A DNA stretch of 64,000 nt from Candidatus Azambacteria bacterium (lineage in GTDB: Bacteria; Patescibacteriota; Minisyncoccia; GWC2-36-17; WO2-46-25). Shown piece by piece: positions 1-64,000 of this stretch. Within the stretch, counting starts at the first letter, position 1, and every line of letters begins with the position of its first letter. The notes under the pieces are model-generated. The model made no database searches and was not told the origin of the DNA. It was given only the letters and a program-made list of their open reading frames with translations. The position numbers and the translations under genes are program-made. The stretch spans positions 2,121 through 66,120 of the forward strand of contig JACRAK010000007.1 in assembly GCA_016234725.1 (NCBI GenBank), read 5' to 3'.

Positions 1-197
1 TCCAACGTGCAATCAGCAAGGAGCTCTGTTCCAAGAAGGATGATGTCTTTTTTACTCCTTCTGTTTTTTTCGTCTTCCCTCCTTTCAGCATTAGTTCTCC
101 TTGCGATATATGCAGTGACCACGCGATCTTTTCCAAACCATTTAATGGTTGCATACGCGTAATCAGCCCGTCTTTTTGTGCCATCTGCATACGTCAT
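1..197 (-). CDS. hypothetical protein, 3' partial (runs off the window start); N-terminus MTYADGTKRRADYAYATIKWFGKD...
   Basis: ATG (minus) at 195-197 with a GGAGAGGGAGAAGAG SD-like stretch just upstream; open to the window edge; not in the ORF track because it is truncated. Confidence 0.3.
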   Translation of the reverse strand, partial: MTYADGTKRRADYAYATIKWFGKDRVVTAYIARRTNAERREDEKNRRSKKDIILLGTELLADCTL

Positions 198-385
198 CTC
201 TTCTCCCTCTCCATTCACATAATCGCCCTCCCACCGTAAACCAGCTGTAAGGACATACTCCCGTGACTCGGGGATAAGCAACTCCTTATTAAAGCCCGTG
301 TCAATGTGTACCTCTAACAGATCTGGACACCCGACAAACTGCAAACGCACACAGGGGAAAAGAAACTTATCTAAAAACCCCTCCA

Positions 386-685
386 TTATTTCCATGTTTC
401 TCCCTCCTCAAAAAGGATTTCATCGTCTGCCCCGATCTTATAACAAAAAATGGGGCGCTGATGAAAATGCAAAAATGCCTTTTGCCGCCCTTCGCGAGAA
501 TCTTCAGTGATCAGATATTCTCTCGTCTTAGTATCGATTGCTATAAGCTTGCCGTCATTTCCCGGACGAAGCGCGCGCCGAAGATATTTGTACACCGCTA
601 ATCCTTGCGTAACGATCCTGTCATATTTTTTCTTCTGAATATCCTTATTATCAATCACTCCATAACTCCATATGATGGTGATCAT
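386..685 (-). CDS. hypothetical small protein (99 aa)
   Basis: ORF-track entry; AGGAGGAGC SD about 6 nt upstream of the ATG; AT-rich codon usage unlike its neighbours. Confidence 0.45.
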   Translation of the reverse strand: MITIIWSYGVIDNKDIQKKKYDRIVTQGLAVYKYLRRALRPGNDGKLIAIDTKTREYLITEDSREGRQKAFLHFHQRPIFCYKIGADDEILFEEGETWK

Positions 686-898
686 ATTCGCTCCTCCTGT
701 TTATGTGTAATTGTTAAGTTACAACTCCTTTCTTGCTTATAAATTATGCTTCTCTTAGCGGCATGTCAACCACACACATCCTCTCCTTTTTCATAAGTAA
801 AAAGAAGAGGTGGCAATTGTGCGCCCCGTTCCAACACGGATCATTTCACTGGCAGGATATCACCGGAAATTATCAGTATGCTTTAAGAGAAATATATA

Positions 899-2479
899 CT
901 ATTCTGCTTTTATTGCCTCCGATACTCCGCCAAGGTGTTCCAGAAAATCAACAAGCAAGCGGACGCCGAAACCGGAGCCGCCTTTCGGCCGGTAATGATT
1001 TTTCTCTGAAAGGATCGCCGTGCCCGCGATATCAATATGCGCGTATCCTTTATGTTCTCCGACAAATTCTTTCAAGAATAATGAGGAAGTGATAACACCC
1101 GCCGTCTTTCCTCCTATGTTTTTCACATCAGCAACATCACTTTCGATCTGCTTTTTATAGCAATCATCGAACGGGAAAAGCCATACCTTTTCTCCGGTGC
1201 GCTCCGATGCCTCCGTGATCAGCCCCAATAATTCATCGTTATTCCCTAAAAGTCCCGCGTAATGATTCCCAAGCGCGAGTTCACATGCATAGGTAAGCGT
1301 CGCAAGATCGATTACATACGTCGGCTTAAGCTCCGCTGCCGCATAATGCAGCGCATCAGCAAGAATAATGCGTCCTTCCGCATCGGTATTAAGCACTTCG
1401 ATCGTTTTGCCTGAAGCGGACGTGATGATATCACCCGGCTTATATGCCGTAGGACTCGGCACATTCTCAACCGCCGGAATTACTGCGCTCACTTTCACCG
1501 GCAATTGAAGCCGTGCCGCCGTAACGATCGCGCCCATGACCGCTGCCGCTCCCGCCATATCCATTTTCATTTCCATCATGTTTTCAGCAGATTTCAACGA
1601 CAAACCACCGGAATCAAAGCACACCCCTTTCCCGACAAGCGCGACGGTCTTTTCCGATGCGGAAGCAGGAGAATACTCAAGTGTAATTAAAACAGGCTCT
1701 TTGTCCGATCCTCCTCCCACGGTAAGAATGCCGTTCATTCCGCGATCCTTCAGTTCGGTCTTTCTCATCACGCGCACTGAAATACCCGGGTATTGTTTTG
1801 CGAGCGCCTCCGCTGTTTCTGCTAGGAATTGCGGGGTCACCACGCTCGACGGTTGATTCACGATATTACGCGCAAAATACACCGCTTCCGCGATCGTCAC
1901 ATTCCGCTCGAGTTGCTTTTGCCATGCGCTCACCTCGTCTGCCTCGATGATCTCAGGAAGCAGAAATTCCACCTCGGTTATTTTTGCTCCGCTTTCTTTT
2001 TCCGCTCCTTTGCTTTTATACGCGTTGAATTTATACAGCGTAAGCACAGCACCCTCAAAAATATACCGCAACCGATCTTCTGCTCTCTGAAGCGGCGAGC
2101 CAAACAGCGTGAATGAAATTTTTGCCGCGTCTGTCGCTTCAGCCGCCGCGATCGCCTGCGAGGCGACCTGCCGGAGCTTTTCCGCATCGAGTTCTTCTTT
2201 CTTCCCGAGGCCGCACAGAATAACGCGTTTATACAGCACATTTTCCGGATATATCACCGCCACCTTCCCGAGCTTGCCCGAAAAATCCTTATGCGCGAAA
2301 TATCGTTTTATCTTTGAGAAAATAGGGAATAACAGCTCCGCTTCTTTCTCTGCGGTTTCTTTCTTAAACCCGAGCCCGCATGGTATCTCTTCGCCCTCAA
2401 ATACGCCAAATACCACCGCGTCTTTTTCGGTGAGCCAGCCCTGATTCAATGAGAATTTTGTCGTCAGCGTATTATCCAT
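899..2479 (-). CDS. pepA: leucyl aminopeptidase, M17 family
   Basis: 526 aa; M17 signature VLNTDAEGRIILADAL (NTDAEGRL motif); typical length. Confidence 0.9.
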   Translation of the reverse strand: MDNTLTTKFSLNQGWLTEKDAVVFGVFEGEEIPCGLGFKKETAEKEAELLFPIFSKIKRYFAHKDFSGKLGKVAVIYPENVLYKRVILCGLGKKEELDAEKLRQVASQAIAAAEATDAAKISFTLFGSPLQRAEDRLRYIFEGAVLTLYKFNAYKSKGAEKESGAKITEVEFLLPEIIEADEVSAWQKQLERNVTIAEAVYFARNIVNQPSSVVTPQFLAETAEALAKQYPGISVRVMRKTELKDRGMNGILTVGGGSDKEPVLITLEYSPASASEKTVALVGKGVCFDSGGLSLKSAENMMEMKMDMAGAAAVMGAIVTAARLQLPVKVSAVIPAVENVPSPTAYKPGDIITSASGKTIEVLNTDAEGRIILADALHYAAAELKPTYVIDLATLTYACELALGNHYAGLLGNNDELLGLITEASERTGEKVWLFPFDDCYKKQIESDVADVKNIGGKTAGVITSSLFLKEFVGEHKGYAHIDIAGTAILSEKNHYRPKGGSGFGVRLLVDFLEHLGGVSEAIKAE

Positions 2480-2511
2480 AATACAAGCGTTCTACCAGAT
2501 TCTCACCCTGT

Positions 2512-3261
2512 TTGTCAATCAACTTTACGAGGTCGCACCTCGTAAGATATAATGAAATAGTGAAACGCCCTACTTTTGCCAACGAACACATTTACCATGC
2601 ATACAACAGAGGCGTGGAAAAACGAAATGTCTTTCTCGACGAGGAGGATTATTTTCGCTTCATACACGACCTTTTTGAATTTAATGATGTAAACCCTGCC
2701 CTGCCAAGTTCTTACCAATCTTACGAGGTCGCACCTCGTAAGATTGGGGTTGGGAAAAACAAGCGAAAACCGAGGGAATTTCTCGTTCATATACTTGCTT
2801 TTACTCTTATGCCAAATCATTTTCATCTTCTTCTTATGCAAAAACGGGAGAATGGAATTTCGGAATTTCTCAGAAAATTAAGTGGTGGGTACACAATGTA
2901 TTTTAATCAGAAATATGAAAGATCGGGCGTTCTTTTTCAGGGAAGATTCAAGGCGGCACTCGTTGAGCGAGACGCCCACTTTATCCATCTCCCGTATTAT
3001 ATTCATGCGAACCCCCTCGATCTTGTCATGCCGGAATGGCGCGAGGGGAACTTGAAAAATCCGGAAGCCGCATTCACCTTTCTTACGTCCTATAAGTGGA
3101 GCAGTTTTTCTGATTATATTGGCAAGAGAAATTTTCCATCCGTCACACAAAGGGAGTTTCTACTCAATGGTGCGGGTAACGAAGAAAGATATAAATCCGA
3201 TTTTATTTCATGGTTGAAAAGCATACAACTCGACACCATCTCGGATATAATCATTGAATAA
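2512..3261 (+). CDS. REP-associated tyrosine transposase (RAYT, IS200/IS605-like Y1 HuH transposase); TTG start in the track, true start uncertain
   Basis: HuH motif LMPNHFHLLL; YHAYNRG(V)EKRNVF N-terminal motif; flanked by and containing its cognate REP palindromes. Confidence 0.75.
   Translation: MSINFTRSHLVRYNEIVKRPTFANEHIYHAYNRGVEKRNVFLDEEDYFRFIHDLFEFNDVNPALPSSYQSYEVAPRKIGVGKNKRKPREFLVHILAFTLMPNHFHLLLMQKRENGISEFLRKLSGGYTMYFNQKYERSGVLFQGRFKAALVERDAHFIHLPYYIHANPLDLVMPEWREGNLKNPEAAFTFLTSYKWSSFSDYIGKRNFPSVTQREFLLNGAGNEERYKSDFISWLKSIQLDTISDIIIE
2525..2545. repeat. REP palindrome copy 1 (ttacgaggt-cgc-acctcgtaa) at the 5' end of the RAYT gene
   Basis: perfect 9-bp-arm palindrome, identical core to copies 2 and 3. 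Confidence 0.85.
2715..2747. repeat. REP palindrome copy 2 (15-bp arms) inside the RAYT ORF, in-frame (encodes YQSYEVAPRKIGVG)
   Basis: ccaatcttacgaggt cgc acctcgtaagattgg. Confidence 0.85.
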
Positions 3262-3300
3262 ACCAATTCTTACGAGGTCGCACCTCGTAAGAATTGGTTT
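3260..3300. repeat. REP palindrome copy 3 (19-bp arms) overlapping the RAYT stop codon
   Basis: aaaccaattcttacgaggt cgc acctcgtaagaattggttt. Confidence 0.85.
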
Positions 3301-3313
3301 ATTGTAAATAAAA

Positions 3314-3339
3314 GGCCCCACGGCTTTCGCCGTGGGGCC
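3314..3339. terminator. bidirectional rho-independent terminator between RAYT (+) and the giant gene (-)
   Basis: ggccccacgg-ctttcg-ccgtggggcc with A/T runs on both sides. Confidence 0.7.
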
Positions 3340-3420
3340 CTCTCGTTGTGTGGAATATCTGTTCGCAAGCCCTGCTCCCTCCGTTCTCTTCGCTACTCCC
3401 TACTGGCTATCTTCTTGCCC

Positions 3421-6400
3421 TTAGAGCTGCTTCAAGAACCCGAAGATGTCCTGGAAGTTGGTGATGATAAGGTCGATCACGGTTTCGCCTTTCTTGGGCG
3501 TCAGGATGGTAAAGTCGGTCGAGCGTCCTTTGTTGTTGGACGGATCTGCCGACTCGACCTGGAAGCGGTACACCGCGCCCGGCTTGAAGCTCGTGATCAC
3601 CATCACATGGCTTGTCGTATACTCCTGGTCGAGCTTCGAGAATTCGACAAGGTCGCCTTTGCCCACGCCCTCTTTCCAGAATATCTGTGAAGTGGACGGC
3701 TCGTCCGTTTCCCAATAGATGAGCGTCTGCGTCCGTTCCGTTTTGCCCGGGAATATCGTGGACTCGGAGCGTACCTTGCTGATCACCGGCGCTTTCTCGT
3801 CCACCGTCGTGCGGATCGTGCCGATCACTTTGGAGGCGCGCGCATCGGTCACGTCCGCGCTCGATATCTCGATAAGGAAGTTGGTATTCGACGTAAGGTT
3901 CGCCACCGTCACTTCGTGGTCTTTCACGAATTCCGGCTTGCCCTGCGTCCTTGCTTCTTTGCTCAACAGCTCTCCGTCATCAAACGGCGTGTAGCGCACC
4001 TGCGAATTGGAAAGCGTGTTCGTCTTCCACACGACCGTGATGGAGTTTTCCGTGATGCGTTTGAATGAGTAATCAAGGATCTGCGGCAATTCCGGCTTGG
4101 TCTCAAACACAAAGTCGCGCGATTTGCCTTCCGGCCCCACTTTCGCCTGCGAACGGATCTGGAAATGATACGCCGTTGCGGGCTCAAGGTTCGGCACCGT
4201 CACGACGTGCGTCGTCACCTCTTCCCGCGGCTGGCCGACCTGCACGGTGTAGGGGTCCTTCGCATTCGGATCGTATTCGTCCTGCGGCACCAGCGCGATC
4301 AGCGAACCGGCCGGCTTGTTCGTGCGCCACGTCACCGTCGCTTTGTTCGAGTCGATATCCACCTGCGGCACGCCGCCGATGATCGCAGGCGGCACGACTT
4401 CCTGCGTGATCTCTGAAATGGTGTCGGTGATCTCGGTCGTCAACTCTTCAAGATCCGAAAGCGACACATCGGTGGACACGCTCTTGAGGATCGATTTGAA
4501 CCGCTGCACCGCGTCTCTGAGTGAATCCTGCGTCTTTGCCTTGCCGCGCAATTCTTCGAGTTCTTTTTTAAGCGATTCCAGATCTTCTTTCGCAAGCAAC
4601 GCTTCTTCTTCGACGGTAAGCGTCGTGAATGTCTGGTCGCCCGAGTACGCGCGATTCCCGCGCTGATCGGCGGACATCACTTTGAAATTGTATGCGGTCT
4701 TCGGATTAAGCCCCGACACCGTCACGGTATGATCGGTCGCCATTTCTTCCGAACCGGCGAGGCCCCCATAGTTCATCGTTACGCCGTATTTCACCAGCGA
4801 ATCGGCCGATTCGTCGGTCGTCCACGCGATCGTCGCCGCTGTCGCCTTGATGTCTTTGATCACGAGCGACGCGATGAGCGGCGGCGTCACATCGCCCACC
4901 TCTACGATGGTCCTGCCCACCGTTACCACGTCTTTTGCGATGGTGGCGCATGAAAGCGTCGCTGATACTTCGCCGCCGGAAGCGTTGAGTGACCGCACTT
5001 TCGCATAATAGGTCGTACTTTCGGTGAGGCCGGTGAACGTATTGGAGTGCGCGGTCACATAACCCGCCGCAGCGCGCGATGCGTTATCGATCGTCCCTGT
5101 CGGATACTGCGCAACCTGCGCGCCAGCTACGGTCGAGAAATAATTTGCACCGACATCAGCAGAAAGCAAGGAAAGTTCTGTCGTGGAGAACTGGTCGGTC
5201 GTCCACGTCACCGTTGCGGTGGAAGAGGTCGTGGAACATGCCGCCATCGTCGTTATTGCCGGCGGCGTTTGGGTGGTTGTTGTCAGAGAGCGGATCGTTG
5301 ATTCATCGTACTGCGTGTACGAATCGCTTGATGAGTTTTGGTCCGTAGAGCGCACTTTATAATAGTAGGTTGCCGAGTATGTCAGGTTCGGAATAACGAC
5401 CGTATGCACATACTGCCCGTTGCCGTCCGCCGAGGTTACCTGCGCGCTTGAACCGACTGATATCGGATTGACGAGCGCCGATGCGCTTGTCGTCGCGTAA
5501 AACACGATGGAGTCGGATGCCTTATCCGTTTTCCATGTAATAGAGGCAGAGTCAAACGCCGGCGTCGCCACGATGCTTCCGGAGACAATCGCGGGGCCAT
5601 TTTGCGTGGTGAATGTGTAGCCCGCATCCGACGCGCCTTCAAATGCGCAATTGCCCGTCGCATCGCACGACTCCGCGGCATACCGGTACTGCATGTTCTT
5701 GGTCAGATTTGAAAGCGCGATCGTATGCGTTGCGGGCGTGCTTGTCGCGACCGTGAGATAGCCGGGATTTCCCAACTTCGAGGTATATCGCTCGCGGCCA
5801 ACTTTTCCGCTATTCACGTTATTCGTGAAATCCTGCTGTGTCGCAAAATATACCGCGGCATTCGTCGCGCCCGACGCGCCATCCGTCGCGTTAAACGAGA
5901 CCGTCGCCGATGTCGCCTTCACCAGCGAACTCGCCACGTTCGTGACCACCGGCGCCGTAGCGTCATTGCCGCCGCCTCCTTCGCCGAGATTTACCGCCCC
6001 GTCCGGTTTCGCCGTCGTCGAGGCATTCGAACGAATGGACGTATTGCCGTTTGCCGCGGTCACGCCCAAGCGATACCGATAATACAGGTTCGTATTAAGA
6101 TTCTGATGCACATAGTAGTTGGTGGAAATGCTCGTGATCGGCGTCGTAGCGTTTATATAAGAAGAAAATGTCGTGTTGTTGGTCGATGTCGCGTATTCGA
6201 TCTTATATGAAGCGAAATCAGACGATGTCGCCGTTTCCCACCCGATGAATAAGCGCCAGTCGCTCGTGCCAACCTTGGAAACATCCTGCACCAAAAATGA
6301 GCTTGATGCCGCCGGCATGATCGTCGATGCGGTGGATGTTGCCGCGGTGTTCGCGTACGGGTCGCGTACCTGCACCTTCAATGTCTTTACTTCAAAATCG

Positions 6401-9400
6401 CTGTCAAATGTCCATGCTCTCGTGCCGGGTGTCGTAAATGTGGTCCACGGGGTCGAGCTTGCGGTCGAATGTGTTGCCGCATCATCAGCGATCATATACT
6501 GCGCCGTGCTTGTCGCATCGCCCGATGTCGACATGCTTACCGTTGCGCTTCCGGTCTCGCCCGCCACACCCGCATCGAATGTAAACCCGAATGTCGGCGC
6601 GACATTGTCAATAATGACGTTCGCGGATGAGTCGGTCGAGGAAACGCTCTGCGACGAAAGCTGATTTGCGAGATTATTATCATGCACAAGCACGCGCACC
6701 TTCGCGGTGTAATTTGAATAATTTGCAAGTTGCGATTCCGCCCGTTGATTCCATACAATTGATTTACCGGTTCCTTTCGTCACCGAACCGACATCGCCTG
6801 TTGTTCCGCTCGCCTTTATCCATACCGTGGTGCCGGAAGAATACGCTTTCGTGTGCCGCGTAGAAGCGCCCGGCCACGAAAGGTCGCTTGAACCGCGCGT
6901 CAATGTGCCAAGCGTCGTGCCGTTCACGATCGCGGCATATTTCACCACTTCAGTACCTATCTGCACATACCCTGACGACGGCATTTTTGATGTATCCGAT
7001 ACGGTCAGCGTCGTCGTGTTGTCACTGGTTAAAGTTACGCCCGCATCATAAAAAAGATATGCTTCGTAGGCATCGCTTGTTTCCGATGGATCATCGGCAA
7101 GATCATACGTCACCGTAACTTTCCCGGCATCAGCTACCGTGGCGCCATTGGTCGTCGCCGCCGTGGTCGCAACAACATTCGTCACGGTCGGTGCGGTATT
7201 CACCACATACGTCACGCTCGCGCTCGCAACATACGGCGCATTCAAATAATTAGAAGAAGGAATAAGCGTGATGCGATACTGATACCACTGGTCATTCGAG
7301 CCGTCGGCAAGCGCCGCGGGGATAGTTGAGAAAGTGTTCAGCCCCGTTCCTGTCGCGACCCAATATGTGTCAACGCCCGAAGGGCCGTACCATGATGCCG
7401 CAGAAAGTCCGCCCGATGCCGATGCGGTGCGCACCTGTATCTTTGCCGCGGTACCTGTTGGCAGTGTACTGACACTCATACGCACATCACCGATCACATT
7501 TGCAGCAGAACCGGAATCATACGGGGAAGAAATAAGCGTATAGCCGTTCGTGCTATCGAGCGGCTTTAGATAATTTACGGTTATGTCGTTTAATTGTGGC
7601 GTTGACCCACCATCGGTGGTCTGGAGTATGGCATCATATTGAAACCATCGGTCACCAGATCCGTCGGTCAACGCAGTGTTTGCAATAGCCCCCCTATTAT
7701 TCGCATCGACAAAATAATCGGTGCCGGAACAATTTGTCGGACCGCACCATGATGCCGTCGCAAGTCCCGAAAGCGAACTTGCGGTACGGATACGGAATTT
7801 CAAAACTGCACTACTTGACGTTACCCCACTCCAGCTGATCGAAGATATGCCGTTGCCGTCATTTTCGGTATCAAATGGCGAAGAAACAAGTGAATAATTA
7901 GTACCGGGAGCAGCAATAGGATATTGCTGATATGAAACGGTAATATCGCTCAATGATGGCGTTGTGTTGGCATATACAACGGTGCCTGTCGTAGATACGA
8001 ACGCCTTATATCGGAAATATCTGTTGCCGTTGATGATACTTGCAAGCGCGGATTGTATAATACATGTCACCGCATACGGATTCGAACCGGTCACTGTACA
8101 ATTTGTATTGTCTTTACTGAATTTTGAAGTACCAGACAGCGAACCGACCGCAGTTGTTGATCCATCGTAATTATAGTATGTCCACGGTCCGCTTGCGCTA
8201 TTTGAAGATGCAACCTGTATGTCTAGATCGGTGTTTGCCGGCTGGTTCAAATTAAACGCAAGTGAAGAAATGGTTGCTGCACCCCCAAGATCAATGACTC
8301 CTGATTCAAAATTTCCCGAAGTGGCGTAATTGTCCTTGGTGTTGAATCGTCCAGAATTAGTACCAAGCTCCGCTGCGACAAAAATATTGCCGTTGTCTAT
8401 AGAAACTATTGATGATTCACCGAATACTGAAACACCCCATGGATTCGGATACGTGGTCGACAAATTAGTCCATGCACCGCTTGCAATAGTATATTTCGCG
8501 AAATAGGGAGCAGAGTTATAGAAGGAATAAAGGGTGCCGACTCCATCAAAGACAATGTATCCGTAATTTAACATTGCGTTAGACGATGTCAGATCGGTCC
8601 ACGTATTTGAAACGATATTAAACTTGGCAAAATCTGTAGGAGCGCCTCCTACAAGCTGATGGGCAGAAATATAAATATCTCCATTCACGCTATCATGCGT
8701 CATGCTCGCGGCACCAACCGTCCACGGCAATGGTTTGGTAGCTGTTAGATTTGTCCACACGCCGGTCGCGGTATCATACTTCGCAAATTGTGCAGTTGGA
8801 GTGCTTCCTCCTGCACCAGCAAGATAAAGAGTACCGCTGCCATCGGAAACTAGAGCGCCATTGGATACAGAAAATGGTGGGGGATTCGTGCTGGTGAGAT
8901 TTGTCCAGGTGTTTGTTCCCGGATTATATTTGGCAAAATTAGTAGTCCCCAATCCCCCTATAACAAAAATATTTCCCGTGACGCTATCATACACAACTCC
9001 TCCTCCGCCCACGTTAAATGGTACCGGTTTCGTGCTTGTAAGATCCGTCCATGCATTTGACATTACGCTATATCGTGCAAACCCGTTAGTAGAATACCCT
9101 TTCACGCTATAAATTGTCGCATTGCCGTCATACGCTAATCCGCCAATGTAACTGTTATAAGGAACTGGAGCAACTTCAGTGAGATTAACCCACGCATTAG
9201 CTGATATCTCTTTATATAAATTAACGCTGCCCGCACCCGCTGATCCATTTACCTCGGTGCTTGAGTTGGTGCCATTATAAAAACCAAGTCCATTTACCGA
9301 TACGCCTGCCGCTCCGCTATTTGCGCCACTTCCGCCGGTCACTGTGGGAGCTGAACCCGATACACTCCCTCTCAAAATAACTCTTCCTCCACCTCCTCCG

Positions 9401-10695
9401 CCGCCGCTAGCCGAAGAACCGCTGCCGCCTGCGCCGCCGCTTGCGGAAATAACGCCGCTGTTTGAGATGCTTGCACTTGTTAATTCTATTCTTCCTCCTG
9501 CGCCGCCGCCGCCGCCAAATGTACATCCGGTACCGCCTGCGCCGCCGTTTTCGGTTACCGCACCAGTCACTGTAATGTTGCCGCTACTTATTATTTTAAG
9601 ATATCCGCCACCTGCGCCGCCGCCGCCACCTGGATTATATGTGCTATTTCCACTACCGCCGCCGCCACCTGCGCCGCCGAGTTCAAGATTATACGCGGAG
9701 CTACCCCTCCCGTAACTTGTACCGCCGCCATTGCCGCCTGCGCCCCCATATCCGCCGCCGCCGCCGCTACCATAAGTACTGTAACCTCCCATACCGCCAA
9801 CAGTACCAGCGCCACCGCCACGCCCTGAATTCCCATTTGTATAACTTCCGGATGTCCCAGATCCGCCACTACCGCCATTATACCCGCCCGCAACACCCGT
9901 TGCACCAGCACCCGTTGTTCTTCCCGATACTCCACAATTTGTCGCACTACCACCGTTCGCACCATTGAGATTAATGGTACCGCTGACAGTGACATTTCCT
10001 GTGGCATTGATAGTAATGGCCGTAGAACCGGTCGCGGTTAAGGTAACTCCAGAATCAATATTAAAAGAAGTATAATTATAAGTTCCCGCGGCAATTACAC
10101 AATTCGGCGCAGTGCCGCTGATACCGGTGCCACTGCATGAACTAGTGGTCAGATTGACCGCTCCATCAGTGCCCGTGCCTCCACTAAAAGTAATCGCCGC
10201 CGATCCAGTAGTGGTTAACGTGCCGTCATCCGTAACAGTACCGTTTACAACAGCAAGCCGTAAACCCCCTGGCGTAGTTGTATAATCAATATGTGCATCG
10301 GTGGTGCTTGCGCTTGTCCACCCGGTTTGGTTGCTGGTGTGATTTGCAGAAGTCGTTTGATTCACCGACGACCAAGTGGTCTGTGCGAAACTGCCCGTCG
10401 AGGTGGCGACGGTCAGATCGGTTCCCGTAGTAAGATACGACGAGCTGGTGGAATAAAAGCTCGTCACACCAGTTTGTGCCGCACCACCCGTGTGGCCTGC
10501 AGTCGCATTGGTATCGGCAGAGGCCGCCCAATCATTTTGCGTGAACGTGAAGCTCGCCGCGAGCGCGGGAGCAGAAGGTGTAAGCGTGACGCTCACCACG
10601 TTCACCGCGACAAACGCAGTGACAAATATTTTCCTCACAAGACCTTTAAACTTTGAAGCTTTTAAACTTCTGCTCCCCTTTCCACCTCGACTCAT
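3421..10695 (-). CDS. giant surface protein (2424 aa): N-terminal signal/TM anchor, long Gly-rich low-complexity tract, Kelch-like beta-propeller repeats (FAKY..W.NLT), multiple Fn3/Ig-like domains, C-terminal coiled coil
   Basis: single uninterrupted ORF; N-terminal hydrophobic segment VTAFVAVNVVSVTL...ALAASFTF; recurring ~50-aa FAKYN.GTNTWT.LTS repeats; Fn3-like blocks (ITWKTD...YYYKV). Confidence 0.8.
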   Translation of the reverse strand: MSRGGKGSRSLKASKFKGLVRKIFVTAFVAVNVVSVTLTPSAPALAASFTFTQNDWAASADTNATAGHTGGAAQTGVTSFYSTSSSYLTTGTDLTVATSTGSFAQTTWSSVNQTTSANHTSNQTGWTSASTTDAHIDYTTTPGGLRLAVVNGTVTDDGTLTTTGSAAITFSGGTGTDGAVNLTTSSCSGTGISGTAPNCVIAAGTYNYTSFNIDSGVTLTATGSTAITINATGNVTVSGTINLNGANGGSATNCGVSGRTTGAGATGVAGGYNGGSGGSGTSGSYTNGNSGRGGGAGTVGGMGGYSTYGSGGGGGYGGAGGNGGGTSYGRGSSAYNLELGGAGGGGGSGNSTYNPGGGGGAGGGYLKIISSGNITVTGAVTENGGAGGTGCTFGGGGGAGGRIELTSASISNSGVISASGGAGGSGSSASGGGGGGGRVILRGSVSGSAPTVTGGSGANSGAAGVSVNGLGFYNGTNSSTEVNGSAGAGSVNLYKEISANAWVNLTEVAPVPYNSYIGGLAYDGNATIYSVKGYSTNGFARYSVMSNAWTDLTSTKPVPFNVGGGGVVYDSVTGNIFVIGGLGTTNFAKYNPGTNTWTNLTSTNPPPFSVSNGALVSDGSGTLYLAGAGGSTPTAQFAKYDTATGVWTNLTATKPLPWTVGAASMTHDSVNGDIYISAHQLVGGAPTDFAKFNIVSNTWTDLTSSNAMLNYGYIVFDGVGTLYSFYNSAPYFAKYTIASGAWTNLSTTYPNPWGVSVFGESSIVSIDNGNIFVAAELGTNSGRFNTKDNYATSGNFESGVIDLGGAATISSLAFNLNQPANTDLDIQVASSNSASGPWTYYNYDGSTTAVGSLSGTSKFSKDNTNCTVTGSNPYAVTCIIQSALASIINGNRYFRYKAFVSTTGTVVYANTTPSLSDITVSYQQYPIAAPGTNYSLVSSPFDTENDGNGISSISWSGVTSSSAVLKFRIRTASSLSGLATASWCGPTNCSGTDYFVDANNRGAIANTALTDGSGDRWFQYDAILQTTDGGSTPQLNDITVNYLKPLDSTNGYTLISSPYDSGSAANVIGDVRMSVSTLPTGTAAKIQVRTASASGGLSAASWYGPSGVDTYWVATGTGLNTFSTIPAALADGSNDQWYQYRITLIPSSNYLNAPYVASASVTYVVNTAPTVTNVVATTAATTNGATVADAGKVTVTYDLADDPSETSDAYEAYLFYDAGVTLTSDNTTTLTVSDTSKMPSSGYVQIGTEVVKYAAIVNGTTLGTLTRGSSDLSWPGASTRHTKAYSSGTTVWIKASGTTGDVGSVTKGTGKSIVWNQRAESQLANYSNYTAKVRVLVHDNNLANQLSSQSVSSTDSSANVIIDNVAPTFGFTFDAGVAGETGSATVSMSTSGDATSTAQYMIADDAATHSTASSTPWTTFTTPGTRAWTFDSDFEVKTLKVQVRDPYANTAATSTASTIMPAASSSFLVQDVSKVGTSDWRLFIGWETATSSDFASYKIEYATSTNNTTFSSYINATTPITSISTNYYVHQNLNTNLYYRYRLGVTAANGNTSIRSNASTTAKPDGAVNLGEGGGGNDATAPVVTNVASSLVKATSATVSFNATDGASGATNAAVYFATQQDFTNNVNSGKVGRERYTSKLGNPGYLTVATSTPATHTIALSNLTKNMQYRYAAESCDATGNCAFEGASDAGYTFTTQNGPAIVSGSIVATPAFDSASITWKTDKASDSIVFYATTSASALVNPISVGSSAQVTSADGNGQYVHTVVIPNLTYSATYYYKVRSTDQNSSSDSYTQYDESTIRSLTTTTQTPPAITTMAACSTTSSTATVTWTTDQFSTTELSLLSADVGANYFSTVAGAQVAQYPTGTIDNASRAAAGYVTAHSNTFTGLTESTTYYAKVRSLNASGGEVSATLSCATIAKDVVTVGRTIVEVGDVTPPLIASLVIKDIKATAATIAWTTDESADSLVKYGVTMNYGGLAGSEEMATDHTVTVSGLNPKTAYNFKVMSADQRGNRAYSGDQTFTTLTVEEEALLAKEDLESLKKELEELRGKAKTQDSLRDAVQRFKSILKSVSTDVSLSDLEELTTEITDTISEITQEVVPPAIIGGVPQVDIDSNKATVTWRTNKPAGSLIALVPQDEYDPNAKDPYTVQVGQPREEVTTHVVTVPNLEPATAYHFQIRSQAKVGPEGKSRDFVFETKPELPQILDYSFKRITENSITVVWKTNTLSNSQVRYTPFDDGELLSKEARTQGKPEFVKDHEVTVANLTSNTNFLIEISSADVTDARASKVIGTIRTTVDEKAPVISKVRSESTIFPGKTERTQTLIYWETDEPSTSQIFWKEGVGKGDLVEFSKLDQEYTTSHVMVITSFKPGAVYRFQVESADPSNNKGRSTDFTILTPKKGETVIDLIITNFQDIFGFLKQL

Positions 10696-10726
10696 ATAAT
10701 GGTATTAATGATAACGACTACTCCAC

Positions 10727-10757
10727 AATTCCTACGAGGTGCGACCTCGTAGGAATT
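10727..10757. repeat. REP-like palindrome, variant copy 4 (aattcctacgaggt-gcg-acctcgtaggaatt)
   Basis: same acgaggt/acctcgt core as the RAYT REPs with a different loop; sits between the giant-gene start and the HEPN gene stop. Confidence 0.75.
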
Positions 10758-11184
10758 ATTTTATTTTTCCCAATACAAACTCCTTAATTTTCTTTGCCGC
10801 TTCATATGCCTTTCTTGCTTCTTGAAATGTAAACTCGGGGTAATCTCCTGTATATCGGGTCTCTACATAATATCTATTAAGGAGAACAAGATCGTCTTCA
10901 TAATTCTTGATCTCTTTTTCATAGTGCAATAATAGGTCTTCTAATTTTAACAAGTCATGTATTTTGGGAAATCTTTTATCATAAAACACAAGCATTCCTT
11001 TTAGGTATTTTTCCGCCATTTGTTGTGAAAGAAAGCATGCGGTGCTTGGCGCGCCGCGCTCATCTCTTAAAATTGCGCCGATAGAGAGCTCATCCTCTTG
11101 CGCTTTCTTAAACAATTCGTGATGTTTTGTTTCATTATTCATTGCCATATAAAACCTTCCCTTTTTCAAAAATATCTTCCACAA
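10756..11184 (-). CDS. HEPN domain protein (toxin-like partner of the upstream nucleotidyltransferase); true start probably an internal Met near 11148
   Basis: HEPN (PF05168-like) motifs QQMAEKYLKGML and LLNRYYVETRY; overlaps the MNT gene. Confidence 0.7.
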   Translation of the reverse strand: MWKIFLKKGRFYMAMNNETKHHELFKKAQEDELSIGAILRDERGAPSTACFLSQQMAEKYLKGMLVFYDKRFPKIHDLLKLEDLLLHYEKEIKNYEDDLVLLNRYYVETRYTGDYPEFTFQEARKAYEAAKKIKEFVLGKIK

Positions 11185-11452
11185 AAAAATCCTTCAATTC
11201 CATTCTTTTTTGCACTTGTGCCGGAGTATATACAATTAAATCCATTGCGAACTGCCTTGGAAAAACAAAGCGATCTATTTTTCGCGCCATATCCCTCGTG
11301 TTTTCAGTTTCCTTCACAATAAACAAATCTACATCGCTGTCTTCGGTAGGGTTTCCCCACGCGTAAGAGCCGAAAAGAATAATTTTTTCCGGATTATATT
11401 CCTTGCCAATCCTATCCGCTGTTTCCTGAATTTTTTCAAAAGCTATTTTCAT
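11135..11452 (-). CDS. minimal nucleotidyltransferase (MNT, Pol-beta superfamily) paired with HEPN
   Basis: GSYAWGNPTEDSDVDLFIV = GS..G..x(n)..D.D nucleotidyltransferase motif; 105 aa. Confidence 0.8.
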   Translation of the reverse strand: MKIAFEKIQETADRIGKEYNPEKIILFGSYAWGNPTEDSDVDLFIVKETENTRDMARKIDRFVFPRQFAMDLIVYTPAQVQKRMELKDFFVEDIFEKGKVLYGNE

Positions 11453-11457
11453 TTTTA

Positions 11458-11604
11458 TTATTTTCTCCTGGCATCCATGTACAAGCGCAACGCCTGGCGG
11501 ATGAATTCGCTCTTTGTCTTCTCCTCTTTTTTCACCAGCTGCGCCGCCTCTTTCTCAAGCTTAGGGGGCAACGATATCACCCACACTTTTCTCTGGATCG
11601 CCAT
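11458..11604 (-). CDS. ribbon-helix-helix (CopG/MetJ-like) small DNA-binding protein, 48 aa; not in the ORF track (<60 aa)
   Basis: manual translation MAIQRKVWVISLPPKLEKEAAQLVKKEEKTKSEFIRQALRLYMDARRK; stop 6 nt upstream of the MNT start. Confidence 0.55.
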   Translation of the reverse strand: MAIQRKVWVISLPPKLEKEAAQLVKKEEKTKSEFIRQALRLYMDARRK

Positions 11605-11739
11605 ACTGTATTACTTTGTATTACATACCCCTTCTCCCCCTTCTTTCTTTTTCTAGATTCTAAATCCTAGATTCTAACTTCTATGTGCTGTATTACTTTC
11701 ATTATACATACAACGAAAATAATAGGGAAATCCGCATAG

Positions 11740-11750
11740 TGTGGATAACT
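11740..11750 (-). promoter_or_regulatory. DnaA-box-like 11-mer AGTTATCCACA (reverse orientation)
   Basis: tgtggataact; one of four identical 11-mers in the window. Confidence 0.5.
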
Positions 11751-11865
11751 TCCTTATTCACATTTCTGACTTCCCTATCATTTCCTTATTCCTCATGAGG
11801 GAAGTCGGATTTCACTCACCAATAAAAAAGCTCCTCGTACATGAGGTGCTTATGCTCTGTCTATT

Positions 11866-11886
11866 CTCTACTCCCTACTCGCTAAT
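11866..11886. repeat. GTAG-repeat family copy (tctactccctactcgctaa) at the yraN 3' end
   Basis: nearly identical to cctactccctactcgctaat at 56786-56806. Confidence 0.6.
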
Positions 11887-12256
11887 GTATGTTGATATTC
11901 TCTATATGCCGTATCTCGGCTTCCCCGCTTACATCGTCAAACACTGCAGAAATGCTGTCCATCTGCCACTTTTGCTCAGGGGAGATCTTGCGCACGAACA
12001 AAAACATCTCGACTGTCCTGGCGAACTTTCTCAGTTTATGAAAGGTGATGTTTTCCTCCGGCGCGATGTAACTCCCCTTCTTTACGCTCTTTACCTCCAC
12101 AAAAACAATATCGCCGCCAGGACTTCTGGCGACGACATCTATCTCTCCGAACTTCGTATTAAAATTGCGCTCAATTATCGAATACCCTTCAGAAATAAGA
12201 TATTCTGCCGCTTTTTCTTCCCCCGTATTTCCCGTTGCGCGCCTTTGAGTGATCAT
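11882..12256 (-). CDS. yraN: YraN family (UPF0102) endonuclease; start moved to the Met at 12256 because the track's N-terminal extension is encoded by tRNA-derived repeats
   Basis: EKAAEYLISEGYSIIERNFNTKFGEIDVVA...VFVEVK matches UPF0102; upstream 144 nt of the track ORF are tRNA fragments. Confidence 0.75.
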   Translation of the reverse strand: MITQRRATGNTGEEKAAEYLISEGYSIIERNFNTKFGEIDVVARSPGGDIVFVEVKSVKKGSYIAPEENITFHKLRKFARTVEMFLFVRKISPEQKWQMDSISAVFDDVSGEAEIRHIENINIH

Positions 12257-12262
12257 CTTTTG

Positions 12263-12297
12263 TGGACTCACCGGGAATCGAACCCGGAACTCAGCAA
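12263..12297 (-). other. orphan 3' half of tRNA-Ala (anticodon-stem 3' strand to discriminator), preceded by GC-rich leader TTTAGGCGGGCAGG
   Basis: 35 nt identical to positions 38-73 of the adjacent complete tRNA-Ala. Confidence 0.8.
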
Positions 12298-12316
12298 CCT
12301 GCCCGCCTAAATTTTG

Positions 12317-12387
12317 TGGACTCACCGGGAATCGAACCCGGAACTCAGCAATGCGAATGCTGCGTAATACCATTTTACTACGAGCCC
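12317..12387 (-). tRNA. tRNA-Ala (anticodon CGC)
   Basis: hand-folded cloverleaf: acceptor GGGCTCG/TGAGTCC with G3:U70 Ala identity pair, D-stem GTAA/TTAC, anticodon stem CAGCA/TGCTG, loop TTCGCAT, T-arm CCGGG-TTCGATT-CCCGG. Confidence 0.8.
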
Positions 12388-12418
12388 TTTTAAAGTCCAC
12401 AAAACTTGGGCGGGTGAA

Positions 12419-12452
12419 CGAATGCTGCGTAATACCATTTTACTACGAGCCC
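12419..12452 (-). other. orphan 5' half of tRNA-Ala (positions 1-35, ends ...CAGCATTCG), followed by 31-nt element TTCACCCGCCCAAGTTTTGTGGACTTTAAAA (12388-12418)
   Basis: 34 nt identical to the 5' half of the complete tRNA-Ala. Confidence 0.8.
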
Positions 12453-12483
12453 TTTTAAAGTCCACAAAACTTGGGCGGGTGAA

Positions 12484-12519
12484 CGAATGCCGCGTACTAC
12501 GACTATACTATGAGCCCCC
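12484..12519 (-). other. orphan 5' half of a different tRNA (GGGGGCTCATAGTATAGTCGTAGTACGCGGCATTCG), followed by the same 31-nt element (12453-12483)
   Basis: tRNA-like acceptor, D-arm and anticodon-stem 5' strand ending at TTCG, then an identical junction sequence. Confidence 0.65.
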
Positions 12520-12613
12520 TCTTTTCTTTTAAAACGAAATCATTATAATGCATGCATTGCAATTTGACAACTTCATACTACCAAAATCGTTTTAACGAAA
12601 AAGGAGGTGTCTT

Positions 12614-12982
12614 ATGATGGACAAAAATGAAAGAGAGATACTTGTCAATGCTCTAAAGGTTATAAAGGGAACTCGTTTCATTCCTCACGTATATTCAAAC
12701 ATGGCCTACAATAGCCGAGAATATACTGATGCCGTCGACGCATTGGTGAAGCTTTCCGGGGACAATGAAATCAGGGAAAAAGCGCAGCACTACGCCTTAA
12801 AATGGGAAGAGCGATTGAAGGAAAGAGGGGAGAAGGATCTCAAAGAATCAACAAAAAACGGCACTGGAAAGACGTTAAAGATACTAGGGGGATGTCTTTT
12901 TGCGCTTGCCGCGATTGGCACAACCGCGGGGATTGTGCATCATAGGAGAAAAAAAAATGAACAAAAGAAAACAGGGGAATAA
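12614..12982 (+). CDS. hypothetical protein with C-terminal transmembrane segment
   Basis: strong SD AAGGAGGTG 7 nt upstream; 122 aa; C-terminal hydrophobic stretch ILGGCLFALAAIGTTAGIV. Confidence 0.55.
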   Translation: MMDKNEREILVNALKVIKGTRFIPHVYSNMAYNSREYTDAVDALVKLSGDNEIREKAQHYALKWEERLKERGEKDLKESTKNGTGKTLKILGGCLFALAAIGTTAGIVHHRRKKNEQKKTGE

Positions 12983-13055
12983 TCCCCTGTTTTCCATTTT
13001 TTGCGTTTCTTTAAACTTCCAGATTCTATTTTCTAGTTTCTAGATTCTGCCTTAA

Positions 13056-13095
13056 TGGTCGGAATGCCGGGAATCGAACCCGGATTACACGCACC
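13056..13095 (-). other. orphan tRNA 3' half with encoded CCA (GTGCGTG-TAAT-CCGGGTTCGATTCCCGG-CATTCCG-A-CCA), preceded by leader TTTAGGCGGGTGAGAGG
   Basis: T-arm identical to the tRNA-Ala T-arm; its acceptor strand has no partner in the adjacent complete tRNA. Confidence 0.65.
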
Positions 13096-13123
13096 TCTCA
13101 CCCGCCTAAATTTCGTCTTGTTG

Positions 13124-13194
13124 TCGGGGTACTCGGAATCGAACCGAGACCACACGCACCCGAAGCGTGCGTACTGCCACTATACTATACCCCG
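13124..13194 (-). tRNA. tRNA-Pro (anticodon CGG)
   Basis: hand-folded: acceptor CGGGGTA/TACCCCG, anticodon stem CACGC/GCGTG, loop TTCGGGT, T-arm CTCGG-TTCGATT-CCGAG. Confidence 0.75.
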
Positions 13195-13450
13195 AAACTT
13201 TGGCGGGCGGGGCGTGCGTAATGCTTCACCCTCCCACCTTTTACACATATTAACTCCTCTAGAAACCAATCACCAATTCTGCTGGACGCTATGCAACTGC
13301 GTGCAGATGTAAAAAGGCGGGAGGGCAAGCTATACCACATTCCGAAATCCCCTATTTTCACACACCCGAAACGTCTTATGCGGGCTTCTCCGATAATGCG
13401 CCTTTTCGGGATATGTTACCATTTCCCGAAAACCCGCGCTATACCTGCTG

Positions 13451-14989
13451 TTACACGCGAAACTTCCTCTGTTCTTCCTCCTCAAGCAACTTAACCTTCT
13501 CCTCGCCTTTCTTTATCATCTCCGAAAGCTCGCTGATAGAAAACTTATCCAACACAACCGCCCGCGCTTCCAGATAATCTTTATCGTTTTTTTGCGGGTC
13601 GTCAAGAACCTCTGAAAACAAGGCATTGAGAATGACCCCCACTTTCGGCCCCGGCGCAATGCCCAATATCCGCATCACCTCGTTTCCGTCAATTTTGAGC
13701 ATTTTAACGGAGATCGGGTCTTTTGACACCTTCTCGACCATATACCTGAAATGGCGCAATTTATAGGGCTCCGCCTTTGGCACGCCCGACCCTATCCTAT
13801 CGGCAAACCGAACATTGACGAGATCGTCCATATTTTCAAGCCCGACATTCCGTACCAGCCGCCGCACGGAAGACGCCGTCACCTCGTCTACATTATAGTA
13901 AAAGAGGTGATAGCGGATGAGTCGCGCGACATCCTCGATTTCCTTATTCGAGAACTTCAATCGGCTCATCGCCTGTGCGGCGATGCGCGCGCCGATCATG
14001 TCGTGGTTGTAAAACGTGGCATTCGGTCCCTCGCCCTGTTTTGCCTTCGGCTTCCCAACGTCATGGAGCAACGCCGCAAATCGCACCGTAAAACTAAACC
14101 CTTGCTCTGCGGCATAGCGGAGCGATTTTAAATTATGCTCATACACATCGAATATATGGTGTTTGTTTTGTGAAACGTGATACCCGTCAAGCAATTCCGG
14201 CAAAACGAAATGCAAGAGCCCGACCTGGCGCAATAGATCGATGCCGTCTGCCGCGTTTTTGCACATGACTATTTTTATGAGTTCGTCGCGGATGCGCTCG
14301 TGTGAAACAACGCGAATGAGAGCGGCGTGTTCCTTAACCGCGACGAGCGTTTGTTCTTCTATGGTAAACTCAAGCTGTGTCGCAAATCGCACCGCGCGCA
14401 CCAAGCGCAACGCGTCTTCATTGAACCGCTCACTTGCGTTTCCAACCGCACGCACTATTTTTTCTTTCAGGTCTTTTTGTCCACCGAATGGATCGATGAT
14501 CGTGAAACGTAAATCCTGAATCTTGGAGCTTGCATCTTGAATCATGGATCTTGAATCCTGGGTTTCGGGTTTCAAGTTTTGAGTTTCAAGATCGAGCGCC
14601 ATCGCGTTGATCGTAAAATCTCTCCGCGCAAGATCTTCTTGTAAATGCGTCGTATATTGCACGCTGTCCGGATGGCGTTTGTCGGAATATGCATTATCGA
14701 CGCGATATGTCGTGATCTGAATTTCCATGCCGTCAATGAACGCGGTCACTGTGCCGAATTTGTTTTCGTAAAAACTTTTGGGGAACACTGCCTGTACTTC
14801 CTCCGGCTTCGCGTTGGTCGCCACGTCCCAATCATTCGGTTCGCGCCCGAGCAACACGTCGCGCACGCAACCGCCGACGGCATACGCCGCAAATCCCGCG
14901 CGCGCCAGCTCGCTCCCGACGTACATCACTTCTTTCGGAATTACCTCATGCATGCGCATACTATAATACGCTAACGCGCTCCGGCGCAA
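13451..14989 (-). CDS. cca: CCA-adding tRNA nucleotidyltransferase (head domain + HD domain), carrying an in-frame ~25-aa repeat-derived insertion
   Basis: GGCVRD...DWD, RDFTINAMA...IIDPFGG and HD-domain HDVGK motifs; insertion LETQNLKPETQDSRSMIQDASSKIQDL between them. Confidence 0.85.
   Translation of the reverse strand: MRRSALAYYSMRMHEVIPKEVMYVGSELARAGFAAYAVGGCVRDVLLGREPNDWDVATNAKPEEVQAVFPKSFYENKFGTVTAFIDGMEIQITTYRVDNAYSDKRHPDSVQYTTHLQEDLARRDFTINAMALDLETQNLKPETQDSRSMIQDASSKIQDLRFTIIDPFGGQKDLKEKIVRAVGNASERFNEDALRLVRAVRFATQLEFTIEEQTLVAVKEHAALIRVVSHERIRDELIKIVMCKNAADGIDLLRQVGLLHFVLPELLDGYHVSQNKHHIFDVYEHNLKSLRYAAEQGFSFTVRFAALLHDVGKPKAKQGEGPNATFYNHDMIGARIAAQAMSRLKFSNKEIEDVARLIRYHLFYYNVDEVTASSVRRLVRNVGLENMDDLVNVRFADRIGSGVPKAEPYKLRHFRYMVEKVSKDPISVKMLKIDGNEVMRILGIAPGPKVGVILNALFSEVLDDPQKNDKDYLEARAVVLDKFSISELSEMIKKGEEKVKLLEEEEQRKFRV
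14511..14590. repeat. tandem ATCTTGAAT-type repeat block lying in-frame inside cca
   Basis: gaatcttggagcttgcatcttgaatcatggatcttgaatcctgggtttcgggtttcaagttttgagtttcaagatcg; related to blocks at 45784-45905 and 46341-46450. Confidence 0.7.
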
Positions 14990-15124
14990 TAATAATGACC
15001 GCGGTGATATGTATTACAGTGTATTACTCTATCTCGGTTCTTACTATGCCTGTTATTACTACGGGACGAAAGAGAGGAGAGGGGAGGGGAGAGAAAAAGA
15101 AGAAAGGAATTTGTAATACACTCG

Positions 15125-15156
15125 TCACAAACTCACGCGTATGCGTGAGTTTGTGA
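15125..15156. repeat. dispersed palindromic element copy 1 (tcacaaactcacgc-gtat-gcgtgagtttgtga), preceded by tgtaataca
   Basis: perfect 14-bp arms; near-identical copies at 15756-15789 and 24111-24142. Confidence 0.8.
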
Positions 15157-15169
15157 TTTTCCTGTTCTC

Positions 15170-15718
15170 TTATTCAATTCCGAATACGCGCTTTAATTTT
15201 TCTTCCCCTTCAAAGCGGGACACATACATGAGTATGATGTGATCCCGAACACCCCAAAATACGCCAAGCGCATCTATTTCCTTCTCGCATGGAAACGGAG
15301 ATAAAAACACGCTCTTTTGCAGCTGATAAAAATCGAGTTCTTTTAATTTCCGTCGCAGCGCATCGCGCGCCGTATTCTTATGGCTCGGGATATCAAACAT
15401 CACCAACCGCCATGTACCATCCCAGCGCTTCGGCCGTGCAAGCGTCATGGTTTCAAGATTATATTTCAACACCGCTTCTTTTCCGCCCGCCTTTAATCGC
15501 AAACGGATCGTCCCATCTGCGGCCTCATGTATATCGATCAATTCTCGTTTCTGCAGGCGCTTCAGATCCTGCATAAATTTGTTTTTTTCAAATTTTTTCG
15601 CGCGCATATACTCCCGTAGCAATTGGCGGGGGAGAAGAGGATTTGCGACGGAAAGCGCCGCAACACCGCCGGCAAGCGCCACGAAATGCAAAATCTTTTT
15701 TGTATGCGAATCTTTCAT
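15170..15718 (-). CDS. hypothetical protein: N-terminal hydrophobic segment, wHTH-like region, C-terminal Cas2/VapD-like (PaaX-C-like) fold suggested by WRLVMFDIPSHKNTARDALRRKLKELDFYQLQKSVF
   Basis: 182 aa ORF; the motif resembles the Cas2/VapD beta-alpha-beta core; weak, family not certain. Confidence 0.4.
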   Translation of the reverse strand: MKDSHTKKILHFVALAGGVAALSVANPLLPRQLLREYMRAKKFEKNKFMQDLKRLQKRELIDIHEAADGTIRLRLKAGGKEAVLKYNLETMTLARPKRWDGTWRLVMFDIPSHKNTARDALRRKLKELDFYQLQKSVFLSPFPCEKEIDALGVFWGVRDHIILMYVSRFEGEEKLKRVFGIE

Positions 15719-15755
15719 ATATATCTATATCCTATCTCCAGTATATCAGATATTT

Positions 15756-15789
15756 GTCACAAAATCACGCATACGCGTGATTTTGTGAC
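15756..15789. repeat. dispersed palindromic element copy 2 (gtcacaaaatcacgc-atac-gcgtgattttgtgac)
   Basis: variant of the 15125 and 24111 copies. Confidence 0.75.
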
Positions 15790-15904
15790 AAGCTTATGAA
15801 AAGATGTAGCGCACGGTGGGCGCGTACTATGCATTGTGCAACCATAAAAAAGGTGGTATAAAAGCCTGGTATCGTTATCGTATTTACTGCGCGCGCGCCT
15901 GTAG

Positions 15905-15979
15905 CTCAACGGATAGAGCGCATCCCTGCGAAGGATGAGACCGAGGTTCAATTCCCCGCAGGCGCACCAATAGCATTTC
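15905..15979 (+). tRNA. tRNA-Arg (anticodon GCG) with encoded CCA
   Basis: acceptor GCGCCTG/CAGGCGC, D-arm GCTC-AACGGATA-GAGC, anticodon stem CATCC/GGATG, loop CTGCGAA, T-loop TTCAATT, one A-C mismatch in the T-stem. Confidence 0.7.
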
Positions 15980-16121
15980 ATACATTGTTGGCTCTCAAAG
16001 AAACACTGTATGACACGCCCATAATTGAACCAGGGAAGGGGTCGGGAAACCTATGGGTTTCCCGTTGCGGAAATATTAAAACCGAAGGGTTTTAAAAAGT
16101 GAGCGAGGTGACGAGCGAGCG

Positions 16122-16144
16122 CGTTCAATTCCCCGCAGGCGCAC
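16122..16144 (+). repeat. 23-nt direct repeat of the tRNA-Arg 3' end (gttcaattccccgcaggcgcacc), att-like scar
   Basis: exact copy of 15956-15978, about 165 bp downstream. Confidence 0.75.
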
Positions 16145-16190
16145 CGAAGCAAAACCCTCTCGCACATACGCGCGAAGGGGTTTTGCACAT

Positions 16191-16610
16191 ATGCACATAG
16201 CGGGGAAGCGAGCTTCCGTATATAATGGAGGCATGGCGAAAAAGAGAAAGAGTATCCTTATCATAGAAGACGAGGCGGCGCAGATCCACGCGCTCGAAAA
16301 AACATTTCTCAAAGAGGGGTATGCCGTGCATGCCGCGGAAAACGGACAGGAAGGATTCGAGAAAGCAAAAGTGGAAACGCCCGATGTCATTCTGCTTGAT
16401 ATCATCATGCCGGTCATGGACGGCATCACCGCGCTTGAAAAAATAAACGGCGACGATGACACAAAACACATTCCCGTGATCGTGCTCACCAATTTCGCGC
16501 TGTATGAACAAGTGCGCCCGTTCATGGACCAGGGCAAAGACCATTTCCTTACCAAGATCAACACGTCGCTTAAAGACGTCGTTACAAAAGCAAACACCAT
16601 TCTCTCGTGA
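16191..16610 (+). CDS. standalone response-regulator receiver (CheY-like REC) protein; probable start at the Met at 16233
   Basis: ILIIEDE...DVILLDIIMPVMDG...KHIPVIVLT...K motifs; no output domain. Confidence 0.8.
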   Translation: MHIAGKRASVYNGGMAKKRKSILIIEDEAAQIHALEKTFLKEGYAVHAAENGQEGFEKAKVETPDVILLDIIMPVMDGITALEKINGDDDTKHIPVIVLTNFALYEQVRPFMDQGKDHFLTKINTSLKDVVTKANTILS

Positions 16611-18517
16611 AACTCTCCCTTACACAACAAGCATTGCTGTTGTGCGCCATCACCCTGCTTTCAAGCGGCATCGCGCTGATATGGTTTGGCACCGATGCGC
16701 GCGTTCTTGTCCTTGCGATCACCATATCCATCGCAATGGCCGCATTCGGCGTGCGCATTCTTTTTTCCACGATACGATCCCTCAGCGATCTGCGTTCCCG
16801 CGTCGACCAAGTGGCAAAAGGGAACTATGACGTCATCACGCCGGTGCGCGGCATCGGCGAGATCGAAAAACTCGTCGACGCGTTCAACGTCATGGCGTTC
16901 CGGCTGAAACATCATGAGCGGCATCTCGCGCACAAAGCATACCAAGCCGCAGTGCTCAAAGAGATCTCGGAGCGCATCACCGCGTCGCTCGACGAAAGCG
17001 AAGCGGTGGAGATCATCGCGGGATCGCTCGGCAAGGTCGTGCCCTACAGCATCGCTTCGTATCTCACGCTCAAAAACAACGGCGCCGCGCTCCTCAAGTG
17101 CCACATCGAAGAATCGGTCAACAAAGCATTCGCGGAGGAAGCAAAGCGCATCCTGTTTGGCGCGCTCGCTGCGCTTGGAAACAGCACGCTCTCAGAAGAA
17201 CAGATCGAAAAAACGATATGTTTTGGCGCATTCTTTGACGAGGAAGCAAAAGCCCCCGTGCGCTCGCACTTTACGCTTCCCATATATGTGAATAGCGCGC
17301 TCACCGGGATCATCACCGTCACCTCCGCAACGCCGAATCTGTATAAGGAAGAGGAGATAGGTATTTTATACACTGTCACGGAACAGGCGGGCGCGACGAT
17401 ATCGAAAACGAAAGCTCTCATCGCCGAGGAGTCGAACAAGACCCAGTCCATGCTTTCGTCCATCAACGAAGGACTCATTATGGTCACCACCGGACAGAAA
17501 ATATCGATCATCAATGAAAAAGCGAAAGAGATCATCGGCATCCCGCACCAGGACAACCCCACATTGCTCGATGTCATTCAGGCGCTCTACGGTACATTCG
17601 ATTTTCGCGGCGCCACCGACCGCGTGCTTGCGTCCAAACAAACGCAATCATTCCAAGAATTCACCGCGGGGGCCAGCGCATACAAGATCATCGCGAACCC
17701 CGTGAAAGAAAAAGATGGGGACATCGTCGGCGTCGTATTCATCTTTTCCGACATCACGAAAGAAAAAGAGATCGACCGGATGAAAACGGAATTCATTTCC
17801 ATCACCTCGCACCAACTGCGCACGCCGCTCTCATCCATGAAATGGTTCCTTGAAATGCTCATCAACAAAGATGCCGGCGAACTGCCGGAAAAAGCAAAAA
17901 CGATCGTTGAGGATGTATACAGATCGAACGAGCGCATCATCACGCTCGTGAACGACCTGCTTGATGTATCGCGCATCGAGGCGGGCAAGATGCAGAACGA
18001 ACCGACGCCGACCAACCTCATTGAATTCCTCAAAAGCATGCTTCCGGAAGCAGAGCAACAATTCAAGCAACGGTGTCAAACATTCGAATTCCGCCGGCCG
18101 GATACGCTTCCGCGCGCGATGGTGGACCCCAAGCTCGTATGGCAGGTGATCGGGAATCTTTTGAGCAATGCGTCCAAATACACGCCGGAAGGAGGGAAAA
18201 TATCGCTTGAGCTTTCTATTCACGATGATGCCGTTCTTTGTGCGATCACCGACAACGGCTACGGCATCCCTGAATTCCAACAGCATCGGATATTCGAGAA
18301 ATTCTTCCGCGCGGACAATACCGCGAAAATGGAAGGCACCGGGCTTGGCATGCACATCGCGCGGCAGATCACCAACGCGATGGGAGGAACACTATGGTTT
18401 GAATCCGCAGAAGGAAAAGGAACGGCGTTTTATCTTTCGCTGCCGATCACCGGCGCAAAAAAACAGGAAAAACCCGTGCGGTCACGCGCTAAAAATGATA
18501 CACTGCAACCCATATGA
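16607..18517 (+). CDS. membrane sensor histidine kinase (2 TM, HAMP, GAF/PAS-like, HisKA, HATPase_c)
   Basis: H-box EFISITSHQLRTPLSSMKWFLEML; G-boxes GTGLGMHIARQI; GTG start overlapping the REC stop. Confidence 0.85.
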   Translation: MKLSLTQQALLLCAITLLSSGIALIWFGTDARVLVLAITISIAMAAFGVRILFSTIRSLSDLRSRVDQVAKGNYDVITPVRGIGEIEKLVDAFNVMAFRLKHHERHLAHKAYQAAVLKEISERITASLDESEAVEIIAGSLGKVVPYSIASYLTLKNNGAALLKCHIEESVNKAFAEEAKRILFGALAALGNSTLSEEQIEKTICFGAFFDEEAKAPVRSHFTLPIYVNSALTGIITVTSATPNLYKEEEIGILYTVTEQAGATISKTKALIAEESNKTQSMLSSINEGLIMVTTGQKISIINEKAKEIIGIPHQDNPTLLDVIQALYGTFDFRGATDRVLASKQTQSFQEFTAGASAYKIIANPVKEKDGDIVGVVFIFSDITKEKEIDRMKTEFISITSHQLRTPLSSMKWFLEMLINKDAGELPEKAKTIVEDVYRSNERIITLVNDLLDVSRIEAGKMQNEPTPTNLIEFLKSMLPEAEQQFKQRCQTFEFRRPDTLPRAMVDPKLVWQVIGNLLSNASKYTPEGGKISLELSIHDDAVLCAITDNGYGIPEFQQHRIFEKFFRADNTAKMEGTGLGMHIARQITNAMGGTLWFESAEGKGTAFYLSLPITGAKKQEKPVRSRAKNDTLQPI

Positions 18518-19947
18518 CGTTTCAGATCAAGCTCACGCTCCTTTTCACCCTTCTCATCGCCGTTCTCATTGGCGGGCTTTTTTATGAGTTCGACACCACG
18601 GTAGAAAGCTATTTGAGAAACACGGCGATCAAAAATTTTCACGCCATCGTTGAAACAAGCGAAGGAGCGTATTTCGCGTTCGCCGATAAAATAAAAACGA
18701 GGACGCTTGACTGGAGCTCGGACGGCGCCATCCGCGCCGCGACAGGGAACATCCTCTCGCTCCCGGAAGGGGAAGAGCATGCGGCTGCCGTAAACAACCT
18801 TGCTCGCTACCTCCGCGAAGAAAAACTGAAACATGATCCCTCGATAAGCATCATCGATATTCTCGATAAAAACGGCATCGTCGTCGTTTCTTCGCGCGCC
18901 GACCGCATCGGCATCGATGAAAAAAAGGAAGAAGAAAAATTCCACGCGCACCGATTCAGCGAAGCGATCGCTTCGCCATTATTCCGCGAAGTGTTCGTCA
19001 CCAATGTCGTCTATGAGCCCGACGAAGGCATGGAGCCGATGATCCACGCCGTCACGCGCATCTTCTCTGCGGTGAAAGACGCGCAGGGCAACCTCGTGCC
19101 GATGGATGCGGTGATGCTCCTGCACTTCACCAATATCGATGAGCTCGGCAACATACTCTCGGGCCAACAGCAGATCGAGCAGGGCGCGCTCAGCGGACGC
19201 GTGCTGTTTGAATACCTCAAAACCGCCGACATCTACATGGTGAACAAAGACAATCTCATCATCACCCCTTCCCGTTTTGTCGGAGACGCGCTTCTGAAAC
19301 TCCGCGTCAACACGTATCCGGTGAAGGCGTGCCTTGAGGAAGGGCGTGAGATCGCGGGGGAATACACCAACTACCGGGGCATCAGGGTGTTTGGCGCGTC
19401 CATGTGCCTTGTGCGCGACCATACCGTGCTTATTGCGGAAGTGCAAGCAGACGAGATATTGGCGCCGATAAAAGCATTTCGCTCAAAACTCGCGCTTGCG
19501 AGCATTCTTATCGCGCTTGCGGGCGCGCTCGGTGTTTCGCTGTTAAGCCGTTTCTTTTTGAGAAATCTCAAGCCGATCGCACTCGCGGTAAACGAAGTTG
19601 CGCTTGGGAACGCTTCTGTCCGCGCGAAAATAAAAGGGCATGATGAGATCGCACAGGTGGGACTCGTGTTCAACCAGATGCTTGATGCCATTGAAAAAAC
19701 CGGCCGCGAGCTGCAAGACGCGCAAACCAAGCTCACGAGCATCAATACCGATCTTGAACAGCGCGTGAAAGAACGCACCGGGGAGTTGGAACAGCTGAAA
19801 GCGGGTCTTGAACAAACCGTCATGGAACGGACACAGGAAATGAAAGAAAAAATGGAAGAACTCGAAAAATTCAAAAAACTCACCGTCGGCAGAGAATTAA
19901 AAATGATAGAACTTAAAAAAGAGATCGAAATGTTAAAAAATAAGTAG
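18514..19947 (+). CDS. membrane sensor protein with periplasmic Cache-like region, HAMP domain and C-terminal coiled coil (no kinase or MCP signalling domain)
   Basis: N-terminal TM LTLLFTLLIAVLIGGLF; second TM then HAMP (LKPIALAVNEVALGNASVRAKIKGHDEIAQVGLVFNQMLDAI); heptad-rich C-terminus. Confidence 0.6.
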   Translation: MTFQIKLTLLFTLLIAVLIGGLFYEFDTTVESYLRNTAIKNFHAIVETSEGAYFAFADKIKTRTLDWSSDGAIRAATGNILSLPEGEEHAAAVNNLARYLREEKLKHDPSISIIDILDKNGIVVVSSRADRIGIDEKKEEEKFHAHRFSEAIASPLFREVFVTNVVYEPDEGMEPMIHAVTRIFSAVKDAQGNLVPMDAVMLLHFTNIDELGNILSGQQQIEQGALSGRVLFEYLKTADIYMVNKDNLIITPSRFVGDALLKLRVNTYPVKACLEEGREIAGEYTNYRGIRVFGASMCLVRDHTVLIAEVQADEILAPIKAFRSKLALASILIALAGALGVSLLSRFFLRNLKPIALAVNEVALGNASVRAKIKGHDEIAQVGLVFNQMLDAIEKTGRELQDAQTKLTSINTDLEQRVKERTGELEQLKAGLEQTVMERTQEMKEKMEELEKFKKLTVGRELKMIELKKEIEMLKNK

Positions 19948-19970
19948 CGATGCGAATATACGAATTATAC
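19944..19970. repeat. left inverted repeat of the GxxExxY cassette (gtagcgatgcgaatatacgaattatac)
   Basis: 25/27 nt perfect reverse complement of 20369-20404. Confidence 0.85.
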
Positions 19971-19972
19971 TA

Positions 19973-20374
19973 ATGATACAAATAGCTGAAAAGAAAAATA
20001 AAATTATATGTCCGGAGTTGTCCTATTTATTAACCGGTATTTGTTTTGATGTTCACAACACAAAAGGGAGGTTTTTAAGAGAAAAACAATATGGGGATGA
20101 AATTGAATTACGATTAAAAGAAGCGGGCTTGCCTTATATACGAGAAGCTTCAATCGAAAAAACAGGCAATATTATAGATTTTATTATTGATGAGAAAATT
20201 ATTTTAGAAATTAAAGCAAAACGGCTTTTAGAAAAAGGGGATTTTTACCAAACCCAACGCTATTTGCAAATAACAAATTTTAAACTTGGGCTTTTAGTAA
20301 ATTTTCGCAATCGTTATCTAAAACCAGTAAGGATTATTAAGATAGAAACAGACAATAGGCATAAATTTGTATAA
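19973..20374 (+). CDS. GxxExxY protein (PD-(D/E)XK nuclease superfamily; a family typically encoded in 23S rRNA intervening sequences)
   Basis: REKQYGDEIELRLKEAG...IIDFIIDEKIILEIKAKRLL...QTQRYLQITNFKLGLLVNF; AT-rich relative to neighbours. Confidence 0.75.
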   Translation: MIQIAEKKNKIICPELSYLLTGICFDVHNTKGRFLREKQYGDEIELRLKEAGLPYIREASIEKTGNIIDFIIDEKIILEIKAKRLLEKGDFYQTQRYLQITNFKLGLLVNFRNRYLKPVRIIKIETDNRHKFV

Positions 20375-20404
20375 TTCGCATAATTCGTATATTCGCATCG
20401 CTAC
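20369..20404. repeat. right inverted repeat of the GxxExxY cassette (with a 9-bp internal duplication)
   Basis: reverse complement gtagcgatgcgaatatacgaattat[gcgaattat]ac. Confidence 0.85.
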
Positions 20405-20418
20405 TCTTAATAAAATAT

Positions 20419-20919
20419 ATGGCCCAACAAAACGACGTATTGAAAAAAATAACCCCGCGAAATCCGGCCGACCTCGCGCTCGCGAACCTCATGCCGCGCC
20501 GCCCCACGATGGGCCCCGATGTACCGGTCGTATTGTGGCGGGTATTGCGCCTGGTAAGCTTGCACGACATACTCGGAGATGAAACGCCGGCCATCGCATA
20601 TCTTATGGGTAAGCGCCTCGGCGCCATGCTCGGCGCGAAAACCATCGAAGAACTGCACGAACAGCTCACCCGGATGAAGATCGGCAGGCTTGATCTTTCC
20701 GTGAACACGCCCGATGCCGTGCATCTTGCGATCGGCGAATGCCTCACGTGCGACGGCATCACGCCGCCTATCGGCAGGGCGATATGCCAGCTTGAAGCGG
20801 GCGTCATCGCGGGGGCGCTTGAGACCATCTATCCGGGGAGAAAGGCCGCGGGCGAAGAAACAAAATGCATCGGCGGGCTTGGCGATGACGTGTGTCTTAT
20901 TGAATGCCGCATTATTTAG
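20419..20919 (+). CDS. V4R (4-vinyl reductase-like) small-molecule-binding domain protein
   Basis: C-terminal IGECLTCDG...CQLEAGVIAGALE resembles the V4R ExxxCxxxG core; translationally coupled to the downstream kinase (15-nt overlap). Confidence 0.5.
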   Translation: MAQQNDVLKKITPRNPADLALANLMPRRPTMGPDVPVVLWRVLRLVSLHDILGDETPAIAYLMGKRLGAMLGAKTIEELHEQLTRMKIGRLDLSVNTPDAVHLAIGECLTCDGITPPIGRAICQLEAGVIAGALETIYPGRKAAGEETKCIGGLGDDVCLIECRII

Positions 20920-22280
20920 CCCTTATGAAAGAGCACCCTTCCGCGCCCCTCAGCGCGGCACAGCGCGAGATAGAGCGCGTCAAGATCGTCTATGAAGAAG
21001 ACGCTATGGCGCGCCGGGTACGCGCCCAAGCCGAGGAACGACTTCATGAAAAAAGGATCGAAGATCAATCGCTGCGGCTTAAAAGCAAAATGGAGGAATT
21101 GCGCGATGGCGAGATCGCCACGCTCAACATCCTCGAAGACACGCGCGAGCTGGAGCTCACGCTGGAATCAGAGCGCGACCGGCTTTCCCATATTATCGCA
21201 TCCATGAACGAAGGATTAGTGTTCATCGATAACGCATATCGCATCATTCTTGCCAACCCTGTCGCGGCTAACATGCTTGAGATCGCCGTGGAAAAAGCAC
21301 CCGGCATAAATCTGATCGACATCACCACCCTCTGGAAGGGAAACAAAAAACTTTCCACCGAAGAGCGGTTCAGCACGAAAGCACTGACGACCGGCAAGCC
21401 CGTTTTTGCCTCGCTCGCAGATGATATTTTTATAGAGACGCAGAGCGGAAGAAAATTCCCTGTCGCGTTCATGATCTCTCCGCTCACCGAGAAAAACGAC
21501 GCGACAGAAGCGGTGATAGTGTTTCGCGACATCACCGAAGAAAAAAATCTTGCTGAAGCGCAGAAGAGCTTCGCATCGGTCGCGTCGCATCAGCTCCGCA
21601 CGCCGCTCACCGCCGTCCAATGGAATCTTGAACTCCTGATGGGCAAAGAAGTGGGAACGCTCACCGACAAACAAAAACAATTCGCCCTCGATGCATATGA
21701 AGGAGCGGAAAAGCTCGTCGAAACGATCAACCTGCTTCTTTCGCTCACGCGGGTGGAAAGCGGATTTGTTCAAATAGATCCTTCGCCGATCGCGATCCCT
21801 GATTTCATGCGCGCCATTGCGGATGAGCTCGCGCCGCTTGCCGCCCAAAAAGAACTTACGCTCACCATGCGTGAGCCCCAAGATCCGATACCGCACATCA
21901 TGCTTGATGCGCCCATGCTCCGTGAAGTTGCCGTGAACATTCTTTCAAACGCGATCCGCTATTCCAACCCGGGAGGCGCGGTGGAGGTGGCATTCGAAAC
22001 AAGCGATAGCGCCGTCACGATATCGGTGAAAGACAACGGTATCGGGATCCCCGCGGCGCAGCATTCCCGCATCTTTGAAAAATTCTTCCGTGCGGACAAC
22101 GCCATCCGCAAAACCGCGGACGGCACGGGGCTCGGCCTCAACCTCGCCAAAGCGCTCGTCACGCTGTGGCACGGTACGCTATGGTTTGCATCAGAAGAAG
22201 GAAAGGGCACGACGTTCTATTTCACCATTCCCTACGAAGGCATAAAAGAAAAGCGCGAAGGAAAATCACTTGTCATGTGA
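20904..22280 (+). CDS. cytoplasmic PAS-domain sensor histidine kinase
   Basis: H-box FASVASHQLRTPLTAVQWNLELL; HATPase G-boxes DNGIGIP, GTGLGLNLAK; no TM segments. Confidence 0.85.
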   Translation: MPHYLALMKEHPSAPLSAAQREIERVKIVYEEDAMARRVRAQAEERLHEKRIEDQSLRLKSKMEELRDGEIATLNILEDTRELELTLESERDRLSHIIASMNEGLVFIDNAYRIILANPVAANMLEIAVEKAPGINLIDITTLWKGNKKLSTEERFSTKALTTGKPVFASLADDIFIETQSGRKFPVAFMISPLTEKNDATEAVIVFRDITEEKNLAEAQKSFASVASHQLRTPLTAVQWNLELLMGKEVGTLTDKQKQFALDAYEGAEKLVETINLLLSLTRVESGFVQIDPSPIAIPDFMRAIADELAPLAAQKELTLTMREPQDPIPHIMLDAPMLREVAVNILSNAIRYSNPGGAVEVAFETSDSAVTISVKDNGIGIPAAQHSRIFEKFFRADNAIRKTADGTGLGLNLAKALVTLWHGTLWFASEEGKGTTFYFTIPYEGIKEKREGKSLVM

Positions 22281-22305
22281 TCCCTATTGGAACTACTATT
22301 AATCT

Positions 22306-22557
22306 ATGACCGACACAAAAAATCTTATCGCCGCCTGCATCACCGCGCACATGCATGTGCTCGGGCCTGTCGCCGCACTCGCGCTCGCGCGAAAAATAGC
22401 ATCGCTGACCATAGCCGACAACGGCGACGTGCTTGCGATCGCTGACAACCCCGAAGCGGCGCTGGAAGAACTCAAAAACGCGTATCTCTCCTTTGCGCAA
22501 GAAGCATCACGGGCGATCCTGCGCGCCCTCGCGCAAAAACACCCGCCACTGCCTTAA
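22306..22557 (+). CDS. hypothetical small protein (83 aa)
   Basis: ORF directly after the kinase stop; Ala/Leu-rich, no recognised motif. Confidence 0.4.
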   Translation: MTDTKNLIAACITAHMHVLGPVAALALARKIASLTIADNGDVLAIADNPEAALEELKNAYLSFAQEASRAILRALAQKHPPLP

Positions 22558-22627
22558 CTGTTACCGATCTTCCGTCGTCCGACGACCGAATGCCCCGTTG
22601 TTCGAGATCGGACTCCAAATACTGAAA

Positions 22628-24085
22628 ATGACACGTCATAGAGCGCTGCAATTTCTCGCGTTTCTCGCATTGACGATACCAGCGCTCCCGCCGGCGCTTT
22701 TTCCCTTCTTTCAACCCTACACCTTCGGCAAAACAACGTTGTTTGAGATCATCGTCGAAGCGATGGCGTTGGTATGGCTTTCCACACGGCTCTTCCGCGC
22801 ATGGACGATCTTCACGAGACCGTATCTCGTGAAAATTGCCCTGCTGACTTTTGCGGTCGCCGCAACGCTTTCCACTCTTTTTGCGGATAATCCCGTGACA
22901 AGCTTCTGGGGATCAAGCGCGCGGATGGACGGCCTGTTCACGCTCTTTCATTTCGTTATATTCTTTTTCATGCTCGCCGCATCATTCGCTGAAAACGCAT
23001 GGCGCCGCCTTATGCAGGTTTCCGTAGGCGCGGGGACATTTGCGGCGCTGTATGGCATCGCGCAATGGTTTGGCGCGCCGTTTGTTGTAGCAAGCGGGGG
23101 GGAGATATTCGGGACGCTCGGCAACCCGTCATATCTCGCGCTGTATCTTTTGTTCACCGTCTTCCTTGCGCACCATCTCGCACAACAAGAAAGCAAACGA
23201 GAAACCGCTATCCTTTTGTATTGTGCGGCGGCGATACAGGTCATCGCGCTGCTGCTTACGCAGGTGCAGGCGGCAACGCTCGCGCTTGCGGCCGGCGCGC
23301 TTGTTGCGGCATATCCGCATATCCGCGCACGCATCACCCTCACGCGCAGCGCTGTCGCGCTCATAAGCATAGGCGCGCTTATCTTTTTATTTTCTTTCAG
23401 CGCGAATTTTGCGAAGCTCGCTTCGTTGTCGGAAGGAGGCGCGTCACTGTACAATAGAATTGCGGTGTGGCGCATCGCACTCTCAGGCATCGCGGAAAAA
23501 CCGCTTTTCGGCCACGGAGCAAATAATTTTGAGTCGTATTACCTTGCGCAAAAAAATATGGGGGGCGTCCCTCTTCCGGCAACAGGCGAAACATTCGACA
23601 AACCGCACAACGCATATCTTGAACTCGCGTTTTCCTACGGCATCGTCGGGCTTGCCGCATATCTTTTTTTTGTGGGGATGATCATACGCCGCGCGCGGGC
23701 GTTTCCCGCGCTTTGGGGCGCGCTTATGAGTTATCTCGCGTTTCTCTTTTTCTTTTTTGACACGTTCGCATCGCTTCTTGTGTTCTTTTTTGTCGCGGCA
23801 TTTCTGTTCTCTTCTTCTCCCGAAGAGAACAGTGATAGCGCTGTACAAAAAACCGTTTCTCCTTTTACTCTTGTCGCAGGCGGCATCGCGCTTGCGGCGA
23901 TCTTTTTCACATTTCATTTCAGGCCGCTCTATTCCGCATACTTTGCCCGTCAATTTCTCATGCAAACAGCAACAACGCAAACCTCCAATGAGACGCTCAA
24001 AGCAAAGGCACTTCGGCACCATGCCTTTAACGCTCCTTTTATCGAACGCGCCATCTTGCTTGCCGAGCGTGTGATTAAAAAATAA
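22628..24085 (+). CDS. O-antigen ligase / Wzy_C-family polytopic membrane protein (possibly a pilin O-oligosaccharyltransferase, PglL/PilO-type); start moved to the Met at 22628
   Basis: about 10 TM helices; Wzy_C core RIAVWRIALSGIAEKPLFGHGANNFESYY...HNAYLELAFSYGIVGL. Confidence 0.7.
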   Translation: MTRHRALQFLAFLALTIPALPPALFPFFQPYTFGKTTLFEIIVEAMALVWLSTRLFRAWTIFTRPYLVKIALLTFAVAATLSTLFADNPVTSFWGSSARMDGLFTLFHFVIFFFMLAASFAENAWRRLMQVSVGAGTFAALYGIAQWFGAPFVVASGGEIFGTLGNPSYLALYLLFTVFLAHHLAQQESKRETAILLYCAAAIQVIALLLTQVQAATLALAAGALVAAYPHIRARITLTRSAVALISIGALIFLFSFSANFAKLASLSEGGASLYNRIAVWRIALSGIAEKPLFGHGANNFESYYLAQKNMGGVPLPATGETFDKPHNAYLELAFSYGIVGLAAYLFFVGMIIRRARAFPALWGALMSYLAFLFFFFDTFASLLVFFFVAAFLFSSSPEENSDSAVQKTVSPFTLVAGGIALAAIFFTFHFRPLYSAYFARQFLMQTATTQTSNETLKAKALRHHAFNAPFIERAILLAERVIKK

Positions 24086-24110
24086 GCGGAAGGAATGTGT
24101 AATACAATTA

Positions 24111-24142
24111 TCACAAACTCACGCATACGCGTGAGTTTGTGA
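24111..24142. repeat. dispersed palindromic element copy 3 (tcacaaactcacgc-atac-gcgtgagtttgtga) followed by a T-run; likely also the terminator of the Wzy_C gene
   Basis: same arms as 15125-15156; followed by tttatcttgttctttt. Confidence 0.8.
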
Positions 24143-24225
24143 TTTATCTTGTTCTTTTGCAAAAATCAACGATACGCAATCCACAGAAAGAAAAAAGGTA
24201 ATGATTATGCTATACTGAAAACACC

Positions 24226-24615
24226 ATGGAGAAGAAGGACGCGAAAATACTGATCGTCGAAGATGACATCATGCTCAATAAAATATATCAAACCAAGCTT
24301 ACTCTGCTTGGGTATCAAGTGCTGGCCGCATACGACGGGGACGAAGGGCTTACGATGATGGGGGAGCACCAGCCGCATTTGGTGCTTCTTGACCTCATGC
24401 TCCCCAAAAAGAACGGGTTTGAAGTGCTTGAAGCGGCAAAGCAAGACGTGAAGATAAGCCGTATCCCCGTTATCATCCTTTCCAACCTCGGGCAGGGGGG
24501 GGACATCCAAAAAGGCATGGAGCTTGGCGCGGTCGATTTTCTCGTGAAAAGCAACGTAAAGCTGGAAGCGGTTGTGGATAAAATAGGAATTGTTTTGCAA
24601 AAGTACTATGGGTAG
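24226..24615 (+). CDS. standalone response-regulator receiver (REC) protein
   Basis: KILIVEDD...HLVLLDLMLPKKNGFEVLE...IPVIILSNLG...K. Confidence 0.8.
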   Translation: MEKKDAKILIVEDDIMLNKIYQTKLTLLGYQVLAAYDGDEGLTMMGEHQPHLVLLDLMLPKKNGFEVLEAAKQDVKISRIPVIILSNLGQGGDIQKGMELGAVDFLVKSNVKLEAVVDKIGIVLQKYYG

Positions 24616-24713
24616 GGTATACTATTAACTAACCCATTCGATAGACTCAGGGTTAGTCCTGAGTGCAGTCGAAGGACTAATAACTTTTAACTAACAATTA
24701 ATAACTCACACAC

Positions 24714-25415
24714 ATGGTCCAAACGAATAAAAAAGGATTCACGTTGCTTGAGCTTTTGATCGTCATCACCATTTTGTCGATCCTCACGCTCGTGATAGTC
24801 CTGTTCATTAACCCGGTCGAACTGCTTAAAAAATCACGCGATGTGCAAAGAATGTCCGACCTCGCTACGATGAAAACGGCGATTGCATTATATCTGCAGG
24901 ACAGGTCAACCAACAATTTGGGGGGAGCACCGTACTGCGGCACCGGAACGCTTTCTGACGCCACGCTCGCCGCGACATCTCCGCACATATCGATTGCCGA
25001 CTCCACTCCTGCAACCGGGGCAACTTTTACGACGGGAGGTGTTGCGTGCGCCACCAGCGGCGGATATAACGCAACCACCACTGCTGATCTCTACAAAAAT
25101 AACGGACAAGGATGGATCCCTTACATGGACTTCTCCACATTCACCGGCGGTGCGCCGATCGAAAAGCTTCCCGTTGACCCGACCAATACGGCTACTGCCG
25201 GCACATGTGGGGTAAACAGCTTGTACTATCGCTACGGTTGCAAGACAAACAACACATTCGAGCTTGATGCGACACTTGAAAGCGACACGTATAAATTAGG
25301 CGGAACCGATTCCAAAGTAGAAAAAGACGGTGGTAACAGCGAGATGCGCTTTGAAGTCGGTACTGACTTAAGCATTCTCCCGAGCTCTGCTCCTGTAGGA
25401 TTCTCCGCCCTCTAA
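24714..25415 (+). CDS. type IV pilin (prepilin-type N-terminal cleavage/methylation domain)
   Basis: leader MVQTNKKG then FTLLELLIVITILSIL (G/F cleavage site, E+5). Confidence 0.85.
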   Translation: MVQTNKKGFTLLELLIVITILSILTLVIVLFINPVELLKKSRDVQRMSDLATMKTAIALYLQDRSTNNLGGAPYCGTGTLSDATLAATSPHISIADSTPATGATFTTGGVACATSGGYNATTTADLYKNNGQGWIPYMDFSTFTGGAPIEKLPVDPTNTATAGTCGVNSLYYRYGCKTNNTFELDATLESDTYKLGGTDSKVEKDGGNSEMRFEVGTDLSILPSSAPVGFSAL

Positions 25416-25522
25416 CATTTCTCTGATCTCTCCAACCACCCCTCCCATGCTCGCATGCGAGGGGTTTTTGTTTTATTCATGCAAAAAATGGTATAATTGA
25501 AAACACTTAAACCTATACCATT

Positions 25523-26140
25523 ATGTTTTTTTCACTTCTTGATTCCGCGCTTAACTGGGTGCCGCTTGTTGCGGGTGTTGCGGCGATCGTATTTGTATAC
25601 ATCAGACATCGGAAAGGCACGTGCGAGATACGCATCATGAAAAAGGTGGTGCTTTCACTCGCGGGGTTCCTTGCATGCATTGTCGTTTTCAAGATCGCGG
25701 TGCATTATTTCATCCTTCGAAGCGACGCTTCGTTTGGCATTGGCCTTTTGCCGCCGCACACGCCGTTATGGGATTGGTTTGCACCCATGGCGATCGCGCG
25801 CTATGTCTTTCCTTTTGCAGTGGCACTTGCGGCCGCCGGAATTGCGTTTCTTGTCACGCCGCTCGTCAATAAACTATTCAAAGGAGAGCTTTTTGCCGAG
25901 GAAGACAAATACATCGTTGCGCTTGCCGCGCTTATCGTCGGGTGGCCGAACTTTGTGCTGTATTTGGGCGCGGCGGTCATGCTCACCGTGCTGCTTTCTA
26001 TCCGCGAAACGCTGCGGTACGGCATTGAGGCGCGCATCGTACTGACCGACGCACTTATTTTTTCCGTGCCGCTCGTGCTGTTATTCGGCGACATCGTCGC
26101 GCCGCATCTGTATCTGTACAAACTTACTATCTTCGCATAA
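25523..26140 (+). CDS. polytopic membrane protein, possible short prepilin peptidase (A24-like)
   Basis: about 6 TM helices; located between the pilin and pilB genes; GD in LLFGDIVAP resembles the second catalytic-Asp motif; weak. Confidence 0.4.
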   Translation: MFFSLLDSALNWVPLVAGVAAIVFVYIRHRKGTCEIRIMKKVVLSLAGFLACIVVFKIAVHYFILRSDASFGIGLLPPHTPLWDWFAPMAIARYVFPFAVALAAAGIAFLVTPLVNKLFKGELFAEEDKYIVALAALIVGWPNFVLYLGAAVMLTVLLSIRETLRYGIEARIVLTDALIFSVPLVLLFGDIVAPHLYLYKLTIFA

Positions 26141-26143
26141 CGC

Positions 26144-27856
26144 ATGCATATTTCTGAGGCGAACCTCAAAAAGATCGTCGTCGCATCGGGCATCATCTCT
26201 GATGCGCAATTTGAAGCGGCGCGGCAGGAAGCGCTGCGGTCAAACCGCACCATCGGCAACGTACTCATCGGCAAAGGAGATATCACGGAAAATTATTTCG
26301 CCGAGATCGTCGCGAACTATTTTGCCGTGCCCATCGTGAATTTCCAGGCCGCGCCGCCCGATGACGCCGCGCTTCACTTGCTCCCCGAACAATTCTCGAA
26401 AGCAAAACGCATCGCGCTGTTTGCCATCGATCATGAGAAAAAAACGGCAAAGCTCGCGATGGAAGACCCGGGCGACCTTAAAACCATCGACCTTGTTGCC
26501 GCAAAATTCGATATGCGCGTTGAGCCGCATCTCGCCACATCGTTATCGATGAAGGTCGCTTTTAAAGAATACAAGAAAGATATTTACAAAGAATTCAACA
26601 CGATCATCGAGGAGTCCATCAAGGAAGCGCTTGCGGCGGGCAACGTCAAAGACATCGGGAAAATGGCCGAGCATGTGCCCATCATCGCCATCACCGACGG
26701 ACTCATGGAGTACGCGGTCGCGCTCGGCGCATCCGATATTCATATCGAACGCCTGCCGGAAAAAGTGCTCGTGCGCTACCGCATCGACGGCATCCTGCGC
26801 GACATCGTGGAACTCCCCAAAGAGATCGACGACGCCATCATCGCCCGCATCAAAATACTTTCAAGCCTCCAGATCGATGTCCACTTCACGCCGCAAGACG
26901 GCCGGTTCAAGTTCAAACTTGAAGACCAATCCATCGACGTACGCGTATCCGTCATGCCCACGTTCTACGGCGAAAAAGTGGTCATGCGCCTCCTCCGCGG
27001 CTCGATCCGTCCTTTGAACCTTGCCGAACTCGGCATATCCGAACGGGACATCGCCACTATCAATGAAGCCATCAAACGGACGTTCGGCATGATCCTCATC
27101 ACCGGCCCGACCGGCTCAGGTAAGACCACCACGCTGTATGCGATACTCCACAAGCTCAATACGCCGACGGTCAACATCGCCACGATCGAAGACCCTATCG
27201 AGTACGACGTCGAGCGCATCAACCAAACACAGGTGAACCCCAAAGCCGGCATCACCTTCGCCAACGGCCTGCGCAGCTTGATGCGCCAGAACCCCGACAT
27301 CATCATGGTGGGGGAGATCCGCGACGAAGAAACCGTTTCTATTTCACTCAACGCCGCGATGACCGGCCACCTTGTGCTTTCCACACTCCACACCAACGAC
27401 GCGCCCACCGCGATCCCGCGGTTCATCGATATGGGCGGCGAGCCGTTCCTTGTGGCAAACACGCTCAATGTCATCATCGCCCAGCGGCTCGTACGCCGCA
27501 TCTGCACCGTCTGCGTTTCAAGCTATACGCCGACACCAGAAGCGAAAGAATCCATGAAAAAACAGCTTGCGCTCTACCATGCCGACCCCGCCCGCATCAA
27601 GATCCCTTCCCAGCTATACAAAGGAAAAGGGTGTCAGGCATGTTCAGGCACCGGCTATTCGGGACAGATCGGGATCTTTGAGGTGCTCAATGTAAGTCCG
27701 CGCATCAGAGAACTTATCAAACCGGGCGTTGCCATCGACCAATTGCGCGCGGTCGCCGAGGAAGAAGGGATGCGCCGCATGTTCGAGGACGGCCTCGCAA
27801 AAGCGGAGGCCGGCGCCACCACCATCGAAGAAGTGTTCAGGGTCATTATGGAGTAA
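26144..27856 (+). CDS. pilB: type IV pilus assembly ATPase PilB (GspE family)
   Basis: GSPII_E N-terminal domain; Walker A GPTGSGKTT; Asp-box MVGEIRD; CxxC...CxxC tetracysteine. Confidence 0.9.
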   Translation: MHISEANLKKIVVASGIISDAQFEAARQEALRSNRTIGNVLIGKGDITENYFAEIVANYFAVPIVNFQAAPPDDAALHLLPEQFSKAKRIALFAIDHEKKTAKLAMEDPGDLKTIDLVAAKFDMRVEPHLATSLSMKVAFKEYKKDIYKEFNTIIEESIKEALAAGNVKDIGKMAEHVPIIAITDGLMEYAVALGASDIHIERLPEKVLVRYRIDGILRDIVELPKEIDDAIIARIKILSSLQIDVHFTPQDGRFKFKLEDQSIDVRVSVMPTFYGEKVVMRLLRGSIRPLNLAELGISERDIATINEAIKRTFGMILITGPTGSGKTTTLYAILHKLNTPTVNIATIEDPIEYDVERINQTQVNPKAGITFANGLRSLMRQNPDIIMVGEIRDEETVSISLNAAMTGHLVLSTLHTNDAPTAIPRFIDMGGEPFLVANTLNVIIAQRLVRRICTVCVSSYTPTPEAKESMKKQLALYHADPARIKIPSQLYKGKGCQACSGTGYSGQIGIFEVLNVSPRIRELIKPGVAIDQLRAVAEEEGMRRMFEDGLAKAEAGATTIEEVFRVIME

Positions 27857-27867
27857 CTCCCAACTAA

Positions 27868-27885
27868 TAACTAACAACTTATAAC
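27868..27885. repeat. left inverted repeat of 4HB cassette 1 (taactaacaacttataac)
   Basis: 17/18 match to the reverse complement of 28292-28310. Confidence 0.7.
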
Positions 27886-27897
27886 AAATAACACACT

Positions 27898-28257
27898 GTG
27901 GAGGCTTTCCGATTCAAAAACTGGAGCGTTTATAAAGAAGCAAAGGCCTTATTCATGTCTGTCGTAAAAATAACACACGAGCTACCCAGTGAATACAGAT
28001 ACACAATAGGCGACCAAATGATCCGCTCGGGGCTATCAATCGTTTTAAACATTGCGGAAGGAAGCGGTAAAGAATCGGACAAGGAATTGAACAGATATTT
28101 CAACATCGCCATGGGTTCGACCAATGAAACGCTTGCGGTTATTGATGTCCTTAGCGATCTTCGTATAGCGGATGAAAAGAAAATGGAAGAAGCAGAAAAG
28201 TTATGCGTAAGCATTTCGAAACAGCTTGGCGGATTTAAAAAGAAGTTAAAAAAATAA
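27898..28257 (+). CDS. four-helix-bundle protein (23S rRNA intervening-sequence protein family, Avd-like)
   Basis: FKNWSVYKEAKAL...SGLSIVLNIAEGSGKESDKELNRYFNIAMGSTNET. Confidence 0.8.
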   Translation: MEAFRFKNWSVYKEAKALFMSVVKITHELPSEYRYTIGDQMIRSGLSIVLNIAEGSGKESDKELNRYFNIAMGSTNETLAVIDVLSDLRIADEKKMEEAEKLCVSISKQLGGFKKKLKK

Positions 28258-28291
28258 GTCCACGTAAGTTATCAGTTAATGGTTATAAGTT

Positions 28292-28310
28292 TTTAGTTAA
28301 CGGCCATGCC
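28292..28310. repeat. right inverted repeat of 4HB cassette 1 (gttataagtttttagttaa)
   Basis: reverse complement ttaactaaaaacttataac. Confidence 0.7.
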
Positions 28311-29517
28311 CTTATTCACATACGTCGCATCGAAAAAAGACGGCACGATTGTAGAAGAAGAGATCGAAACAAAAGACCAGGCGTCCGTCGTCGCCTATCT
28401 GGAAAAACACGACTACTTTCCGGTTTCTGTTAAGGAAAAAAAGGTGTATCGCTCTCTTTCTATCTCATTTTCAAGCAAAATAACCCTGCTTGAAAAAGTG
28501 ACATTCGCCCGCAATCTCGCGCTCATGATAAAGTCGGGCATCGGCATGTCGGAGGCGGTCGCCATTCTCCTTGAAGACGCCGAGCGGGCGCCTCTCCGAA
28601 AAGTTCTTTCAAAAATAAAAGCGGACCTCGAAAAAGGGCTTCAGCTTTCCGCTGCGCTTGAAACATTCCCTTCGCAATTTTCTACCGTGTTCATCAGCCT
28701 CCTGCGAGCGGGAGAGACATCGGGAAATCTTGAAATGTCACTGCTTCAAATAGCCACCCAGCTTAAAAAAGAGAACGATCTCAAAAAGAAAGTGCTGTCT
28801 GCCATGGCGTATCCCGCGATCCTTCTTTCACTTGCGTTCGGCGTCGTGGCACTGCTAGTCACCGTGGTGCTTCCGCGCGTCAGCAAAATATTCACGCAGG
28901 CGCATGTACAACTGCCGCTCCTCACCCGCATCTTGCTTGGCATTTCCGATTTTGTCGCGAGCCAATTTTTCGCAACGCTCGCGATCATTGCGGGCATCGT
29001 CGCGATCATCGCGCTTGCCCGCAGGTCATCTGCCGGCAAGCGCGCCTTGCAGGTCCTTTTCATCAAAACACCGCTTATCGCGCCGCTCATGAAAAAGATC
29101 GCGCTGGTCCGTTTCACCGGCACCCTCCATTCGCTTATGAAAGCAGGCGTGCCGCTCACCAAAGCGCTTGAAATCACCGCGCAGGCGATCGGCAACGCAT
29201 CATACCGGCAGGTACTTTTAGATATCGCAAAAAACGAGATATCTAAAGGCATTTCATTCGGCATGGCGCTCAAACAGCGACCGGAATATTTCCCGCGGCT
29301 CACGTCAAGCATGATCGTCATAGGGGAAAAATCGGGAAACCTTGAAAACGTACTTGAAAACTTGAGCTCCTTTTACGAGGAAGAGGTGGACGGCACGATC
29401 AAGTCGCTTATCACTATTTTAGAGCCGGCATTGTTGCTCTGCATCGGCCTCATCATCGGCGCGATCGCGCTCTCTATCGTCATGCCGATCTATCAGATGA
29501 TCAATGTGGTGCGGTAG
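28306..29517 (+). CDS. pilC: type IV pilus inner-membrane platform protein PilC (GspF family)
   Basis: two T2SS-F repeats and 3 TM segments; 403 aa. Confidence 0.85.
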   Translation: MPLFTYVASKKDGTIVEEEIETKDQASVVAYLEKHDYFPVSVKEKKVYRSLSISFSSKITLLEKVTFARNLALMIKSGIGMSEAVAILLEDAERAPLRKVLSKIKADLEKGLQLSAALETFPSQFSTVFISLLRAGETSGNLEMSLLQIATQLKKENDLKKKVLSAMAYPAILLSLAFGVVALLVTVVLPRVSKIFTQAHVQLPLLTRILLGISDFVASQFFATLAIIAGIVAIIALARRSSAGKRALQVLFIKTPLIAPLMKKIALVRFTGTLHSLMKAGVPLTKALEITAQAIGNASYRQVLLDIAKNEISKGISFGMALKQRPEYFPRLTSSMIVIGEKSGNLENVLENLSSFYEEEVDGTIKSLITILEPALLLCIGLIIGAIALSIVMPIYQMINVVR

Positions 29518-29527
29518 GGTTATAACA

Positions 29528-29556
29528 GCGAGTAGAATGTAGCGAGTAGGGAGTAG
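29528..29556. repeat. left inverted repeat of 4HB cassette 2, GTAG-repeat family (gcgagtagaatgtagcgagtagggagtag)
   Basis: 15-mer gcgagtagaatgtag is the exact reverse complement of part of 29971-29992. Confidence 0.8.
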
Positions 29557-29616
29557 AAGAAATGCAAAAGAGAAGCAAAAATCAGAACTTAGGGAGTAGG
29601 GAAAAGAGCGTGAGAA

Positions 29617-30465
29617 ATGAAAACGCAAACATATAAAGATCTGATAGTGTGGCAGAAATCCAAAAAACTTGTTTTGGAGATCTATGCTCTTGCCGAGCAA
29701 TTTCCTCCCAGCGAAAAATTCGGGATCACCTCCCAGCTTACGCGCGCGGCGATCTCCATCCCGTTAAACATCGCTGAAGGGTATAGACGAAGGGGGGATA
29801 AGGAAAGAGCGCAGTTTTTTTCTATTGCTTTTGGTTCGGCCGCAGAAGTCGAAGCATTGATCGATATCTGTAAAGATTTGCACCTTTTCAAAAATTGTAA
29901 TTTCACCGCCAGCGAGAATCTTTTAGACGAAGTATTGCGCATGCTAAATGTTTTCATAAAAAATTCTTCCCTACATTCTACTCGCTACTCGCCGCCTTCT
30001 CCACAAAAGGGTTTCACTATTCTCGAACTTATCGTTGTACTCGGTATTTTCGCCGTCATTGCCGGCGTTGCGGCGGTACAACTTGCCAACTTCCAGCGCG
30101 GCACCGTGCTTGAAAGCACATCAAAAGACGTCGTGAGCGCGTTGCGCTTGGCGCACGACAAAGCAATGCTCGGAGAGGACGGTGACAGCAACGGACAAGG
30201 TGATGCGTGGGGCATCCGTTTTGCCAACAGCACAACAGATACGTATGCTTCTTTTTATGGTGCAGCGTACAATGTAAACAATGTGAAAGAAACGGTTTAT
30301 CTTTCTCCGCCGCTCGCATTCAGCGCGCCCACTGAAGGAAACAATACCGATGTGATATTCACCAAGCTTTCAGGGACAACGACTTCGGCGAACATCACCA
30401 TCGGTGACAACGGCCAGATAAAGACGGTCACCGTGGACGCGTCGGGAAGGATCAGCTCAAATTAA
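29617..30465 (+). CDS. composite ORF: four-helix-bundle (IVS-family) protein (residues 1-~118) reading through, with no stop, into a pseudopilin (from ~PQKGFTILELIVVLGIF). The pilin part may start at the internal Met at 29941 (24-aa leader)
   Basis: N-terminal part DLIVWQKSKKLVLEIY...TSQLTRAAISIPLNIAEGYRRR...AFGSAAEVEAL = 4HB family; C-terminal part has a class III signal (G/FTILELIVV); the junction coincides with the right IR of the cassette. Confidence 0.65.
   Translation: MKTQTYKDLIVWQKSKKLVLEIYALAEQFPPSEKFGITSQLTRAAISIPLNIAEGYRRRGDKERAQFFSIAFGSAAEVEALIDICKDLHLFKNCNFTASENLLDEVLRMLNVFIKNSSLHSTRYSPPSPQKGFTILELIVVLGIFAVIAGVAAVQLANFQRGTVLESTSKDVVSALRLAHDKAMLGEDGDSNGQGDAWGIRFANSTTDTYASFYGAAYNVNNVKETVYLSPPLAFSAPTEGNNTDVIFTKLSGTTTSANITIGDNGQIKTVTVDASGRISSN
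29971..29992. repeat. right inverted repeat of 4HB cassette 2 (ctacattctactcgctactcgc), in-frame inside the composite ORF (encodes LHSTRYS)
   Basis: reverse complement gcgagtagcgagtagaatgtag. Confidence 0.8.
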
Positions 30466-30483
30466 ACATTTGACATTTAACAT

Positions 30484-31197
30484 ATGACATTTGACGATAA
30501 AAATTCAAATGTCAGATACCGGATGTTACATATGAAAAGTCAAAAGTCAAAAGTCAAACGTTGGGAGAAAGGTTTCTCCCTTTTTGAAGTCCTCATCGCC
30601 ATTTCCGTTTTTGCCGTTATCGGCGTCGTCGCGGCACAGTTGATCGGCATTTCTCTGCAATCCGACAAAACAAGCGGGCAAAAGACCGTCGCGCTCCAGC
30701 TTACGCAAGAAACCGCTGAAGCGCTCGATTCGCTTGCTGGAGAGTCGTGGCAGAACATCTACGGCCTTTCCAAGGGATCCGCGAACCATTATTACACCGT
30801 AGTCAGCGGCAGTAAGTGGGCGACTTCCACCGGCGACGAACTGCTCACGATAAACGCCGGTTCATACAAGCGGTATTTCTATATAGAAAATGTGTCCCGT
30901 AGCAGCGGAGGCGCCATCGTCGTTTCCGGAGGCAACAACGACCCCTCTACCCAAAAAGCTACGGTGGTCGCCTCATGGCAAAACGACGGGGGCGTGGATA
31001 TCGGCTTCGCCACAACGACAAAATATCTCATGCGCGCGCGCAACACCGCCGCCACGCAAACTTCATGGGCATATTCCGGACAAGGATCGAATCCTTCTTC
31101 CGGCGAAACAGCGGACTTCAACAGCGACTACGCATCGGATGCCGGCAACATCAGCACCTCCACCCCCTCGGGAAGCTTGACCCTTACACAACAATAA
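30484..31197 (+). CDS. pseudopilin / minor pilin (prepilin-type N-terminal domain); true start probably an internal Met (MLHMKSQ... or MKSQ...)
   Basis: KG/FSLFEVLIAISVFAVIGVV. Confidence 0.75.
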   Translation: MTFDDKNSNVRYRMLHMKSQKSKVKRWEKGFSLFEVLIAISVFAVIGVVAAQLIGISLQSDKTSGQKTVALQLTQETAEALDSLAGESWQNIYGLSKGSANHYYTVVSGSKWATSTGDELLTINAGSYKRYFYIENVSRSSGGAIVVSGGNNDPSTQKATVVASWQNDGGVDIGFATTTKYLMRARNTAATQTSWAYSGQGSNPSSGETADFNSDYASDAGNISTSTPSGSLTLTQQ

Positions 31198-31279
31198 CTT
31201 TATTCACAGCCCTCTTTTGGGTGTTTTGAGGAACTCTGTTATATAATCAAAAGCACCGTTATCAGTAATATAAAAAATT

Positions 31280-31570
31280 ATGGGGGAGATAGTTATCATG
31301 ATCGTTGATATTGCCTTGGTCGCGTGCGGAATCTTAGCCGCATATTACGCAAAACAGGTCGGCGGCAGTATAGGACACAAAAGCATCCAGCTTATGGCTT
31401 CCGGTTTTTTGCTTCTGGGGGTCGCTCATATTCTTGAAACCGCGCTCCTTACTTCCTTCCCTCAGCTCGATCTGGAAACAGTGGAAATAAGCCATCGCGT
31501 TTTGGTGCTTGTTGCGACGCTATTGATCTTGATCGGCTATGCGCGCTTGGCGCGGTTTGTCAGATCGTGA
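31280..31570 (+). CDS. small membrane protein (3 predicted TM helices)
   Basis: 96 aa ORF; hydrophobic segments; no recognised family. Confidence 0.45.
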   Translation: MGEIVIMIVDIALVACGILAAYYAKQVGGSIGHKSIQLMASGFLLLGVAHILETALLTSFPQLDLETVEISHRVLVLVATLLILIGYARLARFVRS

Positions 31571-32019
31571 GCTTATTACGTGTGGGGATAAACCCCCTTT
31601 CACACTCTATGAAAAAAGTCCTCATTATAGAAGATGATGCCATCATCGGAAAGATCATTCAGCTAAAGATCGAGTATGCCGCCGCGCAAAACAGCATTGC
31701 AGTAGAGGTCTCGAGAGTGTTTGACGGAGAAGAAGGTTTGCGCGCGGTCGCGGAGAAAAACCCCGACCTCATCGTGCTTGACCTCATGATGCCGAAAAAA
31801 TCAGGGTTTGAAGTGCTTGAGAGCATGAAGAATGCGGGAACGAAAGAGGGGGGCGCTCCTCACATCATGGTTTTGACCAATCTTTCGGGAGAAGGGCATA
31901 AAGATAAAGTGACGGAACTTGGCGCTTCCGCCTATTTCATCAAATCGGGCACGACCATTCAGCAAATAGCCGATTACGTCGTCACACAACTTGGCGCGAC
32001 GCCTGCACCCATTCAGTAG
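31567..32019 (+). CDS. standalone response-regulator receiver (REC) protein (likely start at MKKVLIIEDD, about 31609)
   Basis: KVLIIEDD...DLIVLDLMMPKKSGFEVLE...HIMVLTNLS...K. Confidence 0.8.
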   Translation: MSLLRVGINPLSHSMKKVLIIEDDAIIGKIIQLKIEYAAAQNSIAVEVSRVFDGEEGLRAVAEKNPDLIVLDLMMPKKSGFEVLESMKNAGTKEGGAPHIMVLTNLSGEGHKDKVTELGASAYFIKSGTTIQQIADYVVTQLGATPAPIQ

Positions 32020-32038
32020 CTTTTATTCTGAATCAAAC

Positions 32039-32064
32039 AAAACCCCCGCATTCGCGGGGGTTTT
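32039..32064. terminator. bidirectional rho-independent terminator
   Basis: aaaacccccgc-attc-gcgggggtttt between convergent genes. Confidence 0.8.
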
Positions 32065-32100
32065 GTGTCTTACGCCAACGCGTCGAGAAAGAGATCGTTG

Positions 32101-32775
32101 TTATAAGAGCGCCGCGGTTGGCGACAATACTTTTAAATTGTTCCCCACTTCATATCGGTCGTTTGCCATCGTGCCGCTCGGGCTTGTATTGCTGTTACCG
32201 CCATCAAGCGCGCCTTTATCCTCACACCCGGACACCGTACACCCCGGTTTATACTTCGCGCTTTCGAGTGCGGCATCGATCTCATACTGATATTTTGAGC
32301 CATTATAGTTGCACCCCCAGCGGTAATACAGGCCTGACGTGAGCGTATTGGTCGGGTCCATCGGCAAACTGGCAAGCGCGCTCCCCGAGGAAAGGCCGGT
32401 AAAGTTTGCCCGCACCCATCCGGTGCCATCAGCAAGCTGGCGAGTAGAGGTCGCAGTAACCACATAGGCGGTAGTCCGCGCCACATCCGGAAATGACACA
32501 TAGGTGTTTGCGTCCGGGTTAGTCGTCGTCTCCGGCGGGTTCGTTGAATAACATATGCCTGTTGCAGGAAGTGCGTTGCTCAACACCAGCTGTGTGGCGC
32601 CTTTGAGCGCGGCGAGGTCGGAAATACGCTGGGAATCCCGAGACTGCGCGAGAATTTCGGCCGGGTCGATAAGCACGACGACCACGACACCGAGAATGAC
32701 AAGGATCGTGATCACGATGAGAAGTTCAACCAATGTGAACCCTTTTTGCATTTTGCGTTTGGTATGATGCATCAC
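32101..32775 (-). CDS. type IV pilin (second major-pilin-like gene, convergent)
   Basis: leader ...MQKG then FTLVELLIVITILVILGVVVVV. Confidence 0.85.
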   Translation of the reverse strand: MMHHTKRKMQKGFTLVELLIVITILVILGVVVVVLIDPAEILAQSRDSQRISDLAALKGATQLVLSNALPATGICYSTNPPETTTNPDANTYVSFPDVARTTAYVVTATSTRQLADGTGWVRANFTGLSSGSALASLPMDPTNTLTSGLYYRWGCNYNGSKYQYEIDAALESAKYKPGCTVSGCEDKGALDGGNSNTSPSGTMANDRYEVGNNLKVLSPTAALL

Positions 32776-32866
32776 AAAAATTATAATTAATGATTATGTA
32801 AATAACAGCATTAGTATACCAGATACACCCATACAAGCAACTATAATTGTCCACCAAGGCAGGAGC

Positions 32867-33508
32867 ATGTATAATGAAGAACATATGCTGACCTCAAAGT
32901 CGCTTTTTCATTCTAATCTCGCGATCCTTTTCCCCGAGCAAGGGTTTGCGGCGCCCGACAACGGCGCATTCGCGGCGCTGTGCGGCGGCAAAGGCGCGGA
33001 AGGCGCCCGGTTTTTCGACGATCCGTTCGCGCGTACCAAAATGCTCACGCTTCCAGCGCTCGGACTAAAAGCGGTGCTGGAAGGAAGACGGCTCCGCGTA
33101 GAAGACGAATCGGCAAGCGAGCCGGATAAGAGCCGACTTACCGTGGAAGCGTCGCGCATCGCGCACGCGCTTTTCCCAAATACCGCACTCGAAGGGTTCG
33201 GGCTTAATATCGATGCGACCTGCCGCTTCAACAATGTCATCCGCATCCAGAATATGTTCGAGCATTTTTTTGGCGCAGAACCGCTTGGGCGAGCCGACCT
33301 GCGCGACTTCGGCTTTCAATTCACCATCGACCGCGGCGCAGGCAACACCGATATTTACTTCATCAAGATCACCGCGCCGCTTGAGATAGCGCTGCATGTA
33401 AACCGCCATTTCGCGGAGCGCACACTACCCGCGCCAGACCGTTTGCAACAGCTTTTTGAGGACTGTTATAATGAAATAGATACCATCATCGCTCATTTGA
33501 AAGCGTAA
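32867..33508 (+). CDS. hypothetical protein (213 aa)
   Basis: ORF-track entry; no recognised motif. Confidence 0.45.
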   Translation: MYNEEHMLTSKSLFHSNLAILFPEQGFAAPDNGAFAALCGGKGAEGARFFDDPFARTKMLTLPALGLKAVLEGRRLRVEDESASEPDKSRLTVEASRIAHALFPNTALEGFGLNIDATCRFNNVIRIQNMFEHFFGAEPLGRADLRDFGFQFTIDRGAGNTDIYFIKITAPLEIALHVNRHFAERTLPAPDRLQQLFEDCYNEIDTIIAHLKA

Positions 33509-36058
33509 TTGCGTATGTCATTTTCTTCCAACGGCGTACAACTGAATGTGTGGAAAAAAAAGAGCTGGCTCTTTTCGTTCGCGGTGCGCGCGGCGGAGCT
33601 CGTGCTTTCCGTCATGTTCATCATCGCGCTCGGAGGCGTTGCGCTTATGCCTCACGACAGCAAGGCGGCGCTCGGTGTTTCCAATATTCTTTCGTATCAG
33701 GGGCGACTCACCGACGCAAGCGGCAATCCGCTCGGCGGCTCGGGCACAAATTACTGCGCCGCCTTTTCCATCTGGGACGCTTCAAGCGGTGGCACAAAAT
33801 TATGGCCGACCGCAACGTCAAGCACCACTATTTTGGTAACAAATGGCGTCTTTAACACGGGCATCGGTTTAGCGGACGATTTGAGCACATACAATTTTTA
33901 TGACAACAACACTACCTATCTGGAGGTTGATGTTGCCTCACAAGTTGGTGGAACGTGCACGGGGGTCAGCTGGGAAGCTCTCGCCCCGCGCCCCCGCATG
34001 GATGCCGCGGCGTATGCGCGTGTCGCGCGCGATGTCTACGGCGACCTTTTGCGCACCGACAATGCGAACGGCAGAGTGCAGGTCGGCACGGCGGGAACAA
34101 ATCCAACCCTACTTCTTCTTGGCACAAAAAATCTTGCCGACAGCACGCTTTCCTATGTCGGTCAGACCTGCACAACGAACGGTACGATGTGGTATAACTC
34201 CGCGACCACTCACTCGCTCCTGTGCGAGAATGGCTTCGTAAAAGCGCTCGCAAACGCCACCACCACTATTGACGCGCTCTTGCCCGCGGGAAACCTTGAT
34301 GTGGCGGCAACGGCGATAACAAACGGCACCATTACGCTTGCAGGGGGCAACAATATCACCTTAAGCCAGAACGGAAACGCGCTAACGATCCGCGCGGGAG
34401 CGGGTATTCCCGGCATTGCGGGTTCCGGCGCATCCACTGTTACCAACGGCACCCTGCAATTTGCCAATGCCAACAACATCAGCTTCGGCTTGAACGGTTC
34501 AACGATGACGGCTTCCTTCAGCCAATCGGCACAAACGCAAAACCTCCACAACATGACGCTTTCGGGGAACACCGCCGGCGTGATGGCGCAGGTATCAAGC
34601 GGCACCATGACGCTCGCGGGTGGGAATAATATCACTTTAAGCCAAAACGGGAATGCAATCACGATATCAGGTGGCGCAGGCGGGGGAGGAGCGGGAATAT
34701 CCGCGGGAACGCAGAGCGTCGCTACAGGCACCGTTATCTTTTCAAATGCCAATAATGTGAGCTTCGGCATGGCGGGAAGCCAGACCATTACAGCAAGCAT
34801 CCCGAGCATTCACAATGTCACTATGGGCGGAAACTCCACCAGCGCGGGCGCGGGATACATTCAGATTTCCTCCGGAACGATGTTGCTCGCGGGGGGTAAT
34901 AACATCACGCTGTCGCAAAATGGGGCATCAATAACGATCTCGGCATTTAATCAGACGGTGCAAACACAAAACCTCCACAACATGACGCTCGCAGGCAACA
35001 CCGCCGGCGTAATGGCGCAGATTTCTTCAGGCACGCTCACGCTCGCAGGAGGCAACAATATCACCTTAAGCCAGAACGGGAATGCAATCACGATATCAGG
35101 CGGCGCAGGCGGGGGAGGAGCGGCAATTTCTGCGGCAGGCAATTCAGTAAGTAACGGCACGGTAATATTTTCCAATGCAAACGGCGTGTCGTTCGGCATG
35201 GCCGGCTCCACGATCACCGCGACCGTCACTCCGGGAGCCGCCGCGGGCATCGCTGCTCTTGGCGCAAATACGCAAACAGCGACCAGCGGCACGATACTAT
35301 TTTCAAACGCAAATGGCGTGAGCTTCGGACTCAACAATCAAACGATCACGGCAAGCGTTGGCGGCGGCGCGGCACCCGTGCTCAACTATTATGACAACAT
35401 GCCATCGGGCGCCACCAACTCCGGCGGTGCGGGCTCTCTTGCTTTCACCGGCTCGCACCGCTCGCTCTTCGTTATGCCGTTTAACGGCTTTTATCATCCG
35501 TTCCCGGGCGACATCACCGCAAACACGGCGCATCTTAACCTCTCCATATCCGGCTCAACCGCCACAATGAGCGCCGTGTTTACCAGCAATTTTTATCTCG
35601 GTATTTATACCCTCAACACAGCTCAAAGTTCGTTAAGCTTGCTCAACTCCGCAAATATTTCTTTCGCGCAAAACCCCGCCGCCACCAACAACTCCACTGC
35701 GTTCGTCGGCCAGCGCTTTCTTTCTATCCACTCCTCGGTATGGTCCTCCCAGCCGGTATTTAAATACGGCAGTCAGTATTGGCTCGGGTATTTCTGGTCA
35801 TCCGCGGGGGCGTTAAACCAAACCGGCGGCCTCCTCGGCTTCTATCGTTATTCCACGGCACAACGATGGGGAACGATCACGCCGGCGGCAAGCAACACCG
35901 CGACCTCCATGGGCTGGGCGCCGTTTTACGGCATTTATACTGCGACAACCGCCGCACTTCCTACTGCTATAAACCGCACAGAACTAAACAAAGTAAACGC
36001 AAATGCCGGCTTTACCCCGCATGTCATTTTCAACGCCTCCGCGCAATCGGCGTTCTAA
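33509..36058 (+). CDS. large secreted/anchored repeat protein (849 aa) with ~4 tandem ~145-aa repeats (GTMTLAGGNNITLSQNGNAITISGGAGGGGAGIS...VIFSNANNVSFGMAGS), adhesin-like, probably parallel beta-helix
   Basis: N-terminal TM VLSVMFIIALGGVALMP; near-identical internal repeats visible in the translation. Confidence 0.7.
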   Translation: MRMSFSSNGVQLNVWKKKSWLFSFAVRAAELVLSVMFIIALGGVALMPHDSKAALGVSNILSYQGRLTDASGNPLGGSGTNYCAAFSIWDASSGGTKLWPTATSSTTILVTNGVFNTGIGLADDLSTYNFYDNNTTYLEVDVASQVGGTCTGVSWEALAPRPRMDAAAYARVARDVYGDLLRTDNANGRVQVGTAGTNPTLLLLGTKNLADSTLSYVGQTCTTNGTMWYNSATTHSLLCENGFVKALANATTTIDALLPAGNLDVAATAITNGTITLAGGNNITLSQNGNALTIRAGAGIPGIAGSGASTVTNGTLQFANANNISFGLNGSTMTASFSQSAQTQNLHNMTLSGNTAGVMAQVSSGTMTLAGGNNITLSQNGNAITISGGAGGGGAGISAGTQSVATGTVIFSNANNVSFGMAGSQTITASIPSIHNVTMGGNSTSAGAGYIQISSGTMLLAGGNNITLSQNGASITISAFNQTVQTQNLHNMTLAGNTAGVMAQISSGTLTLAGGNNITLSQNGNAITISGGAGGGGAAISAAGNSVSNGTVIFSNANGVSFGMAGSTITATVTPGAAAGIAALGANTQTATSGTILFSNANGVSFGLNNQTITASVGGGAAPVLNYYDNMPSGATNSGGAGSLAFTGSHRSLFVMPFNGFYHPFPGDITANTAHLNLSISGSTATMSAVFTSNFYLGIYTLNTAQSSLSLLNSANISFAQNPAATNNSTAFVGQRFLSIHSSVWSSQPVFKYGSQYWLGYFWSSAGALNQTGGLLGFYRYSTAQRWGTITPAASNTATSMGWAPFYGIYTATTAALPTAINRTELNKVNANAGFTPHVIFNASAQSAF

Positions 36059-36070
36059 ACACTCCCGCAT

Positions 36071-36577
36071 ATGTCAAAAAAAACAATACTGATCATCGCT
36101 TCTTTATGCCTCCTTGCCGTTGCGGCAGGTTCGCTATATTATTTTTTCTTGTATCGCCCGAACTGGGAGGTGCAAAAGATCGTGCGGGAAGGAGAATTAG
36201 CGGGGCAAACGGTACAGACCGTCACCGCCGAGCGCAGTTACCGCGACTTCACCTTTTCACCGACAATGAACGGGCTCACCGCGCACATTGCCGACCTGCC
36301 GGCAAACGCCAACATCCTGTCGCTCCATATTCAGATGGAGGATGTTTTTTTCGGTGAGCATGACGCCGTTCCTAATATGCAGATACTGATCCAAAACGAC
36401 GACGGCACAGCATGCACCATAGACATCAACACATTTACGGATGAAATACAGCAACTTACATCAGGAAAAATTTGCGCCATGGACATGCAAAGCACGGTGT
36501 TTCTACGGGACGCTTCCGCTATGCCGGCACTCATTTCCGGATCAATGAAAGTGCTTTTGTCGTATATAGTTTTTTAG
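36071..36577 (+). CDS. hypothetical membrane-anchored protein
   Basis: N-terminal signal anchor KTILIIASLCLLAVAAGSLYYFFL. Confidence 0.5.
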   Translation: MSKKTILIIASLCLLAVAAGSLYYFFLYRPNWEVQKIVREGELAGQTVQTVTAERSYRDFTFSPTMNGLTAHIADLPANANILSLHIQMEDVFFGEHDAVPNMQILIQNDDGTACTIDINTFTDEIQQLTSGKICAMDMQSTVFLRDASAMPALISGSMKVLLSYIVF

Positions 36578-36582
36578 ATCTC

Positions 36583-37299
36583 ATGCAACCACAAATTGTC
36601 ATAGAAAATCTTGCAGGGATACACAATACGCACCCCCAAACGGCGGAGCGCCTTGCGCTCGGCAAAGCATACAAAGACCTTTCTACCATCTGCATCGTGC
36701 CGACGCGCGGGGTCGTCCCCGCGAAAGTAGTGCAATCATGGATGGGAATGATCTCGCCGATGAACCAAAAGTTCACGCGCATTTTCGCCATCGGCATGGA
36801 GGTTGGGGAAGCGTACAGTTCCACCATCGCACAAATTTTAAGCCACCCGGAGCTTTCCCAATGGAAATATATCTTGACGCTTGAAGAAGATAATATGCCG
36901 CCTCAGGACGGTCTTTTAAAGCTCTATGAGAACATCGACAAATACGCCGCGGTCGGCGCGCTATACTGGACCAAAGGCGAAGGTGGCCAGCCGATGATCT
37001 ACGGCGAAGGAAAAGACAACGATATCCATTTCCGCCCCCAGCAGCCGACGCAAGATATCCAGGAATGCGACGGGCTCGGCATGGGGTTAACGCTATTTCA
37101 ACTGGATGTATTCAAGGACCCCCGGCTCTCGTACCCGTGGTTCAAAACACTCAACGACCTCGTACCGGGGCAAGGCGTGCAGATGATGACGCAAGACCTC
37201 TATTTCTTCAAAAACATCCGAGAACTCGGCTACAAGATCGCCTGCGACACACGCGTGAAAGTCGGCCATTATGATGTAAACGCGGACATCGTGTGGTAA
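36583..37299 (+). CDS. hypothetical protein, possibly a GT-A-fold glycosyltransferase; start moved to the Met at 36583
   Basis: TICIVPTRG (resembles the GT2 N-terminal beta-strand) and an acidic LEEDNMPPQDG patch; weak. Confidence 0.35.
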   Translation: MQPQIVIENLAGIHNTHPQTAERLALGKAYKDLSTICIVPTRGVVPAKVVQSWMGMISPMNQKFTRIFAIGMEVGEAYSSTIAQILSHPELSQWKYILTLEEDNMPPQDGLLKLYENIDKYAAVGALYWTKGEGGQPMIYGEGKDNDIHFRPQQPTQDIQECDGLGMGLTLFQLDVFKDPRLSYPWFKTLNDLVPGQGVQMMTQDLYFFKNIRELGYKIACDTRVKVGHYDVNADIVW

Positions 37300-37311
37300 A
37301 ATAGCGCTCGT

Positions 37312-38277
37312 ATGACGATTCATGTGAATATCAAAAAATTGGTCGTGATGGCGTCCGTGCTCGCGCTGGGCGCTTTATTGGGCGTTGGCGCATCGCGCTT
37401 TTTCCTCGCGCCTCCTTCTTCTCCATCCGCCATTACCGCTCCTTCCCCGTATGATCTCATCAATCCGGCGGCAACGGCGGATATCGGCAAGCACTTCATC
37501 ATCAATTTCAGCCCGCTTAAAAAAGAATTCGTCGCTATTCAAAACAAATATACGCAAAAAACCTATGTGTATTTCGTGTATCTCAATAACGCCTCATGGA
37601 TAGGGCTTGGGGAAAAAGATGTTTTTTACGCCGCGAGCACGGTCAAAGTGCCGCTTGCAATGGCCATTTTAAAAGCGGTTGAGGACGGCAAACTACGGCT
37701 CACCGACCGATACACACTTGAAGAGCTTGACCTGAATAAGGACTTCGGCGACCTCTATAAAGCAGGCGCAAACAAAGAGTTTACTGTCGAAGAATTGCTT
37801 GCGATCATGCTCAAGGAATCCGACAATACTGCGGCGGTCGCGCTGACGAGCATCTTTGCGAAAATCGGCGTTGCCGACCCGTTTCGCGCCGTATATGGCG
37901 CCATGGGTTGGGAATTCGACAACATGGAAGGCGTAGCGGATTACCGCGATATTAATTTGAAAACGCTCGCCAACGTGTTCATCGTTTTGTACAACGCCCG
38001 CTATCTGACAGCCGAACATTCGCAATTGATCCTCAAACACCTGTCCGTCACTCCGTTTGATAATAAAATCGCTGCAAGCGCTCCTTCTGACATCACCGTT
38101 GCCCATAAAGTGGGGATAGCTGCCGGCGTAAACACATTCTCCGACTGCGGAATCATTTATGCGCCAAACCGACACTACCTGCTGTGTGCCGGCTCTCAGA
38201 ACGCGGACGAAGCGACCGCCAACACATTTATGTCCGAGATCTCCAAAGCGGCATACAGTTATGTGATCGAACACTAA
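37312..38277 (+). CDS. class A beta-lactamase-like serine hydrolase
   Basis: S-x-x-K (ASTVK), SDN (KESDNTAA), K[TS]G-like HKVGIAAG; N-terminal signal anchor. Confidence 0.7.
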   Translation: MTIHVNIKKLVVMASVLALGALLGVGASRFFLAPPSSPSAITAPSPYDLINPAATADIGKHFIINFSPLKKEFVAIQNKYTQKTYVYFVYLNNASWIGLGEKDVFYAASTVKVPLAMAILKAVEDGKLRLTDRYTLEELDLNKDFGDLYKAGANKEFTVEELLAIMLKESDNTAAVALTSIFAKIGVADPFRAVYGAMGWEFDNMEGVADYRDINLKTLANVFIVLYNARYLTAEHSQLILKHLSVTPFDNKIAASAPSDITVAHKVGIAAGVNTFSDCGIIYAPNRHYLLCAGSQNADEATANTFMSEISKAAYSYVIEH

Positions 38278-38296
38278 CTATCGAAGTCCGACTTCA

Positions 38297-38345
38297 ATAA
38301 TATTTTATGAAACTTGATCTAGGGTGCGGGCAGAATAAACAGCAG
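38297..38345 (+). pseudogene. duplicated, truncated 5' fragment of the downstream SAM methyltransferase gene (MKLDLGCGQNKQQNV*)
   Basis: about 30 nt near-identical to 38899-38930; ends in a stop after 15 codons. Confidence 0.6.
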
Positions 38346-38406
38346 AATGTTTGACAGCCGAACGGTGTTTGCTATAATACAGTCTGTAACATAAAATATT
38401 ACACTT

Positions 38407-38622
38407 ATGCGAACCGTCATCAATATCTCTTTGCCGAAAAAAATGACCGAAGAAGTAGAAAAGGCGGTAAAAAGCGGCGGGTATGCCTCCAAAAGCGAGT
38501 TTTTTCGGGATATGATCCGCAGGTGGAGAGAAGAGCAGCTCTTGGAGGAAATAATGGAAAGCGAAAAAGAATTCGCGGCAGGAAAAGGGAAGGTTCTTCA
38601 TTCCTTGAAAGATCTTCGTTAA
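38407..38622 (+). CDS. type II antitoxin, ParD/RelB-like (RHH)
   Basis: 71 aa; ...SKSEFFRDMIRRW...; immediately upstream of the RelE/ParE toxin. Confidence 0.7.
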   Translation: MRTVINISLPKKMTEEVEKAVKSGGYASKSEFFRDMIRRWREEQLLEEIMESEKEFAAGKGKVLHSLKDLR

Positions 38623-38625
38623 GAC

Positions 38626-38883
38626 ATGAGGATCGAATACTCGCCAAAATTTAGGCGTTGTTTTAAAAAATTTCCACCGAAAATAAAAACGAGGACGGAA
38701 GAAATGATAGCCGTGTTTCTAGACAATCCTTTCGACTCAAAACTGAAAACTCATAAATTATCGGGTCCCCTGCGGAATTATTGGGCGTTTTGGATCGACC
38801 ATCGGCATCGAATTGTTTTTTCGTTTATGGGCGCCGCCACAGTTCGCTTTCATATTGTCGGCGATCATTCCATTTATCAGTAA
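38626..38883 (+). CDS. type II toxin, RelE/ParE/YafQ family
   Basis: 85 aa; KTHKLSGPLRNYWAFWIDHRHRIVFSF...FHIVGDHSIY. Confidence 0.75.
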   Translation: MRIEYSPKFRRCFKKFPPKIKTRTEEMIAVFLDNPFDSKLKTHKLSGPLRNYWAFWIDHRHRIVFSFMGAATVRFHIVGDHSIYQ

Positions 38884-38898
38884 CTTGGCACCGCTTAT

Positions 38899-39408
38899 AT
38901 GAAACTTGATCTTGCATGCGGACAAAATAAACGGGAAGGATTTAAAGGCGTGGACATCGCTTCGGGACCGGGCGTTGATTTTGTGGTGGATCTGGAAAAA
39001 TTCCCGTGGAAAGAATTCGAGGACGGTTCTATCGAAGAAATACACATAAGCCATTACGCGGAACACACGCCGGACCTGATGCAATTCATGAATGAAGTGT
39101 GGCGCATCTGCGAAGACAACGCGAAGATCACGATCATTTCTCCCTACTACACGTCCATCCGCGCATGGCAGGACCCGACGCATAAACGCACCATCTCGGA
39201 AGCGACATGGCTGTATTTCAACAAAGCGTGGCGCGAGGCGAACAAGCTCGCGCACTATCCCATCACCTGTAATTTTGATATCATACAGATGGTGGCGTTC
39301 TTCAATCCGCCATGGGATAAGAAATCGGAAGAAGCGCGCCAATTCGCGCAACAGCATTACTGGAATGCCGTGAGCGATATTCTCATAGAGCTCAAAGCGG
39401 TAAAATAA
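38899..39408 (+). CDS. class I SAM-dependent methyltransferase
   Basis: motif I LDLACGQN; 169 aa. Confidence 0.6.
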   Translation: MKLDLACGQNKREGFKGVDIASGPGVDFVVDLEKFPWKEFEDGSIEEIHISHYAEHTPDLMQFMNEVWRICEDNAKITIISPYYTSIRAWQDPTHKRTISEATWLYFNKAWREANKLAHYPITCNFDIIQMVAFFNPPWDKKSEEARQFAQQHYWNAVSDILIELKAVK

Positions 39409-39418
39409 TTATCCTCAC

Positions 39419-39961
39419 ATGAGGAAAAAACTAACACTTGTCATTGACGCCGTAGTCGTGCTTGCACTCATCGGCGCAGGCATATGGTGGTACGGCACAT
39501 CGCAAAAAACAGGGGGGAGGACGGTAAACATCGTTAAAACACCTACGACGCAGGAAACCGTGTCCGCAGAAAAAACGCCTGAACCGCTCAAAGAAGAATT
39601 CGTCGTGCCGGCAACTATCGCCGCCGCAACCTATGGCGATGAAAAAGTAACGACGGACGAACCGGCAAAGCTTCCCGAAGCAGTAAAATTCCAATCATTC
39701 TCCTATGACCCCGCGCAAGGCAAGGTCATCGCCATCTCGGGCGGGTGCACCGATGCCTATTACGCCGTACTCGTGTTTGACGCAAAGACCGACTATCGCA
39801 AAGACCCCGCCGCGGCGCGCGTAAATCGCGCATCCGAGTGCCCGGCAGACAAACTGTTCCGTACGCAGTTCGACTTTCGTGATTTTAACCTTCCTGCCGG
39901 CTCATACTATTTCTTTGTCGCCGATCAAGGCAACAAAGGAAGCTGGTATAATCCACGGTAA
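39419..39961 (+). CDS. hypothetical secreted/membrane-anchored protein
   Basis: N-terminal TM LTLVIDAVVVLALIGAGIWWY. Confidence 0.5.
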   Translation: MRKKLTLVIDAVVVLALIGAGIWWYGTSQKTGGRTVNIVKTPTTQETVSAEKTPEPLKEEFVVPATIAAATYGDEKVTTDEPAKLPEAVKFQSFSYDPAQGKVIAISGGCTDAYYAVLVFDAKTDYRKDPAAARVNRASECPADKLFRTQFDFRDFNLPAGSYYFFVADQGNKGSWYNPR

Positions 39962-39972
39962 CAACAAACAAC

Positions 39973-39998
39973 GTTTGACTTTTGACATTTAACTTTTC
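39973..39998 (+). promoter_or_regulatory. TTGACA-rich motif (gtttgacttttgacatttaacttttcc), recurs at 30467-30499
   Basis: shared 13-mer tttgacatttaac upstream of two genes. Confidence 0.35.
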
Positions 39999-40004
39999 CA
40001 CCCT

Positions 40005-40439
40005 ATGAACATACCGAAAAAAGCTCTCCTTATCACTTTTGTGATCGTCGCGGCGATCGTCGCTGTTGCGGCGGCGGCACCCAATACGAAACAGCGCGCA
40101 TGGCGCGACGCATTGCCCGCATGGTATGCGGTGCATCTCGCCAGCGGACAGACATATTACGGCCGCCTGCAGGCGATCACCGACACCACGCTCGCACTAA
40201 GCGACGCGCACTATTTTGAAGTATATGAAACAAAAACGGAGAATAAGACCGCAACAAGCACCAATTTTACGGTGACACAGGCACCGCAAACGATATATAA
40301 TCTCGTGCGCCAGGGGAGCGATCAAAACACGGCGACCGATCACACGATCTTTTTTAACCGCGCGGCGGTGCTTTTCTGGGAACGACTTGACCCCGCCGCG
40401 GGCGTGGTAAAAAACATCGTCGAAGCAGCAAAAAAATAA
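40005..40439 (+). CDS. membrane-anchored hypothetical protein; paralog of 61824-62294
   Basis: shared blocks LASGQTYYGRL / LSNGQVYFGAL, AHYFEV / AHYLQV, AVLFWERL / QILFWQNL. Confidence 0.55.
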   Translation: MNIPKKALLITFVIVAAIVAVAAAAPNTKQRAWRDALPAWYAVHLASGQTYYGRLQAITDTTLALSDAHYFEVYETKTENKTATSTNFTVTQAPQTIYNLVRQGSDQNTATDHTIFFNRAAVLFWERLDPAAGVVKNIVEAAKK

Positions 40440-40452
40440 CACGCATTTTTTC

Positions 40453-41679
40453 ATGCGATACACACGGGCGCTATCGCTCTCCATCATTTTTTTTATGCTG
40501 GTCGCCTCGTTTCTTGAAGCGGAGCTTTTTGTTCGTCCCGCGCGCGCGTTCGAATCGTCTTCGGCAGGTTTTGAAATGCACGCTGCCGATATCGGAACCA
40601 TCACCGGCTCGTCCAGCTCCGCGACCTTCGGCGTCCAGCATGCCGGGGGAAACACCGGCAGCGGCATCATCGCAAACGTAAAAAAGGTCTTTTCAAGCAT
40701 CATGCATTGGCTGTTTGATTGGTACGTGCCGCGCTACGACGAAATACACTATCGCTGGCGCAACGATGACGGCTCGGAAGTCGCGGCGACATTCTCCCCT
40801 TATGTGGAAGACGGCATTCTCACCGGACTCGCCAAAACCACCATCAAGCGCCTGCGATTTGAAATTTCAAACGAGGGATGGACACGCGGAAGCGGACCAA
40901 CATTCCAGCTTGAGGTCGCCCAAACCGCCACATGTTCTTCGGGGACCTACGCCGCAGTGCCTGCAACCGCCACCACCGAACATTGGGAAATGGCGGAGAC
41001 GGCCAATCTCACCGATGGCGCGGCGACCACCAATGTGGCGAGCGGACTCACCGATGCGAATGCGTCGTTTACCGCAGGAGAAACAAAGGACACCGGCAAT
41101 CAAACGACCGCGCTCACCGTCACTTCCGAACAATTTACCGAAATAGAATACAGTATCCGCGCTACCACCAATGCGGTTTCGGGCGCAACCTACTGCTTTC
41201 GCCTCACCAACGCCGGATCCACGACGAACTTCGTATACACGCGCTATGCGCGCGCCACCATCGCCGGCTATCCCGCCAATGGCACGCTCGAGTCATCTAC
41301 TTTTGACACCGGTATCACCGACGGCGCGGCATACAATTCGATCCTCTGGACCGGCTTCCTTAACGGAGGGAAAGTTGGATTACAGCTTGCAACCTCAAAT
41401 TGTTCCAACGGCGCAACAAACTATCCCACCTGCTCCACTGGCGTATGGGGAGCAACCGGAAGCGACTATCTGGGACCCGACTGTACCTCGGGAACATACT
41501 ATGAACAATCGCCTGGAGTTCCTGCTGAAATCAGTCTCGCATGTGCCACGCTTCAAAATAAACGATATTTCAGATACAAAGTACGGCTTTGCTCGACAAG
41601 CGACTGCTCGTCATCGGGAACCAACACACCAGAAATCAATGGCACTCAAGGCGGTATTATAATTAATTGGAGTCCATAA
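40453..41679 (+). CDS. secreted hypothetical protein (408 aa), Thr/Ser/Gly-rich
   Basis: signal peptide ALSLSIIFFMLVASFLEA. Confidence 0.55.
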   Translation: MRYTRALSLSIIFFMLVASFLEAELFVRPARAFESSSAGFEMHAADIGTITGSSSSATFGVQHAGGNTGSGIIANVKKVFSSIMHWLFDWYVPRYDEIHYRWRNDDGSEVAATFSPYVEDGILTGLAKTTIKRLRFEISNEGWTRGSGPTFQLEVAQTATCSSGTYAAVPATATTEHWEMAETANLTDGAATTNVASGLTDANASFTAGETKDTGNQTTALTVTSEQFTEIEYSIRATTNAVSGATYCFRLTNAGSTTNFVYTRYARATIAGYPANGTLESSTFDTGITDGAAYNSILWTGFLNGGKVGLQLATSNCSNGATNYPTCSTGVWGATGSDYLGPDCTSGTYYEQSPGVPAEISLACATLQNKRYFRYKVRLCSTSDCSSSGTNTPEINGTQGGIIINWSP

Positions 41680-41682
41680 AAC

Positions 41683-44600
41683 ATGTGTCCGACCCACAGC
41701 AATAAGATGTCAGTTGTAGCTTGGAGAATAATTTGCGTAGCGCTAATCGCGATAATTGTCTTTAATGGACAAAAAGCCAGCGCTGCTTTAATTCCTTTTA
41801 CTGCGGATACCAATATTGCGCAACATAAAATTATCTCTGCGGGAGGATCTCATTCCCTTGCCTTAAAATCAGATGGGACTGTGTGGGGGTGGGGATGGAA
41901 TGGGTTCGGGCAATTGGGAAACGGAACAACAATCAGCCAATCAATCCCTGTGCAGAGTAAGAAATATGACGGAACACATATAAATAACATTGTGGCAATT
42001 TCTGCTGGTTTAGCCCATTCTCTCGCCCTAAAATCAGACGGCACAGTGTGGGCGTGGGGACGCGGTAATTCCGGGCAACTAGGGAATGGAACCCTTATCT
42101 TTTACGATGGGCTAGCAAAACAAGTGCCTGGACTAAACAATATCGCGGCTATTGCCGCGGGTGGCAATTATTCTCTGGCCCTCAAATCAGATGGGACTGT
42201 GTGGGGGTGGGGAGCTAATTACTATGGACAACTAGGGGATGGAACCACTACTCAACAATTAACGCCAATTCAAGTTTATGGACTAACGGGAATCGTTGCC
42301 CTCGCCGCTGGAGACTACCATTCTCTGGCCCTCAAATCAGATGGGACTGTGTGGGGGTGGGGATATAATTTTGTTGGCCAACTTGGCGACGGAACAGCAG
42401 CTACCAGACTTATTCCTGTTCAAGTTAAAGGGCTTGGTGGCACAGGATTCCTGACTGACGTCATCGCTATTACAACTGGTCAAAATCATTCCCTTGCTCT
42501 TAAATCCGACAGAACATTGTGGGGGTGGGGGCGCAACGATTTTGGTCAATTAGGAGATGGGACAACAAATCACAGATACACGCCCATCCAGTCAACATTG
42601 ATAGGCATAACAGTTATATCAGCTAAAACCGACTACTCTTTTGCCCTCAAATCAGATGGGACTGTGTGGGGGTGGGGGCTTAACTTTGGATATTTAGGAA
42701 TTGGAACTAATTCTTATAGAGAAACCCTCCCTGTCCAGGTTATTGGTTTAACCGAAATCACAGCGCTAGCTACCGGATCAGGACATTCTCTGGCCCTCAA
42801 ATCAGATGGGACTGTGTGGGGGTGGGGAGAAAATTCATGGGGACAAATAGGTGACGGAACAGCGGCTACCAGACTTATTCCTGTTCAAGTTTTAATGGAA
42901 GCACCCTTAGATATTATTCCTCCTGATACGGTCATTATCTCAACCATTGATGGGGAAAATAATTCTATAGTAAACAATGGAACGACGACATCAGATTCCA
43001 TCACCCTCACATTCGGTGGTAGTGATAATGTTGGGATAGCTGGCTTTGAGTGCGGCTTTGATAATGGAACTTTTATTTCCTGTGTAAACCCCATTACGCT
43101 TACCAACCTTTCGCGTGACTTTCATATTTTTCAAGTACGCGCAAAAGATACAACTGGCAATATTGACCCGACGCCCCCAACATTTTTATGGAGAATTATG
43201 CTGCCCCAACAATTCTGGTCAGAAATCCAAAATGCCAATAAAGGATTGGGTTTGCGAACGACTCCGGGAACAATAAATAAACCGGCAAATGATATATTAA
43301 AAGTTGTTCCTAATAATTGGGCAATAAAAGTTATTGGCGCAGTTGATGCAAACGGCAATAATGTGGATGTTGACAATTACCGCTGGTATAAAGTTGAAGA
43401 TATGACCGATGGTACAATCGGTTGGATGGAGGTAAAAAATCTTTCGAGTGGAGCCGTGTATCTTGCGTATGATCCAAATTCGCAAGCCGATTTACAAAAT
43501 AAGGCGGCAGTTCAATTATCTACCGCGGAACAAAGAAAGTCGATTGTTCTGGATGCGGTTGATGTTTATTATACGAATCCCAATACAGTAGATTCACTCT
43601 ATGGCGGAGGCGGCGGCAAAGATGGATTAAATAATTTTCAAGGATTTATTAATGGTGCCGCCTTTCCTAAAGAGCTTATTTTATCCATCGCTGCACAGGA
43701 ATCCGGATTAAGCTCCAACAATGAAATATGCTCGGGTGCGAAGGACGGCGGAATAGGAATCATGCAAATCACCTCTCCTGATCTTAAAGGACTGGGAAGC
43801 GGATTAGATAACATTCAGAAAAAATACGATTGCGACGCAAAAACTGGCTGGATCGGTAATTTCAGCAAATATTATTCGAACGCCTTGCAGGGAATATACG
43901 CAAATATCAAAGATGGTTTCCGCGCTCTTCAGGGAAAGTATCGTCAAAAATGTCCGGGGGAAAACGCGATAATCAGCGGCTATACGTTTACCTGCCAGGA
44001 CATTGAGAAAATCCTCACCACGTGGGGATACAATGGATTTGCTAAAGATAAAGCTACGGGGCTTTATACGGGAAATTATCTTAAGTACATCGCCGATAAA
44101 TTGAGGAACCTAAACACATATTTTGCCGGAATTATTTATCCAAATACCGACAACCTCGTTGAAAAATTGGAAGTGGCAAATAACAATAAGCAAGTCATTC
44201 GGCTCTACAGCCCCGCGGTCTTACAGATTGTTGATACTGTGGGAAATATAACCGGGGTAACGGGCGATATCGTGCATGAGGATATTACCAACTCTTTATA
44301 TGAAAAAGATGCCGAGGGAGCAGTGATTTTTTTCCCACATAACAGGTATCGCTACCGCGTCATCGGCACCGCAACCGGAACATATGGTTTTACTGTAGAT
44401 TTTACAAAAAACGGAATACTTAAAACATTCAGAGCAACAGGCATCCCCATCACGACCGGTGAGATTCACGAATACTTAATCGACTGGGACGCGCTTGATC
44501 GCGGGGAACGGGGAGTAACAGTGAGCATAGATTATAACGGAGACGGGATTACTGATCAAATAATCATTTCTGATAGCGTGCTTACTGATATAGAACCTCC

Positions 44601-45264
44601 TTTCATATCCGCAATTCAATTAGATCAGGAGTATCTGTACGGCTCACCACTACAAATCTGGTTTAGCGCCACTGACAGCGTGTCAGGCATAGTAAGCGTT
44701 ACCGCAACCATAAACGGCATTGAAATAACTAACGATCAAATTCTGGTTTTTGATAAGCCGGGTACCAATGTTTTTCAAGTGATAGCCGTGGATAATGATG
44801 GAAATCAAACTACTCTTACACAAACATTTGAAGTAATTCTTGGCGCAACCCTACGCATTGAACCAAAAACGTTGAATCTCTCAAGTAAAGGAAAATATAT
44901 TGAAGTTGGGATTCGACTCCCTGAACCGTACGATATAGCGGATATCACTGTCGCAACAATACGATTGAATGGAGCGGTTCCCGCCATTAAATCAGAAATA
45001 GAGGTTGAAAATGAGCAGGGAGTCCTTACCAAGACCCTCAAGGTAAAGTTTGTGCGTACCGAGGCGCAAAAAACGGTCATTGTTGGCAAAAACATAGTGC
45101 TTGTTTCCGGAAACTTAAACGACGGCACCAGATTCAAAGGAACAGATATTCTTACTGTTATCAACCAACCCCATAAAAAGCTTTCTTCCTTCTTTGATTT
45201 TTTTCTAACACTGTTTAACAAATTTAGTCTAGCTAATATCCTGTCGTCTTTCAAAATAAAATGA
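41683..45264 (+). CDS. large exported protein: 7 RCC1-type beta-propeller repeats, central Ig/beta-sandwich-like region, lytic transglycosylase (SLT) catalytic domain, C-terminal domains
   Basis: 7x HSLALKSDGTVWGWG.N..GQLG.GT; SLT motifs LILSIAAQESGL and GGIGIMQITS; N-terminal TM. Confidence 0.75.
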   Translation: MCPTHSNKMSVVAWRIICVALIAIIVFNGQKASAALIPFTADTNIAQHKIISAGGSHSLALKSDGTVWGWGWNGFGQLGNGTTISQSIPVQSKKYDGTHINNIVAISAGLAHSLALKSDGTVWAWGRGNSGQLGNGTLIFYDGLAKQVPGLNNIAAIAAGGNYSLALKSDGTVWGWGANYYGQLGDGTTTQQLTPIQVYGLTGIVALAAGDYHSLALKSDGTVWGWGYNFVGQLGDGTAATRLIPVQVKGLGGTGFLTDVIAITTGQNHSLALKSDRTLWGWGRNDFGQLGDGTTNHRYTPIQSTLIGITVISAKTDYSFALKSDGTVWGWGLNFGYLGIGTNSYRETLPVQVIGLTEITALATGSGHSLALKSDGTVWGWGENSWGQIGDGTAATRLIPVQVLMEAPLDIIPPDTVIISTIDGENNSIVNNGTTTSDSITLTFGGSDNVGIAGFECGFDNGTFISCVNPITLTNLSRDFHIFQVRAKDTTGNIDPTPPTFLWRIMLPQQFWSEIQNANKGLGLRTTPGTINKPANDILKVVPNNWAIKVIGAVDANGNNVDVDNYRWYKVEDMTDGTIGWMEVKNLSSGAVYLAYDPNSQADLQNKAAVQLSTAEQRKSIVLDAVDVYYTNPNTVDSLYGGGGGKDGLNNFQGFINGAAFPKELILSIAAQESGLSSNNEICSGAKDGGIGIMQITSPDLKGLGSGLDNIQKKYDCDAKTGWIGNFSKYYSNALQGIYANIKDGFRALQGKYRQKCPGENAIISGYTFTCQDIEKILTTWGYNGFAKDKATGLYTGNYLKYIADKLRNLNTYFAGIIYPNTDNLVEKLEVANNNKQVIRLYSPAVLQIVDTVGNITGVTGDIVHEDITNSLYEKDAEGAVIFFPHNRYRYRVIGTATGTYGFTVDFTKNGILKTFRATGIPITTGEIHEYLIDWDALDRGERGVTVSIDYNGDGITDQIIISDSVLTDIEPPFISAIQLDQEYLYGSPLQIWFSATDSVSGIVSVTATINGIEITNDQILVFDKPGTNVFQVIAVDNDGNQTTLTQTFEVILGATLRIEPKTLNLSSKGKYIEVGIRLPEPYDIADITVATIRLNGAVPAIKSEIEVENEQGVLTKTLKVKFVRTEAQKTVIVGKNIVLVSGNLNDGTRFKGTDILTVINQPHKKLSSFFDFFLTLFNKFSLANILSSFKIK

Positions 45265-45782
45265 GCTTGTTTTCTTCTTCCCAAAAGGGTTTTTCCCTCG
45301 TTGAACTGCTGATCTACATCAGCATCTTTTCGGTCATTTCCGCTATTTTTATCGGCGTGCTGTCGCACGCGACGCTCGGGTGGACACGCTCGAAAGTAGA
45401 GTCGGAAGTACAGCAGAATCTGCGTTTTGCGATGGAAGATATCGCCCGCACCGCACAGAAAGCGACATCCATTTCTTCGCCGTCCGTCGGAAGCTCGGCA
45501 AGCGCGCTCACCGCGGTCGTCGGCGGACAAACCATACAATACTCGCTTTCGGGCACCGTACTGCAAAAACAAACTGGCGCAAACCCCGTAGAAAATATCA
45601 CTACCGATAAAGTAAAGGTGACCTATCTTTATTTCAAAACGCTCCAAAACACCGCACTATCAAACACCGGCGTACAGGCGACCTCGACCCGATTTGCCAT
45701 GACCGTGGAGTATAATTCCGACAACAATCAATTTTTCTACACCGAGCATGCCACATCGACCGCAACGCTTAAAAACAGGTGA
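45261..45782 (+). CDS. pseudopilin / minor pilin
   Basis: KG/FSLVELLIYISIFSVISAIFIGVL. Confidence 0.8.
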   Translation: MSLFSSSQKGFSLVELLIYISIFSVISAIFIGVLSHATLGWTRSKVESEVQQNLRFAMEDIARTAQKATSISSPSVGSSASALTAVVGGQTIQYSLSGTVLQKQTGANPVENITTDKVKVTYLYFKTLQNTALSNTGVQATSTRFAMTVEYNSDNNQFFYTEHATSTATLKNR

Positions 45783-45783
45783 T

Positions 45784-45905
45784 CATGAAACATAGATCGT
45801 GAAACTTGAAACATGAAACATCAGGGCTTGAAACATATAACATATAACTTGAAACTGAGCGATTCAGGATTCACGTTTCAGGATTCACGTTTCAGGATTC
45901 ATGAA
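45784..45905. repeat. intergenic repeat block (cttgaaacatgaaac ... 3x caggattcacgttt ... aggattcatga) upstream of and overlapping the PilX-like gene start
   Basis: shares start and end motifs with 46341-46450 and the in-frame block in cca. Confidence 0.7.
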
Positions 45906-46340
45906 CGGGGCGCCGCTCTGCTTGCAACCACGCTTGCCGTTATCATCATCCTGCTTGCGATGGGTCTTTCCATGACATCATCGGGCCTGTTTGAAGGGCT
46001 TATGTCGCAGGCGCAAAGCGACTCGCGCGAGGCGTTCGCGGCCGCGCAATCGGGCGTCAAAGACGCTTATTTGCGCATCGCGCGCAATAAGGGCTTTTCT
46101 TCCGCGGGATATTATATCCCGTCCGATCCCTCCAATTGCACGCTCAACAGCTCTTCTTTGTGCACAAAAGTGATCGTGGAAAAAGACACCGCCGCATCAT
46201 GTTCCCAGTCGATCAGCGCCGGACAGGACTGCCTTATCGTTGCCGGAACGCTCAAAAATACGACGCGAACGATAGAGGTCATTTTGAATGTCAATACAAC
46301 TAATGGTAAAATAAGCGAAGTGTTGTGGAAGGAAATATAG
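45813..46340 (+). CDS. PilX-like minor pilin (non-canonical prepilin N-terminus ERGAALLATTLAVIIILLAMGL); start codon uncertain
   Basis: hydrophobic N-terminal helix after an ERG motif; pilus-cluster context. Confidence 0.55.
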   Translation: MKHQGLKHITYNLKLSDSGFTFQDSRFRIHERGAALLATTLAVIIILLAMGLSMTSSGLFEGLMSQAQSDSREAFAAAQSGVKDAYLRIARNKGFSSAGYYIPSDPSNCTLNSSSLCTKVIVEKDTAASCSQSISAGQDCLIVAGTLKNTTRTIEVILNVNTTNGKISEVLWKEI

Positions 46341-46450
46341 GTCTTGAAACATGAAACGTAAAACTTATAACTCAAAACTTAAAGCTTCAAGACTCGAGTT
46401 CAAGGTTTATGACACATGTTTCAAGTTTCACGATTTAAGATTCAAGATTC
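46341..46450. repeat. intergenic repeat block (cttgaaacatgaaac ... ttcaagattcaagattcatgga) upstream of pilM
   Basis: related to 45784-45905. Confidence 0.7.
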
Positions 46451-47932
46451 ATGGATTTAGCACAACTTTTTAAGCCGGTTGAAAAGATCGTCGGCATGGA
46501 GATCGCGCACGGGCGCGTGTGCGCGGTGTTGCTTGAAAAAGACAAAAAGGGCGTTGTTACCGGCACGAAAAAGGAAGCGGTGATCCCCCATGATATCGTC
46601 GCGGAGGACGGCACGGTACTCGACAAGCAAAAGCTCGCCCTAGCGCTCAAAACGATCTGGCACGCGGGAAAGGATGTTCTCAGATCAAAATATGTCATCG
46701 TCGCGCTCCCTTCGGCGCCGGTGTTCACCGATATCGTCAGATTCCCCAAGGTCACCCAAGAACAACTGAAAGAGGCGATGGAGCTGCATATGGCGACGAA
46801 AACATCGTTTCCCATCGACACGAATGATATTTATTACGACTGGCAGCCGCTCACCGCGCATAATGTGTATCATGAGGATGTTCTTTTGAGCTTCGCAAAA
46901 CAGCCGTATATCCGCGACTTCGCGGAAGCGTGCGAAGCGGCGGGGCTTGAGCCGCTCGCGTTCGAAACGCCGCAACCCGCGACCCTGCGCGCGATCACCA
47001 ACTTTGAGAAAAAAACCGGTTTGCTTATCCGCGTCTCGCAGGAATGCGCGGAATTTTCCATTGCTGCCGGCGCCGACCTATTCTTCACTCGCACCATACC
47101 GCTTCCTCCTTCGTACGATCTTGAAACGCTCAAAAACGCTCTTGCGACCGAAGCGACGCATGCGCTCAACTATTACGCGACGGAAAACCCCGAAGAAGCG
47201 CCCGTGACGACCGCTGTTCTTCTTACGCATGTGCCGCAAAAACAAGAGCTTGCCGCCCATCTTCGCACAGCGCTCGGCATCGAAATTGCAGATGCGCGGT
47301 TCGCTCATGATACCGCCATAGGGGACTCGTGCGCGGCGGCGTTCGGCGCTGCGTTGCGCGGGCTTGTCCGCAGAGAGGAGGACACGCTCATCAGCCTTTT
47401 GCCGATCGGCACCGAAGAAGCATATCGCAAACGGCGCTTTCTCGCTTATGTATCGCTCTGGTCTGATATCATCAATGCAACCGCGCTCCTCCTTGTCGTT
47501 CTGTTTGGCGCGACATGGTTTTTCGTCAATATTGCCTACACGAATGCGGTCCGCCAGACGACCCAGCTGAAAGCGGCATCGGGCGCAAGCACAAAGAGCG
47601 ACGAACTGGAACAAAACGCGCAGCGCTTCAATGCGGCGGTCGGGCGCATCACAGCGGCAAATGATACCATCATGCCATGGTCTCTTTTCATAGAAAAAAC
47701 ACTTCCCTCATTCACCAAAAACGACATCACCATGGAAAGCGTTTCATTTCCCTCATTCCGTTCCGACGGATCGCTTCAGATCACGGCGAAAACGCGCGCC
47801 AGCGCGATCGCATTCCGTAAAGCGCTGGAAGAAGATCCTCTGTTTTCCGAAGTGCACATGCCCTTCCTCAGCGTGACGCAAAAAGAGAACATCCTCCTTA
47901 CCATTACTTTCCGCTTCGCACCACAACCATGA
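46451..47932 (+). CDS. pilM: type IV pilus assembly protein PilM (actin-like ATPase fold) fused to a PilN-like TM/periplasmic segment
   Basis: N-terminal 350 aa PilM-like; TM at LLLVVLFGATWFFVNIAY then a periplasmic tail. Confidence 0.7.
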   Translation: MDLAQLFKPVEKIVGMEIAHGRVCAVLLEKDKKGVVTGTKKEAVIPHDIVAEDGTVLDKQKLALALKTIWHAGKDVLRSKYVIVALPSAPVFTDIVRFPKVTQEQLKEAMELHMATKTSFPIDTNDIYYDWQPLTAHNVYHEDVLLSFAKQPYIRDFAEACEAAGLEPLAFETPQPATLRAITNFEKKTGLLIRVSQECAEFSIAAGADLFFTRTIPLPPSYDLETLKNALATEATHALNYYATENPEEAPVTTAVLLTHVPQKQELAAHLRTALGIEIADARFAHDTAIGDSCAAAFGAALRGLVRREEDTLISLLPIGTEEAYRKRRFLAYVSLWSDIINATALLLVVLFGATWFFVNIAYTNAVRQTTQLKAASGASTKSDELEQNAQRFNAAVGRITAANDTIMPWSLFIEKTLPSFTKNDITMESVSFPSFRSDGSLQITAKTRASAIAFRKALEEDPLFSEVHMPFLSVTQKENILLTITFRFAPQP

Positions 47933-48483
47933 TCGAATACAAACTTCATGTCGCCCGGCAAGCGCTCCGGCTTACCCTCAAATCATTCGCGATCGCCATC
48001 GTAAGCGTGACGGCGCTCATATTTCTCGCCGGGGCCATCGCCCGCACCACCGACAGCGCCGTGCGCGCGCGGAACGACTTCACGATGCTTACGAAGAAAT
48101 TCGGCGCCATTGACCAGCTTACCCGCGACAACGATTCGCTCGCGGGCGTAACAGAAAAGCTCGAGAGCGCCATTCCCACGATGGACGACCTCACCCGCGT
48201 CGAAGAGTATCTTACGGTGACCGCCGTACAAACGACAAATGATATTACGATGCAATTTTCAGGAGGCGTAGGGCCGAGCGTCGGCAATGCGCTTGCCGAA
48301 CTTCCGCTTACCATTCAGCTTTCCGGGACACAAAAAACGCTTTCGGATTTCCTGCGCACGCTTGAAAGCGCACCCTATCTTATTTCCGTAAAAAGTGTCT
48401 CGCTTTCTTTTTCTGACAGCGCGCCGGATGCGGTCACCGCACAGATCGCCGCAACATTATTCCTTGAAACAAATTCCCGATGA
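47929..48483 (+). CDS. PilO-like inner-membrane pilus assembly protein
   Basis: single TM (FAIAIVSVTALIFLAGAIA), periplasmic domain; overlaps the pilM stop. Confidence 0.5.
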   Translation: MIEYKLHVARQALRLTLKSFAIAIVSVTALIFLAGAIARTTDSAVRARNDFTMLTKKFGAIDQLTRDNDSLAGVTEKLESAIPTMDDLTRVEEYLTVTAVQTTNDITMQFSGGVGPSVGNALAELPLTIQLSGTQKTLSDFLRTLESAPYLISVKSVSLSFSDSAPDAVTAQIAATLFLETNSR

Positions 48484-48743
48484 TAAAGATCGACCTCAAA
48501 AAAATAAAAGAGCTCAATTGGATCCTTTTTTTTAAACAGAATAAGTACTCTTTTATTTCCTTGTTCATGCTCGCGCTTTATTTCTATGCCACATTTTTTG
48601 CGGTCGTATTTATCGTAAAAAATGCCCGCCACGCTTTCGACATCGACGAGCAAGCGGCGGAGCGCACCGTCGTCACTTTCGACACCGAAGGATACGCTTC
48701 CATCGCGCGGCGCTTCGGGCACAGTACGGAGCCGAAAAATTAA
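48480..48743 (+). CDS. small membrane protein (87 aa), hypothetical
   Basis: overlaps the upstream stop; one TM segment. Confidence 0.35.
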   Translation: MIKIDLKKIKELNWILFFKQNKYSFISLFMLALYFYATFFAVVFIVKNARHAFDIDEQAAERTVVTFDTEGYASIARRFGHSTEPKN

Positions 48744-49708
48744 TTCTTGTCTTTTTCGTCCCGCTTGGTGTCGTGAAATTTTTTGTGGATCTCCTTGAGC
48801 TTGCTGTCGGTGTAATGCGTGTAGATCTGCGTCGTCGTGATGCTTGCGTGGCCGAGCATCGCCTGCACCGAGCGGATGTCCGCCCCGCCTTGCAAGAGGT
48901 CGGTCGCGAAAAAATGCCGCAGCTGATGCGGCGTCACTTTTTTTACCACGCCCGCTTTCGCGGCGTATTTTTTTATCATCCGCTGGACGGAGCGGGGAGT
49001 GAGGCGCAGATCGGCCTTCGTGTTTTGCTTGATATCGTGGCGCACAAACAGCGCGTCATCGATATCTTCGCGCGCATCGTCATACGCTTTGAGCGCTTCT
49101 TTCGCGCGGTCAGACAAAAACACGACGCGCAGTTTTCCTCCTTTGCCGAGCACCGCGAACTCTCCGGTAGCGAGATTGATGTTTTTGCGGGAGAGCGAAC
49201 ACAGCTCGGACACGCGCAATCCGGTTGAAAATAACGTCTCGAGCATCGCGCGGTCGCGCAGCGCGGTGATGTCATTTCCTTCGGGCGCGCTCAACAGGCG
49301 CTCCATTTCGGCTTGCTCGAGAAAATCGAGCTCGCGTTCGCGCACTTTCCCAAGTTCTATTTTTTCGGGGGCCAATGTTTTTACGTCGCGCTTTTGCAAA
49401 AACTTCAAGAACGAGCGCAGGGCTATCATATAATACGCCTGCGTATTCGCTTTCAGCCGCGCACCGCTATGGTCTTCTTTGCGATGCAAATGAAGCCGAT
49501 AGTTTCGCACGAGTTCGGACGTAATTCCTGCCGGGTTGTTTATTTTTGCGAATGTAATGAAGTGCACAAGATACCGCCGATAATTTTCAAGCGTTTTCGG
49601 CGAGCGGTTTTTTTCTATTTCAAGATATTCAAGAAAATCGTCGATGTATTTTTGCATGCTTCTATTATACCCCTCTCCTCTGTTTATAAAAAACAATAAT
49701 GACTTCAT
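48740..49708 (-). CDS. xerD: tyrosine site-specific recombinase, XerC/XerD family
   Basis: catalytic region HQLRHFFATDLL...GGADIRSVQAMLGHASITTTQIYTHY; N-terminal SAM-like core-binding domain. Confidence 0.85.
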   Translation of the reverse strand: MKSLLFFINRGEGYNRSMQKYIDDFLEYLEIEKNRSPKTLENYRRYLVHFITFAKINNPAGITSELVRNYRLHLHRKEDHSGARLKANTQAYYMIALRSFLKFLQKRDVKTLAPEKIELGKVRERELDFLEQAEMERLLSAPEGNDITALRDRAMLETLFSTGLRVSELCSLSRKNINLATGEFAVLGKGGKLRVVFLSDRAKEALKAYDDAREDIDDALFVRHDIKQNTKADLRLTPRSVQRMIKKYAAKAGVVKKVTPHQLRHFFATDLLQGGADIRSVQAMLGHASITTTQIYTHYTDSKLKEIHKKFHDTKRDEKDKN

Positions 49709-49762
49709 TCGCTTATATCCCCCGCGATCACCTTAGTAAGGGCACGATCCACAAACCGTTGA

Positions 49763-49804
49763 TAAAAGCCCGTATATGCGTTTTTCAAGCTATCGCTTGA
49801 AAAA
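49763..49804. promoter_or_regulatory. perfect 19-bp-arm palindrome (gtatatgcgtttttcaagc-tatc-gcttgaaaaacgcatatac) between divergent xerD and rpsO
   Basis: read directly from sequence. Confidence 0.6.
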
Positions 49805-49894
49805 CGCATATACTCATAAAAACACCTCTGCCATACCACCTACCGCCCCGCCTTGCATTATTAAACGATGTGTGATATAGTGCATTTCATTGCT

Positions 49895-50161
49895 ATGATC
49901 CCTACAAAAGAAAAGCAAAAACTCATTAAAGACGTGCAGGTGCACGAAACCGATACTGGATCTCCCGAGGTCCAGATTTCATTGCTTTCCGAGGAGATCG
50001 GTCGGCTGACCGACCATCTCAAAACGCATCAAAAAGACAACCATTCACGGCGCGGGCTGTTGAAAATGGTGTCAAAACGGAAATCGCTCCTCGATTATCT
50101 GAACCATACCGACAAAAAGCGGTACAACGGGATCGTGAAAAAACTCGGATTGCGCAAATAA
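49895..50161 (+). CDS. rpsO: 30S ribosomal protein S15; start moved to MIPTKEK
   Basis: [25 protein letters not shown]. Confidence 0.9.
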
Positions 50162-50667
50162 TGCCGGTCATCAAACAAAAAAACCAGCGGGTGGGCATTT
50201 TTATCGATGTCCAGAACCTCTATCATTCGGCAAAGAACCTCTATCACGCGCGGGTGAATTTCCGTGAAGTGATCAAAAGCGCGCTCGCACAGCGCCAGCT
50301 CGTGCGGGCGATCGCCTATGTCATCAGCACCGAGTCGGGCGAAGAAAAAGGATTTTTTGAAGCGCTCGCGAAGCTCGGCATCGAAACGAGGGAAAAAGAA
50401 CTGCAGACATTCTACGGCGGCGCCAAAAAAGGCGACTGGGATGTCGGCATTACCGTCGATGCGCTGCGCATCGCACCGGCGGTGGACGCGGTCGTCATAT
50501 GTTCGGGGGACGGTGATTTTCTGCCGCTCATCGAACAGCTCAAAAGCATGGGCAAGCAGGCGGAAGTGGTGGCGTTCTCAAAGAGCGCGTCGTCGAAACT
50601 GCGAGAGGAAGCCGATGATTTCGTAGACCTGTGCGCCGATCAGCAAAAATATCTTTTCCGGAAATAA
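50161..50667 (+). CDS. NYN-domain (LabA-like, PIN-fold) protein
   Basis: VGIFIDVQNLYHSAKNL...DVGITVDAL...DAVVICSGDGDFLPLI. Confidence 0.8.
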   Translation: MPVIKQKNQRVGIFIDVQNLYHSAKNLYHARVNFREVIKSALAQRQLVRAIAYVISTESGEEKGFFEALAKLGIETREKELQTFYGGAKKGDWDVGITVDALRIAPAVDAVVICSGDGDFLPLIEQLKSMGKQAEVVAFSKSASSKLREEADDFVDLCADQQKYLFRK

Positions 50668-50948
50668 AGGCCGGCGTTTTGTGCGCTATCGGCTCATTCT
50701 CGCGCTTTTCTTTTATTTTTATCTTAACGGAAGTGCAGCCCTTCATTATTTTTTATATACAAGGGCGTGAATGGATTAAAATAAAAGAAAATCGCGAGGA
50801 TGAGCAGAAGAGTCTGTTTAAAAAAATAATTAAAAATAAGTAACGTCGCGGCGGGAGCAGAAGCCCAAATACAAAACCACAGCGTGAAGAGCGTTTTACC
50901 TTGTGGCTTTGGATTTCGGGATTCGATCTCTCTGCGAACACAAAATAC

Positions 50949-53066
50949 ATGGAAACGAAAGAATTTTCGCTCGCCCTTGGCAATAAGGCCATCGTCGTGC
51001 GCAAAAACTCGCTTGCGGGGCAGGCGAACGGGTCGGTGCTCGTCTCGTGCGGCGACACGGTGGTGCTCGCGACCGCGGTCATCAGCAAGAACGCAAAAGA
51101 AGGCATTGATTATTTTCCGCTCTCGGTTGAATACGAGGAGCGGTTTTACGCTGCGGGAAGGATCCCCGGCTCCCGGTTCATCAAACGGGAAACGCGGGCA
51201 TCACAGGAAGCAATCCTTACCGGCCGGCTTATCGACCGCACGCTTCGCCCGTTGTTTGATTCGGCGGTCCGCAATGAAGTACAGGTCATCGTGACCGTGC
51301 TTTCGATCGACCATGAAAACGACCCTGACGTGATCTCTATGGTCGCGGCATCTGCCGCGCTTGCCACCTCGAACATCCCATGGGCAGGCCCTATCGGCGC
51401 CGTGCGCATCGGGCGCGTGGACGGAACGCTTATTCTCAATCCGACATACGCGGAGCGGGAAAAGTCAGATATGGACATCGTGGTCGCGGGCATTCACGGC
51501 AGAGTAAATATGCTCGAGGGAGATGCCGCCCAGGTCGCGGAAGCAACGATCGTTGAGGCGATCACGCTTGCGCAAACGCATGTTGAAAAACTCATCGCGT
51601 TCCAAAACGATATCGTGAAAGCGATCGGCTCACAAAAGATCGCCGTTCCTGCAAAAGAAATCGATAAAGCATTCGTCGCATTCGTTGAATCGATCGTCCG
51701 CGCGGAGCTTGAAGAGATATTGTATCAACCGCACAAGCAAAAAAGATTGGACGCGCTCAATACGCTCAAAGATGCGCTCGCAGAAAAAGTCGCGCTCCAC
51801 TATCCTGATGACGCAAAGAAAGGAAAAGAAGCGATGAATTTGTTTGAAGAACTCATCAATGCGATCGTCCACGAAAACATTATTCATAAAGAGAAAAGGC
51901 CCGACGGAAGAAAGACCGACGAATTGCGGCATCTTTCAAGCTATGTTTCTTTTTTACCTCGTACGCACGGTTCCGGTATTTTCGTCCGGGGAGAAACACA
52001 GGTGCTTTCAGTGCTCACGCTTGGCGCTCCCGGCGACCAGCAGGTCATCGACACGATGGAAACAAAAGACGGCATGAAGCGCTTTATGCATCACTACAAT
52101 TTCCCGCCGTATTCGGTAGGAGAAGTAAAACCGTTACGAGGCCCGTCGCGGCGCGACGTTGGACACGGCGCACTTGCGGAACGCGCGCTTGCTCGTCTTA
52201 TCCCTCCGCAAATTGAATTTCCCTACACCATCCGCCTGGTCTCTGAAACACTGTCGTCCAACGGCTCATCGTCTATGGCATCGGTGTGCGCTTCGACGCT
52301 TGCACTTATGGACGGCGGGGTGCCGATCAAAGCGCTCGCGGCAGGCATCGCCATGGGCTTGATGTCCGATGACAAGGGAAACTATAAAGTGCTCACCGAT
52401 ATCCAGGGACCCGAAGATCATCATGGCGATATGGACCTGAAGGTCGCGGGGACAGAAAACGGCATCACCGCCTTACAGATGGATGTAAAAGTAGATGGGG
52501 TTACTATTGCGATCCTGGGCGAAACCTTCGCGCAAGCCAAAAAAGCCCGGCTTGAGATATTGTCGGTAATGAAAACCGCGCTTCCCGCGCCGCGCTCCGA
52601 GCTTTCCCAGCACGCGCCGCGCATTATTACGCTTCAGATCAACCCTGATAAGATCAGAGATGTTATCGGCCCCGGCGGCAAAGTGATCAACGAGATCATC
52701 AACTCGACCGGCGTATCCATCGACATTGAAGACGACGGTTCGGTATTCATCACCTCGGTCAACCAGGACTCGGCTCAAAAAGCGGTCGAATGGGTGAAAA
52801 ACCTCACCAGAGAGGCGAAAGTCGGCGAAGTATTCCAGGGCAAGGTGACGCGCATCATGGCGTTCGGTGCTTTTGTGGAGATCTTCCCAGGCACCGAAGG
52901 GCTCGTGCACGTATCGCAGCTCTCCGACAAATACGTAGGACATCCGGACGAAGTGGTGAAGATCGGCGACATCATCCCCGTCAAGCTCGTCGAGATCGAC
53001 TCGCAGGGGAGAATGAACCTCTCGCACAAAGTGCTGATACAAGCGGAGCAACGAAAGGAACAATAG
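50949..53066 (+). CDS. pnp: polynucleotide phosphorylase; start moved to METKEF
   Basis: two RNase PH domains, KH and S1; MDLKVAGTENGITALQMDVK. Confidence 0.9.
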   Translation: METKEFSLALGNKAIVVRKNSLAGQANGSVLVSCGDTVVLATAVISKNAKEGIDYFPLSVEYEERFYAAGRIPGSRFIKRETRASQEAILTGRLIDRTLRPLFDSAVRNEVQVIVTVLSIDHENDPDVISMVAASAALATSNIPWAGPIGAVRIGRVDGTLILNPTYAEREKSDMDIVVAGIHGRVNMLEGDAAQVAEATIVEAITLAQTHVEKLIAFQNDIVKAIGSQKIAVPAKEIDKAFVAFVESIVRAELEEILYQPHKQKRLDALNTLKDALAEKVALHYPDDAKKGKEAMNLFEELINAIVHENIIHKEKRPDGRKTDELRHLSSYVSFLPRTHGSGIFVRGETQVLSVLTLGAPGDQQVIDTMETKDGMKRFMHHYNFPPYSVGEVKPLRGPSRRDVGHGALAERALARLIPPQIEFPYTIRLVSETLSSNGSSSMASVCASTLALMDGGVPIKALAAGIAMGLMSDDKGNYKVLTDIQGPEDHHGDMDLKVAGTENGITALQMDVKVDGVTIAILGETFAQAKKARLEILSVMKTALPAPRSELSQHAPRIITLQINPDKIRDVIGPGGKVINEIINSTGVSIDIEDDGSVFITSVNQDSAQKAVEWVKNLTREAKVGEVFQGKVTRIMAFGAFVEIFPGTEGLVHVSQLSDKYVGHPDEVVKIGDIIPVKLVEIDSQGRMNLSHKVLIQAEQRKEQ

Positions 53067-53088
53067 GCATTGGCTTTGATGAGTGTGG

Positions 53089-53122
53089 AAAAGGCCGCGG
53101 GATGTTATCCGAGGCCTTTTTC
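53089..53122. terminator. rho-independent terminator after pnp (bidirectional)
   Basis: aaaaggcc-gcgggatgttatccga-ggccttttt. Confidence 0.7.
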
Positions 53123-53133
53123 TTTTTCCCTGC

Positions 53134-53211
53134 TTATTTTACGCAGAGAGGGCATGTGCCTGCGCCGGCGCAGGCAGTGCAACTGATACCACAACCATTC
53201 CCTTTCTTCAT
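53134..53211 (-). CDS. 25-aa Cys-rich mini-ORF MKKGNGCGISCTACAGAGTCPLCVK with a near-ideal SD; candidate small protein / RiPP-like precursor, or a chance ORF over a GC palindrome
   Basis: GGAGGTG 5 nt upstream of the ATG; Cys pattern C-x3-C-x2-C-x5-C-x2-C; the ORF spans the 18-bp palindrome gcctgcgccggcgcaggc; terminator just downstream. Confidence 0.35.
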   Translation of the reverse strand: MKKGNGCGISCTACAGAGTCPLCVK

Positions 53212-53343
53212 GCTCACCTCCGTTGGTGACAAATAAGCCTGTTGCCTCCATGACAACAAGCATTCGCCGTCAGAAAAGAGAACATAAATACATATATGTA
53301 TTATACGCGCTTTTTCCTGCAAAAGTATCTATATCCGCATAAA

Positions 53344-53354
53344 AGTTATCCACA
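53344..53354 (+). promoter_or_regulatory. DnaA-box 11-mer AGTTATCCACA about 12 bp upstream of a sigma70-like promoter (-35 TTGACG 53366-53371, -10 TATACT)
   Basis: exact TTATCCACA; promoter hexamers with 16-nt spacing. Confidence 0.5.
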
Positions 53355-53394
53355 ATTTACCTATTGACGCGCTTCATGGTTTTGCTATACTAAC

Positions 53395-53518
53395 AATATT
53401 GAAACATTAAGTTTCGATAAAAAAGCTTTGTAGCGGCTTAAAGCTACTAGAAATTCTTGGAGATCATAAGATCTCCATTCCAAATAAAAGTCCAAAGCTT
53501 CGGCTGAGGACTTTTTCA
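53395..53518 (+). ncRNA. candidate small RNA 1 (~120 nt): promoter, three hairpins, intrinsic terminator; no start codon
   Basis: hairpins gtagc-ggcttaaa-gctac, ggagatc-ataa-gatctcc; terminator aaagtcc-aaagcttcggctg-aggacttttt. Confidence 0.4.
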
Positions 53519-53540
53519 TTTATGCCGCCGCAGTAGTTAT

Positions 53541-53655
53541 TGACCCCGTTACAAGCTCGTCGATGGCTTTTTTCAGAAAGCGCTAAGGCGAAGCCGCCTT
53601 ACGGCTTATGCTCGTTGAGAGAAAATGCCTGATATAAGCTTGTAACGGGGTTGAC
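53541..53655 (+). repeat. structured repeated intergenic element copy 1 (tgaccccgttacaagctcgtcgat ... gctaaggcgaagccgccttacggct ... agcttgtaacggggttgac)
   Basis: 14-bp long-range inverted repeat plus an internal 7-bp-stem hairpin; partial copy at 63497-63564. Confidence 0.6.
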
Positions 53656-53686
53656 TTATTGCGTAAATAACCTTTATTATGCATGT

Positions 53687-53776
53687 ACCGTGGTGGCCAA
53701 AAGCCACCACCCAACTGAGGAGGGGACATAATCCCTTCACCTCAAAAGCTCCCTACCACAAGTCGGGAGCTTTTTA
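53687..53776 (+). ncRNA. candidate small RNA 2 (~90 nt): promoter (-35 TTGACT 53651, -10 TATTAT 53675), hairpin gtggtggc-caaaa-gccaccac, intrinsic terminator aaagctccc-taccacaagtc-gggagcttttt
   Basis: no ATG; read from sequence. Confidence 0.4.
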
Positions 53777-53794
53777 TTATCCCCCTGTCGGGAA

Positions 53795-53805
53795 AGTTAT
53801 CCACA
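53795..53805 (+). promoter_or_regulatory. DnaA-box 11-mer AGTTATCCACA about 10 bp upstream of the promoter -35 TTGACC (53816) / -10 TATAAT (53838)
   Basis: exact 11-mer; strong -10. Confidence 0.5.
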
Positions 53806-54072
53806 GGATATGCCTTTGACCGCCCTTCGCACGGTGGTATAATAAGTTCAACGAGAGATTGAGATCACTGTTATCAATATCGATCAAAAGTTTCTCGTAG
53901 TACCTTAAAAACAAGAACTGGCTCCTTTCTGAGCTAGAAAAAATAAATAGACCCTGAATTCTCTAAATTTTCAACGCATTATACACAGAGATCTCGGGGT
54001 CTTTTTTTATTATGTGAAAAACGGTATTATGAAGACAGGCCTACTGCCTGATAATTGCAGTAGATCCAACAT

Positions 54073-55308
54073 ATGAACCAAGACAACAAAATAGGACAGG
54101 GAGCTCCATCGACAAGCGGCGCGCCGGGCGAACTGCCGGTCGTCGGTGAAAAGAAATTTTTTACGCATACGATGCAAGAGGACGTTATGAGGGCAAAAAT
54201 GGACCCCGCGTCATTTGCAAAAGAAATAGCGGCAAAAAAGCCGTTTTCAGAATACATTCCTCCCGTGTCCGCTCCCAAAGAGCCGGAGATCGCCGATAGG
54301 TTCAGGGAACCGATCGAAGGCCTCCCTGACCGTGACCAGCCGTTCCCGCTTCCGGATACAAAAACTGAAAGGGAAGGCGACCAGCCGTTCCAAATACGCA
54401 TTCCTCAAAAACGCGGCGCGACCAGCGCGACCACGATCATGTTAGCGGTTGTGCTTTTGGTGCTTGTTGCGGGCGGCGGCGCGGCATATTGGTGGTTCTT
54501 CATGCGAACCCCCGCAGCGGAGGTTATCGTGCAAATACCTGAACAAAAAGCCGCTCCGCAGCCACAACCCGCACCGGTTATTCCCGTTCAGCCGGAACCC
54601 GAGCCTGAGCCGGAACCGCAACCAGAGCCCATCGCCACCACTACCGAGCCCATCGTGATGCCGGAGCCCGTTGCGACCACAACCCCGCCCGTGGTAACTC
54701 CGCCGCCCGCGCCGATACAAACCCCTGAACCGGCGCTTCCGGAGGCGGTCATTACGCTTGACCGCACTGCGATCATAGAGGTCGCAAAACTCGATAAGGC
54801 GCTTTTACTTGAAGCAATGGCCGCAGAGAATATAAAAATAACGGAAGGAAAAGCAACGATCCGTTACGCGGTAAAGCTTGTTACGGGATCGGAAAAAAGA
54901 TTTTTGACCGGCAATGAAACAGCACAGCTCCTGGAGCTTTCGGTGCCCGCCGATCTTTCGAAGCTCATGAACGCATCGGAGCTTATCGGGTATAAAAGCG
55001 GCGCGTCGTTCCGCTACGGCTTCGCGAGCGCGATCCAGGACAAAACAAACGTAAAAAATGCGGCGATTGCATGGGAACGCGCCATGCTTGATGATCTTGC
55101 CGCGTTGTACATCGAAAAAGCGTATCAAAAACCAGCAACCATCGCGTTCTCCACCAACACATACTTCGATTTCTACAAGCGCTTCATCAATATGCCGCAG
55201 CCGGACGTTTCATTTGACTGGGCGGTGTCTCCCCGCTATTTTGTCATCGCAACGTCAAAAGAAATGATCTACGCGGTACTCGACAAAGCGCGCCAGCCCG
55301 GCAAATAA
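54073..55308 (+). CDS. Pro-rich membrane-anchored hypothetical protein (central TM, P/E/Q-rich linker, C-terminal globular domain)
   Basis: TM IMLAVVLLVLVAGGGAAYWWFF; PEPEPEPEPQPEP tract. Confidence 0.6.
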   Translation: MNQDNKIGQGAPSTSGAPGELPVVGEKKFFTHTMQEDVMRAKMDPASFAKEIAAKKPFSEYIPPVSAPKEPEIADRFREPIEGLPDRDQPFPLPDTKTEREGDQPFQIRIPQKRGATSATTIMLAVVLLVLVAGGGAAYWWFFMRTPAAEVIVQIPEQKAAPQPQPAPVIPVQPEPEPEPEPQPEPIATTTEPIVMPEPVATTTPPVVTPPPAPIQTPEPALPEAVITLDRTAIIEVAKLDKALLLEAMAAENIKITEGKATIRYAVKLVTGSEKRFLTGNETAQLLELSVPADLSKLMNASELIGYKSGASFRYGFASAIQDKTNVKNAAIAWERAMLDDLAALYIEKAYQKPATIAFSTNTYFDFYKRFINMPQPDVSFDWAVSPRYFVIATSKEMIYAVLDKARQPGK

Positions 55309-55319
55309 CGCACCGCGGC

Positions 55320-56252
55320 ATGGGCGACACCCGTCATTCCATACTCTCACTCCTCGCGCTGGCACATGCGGAATCGCTGCCGGCGCTTTCGTTTACCGAC
55401 ATCTGCGCGCTTCTGCCCGTATCGAGCGCAAAGACCGCCGCACCCGAAGAAATAACATCTGTTCTTGCTCGCCTCGAAAAAGAGTGGGTTGTTGCCGCGC
55501 GCGACGGCTGGTATGCGCTCATGAAGCCGCCCGATACGGATGAAATACGGCGGCGTGCCGATATATCGCGCCAAAAGATCGCGCGCAACCGCTTTTTCTT
55601 TTTGCTTATGCAGGCGGTCCCGTTTGTGGAAGCTGCGGCGATCACCGGCTCGGTGTCGATGGAAAATGCGAATGAAAAAAGCGATATTGATATTCTCTGC
55701 ATCGTCAAAAAAGGGAGAATGTGGACCGCGCGGATACTGCTGCTATTTCTTGCGGAGCTGTTCGGCAAACGGCGCGACCACAAACGCTATTCAGACAAAG
55801 CATGCTTTAATTGTTTTGCCTCAAAAGACGCCTCGTTCCCTTTCCACAACATCGCCGCCGCGCACATGCTTGCGCGCGCGCTCCCTCTTTTTGGAAGCAA
55901 ACCGCTTGAAACATTTTTTACCACGAACGCATGGACACAAGAATACGTATCGCGCCCTACACGCACGCCGCTCATCCCCGCATCCCGCGCATTGCGCGCC
56001 GTTTCTGCGTCAACCGTATGGCTCCTTTCGGGAAGCGTTGGCAATGCGCTTGAGCGCGCGCTTGCGCGATGGCAAATAGATCGCCTGCGCCGCAAGGTGA
56101 AACAGGGAAGCGACGCTTCGGGCCTCGTGCTTCGCGATGATATCGTGACGCTCTATTACCCTGACATCAAAAACAAAGCGGTCATGGCGCTCTATACCGA
56201 TACAATAAATACTTTGGATTACGAAATGTCAGATTCGAGGCGCGCCGAGTAG
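55320..56252 (+). CDS. nucleotidyltransferase-domain protein (Pol-beta superfamily NTase with N-terminal wHTH-like region)
   Basis: GSVSMENANEKSDIDILCIV nucleotidyltransferase motif. Confidence 0.55.
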   Translation: MGDTRHSILSLLALAHAESLPALSFTDICALLPVSSAKTAAPEEITSVLARLEKEWVVAARDGWYALMKPPDTDEIRRRADISRQKIARNRFFFLLMQAVPFVEAAAITGSVSMENANEKSDIDILCIVKKGRMWTARILLLFLAELFGKRRDHKRYSDKACFNCFASKDASFPFHNIAAAHMLARALPLFGSKPLETFFTTNAWTQEYVSRPTRTPLIPASRALRAVSASTVWLLSGSVGNALERALARWQIDRLRRKVKQGSDASGLVLRDDIVTLYYPDIKNKAVMALYTDTINTLDYEMSDSRRAE

Positions 56253-56376
56253 AGAAGCCAAAGCTGTACTTATGTAGTACTGCGAGGCGAGACACGGAGG
56301 CGGAACGAAGAAAATGGCGTTTCGCAATGCAAAGTAAAAATTGATTTTTGAATAAAGCGGCAGTATACTATTTTAT

Positions 56377-56745
56377 ATGGAACGATCACGCATCACGCAC
56401 TTCAAAGAGCAATTGTTGAAAGAAAAAGAACAGCTTGAGGGCGACTTGAACGAATCCGCGACAAAAGACGACGGCCACTGGGAAACAAAGCGCCAGCCCT
56501 TCGACGAAGCGGGGCGATTTGATGAAGAAGAGCGCGCCGATGAAGTGGAGGAATACGAAAATGAAACTTCCATCGACCGCCAGCTTGAAACGCGCCTCGA
56601 GGACATCACTGGTGCGCTTCATAAAATAGACGCCGACACGTACGGCATCTGCGAACGATGCGGGAAGGCGATCGATGAAACGCGCCTTACCGCAAACCCC
56701 GCGGCGCACACGCATGTTCACTGCAACACAGCGAGTAGAACGTAG
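56377..56745 (+). CDS. DksA/TraR-family C4 zinc-finger protein
   Basis: C-terminal YGICERCGKAIDETRLTANPAAHTHVHC; acidic coiled-coil N-terminus. Confidence 0.7.
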   Translation: MERSRITHFKEQLLKEKEQLEGDLNESATKDDGHWETKRQPFDEAGRFDEEERADEVEEYENETSIDRQLETRLEDITGALHKIDADTYGICERCGKAIDETRLTANPAAHTHVHCNTASRT

Positions 56746-56800
56746 CGAGTGGCGAGTAAAAAACATCATGCGCGCCTACTTCCTACTCCCTACTCGCTAA
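56730..56800. repeat. GTAG-repeat palindromic element (gcgagtagaacgtagcgagtggcgagta ... cctacttcctactccctactcgct)
   Basis: left arm overlaps the last codons of the DksA-like ORF; right arm lies in the comM leader. Confidence 0.7.
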
Positions 56801-56820
56801 TTTCTAGCCTCTATCCTCCT

Positions 56821-58350
56821 ATGCCTGCAAAAGTTTTCTCTGCGACGCTCTGTGGGATCGACGCGAACATTATCACGGTGGAGACCGACATTTCGCACGG
56901 TCTCCATTGTTTTACCATTGTCGGCCTGCCGGACCAATCCGTCGGGGAGTCAAAGGACCGCGTCAACGCCGCGCTGAAGAATTCGGGATTTCAATACCCT
57001 AAAAAGACCAATCAAAAGATCGTCGTCAATCTCGCGCCTGCCGACGTTAAAAAAGAAGGATCGTCATACGACCTCCCTATTGCGCTCTCCTATCTTGCCG
57101 CATCCGACCAGCTTCGCTTTGACCCGAAAAAGAAACTTTTTGTAGGGGAGCTCGCGCTTGATGGAGGCGTGCGCCCCGTCCACGGCGCTCTTGCGATCGT
57201 CGCGCAGGCAAAGCGCGACGGATTTTCAGCTGTCGTTCTGCCGGCACAAAACGCAGAGGAAGCGCGCCTGATCTCGGGCATCACCATTATACCGGTCGCC
57301 ACTATTGCGGAGTGCGCCGACTATCTTTTGCACGGCACCGTCCCGGAACACGAAAGCACGCGTGAAGCCGACACGCTGCCCGCAAACGAAGCGCGCGATG
57401 CCGATGCGCTTGATTTCGCGCATATCAAAGGACAAAACCAAGCCAAGCGCGCCCTTGAGATCGCGGCGGCGGGCGGCCACAATGTGCTTTTATCCGGCCC
57501 GCCGGGAACGGGAAAAACAATGCTCGCAAAAGCGACCGTTTCCATCCTTCCTGAAATGGGAGAGGAAGAGATCATTGAAACAACAAAGATATACAGCATC
57601 GTCGGCCTGCTTGGCGCGCGCCATGCGATGACCGAACGCCCGTTCCGCTCGCCGCATCATTCCGCGTCCGACATCGCGCTCATCGGAGGAGGAAAGACCG
57701 CAAAGCTCGGCGAGATAACGCTTGCACACAACGGCGTGCTGTTTCTGGACGAATTCCCGGAGTTCCCGCGCGATGTCATTGAGGCATTGCGCCAACCGCT
57801 TGAAGATAAAACGATCACGGTGTCGCGCGCGCACGGCTCTTTTTCCTACCCCGCCAATTTCATTCTCATCGCCACCAAAAACCCGTGCCCCTGCGGGTAT
57901 TACCGTTCTGCCCAGCGCGAATGTTCCTGTTCGATGGCAACCATCATCAGATATCAGAAAAAGATCTCCGGCCCGATCGCCGACCGCATCGACATCCATG
58001 TTGAAGTGCCCTCAGTCACCTATGAAAAGCTCACCGAGGAATCCTCTGACCGCGAGAGCGCGCGCATACAAGCGCGCGTGTCGCGCGCGCGAGAGCTCCA
58101 GCGCGAACGGTTTGCAAAAACAGCGATCGCGCGCAACGCCGACATGTCCGCCGCGCACATAAAAAAGCACTGTTCGCTGGACAGCGCTTCGCTTGCGGTC
58201 CTTAAAAACGCGATGGAAAAATTAAATCTTTCTGCGCGCGCGTTCCACAAGATCATCAAACTTGCGCGCACGATCGCAGACCTTGAAGAAGCGCCGCACA
58301 TCCTCCCCACGCACATCGCGGAAGCCCTGCAATACCAACAAAGAACGTAG
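56821..58350 (+). CDS. comM: YifB/ComM-family Mg-chelatase-like AAA+ ATPase; start moved to MPAKVF
   Basis: ChlI-like N-terminal domain, Walker A GPPGTGKTM, C-terminal ComM domain. Confidence 0.85.
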   Translation: MPAKVFSATLCGIDANIITVETDISHGLHCFTIVGLPDQSVGESKDRVNAALKNSGFQYPKKTNQKIVVNLAPADVKKEGSSYDLPIALSYLAASDQLRFDPKKKLFVGELALDGGVRPVHGALAIVAQAKRDGFSAVVLPAQNAEEARLISGITIIPVATIAECADYLLHGTVPEHESTREADTLPANEARDADALDFAHIKGQNQAKRALEIAAAGGHNVLLSGPPGTGKTMLAKATVSILPEMGEEEIIETTKIYSIVGLLGARHAMTERPFRSPHHSASDIALIGGGKTAKLGEITLAHNGVLFLDEFPEFPRDVIEALRQPLEDKTITVSRAHGSFSYPANFILIATKNPCPCGYYRSAQRECSCSMATIIRYQKKISGPIADRIDIHVEVPSVTYEKLTEESSDRESARIQARVSRARELQRERFAKTAIARNADMSAAHIKKHCSLDSASLAVLKNAMEKLNLSARAFHKIIKLARTIADLEEAPHILPTHIAEALQYQQRT

Positions 58351-58452
58351 AACATAGCGAGTAGAACGTAGGACAAACACCAAAAAACAAAAACGGGGCT
58401 TCCACCCGTTTTTTTCTACTCGCTACCCCCTACTCCCTACGTTCTACATTCT
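58346..58452. repeat. GTAG-repeat palindromic element enclosing a bidirectional terminator (hairpin aaacggg-gcttcca-cccgttt at 58390-58417)
   Basis: arms gtagaacatagcgagtagaacgtagg / cctacgttctac...ctactcgctac. Confidence 0.75.
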
Positions 58453-58460
58453 GTGCGCCC

Positions 58461-59783
58461 CTAGCGCACCAAGTACGGATTCTTCGCGCCGCGCACCTCA
58501 AAGTGCAAGTGGCACCCCGTTGATCTGCCCGCGCCTTCCATGCGCACGCGCCTGCCGTCGATAACCTCGAAGCCGCCGCCCATCGTCGCGATCATGCTTC
58601 CTTGTTTCACTTCCTGCCCGTTGAACGCGAAGACATCTTTCAAATGCGCATAGAGCGTCACCACGCCGTTGGGGTGTTTGATTATGATATTATTGCCGTA
58701 ACCGGAATACACCGCCGCGCCGGTGCGCGCGCGGGATTCCGTGGTTCGTACCGCCGTCACCACGCCGTCTGCGGCCGCATAGATCGCCGTGCCGCACTGG
58801 TTACCGATGTCGGCGCCGTTATTCCCGTGGAGACCCTGCGTCTTCCTGCCGCTGGTCGGGAATATGAAATATTTATTGGAAACCGGCGATTGTTTTGCCG
58901 ACGCGACCGCGGTTGCCGGCTTCGGCGTGCGGATCGGCTGGGGCATTCTGCCGTCAGGAAGGATCACAACGTCGTCCACGCGGAGCGCACCGTCTGCGGG
59001 GAGATGATTATACGCAATGATGTCTTCTTCGTTCGCGCGGAACTGCTGCGCCAGTGACGCCACCGTATCGCCCTTCTTTACCGTATGCCTCACGCCATCC
59101 ACCGGCAAGATCTCGAGCCGCTGCCCTTCTTTTATGTAATCAGCGGACGACAGGTTATTCGCCCACAACAGGGTCGTGGGGGCAACGCCAAACATAGTGG
59201 CGATCTCTGAGATCGTGTCGCCCTCCTCTACCATATAATAGACGATCTGGTCGCGGGAGGTCTGGTTTTGGTCTATCGTCAGCGGCGCAAGGTCGGCGAC
59301 AAGTGCGTCATCGGCGGTCGTCGGATAGGCATATTCGTCTATTTGTTCTTCGTCGATACCTCCTCTCCCCTCGCCCATGCTATCATACACTGCCTCTTGA
59401 GAAATATGTCCCTGAGACGCCCTCACGGACACTTCGGTATAGCTATTCCCCGCGTTTTGCTGTATCGCCGCGAGCGTTATCGCCGAAAGCTTGCCGTTTG
59501 CGTCCGCAATATTGAAGAAAGACGCAAAAAACAGCATAATAACAAAAAACGCCGAGAAAACGTTGCTTTTTGCGAGGTCGAGTATATAAAAAAATCTATT
59601 CCCGGTAGGGAGTACAGGGAATTTCGTAGTAAGCGCATGGATCCCTCTCCGCAACGCAGAGAGGAAATTGGAGATCATGGTATGAATCGGTGTAAGATGA
59701 CTGTTCGTTCGCCCTTCTCGCCTCTTTTCTATGACCGCATACATAATACCACCGCGAGGGCCAAAGGTCAATCGTTCCAACAA
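58461..59783 (-). CDS. LysM + M23 (lysostaphin-like) peptidoglycan endopeptidase with N-terminal TM
   Basis: two LysM blocks (YYMVEEGDTISEIA, HTVKKGDTVASLA); M23 H.H motif HLHFEVR. Confidence 0.8.
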   Translation of the reverse strand: MLERLTFGPRGGIMYAVIEKRREGRTNSHLTPIHTMISNFLSALRRGIHALTTKFPVLPTGNRFFYILDLAKSNVFSAFFVIMLFFASFFNIADANGKLSAITLAAIQQNAGNSYTEVSVRASQGHISQEAVYDSMGEGRGGIDEEQIDEYAYPTTADDALVADLAPLTIDQNQTSRDQIVYYMVEEGDTISEIATMFGVAPTTLLWANNLSSADYIKEGQRLEILPVDGVRHTVKKGDTVASLAQQFRANEEDIIAYNHLPADGALRVDDVVILPDGRMPQPIRTPKPATAVASAKQSPVSNKYFIFPTSGRKTQGLHGNNGADIGNQCGTAIYAAADGVVTAVRTTESRARTGAAVYSGYGNNIIIKHPNGVVTLYAHLKDVFAFNGQEVKQGSMIATMGGGFEVIDGRRVRMEGAGRSTGCHLHFEVRGAKNPYLVR

Positions 59784-59794
59784 AGTTATCCACA
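59784..59794 (+). promoter_or_regulatory. DnaA-box 11-mer AGTTATCCACA in the divergent M23-peptidase / uvrD intergenic region
   Basis: exact 11-mer. Confidence 0.5.
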
Positions 59795-59817
59795 GTTAAA
59801 AAAGATACGGTAGCGCC

Positions 59818-61770
59818 TTGGTATTACTTAAAAACCCGCATACAATGGGAGATCTTTACGCCAATTTGAATGAGCGGCAGCGCGAGGCGGTCGCGACGGA
59901 AAACGGCCCGCTCTTGGTCATTGCGGGCGCAGGCTCGGGCAAAACAACGGTGCTGACCCGCCGCATCGCCTCTCTTATCGCCAAGGGGGTCGCCCGGCCC
60001 GATCAGGTGCTTGCCGTCACCTTCACCAATAAGGCGGCGGGGGAGATGAAAGAGCGGGTGCGCGCTCTCCTTGCGGGGGCTTCTGTCCACGCCGCACCCC
60101 TCATCGGCACGTTCCACTCCGTGTGCCTTACCATCCTCCGCGCCCACGCGGAGCTCCTCGGCTATGGCCGCGACTTCCTCATATTCGACAGCAAAGACCA
60201 GCAGGCGCTTCTGAAGTCCATATGCGAAGAATTGCGCATCGACACCGAGCGCTTCACGCCCGACTCGTTCGGGAACGCCATTTCCAAGCTCAAAAGCAGG
60301 CTCATCACCCCCGACGCGTTCACCGAAGACGCGCACGACCCATACCCGAAAATGGCGGCAACGGTATATGCGAAATATCAAGACGCGCTCAAGGAACATA
60401 ACGCCGTTGATTTTGACGACATGATCATGCTGTGCGTGCAGCTTTTTGAAGCGCGCAAAGATATTTTGGAGCGCTATCAGGAACAATTCCGGTATATCCT
60501 CATCGACGAATACCAAGACACCAACTTCGCCCAGCACCGTTTCGTGAACCTGCTTGCCGCTCGCTACCGGAACATCTGCGCGGTGGGCGACCTCGACCAG
60601 GCGATCTACGGGTGGCGGCAAGCGGATGTGGCGAACATCCTTAATTTTGAAACGCAGTATCCCGATGCGAAGGTCGTCGTGCTCGAAGAGAACTACCGCT
60701 CCACGCAAAACATCCTGTCGGCCGCAAACATGATCATCAGCAAGAACAAAATGCGGAAAGAAAAGAATCTCTTCACCAAAAACAAGGCGGGGGAGAAGAT
60801 CAGCGTGGTGGTCGCCGCGACCGAAACGGAAGAAGCGGAGTTCGTCGCGCGCACGGTCCGCGCGCTGGTGCGCGACAAGCGCTTTTCTTTGTCTGACATC
60901 GCGGTGCTGTACCGCACGAACGCGCAGTCCCGCGCGATCGAAGAAACGTTCGCACGGCGAAGCATCGCCTACAAGGTCATCGGGGGCTTGAAATTCTACG
61001 AACGCAAAGAGATCAAGGACGTCCTCGCGTATCTTCGCTGCATCGCAAACCCCCGCGACACCGTGAGTTTGAAGCGCGTCATCAATTTCCCGCCCCGCGG
61101 TATCGGCAAAGTGTCGCTGACGAATTTTTTCCAAAAAAAGGAGACCACGAAATCGATCGACGGATTTTTTGCGCTCATCGATGCGCTCAAAGAAGCGCGC
61201 GGCACACTTTCGCTTTCCGCATTCATGAAGCTCGTCATACACCGGTCGGGCATTGAAGCGCACCTCAAAGAACTCGGTGAAAAAGAAGAGACACGCTGGG
61301 AAAATGTGCGCGAACTGATATCGGCGGCGGCCGCCTATGATGCCGAAGCTCCGGAGCAGGCGCTCACATCATTTTTGGACAACGCCGCGCTTGCCTCGCA
61401 GGAAAGCAAAGAAGAGAACAAAGGCGCGGTGCACGTCATGACGATGCATTCGGCAAAAGGGCTTGAGTTCCGCGCAGTGTTTTGCATCGGCATGGAAGAT
61501 AACATCTTTCCCCATTCGCGGAGCAAGCAATCGCCCGCGGAAATGGAAGAGGAGCGGCGGCTCTGCTACGTTGCCGTCACGCGGGCGAAAGAACACGTCT
61601 GGCTCTTGTACGCCAGAGCACGGCGCACCTATGGCCAAACGCAAATGAACCCTCCCTCCCGTTTTCTGTTCGATATTCCCGAGCACCTTGTGTCATTTTC
61701 CGTATGCGGAGAAGAAGCGAGCATCAGCTATGATGACCTTGAGAGCGGCATCATCGGGTTTGAGACGTAG
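59818..61770 (+). CDS. uvrD: UvrD/PcrA/Rep-family ATP-dependent DNA helicase (TTG start in the track; likely start at the Met at 59845)
   Basis: Walker A AGAGSGKTTVL; helicase motifs through VTRAKE. Confidence 0.85.
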   Translation: MVLLKNPHTMGDLYANLNERQREAVATENGPLLVIAGAGSGKTTVLTRRIASLIAKGVARPDQVLAVTFTNKAAGEMKERVRALLAGASVHAAPLIGTFHSVCLTILRAHAELLGYGRDFLIFDSKDQQALLKSICEELRIDTERFTPDSFGNAISKLKSRLITPDAFTEDAHDPYPKMAATVYAKYQDALKEHNAVDFDDMIMLCVQLFEARKDILERYQEQFRYILIDEYQDTNFAQHRFVNLLAARYRNICAVGDLDQAIYGWRQADVANILNFETQYPDAKVVVLEENYRSTQNILSAANMIISKNKMRKEKNLFTKNKAGEKISVVVAATETEEAEFVARTVRALVRDKRFSLSDIAVLYRTNAQSRAIEETFARRSIAYKVIGGLKFYERKEIKDVLAYLRCIANPRDTVSLKRVINFPPRGIGKVSLTNFFQKKETTKSIDGFFALIDALKEARGTLSLSAFMKLVIHRSGIEAHLKELGEKEETRWENVRELISAAAAYDAEAPEQALTSFLDNAALASQESKEENKGAVHVMTMHSAKGLEFRAVFCIGMEDNIFPHSRSKQSPAEMEEERRLCYVAVTRAKEHVWLLYARARRTYGQTQMNPPSRFLFDIPEHLVSFSVCGEEASISYDDLESGIIGFET

Positions 61771-61823
61771 CATAAAAAGAAGAGCGCTGGTATAATTAAT
61801 TTTATTATCATTACTGTATATTC

Positions 61824-62294
61824 ATGGAAACTTCAGAAACTATGACGTGTCAAAAAAGGTGTTGCGTGAATGCCGCAAATCGCACCGTAAAAAAAGTGCT
61901 CTGCATCATCGTGGTCATCGCGGCGCTCGTGTGGGTCGATACGAATTTCAACATCATTGCGTCGTCACAAGCCAACAAACAAGCGCGCGCACACTTGCAA
62001 GCGGTGTTTTTATCCAACGGCCAGGTATATTTCGGCGCGCTGTCGCGCCACGGCATCGGCTTCTGGCGCCTCGACCGCGCGCACTATCTGCAAGTATCAA
62101 AAACTCCTTCGGCGCTTTCCCCCGAAACACCAGACGGCACCGCGCCCCAAGAAACGCGCACCACGCTCATGAAATTGAGCGACGACATGCACCGCCCGCA
62201 AAACACCTTATTCATTCCCGCATCGCAGATCCTTTTTTGGCAAAATCTGCAAAACGACTCTCCGGTCGCACAGGCGATCATATCAGGCCAATGA
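61824..62294 (+). CDS. membrane-anchored hypothetical protein, paralog of 40005-40439
   Basis: shared sequence blocks (see 40005). Confidence 0.5.
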   Translation: METSETMTCQKRCCVNAANRTVKKVLCIIVVIAALVWVDTNFNIIASSQANKQARAHLQAVFLSNGQVYFGALSRHGIGFWRLDRAHYLQVSKTPSALSPETPDGTAPQETRTTLMKLSDDMHRPQNTLFIPASQILFWQNLQNDSPVAQAIISGQ

Positions 62295-63208
62295 CCCCGC
62301 GGCCGAACAAGCGGCTCGGCCAAAATTTCCTCGTCAACCGCGGGATCATCGAGAAGATCATCGCCGCGGCCGCGCTTGAAAAAACAGATACCGTACTCGA
62401 GGTCGGCCCCGGGCACGGCGCGCTCACGCTTGAACTCGCTCAAAAAGCGGAGAGGGTCATCGCAATAGAAAAAGACAGGGGACTCGCAGAAATCCTGCGC
62501 GCAAAATTGGCTGAAAAAAAGATTGCGAACGTCGAAATTATCGAAGGCGACATCCTCGTGTTTCTTTCTACTCGCTACTCGCTACTGCCTACTCGCTACT
62601 GCGTCGTCGCCAATATCCCGTACTATCTCACCTCCGCGCTCATCCGCCAATTGCTTGAACTCGCGCATCCGCCGGAGCGCATCATTCTCACCATTCAAAA
62701 AGAAGTCGCCCAGCGCATCGCGGCGCACGGCGGTAAAGAAAGCATTCTTTCGCTCGCGGTGAAATTTTACGCGGACGCACAGATCCTTTTTTACGTTTCG
62801 CGCGGCTCGTTCTCGCCATCACCCAACGTGGACTCCGCGGTGATAGAAATAATCCCGCGAAAAGAAAAGCAGGCCGTCGCGCCCGAAGTGTTTTTTACCG
62901 TCGTAAAAGCGGGGTTCTCGGCGCCGCGCAAAAAACTACTCGGCAATCTTGCAAAAGGATTATCCATAGAAAAAGAGAAAATTGCGGCGATGTTCGCACG
63001 GCTCGGCGTGGATGCGGATGTCCGCTCCGAGCAGCTTTCGCTCGCCCAATGGCTCGCCCTTGCCCCCGCACTTATGTATGGGCGTGAGGGCTTGCCCCGT
63101 AGAAGCACTTCGGCTGCCGCAAAGCGGCAAAAAGACGTAGTCAGCCGAAGTCCTCTATCGGGGCTTGCGCGATCAAGTAAAAAAGATATACTGAAAGCAA
63201 ATAATTAA
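62291..63208 (+). CDS. rsmA: 16S rRNA (adenine1518/1519-N6)-dimethyltransferase RsmA/KsgA, with GTAG-repeat-derived codons in-frame and a ~25-aa C-terminal extension over a hairpin element
   Basis: RLGQNFLVN...VLEVGPGHGALT...VVANIPYY. Confidence 0.8.
   Translation: MTPRPNKRLGQNFLVNRGIIEKIIAAAALEKTDTVLEVGPGHGALTLELAQKAERVIAIEKDRGLAEILRAKLAEKKIANVEIIEGDILVFLSTRYSLLPTRYCVVANIPYYLTSALIRQLLELAHPPERIILTIQKEVAQRIAAHGGKESILSLAVKFYADAQILFYVSRGSFSPSPNVDSAVIEIIPRKEKQAVAPEVFFTVVKAGFSAPRKKLLGNLAKGLSIEKEKIAAMFARLGVDADVRSEQLSLAQWLALAPALMYGREGLPRRSTSAAAKRQKDVVSRSPLSGLARSSKKDILKANN
62563..62610. repeat. GTAG-repeat copy lying in-frame in rsmA (tctactcgctactcgctactgcctactcgctactgc, encoding STRYSLLPTRYC)
   Basis: same ctactcgctactcg motif as the intergenic copies. 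Confidence 0.7.
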
Positions 63209-63220
63209 TACGACACCATT

Positions 63221-63433
63221 ATGGGTAACAAAAATTTTGAATCATTTCCTGAAGCACCGGCGGAGGACGGAGAAAACAACAAGGAAGAAGCTGAAGCCGT
63301 CAGGGAGGGGGAAATAGGAACGGAAGAAAAGGTACTCCCGGAAACGCCGGATGAGCTACAAGAAATGGACCCGGAAGCATTAGAGTCATTCAAAGGAGTC
63401 CCGGAAGCTCCGCTGGAAGAGGACGAGGCGTAA
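63221..63433 (+). CDS. small acidic protein (70 aa; E/P-rich)
   Basis: ORF-track entry; low complexity. Confidence 0.35.
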   Translation: MGNKNFESFPEAPAEDGENNKEEAEAVREGEIGTEEKVLPETPDELQEMDPEALESFKGVPEAPLEEDEA

Positions 63434-63496
63434 CCGCTTTATTTATTCGCATAATTACCCAGAAAACACGCCTTCCTGGCGTGTTTTTGTTTGTTT

Positions 63497-63564
63497 TGAC
63501 CCCGCTACAACCTCATCGATACCCTCATTTCTGTTGGGAGCTAAGGCGAAGCCGCCTTACGGCT
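63497..63564 (+). repeat. structured repeated intergenic element copy 2 (tgaccccgctacaacctcatcgat ... gctaaggcgaagccgccttacggct)
   Basis: shares the 5' block and the exact 25-mer hairpin with 53541-53655; followed by a strong promoter (TTGACT-17-TATAAT). Confidence 0.6.
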
Positions 63565-63702
63565 CTTCCTGTTGCGTTAGTTTCTTGAAACCGCTAGGCC
63601 TCACATTGACTTTTTAGCTGTTTTTTTGTATAATAGCAATGCAAAAAATAAGGCTTCGATAAGCATTTCACCTTAAAAATTCAATAATAAAAGGGGGACG
63701 AA

Positions 63703-64000
63703 ATGAAAAAGGTAGTGATTTTCCTTGTTTTTCTTGTTTTAAGTGTCGTGGGGTGCGGCGCAATGGAACAAATCATCATAACAGACCCCTCTCATCTCCT
63801 CGTTCTTTTCGAGGCCTCGCCAAAAACATCATACGACCCGGGGGAATACGAATATGAGATTGAAGGAGCAATAAATGTTGAAATGAAGCCCGGGCAGAGC
63901 ATTGAAAGAAATATGGCGTGCGTGGGGGATTTCGAGATCAGGGTCCACGCCTACAAGGTCGTCGGAAGAACCGCTTCCGGAAAAGCCGCGAGGGAATACA
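63703..64000 (+). CDS. probable lipoprotein, 3' partial at the window edge
   Basis: MKKVVIFLVFLVLSVVGC lipobox-like signal; AGGGGGA SD. Confidence 0.5.
   Translation, partial: MKKVVIFLVFLVLSVVGCGAMEQIIITDPSHLLVLFEASPKTSYDPGEYEYEIEGAINVEMKPGQSIERNMACVGDFEIRVHAYKVVGRTASGKAAREY

Follow-up and report, generated by a model that had tools for sequence, protein, structure and literature searches.

The gene at 41683-45264 of the window (the whole stretch of 64,000 nucleotides that was analysed, from a bacterium of the candidate phyla radiation, or Patescibacteria) encodes a protein of 1193 amino acid residues, in which a seven-bladed RCC1-like propeller is followed by SH3b-like, SLT-like and beta-sandwich domains, and it is located immediately upstream of minor-pilin genes of a type IV pilus (T4P) locus (Table 1). 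The reading that we favour, with about an even chance of being right, is that the product is exported and cleaves murein, being a modular enzyme of the SLT/GH23 superfamily that is made together with the T4P minor pilins and acts most likely on a foreign wall. How ultrasmall Patescibacteria breach the envelopes of their host cells is not settled, and reviews name lytic transglycosylases (LTs) merely as generic candidates for this step (PMC11665869). The candidate that emerges here is one small family with clear limits; its catalytic signature is intact, and it also occurs in murein-less archaea.

Table 1. Features of the RCC1-SLT gene and of its surroundings in the window (aa, amino acid residues; slash, presumed cleavage site)
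Feature	Position	Strand	Basis
Kelch/fn3 protein, 2424 aa	3421-10695	-	
Upstream T4P cluster part	24714-32775	mixed	T2SSE 1e-123, T2SSF 3e-55, N_methyl (Pfam)
Upstream cluster: pilin	24714-25415		
Upstream cluster: PilB	26144-27856		
Upstream cluster: PilC	28306-29517		
Upstream cluster: prepilins	29617-31197		
Upstream cluster: response regulator	31567-32019		
Upstream cluster: pilin	32101-32775	-	
Beta-lactamase2/PBP-like hydrolase	37312-38277	+	Pfam 2.6e-36
Secreted protein, 408 aa, function unassigned, conserved partner of the SLT-like gene	40453-41679	+	Homologs in related loci
Whole gene: secreted RCC1 + SH3b-like + SLT-like + beta-sandwich protein, 1193 aa	41683-45264	+	ORF list, translation
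N-terminal hydrophobic leader VVAWRIICVALIAIIVF...KASA/A	41707-41784	+	Sole strongly hydrophobic 19-mer, Kyte-Doolittle 2.6
Seven-bladed RCC1-like beta-propeller, aa ~43-400	41809-42882	+	Pfam, PDB matches, blade listing
Ig-like spacer, aa 401-505, inferred only	42883-43197	+	Big_2 at the same position in ortholog P0038
SH3b/GW-like module, putatively cell-wall-binding, aa 506-595	43198-43467	+	Sub-threshold Pfam, homologs, AF2, Foldseek
Divergent SLT/GH23 lysozyme-like catalytic domain, aa 596-835	43468-44187	+	Family invariance, Pfam SLT in relatives, hhalign
Putative catalytic Glu673	43699-43701	+	Motif position, family invariance
Conserved beta-sandwich, always C-terminal to the SLT-like domain, aa 836-975	44188-44607	+	Related loci, AF2
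OmpL47-type Ig-like domain, aa 994-1046	44662-44820	+	NCBIfam NF047446, 31-34 bits, cut-off 40 not reached
Lineage-variable beta-rich C-terminal region and 30-aa amphipathic tail	44821-45261	+	Likeness to C-terminal regions of P0004 and P0005
Pseudopilin/minor pilin	45261-45782	+	N_methyl E 2.5e-7, leader MSLFSSSQKG/FSLVELL
PilX-like minor pilin	45813-46340	+	PilX_N 20.7 bits, cut-off 25.5 not reached
PilM, 493 aa, possibly a PilM-PilN fusion	46451-47932	+	PilM_2 38 bits, TIGR01175 51 bits
PilO-like gene	47929-48483	+	PilO 20.1 bits, sub-threshold
LysM-M23 gene	58461-59783	-	

The open reading frame was found in the translated ORF list exactly as the first-pass annotation had given it. A GGAG is located 10 nt 5' of the start, and Met9 (41707) is an alternative start, at which the identical protein of a public 50% representative library (P0015) begins. 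The leader looks like a Sec-type signal peptide rather than a prepilin leader and would direct export of the protein, which is probably secreted; the motif G-F-[ST]-L-x-E was searched for in it and was absent. A type IV (pre)pilin identity was rejected, given that the leader MSVVAWRIICVALIAIIVFNGQKASA has neither the class III G/F-[ST]-L-x-E site nor Glu5, and the adjoining pseudopilin has the motif. Its GC3 sets the gene strongly apart (0.39 versus 0.61, z = -5.2).

The seven RCC1 blades claimed earlier were borne out by HMM domain annotation. WD40_RLD was matched at E 5.7e-107, RCC1 and RCC1_2 were matched with seven stretches each, and the gathering thresholds of PF00415, PF13540 and PF25390 were passed (358.6, 240.7 and 222.7 bits against 150, 21.7 and 22). 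The blades are LKSD-anchored and 49-56 residues long, and PDB sequence matches were the HERC2 RLD (E 3.7e-70) and UVR8 (~1e-53). The closest RCC1 domains (~50% identity) belong to ordinary surface proteins of many phyla, a point that counts against the favoured reading, and no pilin motif was found among the best 120 proteins carrying the nearest RCC1 domains.

The SLT core proposed in the first-pass annotation stands for the family and falls short for the single sequence. Its quoted motifs were located (AAQES at residues 669-673 and GIGIMQIT at 690-697), and the motifs of the domain are E673-S674, G692-I-M-Q695, N741-I-K-D-G745 and Y783-N-G785. Pfam SLT (PF01464) scored 16.8 bits with the whole protein and 20.1 bits with the isolated core, missing the gathering score of 21.3, so the domain scan that had been named as able to overturn the assignment narrowly goes against the single sequence; this too counts against the favoured reading. 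PF01464 was matched by 9 of 13 relatives, and two homologs, P0010 (31.5 bits) and P0014 (26.1 bits), clear its cut-off with alignments that cover almost the whole model. All 149 family sequences have Glu673, and N680, G690, G692, Q695, N741, G745, Y783 and N784 are near-invariant in the same set. When the 149-member core was aligned by hhalign with Slt70, EmtA, MltC and MltD of E. coli, a probability of 94.7% was obtained (E 6.1e-8), and the 95 aligned columns span all four family-1 motifs (ES, GLMQ, NI..G..L and YNG); a separate comparison with EmtA gave a probability of 85.4%. An HMM search against the PDB alone gave a weak match (E 0.37). The AF2 models of the domain are helical, with pLDDT below 50 over the central 40 residues, and for neither of these models, whose centre is poorly predicted, did Foldseek find a match at E <= 0.001, which counts against the favoured reading; the best matches (CtCel124, Pseudomonas aeruginosa Slt, Slt70, a chitosanase and the R21 endolysin) all had E > 0.01. 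As judged from the sequences, the SLT assignment holds at the family level. The retention of an invariant catalytic Glu and of the four family-1 motifs argues for selection on catalysis, and the domain probably cleaves murein, while the invariant Asp744 leaves open a hydrolytic mechanism, as in lysozyme rather than in an LT.

The catalytic domain is flanked by the beta-rich modules that had been described as beta-sandwich-like, and AF2 placed strands at residues 511-586 and 836-906, in addition to the OmpL47-type match. The spacer had no Pfam match in the target itself. Within residues 506-595, GW (E 0.004) and SH3_3 (E 0.0055) were both sub-threshold; SH3_3 reached 21-26 bits in homologs, and the AF2 model of the module is all-beta. 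As shown by Foldseek, a stretch of ~85 residues of this module matches phage endolysins (probability 0.99-1.0, rmsd ~3 A, E 0.02-0.09), in what we read from the models as their SH3b-type wall-binding modules. The conserved beta-sandwich was matched in essentially all related loci (the first ~125 residues of the C-terminal query), and its strands have pLDDT ~87-97. The C-terminal tail reaches a Kyte-Doolittle maximum of 1.14.

The SH3b-like, SLT-like and beta-sandwich domains form the core of a family of ~300 clusters at 50% identity, and 305 proteins were found at E <= 0.001 when its profile was searched against a library of 1.84 billion proteins. The family is a distinct subfamily of family-1 LTs. 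Its members are mostly from Patescibacteria, with homologs in Saccharibacterial MAGs, and some are from archaea; the contig of P0012 also encodes archaeal aIF-2 (781 and 708 bits, both above cut-offs). The N-terminal modules of 118 members fall into 39 sequence clusters, among which Beta_helix/NosD, Lcl_C, Laminin_G_3, SBBP, NHL, PD40, CarboxypepD_reg and PG_binding_1 could be named. An RCC1 head was found in two of 148 representatives, namely the target and one syntenic ortholog (L028) with the same RCC1 and SLT fusion. The earlier statement that a propeller joined to an SLT domain is unusual is thus right for RCC1 but not for the family, in which N-terminal modules generally vary and four propeller types occur (NHL, SBBP and PD40 besides RCC1). 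These rapidly changing lectin-like heads share fold classes that are important for host binding by TM7x.

The proposed T4P link goes beyond simple adjacency. The pseudopilin, PilX-like, PilM and PilO-like genes were found downstream as claimed, with a 3-nt gap between the target and the gene upstream and a 4-nt stop/start overlap with the pseudopilin, for which ComGE, ComGF and GspJ-type matches were all below cut-offs. Around the target, no phage context was found within the window. According to the co-occurrence analysis, the SLT-like gene lies among pilB, pilC, pilin, pseudopilin, PilX, PilM or PilO genes in nine related loci (L002, L003, L007, L012, L019, L029, L030, L043 and L044), and its stop overlaps the pseudopilin start in three genomes (the window, L002 and L029). 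A four-gene module, consisting of the 400-aa-type partner, the SLT-like gene, the pseudopilin and the PilX-like gene, was observed in L002, L003, L007, L029, L030, L043 and L044, which span Yonathbacteria, Saccharibacteria and unclassified Patescibacteria. PilX-like homologs come after the pseudopilin in L002, L003, L007, L030 and L043, and homologs of the 408-aa partner, which itself had no Pfam, NCBIfam or PDB match, adjoin the SLT-like gene in these seven module loci and in L028, L038 and L039. In the subclade of the target, the SLT-like gene is fixed within the minor-pilin module. The nine loci are out of 33 informative ones, ~70% of which have no pilus genes nearby, and the large beta-helix class is not pilus-linked; the family as a whole is therefore not a pilus component, and the low fraction counts against the favoured reading. 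The first-pass annotation had also proposed a wider wall-degrading apparatus, for which no support was obtained. The genes that it named exist, and homologs of the beta-lactamase2-like gene recur upstream of the SLT-like gene (L003, L028 and L044), but the LysM-M23 gene (13 kb away, on the opposite strand, among housekeeping genes) and the giant Kelch/fn3 gene (31 kb away) do not recur in related loci.

In the favoured reading, the N-terminal propeller would serve as a glycan- or surface-binding head, with a putative lectin function, and the SH3b/GW-like module and the conserved beta-sandwich would anchor the enzyme to peptidoglycan. Cleavage of the MurNAc-GlcNAc bond would fall to Glu673, which ends the ES helix, and the wall of a host or partner contacted by the pilus would be opened locally, be it for attachment or for the uptake of nutrients or DNA. 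The exchangeable heads, the members in murein-less archaea and the tie to the pseudopilin, PilX-like and orf40453-like genes together make such a host or partner wall the likeliest substrate. Penetration of a host is plausible, with the archaeal members and lectin-like heads arguing for it, and a part in compromising host envelopes has been proposed for the LTs of Patescibacteria (PMC11665869).

A serious rival, which we hold to be possible, is that the enzyme is self-directed, cutting the peptidoglycan of its producer to leave a space through which the T4P or a DNA-uptake pseudopilus crosses a monoderm wall, in parallel with VirB1, BfpH, PilT of R64, EtgA and FlgJ. In the window, the gene is surrounded by pilus assembly genes and coupled to them in translation, and at least nine other loci have it so placed; the beta-lactamase2-like gene, another candidate for action on peptidoglycan, has syntenic counterparts in three of the related loci. 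Specialised LTs within transport-system operons are reportedly an established class, and the classical target of those in pilus and secretion operons is the producer's own wall, which counts against the favoured reading. Yet the five named examples are short, single-domain proteins, whereas the family studied here has large modules that differ widely among close relatives; most informative loci have no neighbouring pilus genes, and the archaeal members live without murein. To our knowledge, no dedicated wall-remodelling factor has been described for a monoderm-type T4P, and a gene aiding the pilus through the producer's wall would be the first. Genetics is now available for cultivated Saccharibacteria, and with homologs in Saccharibacterial MAGs, the question of self versus host is directly testable.

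It is doubtful, in our estimate, that the protein is an enzymatic tip or tip-proximal component of the T4P, docked like PilY1 and acting as a pilus-borne drill on the host wall. The SH3b, SLT and beta-sandwich core would then dock to the co-translated pseudopilin, PilX-like and orf40453-like proteins, the swappable, lectin-like head (RCC1 here) would pick the host surface, the pilus would bring the peptidoglycan cutter to the host wall, and the deviant composition of the gene would mark a specificity cassette exchanged among lineages. An autolysin or exolysin of a general kind, secreted or bound to the wall, serving cell separation, wall turnover or competition and placed in the pilus operon incidentally or merely for regulation, is improbable. 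Such a role would fit the many members that are not pilus-linked, the beta-helix class included, and the pairing of a catalytic domain with targeting modules of the SH3b type is an arrangement like that of autolysins and bacteriolysins, with which the fold matches to endolysin SH3b agree. It sits poorly with the stop/start overlap in three genomes and with a four-gene module shared by three groups, for which chance is unlikely in genomes of ~1 Mb. Variable wall-binding modules are typical of a cell's own autolysins too, and this counts against a foreign wall. A non-catalytic adhesin, whose SLT-like domain merely binds glycan strands for attachment, is highly improbable given the invariant Glu and the four retained motifs, although the domain is divergent, its profile apparently misses the bulk of canonical SLT proteins and its models gave no significant Foldseek match.

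Compared with the family-1 LTs (PF01464, GH23: Slt70, EmtA/MltE, MltC and MltD), the family retains the motif order E-S, G-[LI]-M-Q, N-I-x-x-G-x-x-x-L and Y-N-x-G. It differs in insertions of 35-200 residues between motifs II and III, in an extra invariant signature, Y-x-N-x-x-Q...K-D-G, which contains Asp744, and in always carrying the SH3b-like module and the beta-sandwich. With the specialised LTs (VirB1, BfpH of the bundle-forming pilus, PilT of the R64 thin pilus, EtgA and FlgJ), the target shares an SLT-type domain encoded within a machine operon; the small single-domain type (VirB1, BfpH and PilT of R64) was rejected for it, since it has 1193 residues and at least six domains, with a head that varies among relatives, and comes from a monoderm-like ultrasmall bacterium. 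Phage endolysins, tail lysins and bacteriolysins likewise combine an enzyme with an SH3b wall-binding module and swappable specificity modules, and weak Foldseek matches to phage SLT proteins accompany those to endolysin SH3b; unlike the phage lysins, the target is encoded chromosomally in a pilus operon.

Like the PilY1/PilC tip adhesins of type IVa pili, the target is a large non-pilin with minor-pilin neighbours, a conserved and a variable part and a seven-bladed propeller, but its propeller is the variable part and not the conserved docking part. A PilY1/PilC-type C-terminal propeller had no Pfam match in it at E <= 0.1, the sole propeller being the N-terminal RCC1. By description, the target also resembles the large extracellular LT proteins (fam00969) of DPANN archaea, which are small-celled and mostly symbiotic; these proteins are proposed to act on bacterial walls, binding or degrading that of the host (bioRxiv 10.1101/2021.01.12.426361), and they speak for a foreign wall as substrate. 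Both are large proteins with an SLT domain that ultrasmall symbionts secrete, and the present family too has archaeal members, but a pilus linkage is not reported for fam00969. In Nanosynbacter lyticus TM7x, PilX2, an RCC1-propeller protein of the pilin locus, is required for efficient host binding, and PilX1 carries an L-type-lectin (ConA-like) jelly roll (PMC11623550). These two fold classes are also two of the heads of the present family (ConA-like: Laminin_G_3), which speaks for an adhesive propeller. PilX2 and the target are alike, by description, in the heptabladed RCC1 propeller, the pilin locus and a leader that is not of the PilD type. PilX2 is described as lollipop-shaped and pilin-like, with its propeller at the C-terminus and no enzyme domain (PMC11623550), whereas the propeller of the target is N-terminal, with the leader just before it and ~800 residues behind it that include the SLT-like enzyme.

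The target protein, which combines an RCC1 propeller with an SLT-like domain, was resolved into the modules listed in the table. GGAG lies 10 nt 5' of the first ATG of its gene, and the second ATG (Met9, at 41707) is the start in P0015, an otherwise identical database protein. One stretch alone was strongly hydrophobic (Kyte-Doolittle 2.6); it lies N-terminally, ends in KASA|A and resembles a Sec-type leader. On the N-terminal sequence, a class III (prepilin) leader was rejected. Around the operon, scans for promoters and terminators gave no excess over the shuffled expectation. The RCC1 blades proposed in the first-pass annotation were confirmed by Pfam WD40_RLD (E 5.7e-107), by seven matches each to RCC1 and RCC1_2, and by PDB matches to HERC2 (E 3.7e-70) and UVR8 (~1e-53). 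When the RCC1 domain alone was used for searching, >7,600 ordinary bacterial RCC1 surface proteins were retrieved, none of the top 120 containing a pilin or SLT domain, and no tie to PilX2-type proteins (see TM7x below) emerged from this search.

Table. Features of the target protein and of the window (nucleotide positions unless marked aa)
Feature	Position	Strand	Remark
Target ORF	41683-45264	+	3582 nt
RCC1 propeller	aa ~43-400
Spacer	aa 401-505		no family match in target
SH3b/GW-like module	aa 506-595		all-beta in AlphaFold2 (AF2) model; GW and SH3_3 matches sub-threshold
Catalytic domain	aa 596-835		helical in both AF2 models
Conserved beta-sandwich	aa 836-975		AF2 pLDDT ~87-97
Ig-like domain	aa 994-1046		OmpL47-type match, below cut-off
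C-terminal region			beta-rich stretch, then 30-aa amphipathic tail
Amphipathic tail	aa 1164-1193 (45172-45261)
Kelch/fn3 giant protein	3421-10695	-	2424 aa
Pilin	24714-25415
PilB	26144-27856
PilC	28306-29517
Prepilins	29617-31197
PF05635 domain	29617-30465		in frame with prepilin
Prepilin	32101-32775	-
Beta-lactamase2-like gene	37312-38277
Sigma-70 consensus	38351-38378		TTGACA-16-TATAAT, upstream TG
Small ORF	38626-38883
orf40453	40453-41679		directly before target in gene order
Pseudopilin	45261-45782
Genes 3' of pseudopilin			in order: PilX_N-like gene, PilM, PilO-like gene
PilX_N-like gene	45813-46340
PilM ORF	46451-47932		493 aa; PilM model spans aa 15-184 only
XerC/D-type tyrosine recombinase	48740-49708	-	directly after PilO-like operon
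LysM-M23 gene	58461-59783	-

At the position of the target spacer, a Big_2 domain was present in the ortholog P0038. A stretch of ~85 residues in the modelled SH3b/GW-like region matched phage endolysins (Foldseek probability 0.99-1.0), and the endolysin stretches concerned were read, from the model, as probable SH3b-type wall-binding modules. At the C-terminus, the target and its homolog in locus L003 share a ~30-aa amphipathic Phe/Leu-rich tail, preceded by a conserved G-x-D-I-[IL]-x-[VI]-I-N; the tail may serve in anchoring or docking.

The SLT evidence from the target sequence alone was marginal: Pfam PF01464 scored 16.8 bits for the complete protein and 20.1 bits once the core was taken alone, both under the gathering score of 21.3. 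These low values were attributed to the lengthy insertions that separate motif II from motif III. A PDB search with aa 501-906 as a single sequence returned nothing relevant, and a 13-member profile found EmtA alone (E 0.37). The same region retrieved 14 relatives by sequence search. An SLT match was present in 9 of 13 relatives, and P0010 (31.5 bits) and P0014 (26.1 bits) exceeded the cut-off across nearly the whole model. In an alignment of 149 sequences, Glu673 and Asp744 were invariant, and N680, G690, G692, Q695, Y731, N733, Q736, N741, K743, G745, Y783 and N784 were near-invariant. When the family core was compared with the domain alignment of E. coli Slt70, EmtA, MltC and MltD by hhalign, they matched over 95 columns (probability 94.7%, E 6.1e-8), with QES paired to QES, GIMQ to GLMQ, NIKDGFRAL to NINIGTSYL and GYNG to AYNAG. 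The SLT core named in the first-pass annotation thus stood at the level of the family and fell just short of the Pfam cut-off in the target taken by itself.

Foldseek searches of the three-domain model against the PDB gave lysozyme-superfamily matches at no better than E 0.017-0.15, and the catalytic-domain-only model had no match below E 2.4; no claim is therefore made for the fold. The best of these weak, non-significant fold matches were all of the lysozyme superfamily (CtCel124, Slt, Slt70, chitosanase and the R21 endolysin), and in a viral library convincing matches were confined to the SH3b-like part. Against 1.84 billion representatives, the family profile found 305 proteins (E <= 0.001), 261 of them reaching E <= 1e-10; because only 305 were found in the whole library, the bulk of canonical SLT proteins appears to lie outside its reach. 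We conclude from these sequence comparisons that the catalytic domain, whose catalytic signature is intact, probably represents a divergent, distinct subfamily of the SLT/GH23 lysozyme-like superfamily.

Across the family, the conserved unit consisted of the SH3b-like module, the SLT-like domain and the beta-sandwich. The N-terminal regions of 118 members fell into 39 sequence clusters, and the largest (n=72) was itself heterogeneous: among the members scanned, P0016 carried Beta_helix/NosD, P0018 Lcl_C and P0022 no named N-terminal domain. The heads of the family also include Laminin_G_3, SBBP, NHL and PD40 propellers, CarboxypepD_reg and PG_binding_1. The target (P0015) and P0038 alone had an RCC1 head, and the contig of P0038 (L028) is syntenic gene for gene with window positions 33509-45264; the fusion of RCC1 to SLT is therefore genuine, if rare, and is shared by two lineages or more. 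On L014, a Nomurabacteria contig, two SLT-like paralogs and two genes of the conserved beta-sandwich alone were observed (167-1789, 2511-3230, 4966-7887 and 7890-8363), an arrangement that suggests local duplication and module shuffling.

Almost all genome matches were to Patescibacteria MAGs (Yonathbacteria, Saccharibacteria, Nomurabacteria and Paceibacterota), with a few in Planctomycetota or Bipolaricaulota bins. On the contig of P0012 (L034, 10466-12214, -), an IF-2 homolog scored 781 and 708 bits on archaeal aIF-2 models, above the NCBIfam cut-offs, and its score on the bacterial model did not reach the cut-off. The C-termini of P0010 and P0011 resemble PEF- or PGF-CTERM tails. Some family members, at least P0012, therefore appear to be archaeal, and an SLT-like enzyme in murein-less archaeal cells would imply a foreign substrate. 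The P0012 contig also carries a pyruvoyl arginine decarboxylase-like gene (below cut-offs).

A full type IV pilus (T4P) cluster, including several secreted proteins of no named family, was present in the window. The proposed placement of the target in a pilus operon was upheld: a canonical pseudopilin follows, its start overlapping the target stop by 4 nt (an ATGA overlap also seen in L002 and L029), and a module of four genes (orf40453-like, SLT-like, pseudopilin and PilX-like) recurs in seven related loci, L002, L003, L007, L029, L030, L043 and L044. The module was partial in L028, L038 and L039, and in L030 it occurs without PilM or PilO downstream. Among 66 unique related loci, 33 had at least 6 kb of flank and were informative; T4P markers were found in nine of these, and the pilus-linked loci were concentrated among the closest relatives of the target (core identity >=47%). 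A prepilin-motif match in L011 was a false positive in a non-pilin context and was left out of these counts.

The secreted orf40453-like proteins (~320-550 aa) were the most faithful neighbours of the SLT-like gene, before or after which they were found in L002, L003, L007, L028-L030, L038, L039, L043 and L044; orf40453 itself had no match in Pfam, NCBIfam or PDB. Upstream of the SLT-like gene, at a distance of a few kb, a beta-lactamase2/PBP-like gene lies in the window and in L003 (3115-4101), L028 (2816-3796) and L044 (~3567); its product is a possible second peptidoglycan-active partner. The LysM-M23 and Kelch/fn3 giant proteins, which had been assigned to the same apparatus, were present but distant and not recurrent, and were therefore not counted in the system; the latter, a surface protein, combines Kelch repeats with fn3 and three purple-acid-phosphatase-N-type domains. 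The pilus locus of the window yielded no separate PilN, and the long PilM ORF is probably a PilM-PilN-type fusion.

The PF05635 ('23S rRNA-intervening-sequence protein') domain showed a recurrent association with pilus clusters, with homologs in three other Patescibacteria (L002 3011-3406, L003 13356-13745 and L007 13437-14222), in one of which it is fused to the PilX-like gene. The perfect sigma-70 consensus precedes a small ORF, amid the pilus-flanking genes, with weak YoeB/YafQ/ParE-like toxin matches, all below cut-off. A homolog of the XerC/D-type recombinase (53% identical; L011 5450-6373) lies 2 kb upstream of an SLT-like gene with no pilus genes nearby.

The GC3 of the target was 0.388, compared with 0.612 +/- 0.043 for the other 37 window genes (z = -5.2), the lowest of which had 0.523; the target was thus the sole outlier of 38. 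Low GC3 was observed in all its domains, and the immediate neighbours were normal. In L028, L003, L007, L029, L030, L012 and L019 as well, the SLT-like gene was the one with low GC3 among its neighbours (0.28-0.39 vs 0.31-0.70), whatever the genome GC. Since the syntenic ortholog in L028 shares the anomaly, it is old or maintained. The two SLT-like proteins share 44% identity, much as the surface proteins encoded nearby do (38-43%), so a single recent transfer offers no explanation. The idea that the target, compared with its ortholog, was newly acquired or replaced was rejected in that form. The possibilities are recurrent exchange with a pool of low-GC genes and a constraint specific to this gene.

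The analysis thus showed a leader of secreted type, a propeller of binding type, wall-binding-type modules, a conserved catalytic signature, close coupling to the minor pilins in the operon, exchangeable heads and archaeal members. The propeller would serve as a lectin-like head, the SH3b-like module and beta-sandwich would keep the enzyme on peptidoglycan, and Glu673 would cut the glycan strand. The most likely substrate, at about even odds, is the wall of a contacted cell. The main rival, a self-directed role in making space for passage of the pilus, has operon membership in its favour and is a real but minority possibility, against which stand the size of the protein, the variability of its heads, the large number of loci that lack pilus genes, and the occurrence of archaeal members. 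Action as a general autolysin or exolysin is improbable, and a non-catalytic adhesin very improbable indeed. A further arrangement, an enzyme complex at the pilus tip with a swappable lectin head, has a low probability.

In Nanosynbacter lyticus TM7x, efficient host binding requires PilX2, a heptabladed RCC1-repeat propeller protein whose leader is of a non-PilD type and whose gene lies in a pilin locus; PilX1 bears an L-type-lectin jelly roll, and binding is governed by host wall glycans (PMC11623550). According to one proposal, lytic transglycosylases (LTs) of Patescibacteria compromise the envelopes of their hosts (PMC11665869), and bacterial walls are the supposed target of the large extracellular LT-domain proteins of DPANN archaea, which are small-celled and mostly symbiotic (bioRxiv 10.1101/2021.01.12.426361). 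The literature examined on Patescibacteria, lytic transglycosylases and type IV pili described no link between the SLT-like gene and the pilus. The parts are already known in kind: enzymes of SLT type, RCC1 as a surface module, and LTs encoded in machine operons. New are the family with its core of SH3b-like, divergent SLT and beta-sandwich domains and its variable heads, the fixed position of its gene within the minor-pilin module in one subclade of Patescibacteria, and the RCC1-headed version of this family.

Follow-up and report, generated by a model that had tools for sequence, protein, structure and literature searches.

This locus raises the question of whether a very short cysteine-rich reading frame facing the end of pnp in a Candidatus Azambacteria-like CPR bacterium is a genuine gene and, if so, what its product might do. 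The window analyzed here, that is, the whole 64-kb stretch of DNA, contains on its minus strand, convergent to pnp, a frame of 25 codons (53211..53134, including the stop codon TAA) that translates to MKKGNGCGISCTACAGAGTCPLCVK and that an earlier note on this DNA had described as a stand-alone mini-ORF with the Cys spacing C-x3-C-x2-C-x5-C-x2-C. Translation reproduces the ORF and the spacing exactly as described, and the ORF is translatable and has its own Shine-Dalgarno (SD) sequence and a terminator, with no neighboring maturase. Five ATG-initiated ORFs of 20-40 aa with at least five Cys residues are present in the window, and only this one carries an SD; simulating the window 100 times with a first-order Markov model yielded no SD-bearing ORF of this kind (20-40 aa, at least five Cys). 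The exact peptide sequence is absent from a collection of 15 billion protein sequences; standard gene callers skip genes of fewer than 30 codons. The assignment of 53134..53211 as a coding sequence draws on the translation, on orthologous ORFs and on the ratio of nonsynonymous to synonymous polymorphism (pN/pS), and it is the comparative conservation in eight distinct loci that provides the decisive evidence over chance.

A scan of 185,579 species genomes with a degenerate DNA pattern of the core identified four loci in Patescibacteria and two chance matches, in Marinobacter and Nocardia, which were rejected as GC-rich frames without start codons. The same kind of scan of JGI metagenomes yielded four true loci (one of them a new sequence) and five chance matches, the most similar-looking of which (L026) is antisense to a 367-aa gene that encloses it; a looser regular expression for the Cys spacing, applied to all 350 kb of the retrieved loci, revealed no further variants. 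Altogether, orthologous ORFs of 23-25 aa follow pnp in the same convergent arrangement in seven further distinct loci, in which the PNPase is 97, 95, 94, 93, 90, 88 and 75% identical to that of the window. An ATG preceded by GGRGG (GGAGG or GGGGG) is present in all eight loci, and so is a stop codon located two to four codons past the last Cys. In the locus alignment, all indels within the ORF are multiples of three (those at the N- and C-terminal ends comprise 3, 6 or 9 nt), and indels of 1-2 nt are confined to the spacer between the SD and the ATG and to the region after the stop. Across the 17 core codons, variable sites number 4, 5 and 15 at the first, second and third codon positions, respectively, and the pooled pN/pS is 0.20 in the ORF frame vs 2.06 and 1.03 in the other two sense frames. 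The invariant core, C-x-I-x-C-x-A-C-x-x-A-G-T-C-P-x-C, includes, apart from the five Cys, the residues I9, A13, A17, G18, T19 and P21, the third codon positions of which vary. In one locus (L014), the peptide core is identical to that of the window in 14 of the 17 positions although the PNPase is only 74.6% identical. Thus, all the comparative features sought in a small coding ORF, namely, a retained start codon and ribosome-binding site, a retained frame and an excess of synonymous changes, were found, and the mini-ORF is very likely a genuine gene that annotation has missed, with purifying selection acting on its amino acid sequence. The family is narrow, being restricted to a few Azambacteria species among the ultra-small CPR bacteria, and one lineage (L008/L027) lacks the gene, which is therefore dispensable.

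The signals surrounding the ORF are compatible with an independent transcription unit. The SD detected by the earlier note, GGAGGTG (53221..53215, minus strand), lies within the conserved block CACCAACGGRGGTG, with GGAGG separated from the ATG by a 5-nt spacer; SD sequences are otherwise scarce in this genome, with few of the other window genes carrying one and pnp lacking it. A 5-bp CACC/GGTG stem is predicted over the SD in the consensus fold and is uninformative because it is invariant. A candidate -10 box, TATAAT, is located at 53300..53305 on the minus strand, 94 nt upstream of the ATG, with a poor -35 element; TATAAT or TATACT is found at -58 to -94 in six of the eight loci, and boxes resembling GATAAT or GATACT can be discerned by eye in the other two (L025 and L014). 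A promoter scan with a two-hexamer consensus did not call the TATAAT box and found no recognizable -35, so that we infer the transcription start. An in-frame TTG start farther upstream, which would yield a 62-aa ORF (53322..53134), was rejected because this ORF would span the -10 box and because relatives carry stop codons directly before the ATG. A stem-loop with the sequence GCTTGTTGTC-ATGGA-GGCAACAGGC (53237..53261, minus strand), located approximately 15 nt ahead of the SD and trailed by a U-rich stretch, was scored as terminator-like; its consensus fold comprises 12 pairs, three of which show compensatory double changes, but it is dispensable for the ORF since it is replaced by a different hairpin in L003 and deleted in L007. 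Another predicted minus-strand stem, CTCTCTGC / GCAGGGA (53127..53150), the loop of which holds the two final sense codons together with the stop, retains its seven pairs in 4 of 4 sequences in the consensus fold and loses its register in L007 and L025; conceivably, this weakly supported stem may explain the near-invariance of CCTCTCTGC, even at third codon positions. At 53089..53127 folds a bidirectional intrinsic terminator, AAAAGGCCGCGG-loop-CCGAGGCCTTTTTCTTTTT, shared by pnp on the plus strand and the mini-gene on the minus strand; this hairpin with a T-tract is the flanking terminator recognized previously, its stem shows compensatory changes across the relatives, and it has a long U-tract on the side of pnp and only 4-5 U on that of the mini-gene. 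The mini-gene would thus form its own unit, running from the candidate TATAAT box through a structured 5' UTR of approximately 85 nt and an exceptionally strong SD to 23-25 codons, with the transcript predicted to end at the terminator common to the convergent pnp. No plus-strand promoter was found in the interval that separates the ORF from the pnp stop, and the only transcript that could be antisense to the ORF would be pnp read-through; a neighboring sRNA-like unit on the plus strand is divergent from the mini-gene and does not overlap it.

Three alternatives deny the ORF its role as the source of a functional peptide. The earlier note had cautioned that the ORF could be an artefact of a structural RNA hairpin because its Cys codons coincide with an 18-bp GC palindrome. 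The palindrome is real and lies inside the ORF, but it is a perfect palindrome of 20 bp (TGCCTGCGCC/GGCGCAGGCA, 53157..53176), covering codons 12-19 (T-A-C-A-G-A-G-T). A non-coding reading, in which the locus would be a structured RNA or a hairpin region at the pnp 3' end and the ORF a by-product of the palindrome, finds some encouragement in the pairing of 96% of the stem cells across the eight loci and in the strongly structured transcript of the mini-gene, which folds far better than shuffles (z = -4.2). Nevertheless, none of seven palindrome pairs is changed on both sides, the shuffle control gives the same values as observed, and the central U-A pair is broken in two loci; the pairs fall on the first and second positions of invariant Ala, Cys and Gly codons and on wobble positions, and TGC and GCA are reverse complements. 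The palindrome is a by-product of alternating Ala/Cys/Gly codons, existing because the Ala-Cys and Ala-Gly codons are invariant. Neither hallmark of a structured non-coding RNA, a compensatory helix or Rfam membership, was found, the Rfam search giving no match at the gathering score over the whole window or at E <= 5 over 53050-54100. The outcome proposed as a refutation of the coding reading, namely, relatives that maintain the hairpin by compensatory changes and lose the frame and the SD, is the opposite of what is seen: the relatives retain the frame, the ATG, the SD and the stop codon, with the codon periodicity and triplet indels described above. The non-coding reading thus appears largely refuted and is very improbable. 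Placing the real gene in another frame is next to negligible in probability. One candidate is the pnp-strand frame 1 (...QRGHVPA.AQAVQLI...), the third positions of which coincide with those of the ORF and which is open in all eight loci with an almost equally low pN/pS of 0.25, but it has no conserved start or SD, lacks any start upstream of the core in L014 and L015, shifts in its downstream part with the 1-2-nt indels of the SD-ATG spacer, and is located past the terminator of pnp, where the promoter scan found no plus-strand promoter. The other is a 52-aa minus-strand ORF (53263..53105) that an automatic gene caller annotated on an identical Logan contig instead of the mini-gene; this call is spurious, given that the ORF occupies a sense frame in which pN/pS is 1 or more and starts inside the 5'-UTR hairpin that is deleted in L007. 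It is extremely improbable that the ORF acts as a cis-regulatory, cysteine-rich leader or uORF that would sense the supply of Cys-tRNA and control terminator read-through into antisense pnp. The many Cys codons and the terminator positioned approximately 7 nt past the stop recall such an arrangement, and the short minus-strand U-tract makes read-through conceivable, but there is no gene downstream on the minus strand, the consensus fold contains no alternative antiterminator pairing, and the invariance of the non-Cys residues together with synonymous variation is nothing that a codon-sensing leader would need.

The encoded peptides contain five to seven Cys among 23-25 residues and no His, the only aromatic residue being a single Tyr in one member (L015). 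Five Cys are invariant, C23 being the fifth; a sixth Cys is present in four of the eight members (as in the 24-mer MKKEKCGISCTACACAGTCPLCKK), and the remaining ones, including the window, have G, D, Y or N in the respective position. In the window, this residue is G16, and the resemblance of CTACAGAG to a DnaJ-type CxxCxGxG motif was dismissed because this glycine is specific to the window. All members have Lys residues at both ends, with basic termini of the form MKK... and ...KK, and only four to six residues precede the first Cys. The core between the termini, CGISCTACA(C/G)AGTCPLC, consists of 17 residues, is uncharged and contains two large hydrophobic residues (I9 and L22).

Database searches revealed no family match to the peptide or the locus in Pfam, NCBIfam or Rfam; for the seven members scanned against NCBIfam, there were no families even at E <= 10. 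The sole Pfam model to score was the FeoB-associated Cys-rich family (PF12669; E 0.35, 11.6 bits vs a cut-off of 27, for one of seven members), the Cys/Gly-rich C-terminal tail of which aligns weakly, far below the threshold, with residues 2-20 of the micropeptide; unlike the proteins of that family, the micropeptide lacks a transmembrane helix at its N-terminus, and no feoB gene lies nearby. A 97-aa concatenate of four members, compared with 5.8 billion proteins, produced 87 word-sharing candidates, none of them with E <= 10, and a phmmer search with a 30-aa in-frame extension against 1.84 billion representative proteins produced no matches. Literature searches retrieved nothing on cysteine-rich small proteins in Patescibacteria and, judging by titles and abstracts among the matches listed, no relevant work on Azambacteria. 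The best matches in the PDB are all cluster loops of [4Fe-4S] ferredoxins, although none of them is significant (E 0.2-8). These include PscB, with the segment C-ISCSLCFVAGTCP, in which the Cx2Cx5CP spacing recurs (profile E 0.23, not significant), and the ferredoxin of Clostridium acidurici, with CISCGAC--PECP (E 7-8, not significant).

Three groups of small metal-binding proteins invite comparison. With the clostridial 2[4Fe-4S] ferredoxins and the PscB/PsaC-type proteins (Fer4, PF00037), the micropeptide shares a run of Cys, with small residues in between, that terminates in Cys-Pro. There is local identity between CISCGAC of C. acidurici and I-S-C-G-A-C-A of one family member (L002) and between ISCSLCFVAGTCP of PscB and ISC..C..AGTCP, and the last spacing of the PscB site, C-x2-C-x2-C-x5-C-P, equals that of the micropeptide. 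Its length of 23-25 aa comes close to that of either pseudo-symmetric half in a 55-aa ferredoxin. The micropeptide differs from the Fer4 ferredoxins in having a single motif and the extra invariant C23, so that the fourth ligand would have to come from C20, C23 or a second chain; no Fer4 profile match was obtained at E <= 10, and the CxxCxxCxxxCP motif is absent. Metallothioneins contain 20-30% Cys, are rich in Gly, Ala, Ser and Thr and are essentially devoid of aromatic residues and His. The micropeptide has this composition (low mass, Cys content of about 20-30%, few aromatics or His) and, in its tiny size and terminal Lys, resembles the 25-residue Cu-metallothionein of Neurospora crassa and the bacterial SmtA and MymT. 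There is no sequence relationship to these proteins: no Pfam metallothionein model matched at E <= 10, and the phmmer search of 1.84 billion proteins likewise retrieved no metallothionein. Furthermore, C-x-C occurs only once, and only in half of the members, and the non-Cys residues are strongly conserved, unlike those of typical metallothioneins. Finally, C11-x2-C14 and C20-P-x-C23 resemble the two knuckles of rubredoxin and zinc-knuckle sites, the second being a classic CPxC; small stand-alone zinc-finger proteins, such as the haloarchaeal CPxCG proteins and desulforedoxin, are known. In contrast to those proteins, the two knuckles of the micropeptide are only five residues apart, the Gly of CPxCG does not follow, and C7 is a further invariant Cys; the smallest known zinc-knuckle micro-proteins consist of 36-60 aa, and the micropeptide is about half that size.

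The explanation that we favor, with moderate confidence, is that the locus is a genuine, independently transcribed mini-gene of the Azambacteria type encoding a cytoplasmic micropeptide that binds a metal or an Fe-S cluster. The predicted product lacks a leader, is capped by lysines at either end, has no large hydrophobic stretch and most likely functions by binding a metal centre through its thiolates. Two geometries can be envisaged: Cx3Cx2C...CP embedded in small residues could form a loop of the ferredoxin [4Fe-4S] type with short insertions, or CxxC-x5-CPxC could form a Zn/Fe(Cys)4 double knuckle, and the product would accordingly be an Fe-S, zinc or metallothionein-like micropeptide. The suggestion of the earlier note that the ORF encodes a tiny metal-binding peptide thus survives as the best functional reading, in which the metal binding itself is read from the motif; for such binding, of a metal or a cluster, the chances seem evenly balanced, and the choice of metal and the cellular role are likewise suggested by the motif. 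Against an Fe-S cluster speak the spacing Cx3Cx2Cx5CP, which is not the canonical CxxCxxCxxxCP, and the invariant C23, which has no counterpart in ferredoxin motifs; moreover, 23-25 residues are very short for a stable fold without dimerization.

Among the other readings that accept the peptide as real, the foremost is a function other than metal binding, as a genetically encoded thiol or redox buffer, a small regulatory peptide contacting a protein or RNA partner by its Lys-capped ends, or a peptide with disulfides within or between molecules. All the coding evidence fits this possibility equally well, there is no match to any metal-binding family, and the basic termini are present in every member; the odd number of invariant Cys, however, argues against a purely disulfide design, the CxxC and CPxC knuckles with invariant small residues between the Cys are typical of metal sites, as in the motifs of rubredoxin and ferredoxin, and the nearest PDB similarities are all to cluster-binding loops, so we regard this possibility as unlikely though of some weight. 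It is improbable that the product is a membrane-active peptide or type I toxin, the translation of which would be restrained by sequestration of the SD in the folded 5' UTR. Such a role would suit the size of the peptide, the Lys residues flanking an uncharged core, the stand-alone transcription unit, the dispensability of the gene in some lineages, the predicted pairing of the SD/AUG with a pyrimidine tract of the 5' UTR in the MFE fold and with CACC in the consensus fold, and the fact that pnp read-through would be antisense to the mini-gene. The core, however, has only its two large hydrophobic residues along with Pro and several Gly, Ser and Thr, does not form a hydrophobic transmembrane segment and, at 17 residues, is short for spanning a bilayer; a rough insertion estimate, summed from the apparent free energies that Hessa et al. 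are said to have reported in 2005, is approximately +4 kcal/mol over these residues, which is unfavorable. In addition, the promoter scan found no dedicated overlapping antisense promoter, and type I toxins are not known to feature an invariant Cys spacing. The resemblance to RiPP precursors proposed in the earlier note, in particular those of the SCIFF/ranthipeptide type, did not hold up. A precursor of this type, or one like those of sactipeptides or lanthipeptides, with the maturase encoded elsewhere in the genome, is quite improbable, even though the richness in Cys, Gly, Ala, Ser and Thr recalls SCIFF cores (TIGR03973), which are likewise short Cys-rich ORFs with small residues between the Cys, and the portion of the genome inspected is only 64 kb. 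The micropeptide differs from the SCIFF precursors in its Cys spacing, and no precursor model of NCBIfam or Pfam matches it even at E <= 10; none of the SCIFF features, namely, a match to the TIGR03973 HMM, a leader of about 20 residues and an adjacent radical-SAM/SPASM maturase, was found in the 64-kb window or the syntenic loci. RiPP precursors normally adjoin their own maturase, yet the 64-kb window contains no ORF of at least 150 aa with CxxxCxxC, in agreement with the earlier note, which had seen no neighboring maturase in the window, and no Radical_SAM, SPASM, LanB/C or YcaO domain was identified by Pfam within 10 kb at the syntenic loci. The few residues ahead of the first Cys leave no leader that could hold a recognition element, and without a leader and a nearby maturase the RiPP reading fails.

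Returning to the metal-binding interpretation, a more specific variant is that the micropeptide is a 'half-ferredoxin', with a single ferredoxin-like Cys motif that holds one [4Fe-4S] cluster alone or in a dimer, in which C7, C11 and C14 of one chain and the Cys of C20-Pro of the other would ligate two clusters. This is a speculative proposal, and a doubtful one at present. To our knowledge, such an arrangement has long been postulated for the ancestor of the 2[4Fe-4S] ferredoxins and has so far been realized only in designed peptides. If correct, no smaller genetically encoded Fe-S protein than this micropeptide would be known, and its source would be a CPR bacterium with a reduced genome.

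The proteomes of CPR/Patescibacteria remain largely uncharacterized, and little is known of the metal and redox biology of the group; the mini-gene described here represents a clean, comparatively validated case of a hidden micropeptide gene in these bacteria, the general importance of which is limited by its narrow distribution in a few Azambacteria species. If binding of a metal or Fe-S cluster were borne out, few natural metal-binding proteins would be smaller than this peptide, which would be easy to synthesize for biophysical study and would bear on ideas about minimal or ancestral ferredoxins. Should it have any other function, it would still represent a micropeptide that is restricted to one lineage, strongly selected and preceded by a very strong signal for translation, in a genome where SD sequences are scarce.

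The Cys-rich mini-ORF (53211..53134, minus strand; translation MKKGNGCGISCTACAGAGTCPLCVK), which is convergent to pnp (50949..53066, plus strand), encodes a peptide of 25 codons. Translation, the position of the Shine-Dalgarno (SD) sequence GGAGGTG (53221..53215, minus strand, with GGAGG 5 nt from the ATG) and the presence of a perfect 20-bp palindrome (TGCCTGCGCC/GGCGCAGGCA, 53157-53176) inside the ORF bear out the description in the earlier note, with the gene on the minus strand. A G+C-rich hairpin with T-runs on either side (about 53089-53127) lies between the stop codons of the mini-ORF and pnp. Among the five ATG-initiated ORFs of 20-40 aa with at least five Cys in the window, only this one is preceded by an SD, and none of 100 first-order Markov simulations of the window yielded such an ORF with an SD, a figure that represents a chance estimate from a single sequence. 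SD sequences are infrequent in the genome: at a plausible start, the majority of the window's 52 large ORFs show none, pnp among them, and the few clear strong cases include AAAGGAGGTG ahead of a 128-aa ORF (12596-12979).

The closest proteins to the PNPase (pnp product) of the window are named Candidatus Azambacteria or Patescibacteria, which assigns the window to a CPR bacterium. Using exact look-up of PNPase homologues to obtain the pnp loci of relatives, and a degenerate nucleotide pattern representing the Cys core, scanned over 185,579 species genomes and JGI metagenomes, we identified seven further distinct loci with the same mini-ORF in the same place, convergent to pnp. Ordered by PNPase identity to the window, these are L025 (97%; peptide MKRTCRISCCACGNAGTCPLCAK), L002 (95%; MKKKCGISCGACACAGTCPLCKK), L015 (94%; MKKTGCGIKCDACAYAGTCPLCAAK), L003 and its equivalents L004, L005, L017, L021 and L024 (93%; MKGTCRISCTACACAGTCPLCIQKK), L007 (90%; MKKKKCRISCTACGDAGTCPCCGK), L006, equivalent to L016 (88%; MKKEKCGISCTACACAGTCPLCKK), and L014, equivalent to L018 and L028 (74.6%; MKKTCRISCTACGCAGTCPLCAAK). 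The mini-ORF is absent after pnp in L008 (77%), L027 (74%), L029 (71%), L009 (69%) and L010 (67%). Other pattern matches are due to chance, namely GC-rich frames without starts (L012, L013, L019, L020), short start-less frames of lower G+C (L022, L023) and an antisense match within a 367-aa gene (L026). Residues C7, I9, C11, A13, C14, A17, G18, T19, C20, P21 and C23 are invariant. At position 16, four of the eight distinct sequences have Cys, the window has G, and the others have D, Y or N. The micropeptide and SD region of L025 (3003-3074; GGGGGTGTGTAATG, MKRTCRISC..ACGNAG) resemble those of L014 (3355-3429), although the L025 PNPase is 97% identical to that of the window and the L014 PNPase only 75%. 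The family looks mosaic, divided into a 'CGISC' and a 'CRISC' type, pointing to possible recombination at this intergenic locus.

The pattern of substitutions discriminates between a coding sequence and the alternative raised in the earlier note, an artefact of an RNA hairpin. In the 17-codon core, 4, 5 and 15 sites vary at the first, second and third codon positions, respectively, and the pooled pN/pS of the mini-ORF frame is 0.20, compared to 2.06 and 1.03 for the two other sense frames. All indels inside the mini-ORF are multiples of three, those of 1-2 nt being confined to the SD-ATG interval and the region after the stop, and the ATG and GGRGG are present in all eight loci. Between L014 and the window, 14 of the 17 core residues are identical at a PNPase identity of only 74.6%, so that, judged by these identities, constraint on the micropeptide equals or exceeds that on an essential enzyme. 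Across the loci, 96% of the palindrome stem is paired, with the central pair broken in two of them, but no pair is changed on both sides and a column-shuffle control gives the same numbers. The pairs consist of the first and second positions of invariant Ala, Cys and Gly codons, plus wobble positions; TGC and GCA are reverse complements. Thus, a hairpin maintained by compensatory changes at the expense of the frame and SD is the opposite of what was found, and the artefact explanation is rejected. One antisense frame, in which third positions coincide with those of the mini-ORF, is open throughout and also shows a low pN/pS (0.25); however, neither its start nor an SD is conserved, in L014 and L015 no start codon precedes the core, the frame is located past the pnp terminator and lacks a promoter, and the SD-ATG spacer indels shift it. 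The mini-ORF is therefore very probably a real gene. In an identical 4-kb Logan contig (L001), an automatic gene caller annotated instead a 52-aa ORF in another, overlapping frame (MLVVMEATGLFV...; 53105-53263 of the window, minus strand; 3514-3672 of L001). Since pN/pS in that frame is at least 1 and its start falls within a 5'-UTR hairpin, the annotation is probably spurious, a consequence of the 30-codon minimum.

In six loci, a TATAAT/TATACT box is located 58-94 nt upstream of the ATG, with GATAAT- and GATACT-like boxes in L025 and L014. We can only infer the transcription start site because the -35 element is poor and a consensus promoter scan made no call for the mini-gene. The 5'-UTR stem-loop (53261..53237, minus strand) shows three compensatory pairs but is replaced by a different hairpin in L003 and deleted in L007. 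In the consensus fold, the SD lies within an invariant CACC...GGTG mini-stem, and the final codons, together with the stop, fall in the loop of a CTCTGC/GCAGRG stem. Folding of the entire transcript is stronger than that of shuffled sequences (z = -4.2), and the terminator stem, which serves both strands, shows compensatory changes across relatives.

The surrounding region contains further elements. Divergent from the mini-gene is an sRNA-like unit of about 119 nt with three hairpins (53364-53516, plus strand), a strong promoter (TTGACG-16-TATACT with TG, 53364-53391) and a terminator (GTCC...GGAC plus TTTTT, 53490-53516), well conserved in L002, L007, L015 and L016. A second unit of about 93 nt (53651-53779, plus strand; promoter TTGACT-18-TATTAT, terminator hairpin 53744-53774) has a recognizable counterpart (GGCCAAAAGCC...GGAGGG...terminator) after pnp in L008 and L027, both without the mini-ORF. 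Neither unit matches Rfam. Between them lies an imperfect inverted repeat (53543-53651; 30 nt, 77% complementary, around 49 nt; ACCCCGTTACAAGCT.../...AGCTTGTAACGGGGT). The DnaA-box sequence TTATCCACA occurs five times in the window versus 0.15 expected (53346-53354, 53797-53805 and 59786-59794, plus strand; 11740-11748 and 24573-24581, minus strand). The copies at 53346 and 53797 precede the -35 of strong promoters by 9-10 nt (GTTATCCACA-N9/10-TTGAC), and this layout recurs ahead of the gene that follows pnp in L008, L010, L027 and L029; it could be a promoter-proximal activator or UP-type element, or a DnaA-regulated promoter class of the lineage. Downstream of this hub, a 411-aa protein (54073-55308, plus strand; 5' UTR of about 225 nt from a promoter at 53816-53843) has a Pro/Glu-rich low-complexity middle and no Pfam match, with only its two ends conserved in relatives by tblastn. 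A gene for a 168-aa NYN-domain protein, a predicted RNase (50161-50667, plus strand), is inserted between rpsO and pnp and kept there in every examined relative apart from L002 and L029, in which the contig begins immediately ahead of pnp. L009 (GCA_016200965.1), a more distant relative, has a 724-aa XerC/D-type integrase upstream of rpsO (5523-7697, minus strand) that carries Intein_splicing and LAGLIDADG domains and is an intein-containing recombinase. The window also includes a giant ORF of 2424 aa (3421-10695, minus strand).

Pfam, NCBIfam and Rfam contain no family matching the mini-ORF, and neither word-index screening of 5.8 billion proteins nor exhaustive phmmer against 1.84 billion representatives detected anything for the micropeptide. 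The earlier note had likened it to precursors of SCIFF/ranthipeptide type or other RiPPs; given that only 4-6 residues, hence no leader, precede the first Cys, that none of the window's ORFs of 150 aa or more contains the CxxxCxxC of a maturase, and that no syntenic locus encodes a radical-SAM, SPASM, Lan or YcaO domain, this reading is unsupported and is rejected, and the micropeptide differs from SCIFF in its defining features. A transmembrane toxin is unlikely on a general membrane-insertion scale, the uncharged core being of 17 residues with Ile and Leu as the only large hydrophobics, plus Pro, Gly, Ser and Thr. Equally unlikely is a Cys-sensing leader peptide, considering that the non-Cys residues themselves are conserved while their codons vary synonymously, and that no gene follows on the same strand.

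The suggestion of a tiny metal-binding peptide, retained from the earlier note, appears to be the best explanation from the motifs. The 23-25 residues include 5-7 Cys separated by small residues, lack His and are almost free of aromatics, a composition in keeping with a metal-thiolate peptide. C11-x2-C14-x5-C20-P-x-C23 can be read as a CxxC/CPxC knuckle pair, like that of rubredoxin-type Fe/Zn(Cys)4 sites, and C7-x3-C11-x2-C14-x5-C20-P as a ferredoxin cluster-like motif with short insertions. Similarities in PDB are limited to [4Fe-4S] loops and all non-significant. One is PscB 'C-ISCSLCFVAGTCP', which shares the Cx2Cx5CP spacing and reaches E 0.23 when the family profile is used; the other, at E 7-8, is 'CISCGAC..ECP' of Clostridium acidurici ferredoxin. 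On account of the composition, motif readings and loop similarities, we propose that the product would act in the cytoplasm as a micropeptide of Fe-S, zinc or metallothionein-like type. The motifs give metal binding about an even chance, and a natural half-ferredoxin, binding one cluster or dimerising around two, seems rather improbable. The peptide might work like ferredoxin cluster loops, metallothioneins or zinc-knuckle micro-proteins, membership in these groups not being demonstrable, and is provisionally classed by kind with small Cys-rich metal-binding proteins. It is unannotated, and its detectable homologues are confined to a few Azambacteria species; the mini-ORF is well supported as a hidden gene and its motif is intriguing, but its distribution is narrow.

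Follow-up and report, generated by a model that had tools for sequence, protein, structure and literature searches.

Three candidate small RNA genes, two of them preceded by DnaA boxes, in the region downstream of pnp in a Candidatus Azambacteria lineage

The gap of about 1 kb that follows the PNPase gene (pnp) in the Candidatus Azambacteria DNA analyzed here, a stretch of 64 kb referred to as the window, quite probably holds three independent, lineage-specific small non-coding RNA genes, each with its own sigma-70-type promoter and intrinsic terminator as predicted from the nucleotide sequence. The last position of pnp is 53066, and 54073 is the first of the next long open reading frame (features lie on the plus strand unless the minus strand is indicated). 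Three strong sigma-70-like promoters, starting at 53364, 53651 and 53816, are found on the plus strand of the gap, and after each of them come about 95–160 nt rich in hairpins, with a stem and a T-run at the end. The predicted RNAs are unit 1 (53398–53520, ~123 nt), unit 2 (53687–53779, ~93 nt) and unit 3 (53850–54008, ~159 nt). They would be made as discrete transcripts and act as regulators in trans, and the best reading of all three seems to be that they are lineage-specific regulatory small RNAs (sRNAs). The clade that carries them consists of one lineage of Candidatus Azambacteria and its close relatives. The unit 3 locus would be the oldest part of the arrangement, to which units 1 and 2, a micro-ORF and a MITE-like insertion would have been added later.

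The promoters were identified by scanning for the sigma-70-like consensus, taking both hexamers into consideration and scoring out of 12. Unit 1 is preceded by TTGACG-16-TATACT (53364–53391) with the extended -10 TGcTATACT, unit 2 by TTGACT-18-TATTAT (53651–53680), and unit 3 by TTGACC-16-TATAAT (53816–53843), which scores 11/12 and has the extended -10 TGgTATAAT. Overall, the gap promoters score 10–11/12. Only 15 sites on both strands of the window reach at least 10/12, and three of these are located in the gap, all on one strand. The TTGAC and -10 hexamers of the units are kept in 8–9 relatives, and the TTGAC of unit 2 is invariant in 9/9 aligned sequences. All three units finish in an intrinsic terminator consisting of a GC-rich stem and 5–7 consecutive T, and the terminator stems are kept through compensatory changes. 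The predicted RNAs are far more stably folded than shuffled sequences, with z values of -5.9 for unit 1, -7.2 for unit 2 and -4.9 for unit 3. The three promoter-to-terminator units described in the first-pass annotation of this DNA were borne out by the consensus scan, by the hairpins that it had named, and by the stem and T-run present after each promoter.

Eight related contigs from metagenomes carry all three units, without any change of order. The sources of the related contigs include groundwater from Hainich H41 (assemblies ERZ1292624, ERZ1292625, ERZ1292630 and ERZ1292633) and the runs SRR22388049, SRR22387865, SRR22388334, SRR22387959 and SRR12113407. Relatives at 88–97% PNPase identity have the complete set in this order, and units 2 and 3 are also present at 74–77%. 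The four-fold degenerate sites of the neighboring pnp gene, which are 46–63% identical between relatives, were used as the neutral yardstick. By this measure conservation far exceeds the neutral level in units 1 and 3, with identities of 71–90% and 86–89%, respectively. Unit 2, at 55–58% identity to close relatives and 70% to L087, is at about the neutral level and not above it. The covariation analysis with homologous intergenic regions that had been proposed together with the first description was carried out, and compensatory changes were found in 8 of the 33 pairs of the unit 3 consensus and in 11/11 consensus pairs of hairpins H1 and H2 of unit 2 (9 sequences). Conservation is visible either as compensatory stem changes or, in the case of units 1 and 3, as identity above the neutral level. 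A covariance model of unit 3, R1, matched in all contigs that contain the region and have a PNPase identity of 74% or more. BLASTN comparison of the gap to 80 pnp loci of other Patescibacteria yielded chance matches only, and neither R1 nor R2, the model of unit 1, found anything in these loci. With both models blank there and the unit 1 core confined to close relatives, the earlier suggestion that the units could be housekeeping RNAs specific to the candidate phyla radiation (CPR) did not hold.

The units produced no match in Rfam 15 at the gathering score, and only 3 tRNAs passed in the whole window. A permissive scan of the gap (E up to 10) gave a best value of about E 1, which rested on terminators, the scan of 9 related loci assigned no family, and ARAGORN detected no tmRNA. 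Rfam and ARAGORN are in agreement with the earlier statement that no RNase P, tmRNA or SRP signature was recognizable, and the Rfam check suggested at that time assigned no known leader or riboswitch family. The units are similar to 6S, SRP, tmRNA and RNase P RNAs in that they are small, structured, and of an abundant type with strong promoters. Unlike these housekeeping RNAs, however, they match no Rfam model and are limited to one small clade, and unit 3 has neither the closing stem nor the central bubble of 6S RNA.

Could the product of one or more units be a small protein and not an RNA? The claim that the units include no ATG-initiated ORF was only partly correct, as a 46-codon ATG ORF (53679–53819) overlaps unit 2; in L083 and L084, moreover, the gene caller assigned an 84-aa ORF spanning units 2 and 3. 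However, the 53679 ORF, the sole ATG ORF, is not conserved, its ATG is inside the unit 2 -10 box, and it has no ribosome-binding site. Close relatives differ by indels of 1, 2 and 4 nt, which disrupt every frame and were therefore taken to rule out coding for the units. No conserved reading frame was found in them, and the substitutions are paired to keep stems and lack a codon-like pattern. A protein product was considered extremely improbable. The candidate sRNA interpretation of the first-pass annotation is supported by the conserved promoters, the compensatory stem changes, the conservation of units 1 and 3 above the neutral level, the frame-breaking indels, and the lack of any Rfam leader or riboswitch.

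Unit 1 starts with an invariant 9-bp hairpin (53398–53418), which is followed by a GUAGC/GCUAC hairpin (53430–53447), a variable hairpin (53458–53477) and the terminator (53486–53515 plus the T-run). In L086, L088 and L084 other self-complementary sequences take the place of the third hairpin and the terminator. Nucleotides 53423–53426 could pair with 53436–53439 to form a pseudoknot; this assignment is tentative and is based on two covarying positions, with one lineage requiring a one-base register shift. The GUAGC/GCUAC hairpin, possibly folded as a compact pseudoknot, and the invariant hairpin at the 5′ end have the look of a module that would recognize a protein or a ligand. The unit reaches to the genus level. 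A metagenome scan for its hairpin pattern returned 104 matching stretches, and the adjacent GTAGC/GCTAC hairpin was present in only 3 of 107 matches in fetched loci; these are true copies of unit 1, all from close relatives. Model R2 detected an independent copy in L191 at 124 bits. It also matched unit 2 at 31 bits, and a distant duplication may link the two units.

Unit 2 is composed of hairpin H1 (GUGGUGGC-CAAAA-GCCACCAC), hairpin H2, which has a purine-rich and a pyrimidine-rich arm and the loop CAUAA, and a terminator (53744–53774 plus the T-run). It is modular, with an extra hairpin H3 or a duplicated H2 in relatives, and it can be followed to relatives at about 74% PNPase identity.

The predicted unit 3 RNA includes a long 5′ hairpin (53851–53898), a conserved unpaired linker, GUACCUUAAAAACAAGAAC, the hairpin CUGGCUCC-UUUC-UGAGCUAG (53918–53937), and a terminator whose long hairpin has a CA-rich loop (53949–54002 plus T7). 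This terminator is strong, and it does not vary (GACCC/GGGTC and T7). The likely working surfaces would be the unpaired A-rich linker (GCACnUUAAAAAC...) and the CA-rich terminator loop, which could bind a protein or pair with mRNAs. When the conserved unpaired segments were compared to the 64-kb window in complementarity scans for trans targets, only background was detected. The locus can be traced to relatives at about 67% PNPase identity and in all of them is found directly upstream of, and co-oriented with, a lineage-specific gene (54073–55308) that codes for a membrane protein of 411 amino acids. Only 42 homologues of this protein are known, none of them with a Pfam domain. Its structure model has a transmembrane helix at 119–144 and a confident C-terminal alpha/beta domain, for which no PDB match was found. 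In L093, where the adjacency to pnp is broken, a unit 3-type module is still located before the 411-aa gene. The order box–TTTGAC–TATAMT–RNA–terminator precedes the 411-aa homologue in L093, L094 and L095, at 67–71% identity. Alignment by MAFFT of unit 3 with these three analogues was too poor for a joint model.

This strict linkage, which includes L093, is consistent with a cis-acting role. Unit 3, either by itself or together with unit 2, would then be the regulatory 5′ leader of the operon of the 411-aa gene: transcription would start at the promoter preceded by a DnaA box, and the long hairpin with its T7 would act as a conditional attenuator of read-through. A -10-like element, GGTATTAT (54025–54030), lies 3′ of the unit 3 terminator. 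It has no clear -35 hexamer, a point in favor of the leader, but all relatives have kept such an element between terminator and ATG, with TATAAT or TATACT equivalents in L093, L094 and L095, and it is probably a separate promoter of the 411-aa gene. In L082, L090 and L086 it is located 8–9 nt from the ATG, and therefore a leaderless mRNA is suggested in these relatives. Furthermore, the distance from terminator to ATG varies between ~30 and ~290 nt, inspection of the alignments of close and distant relatives revealed no conserved antiterminator pairing, no unit has an Rfam leader or riboswitch match, and the terminator is both strong and invariant. Taken together, these observations make a leader unlikely and favor unit 3 as an sRNA gene of its own.

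Two of the three promoters have a perfect DnaA box next to them, a feature that the first-pass annotation had missed. The box of unit 1, TTATCCACA within AAAGTTATCCACA (53346–53354), is 9 nt 5′ of the -35 hexamer, with its center at about -48, and sits between the divergent promoters of the micro-ORF and unit 1. It is kept in 6 of 8 close relatives, and in L088 and L084 a single mismatch changes it to TTATCCACC. The box of unit 3, GTTATCCACAG (53797–53805), is 10 nt 5′ of the -35 hexamer (center ~-49), is invariant in 9 aligned sequences, and was found in L093, L094 and L095 as well; in L191, a 97% relative, the nine-base box is intact and a T replaces the final G of GTTATCCACAG. Five perfect DnaA boxes were observed in the 64 kb, where ~0.5 were expected, and four of the five are just upstream of promoters. 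Other promoters with a box at a similar distance from the -35 include those of uvrD, a LysM-M23 gene and a toxin-antitoxin-like operon. DnaA is a transcription factor for dnaA, nrdAB and polA in E. coli and for sda and the rest of the DnaA regulon in B. subtilis. The sites described here are comparable to such promoters in that a perfect consensus 9-mer (TTATCCACA) is near the core promoter, is conserved across species, and occurs at several promoters per genome. They differ in that the predicted box is fixed just 5′ of the -35 (~-48) and precedes non-coding RNAs. Units 1 and 3 are probably controlled by DnaA. Its attachment to the perfect box near -48 would tune the transcription of both units and, in this way, would couple the RNAs to the state of the replication initiator.

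The presence of four DnaA boxes, two perfect and two with one mismatch, within ~1 kb of non-coding DNA with AT-rich stretches also brings to mind a DnaA-related chromosomal element, such as an origin or a DnaA-titrating or DnaA-reactivating site, in which the promoters merely assist. However, the perfect boxes of the gap keep a fixed distance of 8–10 nt from the -35 hexamer, as do the boxes at other promoters, and the transcribed parts of the locus show covariation of the RNA type. A replication origin was rejected: the GC skew keeps its sign near 53 kb, the genes flanking both sides are co-oriented, and the two perfect boxes are not clustered but 451 bp apart. No dnaA was found among nine window ORFs scanned against Pfam. 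A chromosomal element was judged highly improbable, and regulatory boxes belonging to the sRNA promoters are the preferred explanation.

A more far-reaching proposal, which we regard as rather unlikely in its complete form, is that Azambacteria-like Patescibacteria have a lineage-specific operon for envelope proteins with an sRNA driven by a DnaA box as its conserved partner. DnaA, acting through the box fixed at -48, would switch on regulatory RNAs that couple the state of the cell cycle to the envelope or to division, and unit 1 would add a new compact pseudoknot that binds a protein or a ligand. A similar box–promoter–RNA module was found near dksA-like and comM genes in Yanofskybacteria. 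We know of no described family of DnaA-controlled sRNAs of this kind, and a literature search on DnaA boxes in CPR bacteria, Azambacteria, and the DnaA regulon with sRNAs returned nothing relevant.

As in known intergenic sRNA genes of bacteria, the units are short, have their own promoter and Rho-independent terminator, and contain no conserved ORF. Hairpins surround conserved unpaired segments, a stem and U-tail close the RNA, and the sequence turns over fast while the position is kept. Tandem sRNA loci are known from other bacteria, such as PrrF1/PrrF2 in Pseudomonas and LhrC1-5 in Listeria. The locus shares with these the presence of several units in tandem within one intergenic region, but its three units are not obvious copies of one another and, unlike in the known sRNA loci, the host is an uncultivated CPR bacterium. 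CPR bacteria, or Patescibacteria, have very small genomes with few recognizable regulators. To our knowledge they have no characterized regulatory RNAs, and a literature search on sRNAs in CPR bacteria located no paper describing any. The three RNA candidates of the locus are unusually well supported by comparison (conserved promoters, covariation and above-neutral constraint), and the fixed position of the perfect DnaA box adds a testable regulatory link. The locus also illustrates how such loci may grow, from an old RNA module that remains linked to a single gene, through the later addition of further units, of a micro-ORF and of a MITE that targets promoters. Should the units be ordinary lineage-specific sRNAs, the result would be a useful annotation and no new principle.

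The gap had been described as gene-free, which is incorrect because a conserved Cys-rich micro-ORF, MKKGNGCGISCTACAGAGTCPLCVK, is present on the minus strand (53134–53211, 25 codons and a stop). It is outside the range 53395–54020 given in that description and inside the 1 kb hub that it named. Also on the minus strand are a strong ribosome-binding site, GGAGGTGA (53214–53221), a 5′-UTR hairpin (53237–53261), and a TATAAT (53300–53305) upstream. The frame and the ribosome-binding site are kept in 8/8 close relatives, in which the peptide consensus is MKK..C(G/R)ISCxACAxAGTCPLC, and the peptide had no significant Pfam or NCBIfam match. The pnp gene ends in an intrinsic terminator (53089–53128, stem AAAAGGCCGCGG/CCGAGGCCTTTT and T-run) that forms an inverted repeat and is kept with compensatory changes in 7 relatives; it may also end the micro-ORF transcript. 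The micro-ORF and unit 1 are divergent neighbors, co-occur in 8 relatives, and are both missing from L087 and L091. These facts, and a short peptide in which Lys-rich ends flank a core made of small residues, could be expected of a type I toxin-antitoxin-like pair in which the divergent sRNA represses the peptide. Such a pair is nevertheless very unlikely: there is no overlap between the predicted transcripts, no complementary segments of unit 1 and the micro-ORF mRNA were found to be conserved, and the peptide is rich in Cys, Gly and Ala, is not strongly hydrophobic, and matches no toxin family. Duplex prediction gave no conserved duplex of unit 1 or unit 3 with this mRNA. Toxin-antitoxin pairing was rejected, as the predicted duplexes were long, unspecific, and inconsistent across genomes. 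The reading of unit 1 as a separate sRNA gene is preferred.

Between units 1 and 2 lies a 106-nt insertion (53545–53650) that had also escaped the first-pass annotation. It is similar to MITEs in its terminal inverted repeats (CCCGTTACAAGCT/AGCTTGTAACGGG, around a central hairpin TAAGGCG-AAGC-CGCCTTA), in its duplicated target (TTGAC, 53540–53544 and 53651–53655), in the existence of several copies, and in its presence or absence between close relatives, as it is missing from the unit 2 site in 8/8 of them. It differs from MITEs in its target, which is the -35 consensus; therefore, every copy is located in a promoter, and the -35 box is recreated at the right end. Here, the right copy of TTGAC (53651–53655) is at the same time the unit 2 -35 box. 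No transposon was identified as the parent of the element. In L088 and L176 a second copy has inserted at the TTGAC of the unit 1 promoter, and a degenerate one is found at 63496–63611 of the window.

The pnp gene (50901-53066, plus strand) has homologues of up to 97% identity in which the PNPase domains are complete; after it, no long ORF begins before 54073. A homologue of the protein encoded downstream of the gap bears the database name hypothetical protein, Candidatus Azambacteria, which places the window in a CPR/Patescibacteria genome. A consensus scan of both strands of the window returned 15 promoter-like sites matching at least 10 of 12 positions, three of which fall in the pnp gap, all on the plus strand: TTGACG-16-TATACT for unit 1 (53364-53391), TTGACT-18-TATTAT for unit 2 (53651-53680) and TTGACC-16-TATAAT, an 11/12 match with a TG 5′ of the -10, for unit 3 (53816-53843). 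Downstream of each are the hairpins of the first-pass annotation, followed by a stem and a T-run, and the predicted plus-strand RNAs fold more stably than shuffled sequence (53398-53520, z = -5.9; 53687-53779, z = -7.2; 53850-54008, z = -4.9). Therefore, the three promoter-to-terminator units described earlier in this gap are real, and the observation is confirmed and strengthened. The accompanying statement that they contain no ATG-initiated ORF needs a correction: a 46-codon ATG ORF formally overlaps unit 2, although it starts within the -10 box and lacks conservation. Elsewhere in the window, the only 12/12 promoter, TTGACA-16-TATAAT (38351-38378, plus strand), drives a small ORF resembling a ribbon-helix-helix antitoxin (38408-38640), with a second small ORF at 38618; the two probably form a toxin-antitoxin pair rather than an sRNA locus. 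The minus strand also holds a very large ORF of 2424 amino acids (3421-10695).

The Rfam scan proposed in the first-pass annotation found no known RNA family in the gap. At gathering score, Rfam 15 returned three tRNAs and nothing else over the whole window, and a permissive scan of 52950-54200 gave a best E of about 1, its weak matches resting on terminators. ARAGORN detected no tmRNA, and the corresponding places in nine related loci had no Rfam family either.

Species-representative genomes contained no close relative (the closest PNPase is 66% identical) and no DNA similarity to the gap. A large protein collection yielded a PNPase series of 97, 95, 94, 93, 90, 88, 77, 74, 71, 69 and 67% identity, and the contigs carrying these genes were fetched for comparison. 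The gene order is conserved: rpsO, NYN, pnp, the gap, genes for proteins of about 410 and about 300 amino acids, a DksA/TraR-like gene, a ComM-like gene, a LysM-M23 peptidase gene on the minus strand and UvrD. The gap measures 860-1180 nt at 88-97% PNPase identity, 470-490 nt at 74-77% and about 270 nt at 67-71%. All three units occur in unchanged order in the seven close relatives of the gap alignment and in an eighth found later (L191), while two loci at 74-77% (L087 and L091) have units 2 and 3 and lack unit 1. The -35 and -10 hexamers are kept across the alignment, and the unit-2 TTGAC is invariant in 9/9 sequences. The covariation analysis suggested at first reading showed compensatory changes in 8 of the 33 consensus pairs of unit 3 and in all 11 pairs of hairpins H1 and H2 of unit 2. 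Unit 2 is modular: most relatives have an additional hairpin, and in L088 a hairpin is duplicated. The 5′ hairpin and the GUAGC/GCUAC hairpin of unit 1 are invariant; its third hairpin and terminator have been swapped for other self-complementary sequences in L086, L088 and L084.

Four-fold degenerate pnp sites, used as a neutral yardstick, show 46-63% identity when the window is compared with relatives, against 71-90% for unit 1 and 86-89% for unit 3. Unit 2, at 55-58% identity to close relatives, does not exceed the neutral level, and thus its structure is conserved and its sequence is not. Indels of 1, 2 and 4 bases between close relatives disrupt every reading frame, a pattern that excludes protein coding by the units. 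With structures maintained, frames broken and units 1 and 3 above neutral identity, the comparison bears out the candidate sRNAs: units 1-3 are predicted to be genuine small RNA genes maintained by selection, absent from Rfam and confined to one Azambacteria-like clade. They are best filed within the ordinary promoter-to-terminator class of bacterial sRNAs, their points of interest being a fixed DnaA box and a CPR host. A search for sRNA targets within the window found none.

The alternative proposal of CPR-specific housekeeping RNAs did not survive. A covariance model of unit 3 (R1) scored 98-183 bits in every contig of at least 74% PNPase identity where the unit-3 region is present, and had no match in 80 loci of other Patescibacteria. 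The unit-1 model (R2) found eight unit-1 copies, including that of L191 (124 bits), which was outside its building set, and no others. When a metagenome collection was scanned with the invariant unit-1 hairpin, 104 stretches matched, but only three proved real, and these three came from close relatives. This distribution indicates that the RNAs are lineage-specific. R2 also matches unit 2 of the window (53660-53781, against 53393-53523 for unit 1; 31 bits, E = 0.002 in a 1.1-Mb search). The alignment sets hairpin against hairpin, with the AUAA loop and the terminators also matched, a hint of an old tandem duplication behind units 1 and 2. Unit 1 also contains a candidate H-type pseudoknot, in which 53423-53426 would pair with 53436-53439 in a pairing that interleaves with the GUAGC/GCUAC hairpin. 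It shows C-G/G-C and A-U/U-A exchanges, but it is tentative because one lineage needs a one-base shift and only 71% is paired.

Contrary to the first-pass annotation, the gap is not gene-free. A conserved micro-ORF on the minus strand (53211 to 53134) encodes MKKGNGCGISCTACAGAGTCPLCVK and is preceded by GGAGGTGA, with a strong ribosome-binding site (53214-53221) and a 5′-UTR hairpin (53237-53261). At 78 nt, it is probably below the reporting size of standard gene callers. It has 23-25 codons, is Cys-rich (MKK..C(G/R)ISCxACAxAGTCPLC..K) and is in frame in 8/8 close relatives, a six-base indel among them also keeping the frame. No significant family match was obtained, a FeoB-associated Cys-rich protein family reaching E = 0.35. 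The micro-ORF and unit 1 are jointly present or jointly absent. Against the reading of the two as a type I toxin-antitoxin pair, conserved complementarity between them was not found.

Conserved DnaA boxes precede two of the three units. The window has five perfect TTATCCACA boxes (about 0.5 expected) and, with one mismatch allowed, 23 (10 ± 3.3 in shuffles). Four of the five perfect boxes lie just 5′ of promoters: at 53346 (unit 1), at 53797 (unit 3), at 59786-59794 (plus strand) between the divergent LysM-M23 peptidase and uvrD promoters, conserved in four relatives (L082, L090, L084 and L086), and at 11740-11748 (minus strand) upstream of a toxin-antitoxin-like operon of a ribbon-helix-helix protein and a nucleotidyltransferase. 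The fifth (24573-24581, minus strand) is within or near an ORF and has no obvious promoter. The unit-1 and unit-3 boxes end 9-10 nt 5′ of the -35 hexamer, which places the box centre near -48, and the unit-3 box is invariant in nine aligned sequences. The DnaA consensus is well known and DnaA is a known transcription factor; on that basis, DnaA may bind these boxes and regulate the promoters. A replication origin or DnaA-titration site in the gap is unlikely: there is no skew switch, the genes on either side are co-oriented, and the boxes are solitary and tied to promoters. Loci of other Patescibacteria, 890 kb in total, contain only 16 boxes. Three of these, all from Yanofskybacteria, show the same spacing to TTGAC; about 200 nt of ORF-less sequence containing a terminator come next, 5′ of a dksA-like gene. 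These loci (L041 9644-9990; L065 9752-10050; L071 9802-10100), situated between a 484-aa gene 3′ of pnp and the dksA-like gene, consist of 3-4 GGTGACA repeats, TTATCCACAG, a TTGAC promoter, the hairpin-rich stretch and the terminator, and their stretches had no Rfam match. Beside these repeats, TTGGTGACAAAT was noted at 53224-53235 of the window, within the micro-ORF 5′ UTR.

Judged from more distant relatives, the unit-3 locus is older than its sequence. L094 (71%), L095 (67%) and L093 (69%) keep the box in the arrangement GTTATCCACAG, 8-9 nt, TTTGAC, 17 nt, TATACT or TATAAT; a predicted RNA of about 150 nt, rich in hairpins, comes next and precedes a terminator, a -10-like element and the 411-aa gene homologue. 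The predicted RNAs of L093 and L094 are clearly homologous and fold into a hairpin, a linker, two short hairpins and a terminator (z about -6). R1 matches weakly, at exactly the module positions (L094 E = 0.085), and by inspection an unpaired motif, GCACnUU..A.AAC, follows the first hairpin throughout the unit-3 family. In L093, two genes are inserted between pnp and the module; the linkage of the unit-3 RNA is therefore with the 411-aa gene rather than with pnp. This strict linkage accords with unit 3 being a leader or attenuator of that gene, a reading weakened by the -10-like element kept 3′ of the terminator, the variable distance from terminator to ATG, the lack of a conserved alternative structure on inspection of the alignments, and the lack of an Rfam leader match. 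In the model of the 411-aa protein, the N-terminus is disordered, and there are one transmembrane helix, a linker rich in Pro and, with high confidence, a C-terminal alpha/beta domain for which the PDB gave no match. In L093 (NCBI contig JACQDT010000042.1; 13533-14032, 14033 onwards) the homologue seems uncalled: the frame from the ATG at 14033 matches the N-terminus of the window protein, and the annotation shows an apparent 1.75-kb gene-free stretch. The 310-aa protein encoded 3′ of the 411-aa gene (55320-56252, plus strand) shows, at residues 101-133, a nucleotidyltransferase (Pol-beta/MntA-like) motif of borderline score (Pfam 20.9 bits, cut-off 21; PADLOC candidate families, E about 1e-4).

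Between units 1 and 2, the segment 53545-53650 is a MITE-like insertion lacking in every relative, with terminal inverted repeats and a duplication of TTGAC, the unit-2 -35 box. The element is about 106 nt long; its terminal inverted repeats read CCCGTTACAA.CT, and at its centre is an invariant 24-25-mer, (G)CTAAGGCGAAGCCGCCTTACGGCT. A second copy (L088 10427-10545, = L176) lies in the unit-1 promoter, likewise at TTGAC, and a degenerate third (window 63496-63611) adjoins another promoter. Since all three adjoin a TTGAC that is the -35 box of a downstream promoter, the element seems to have -35 boxes as its target and to regenerate them. L088 carries a further insertion of about 140 nt (11150-11290), situated after the unit-3 terminator and before the -10-like element that belongs to the downstream gene; its ends are inverted repeats (CGCAGGACTTACGCAAATAG...CTATTTGCGTAAGTCCTACG), and it thus represents another type of small element, mobile or palindromic.
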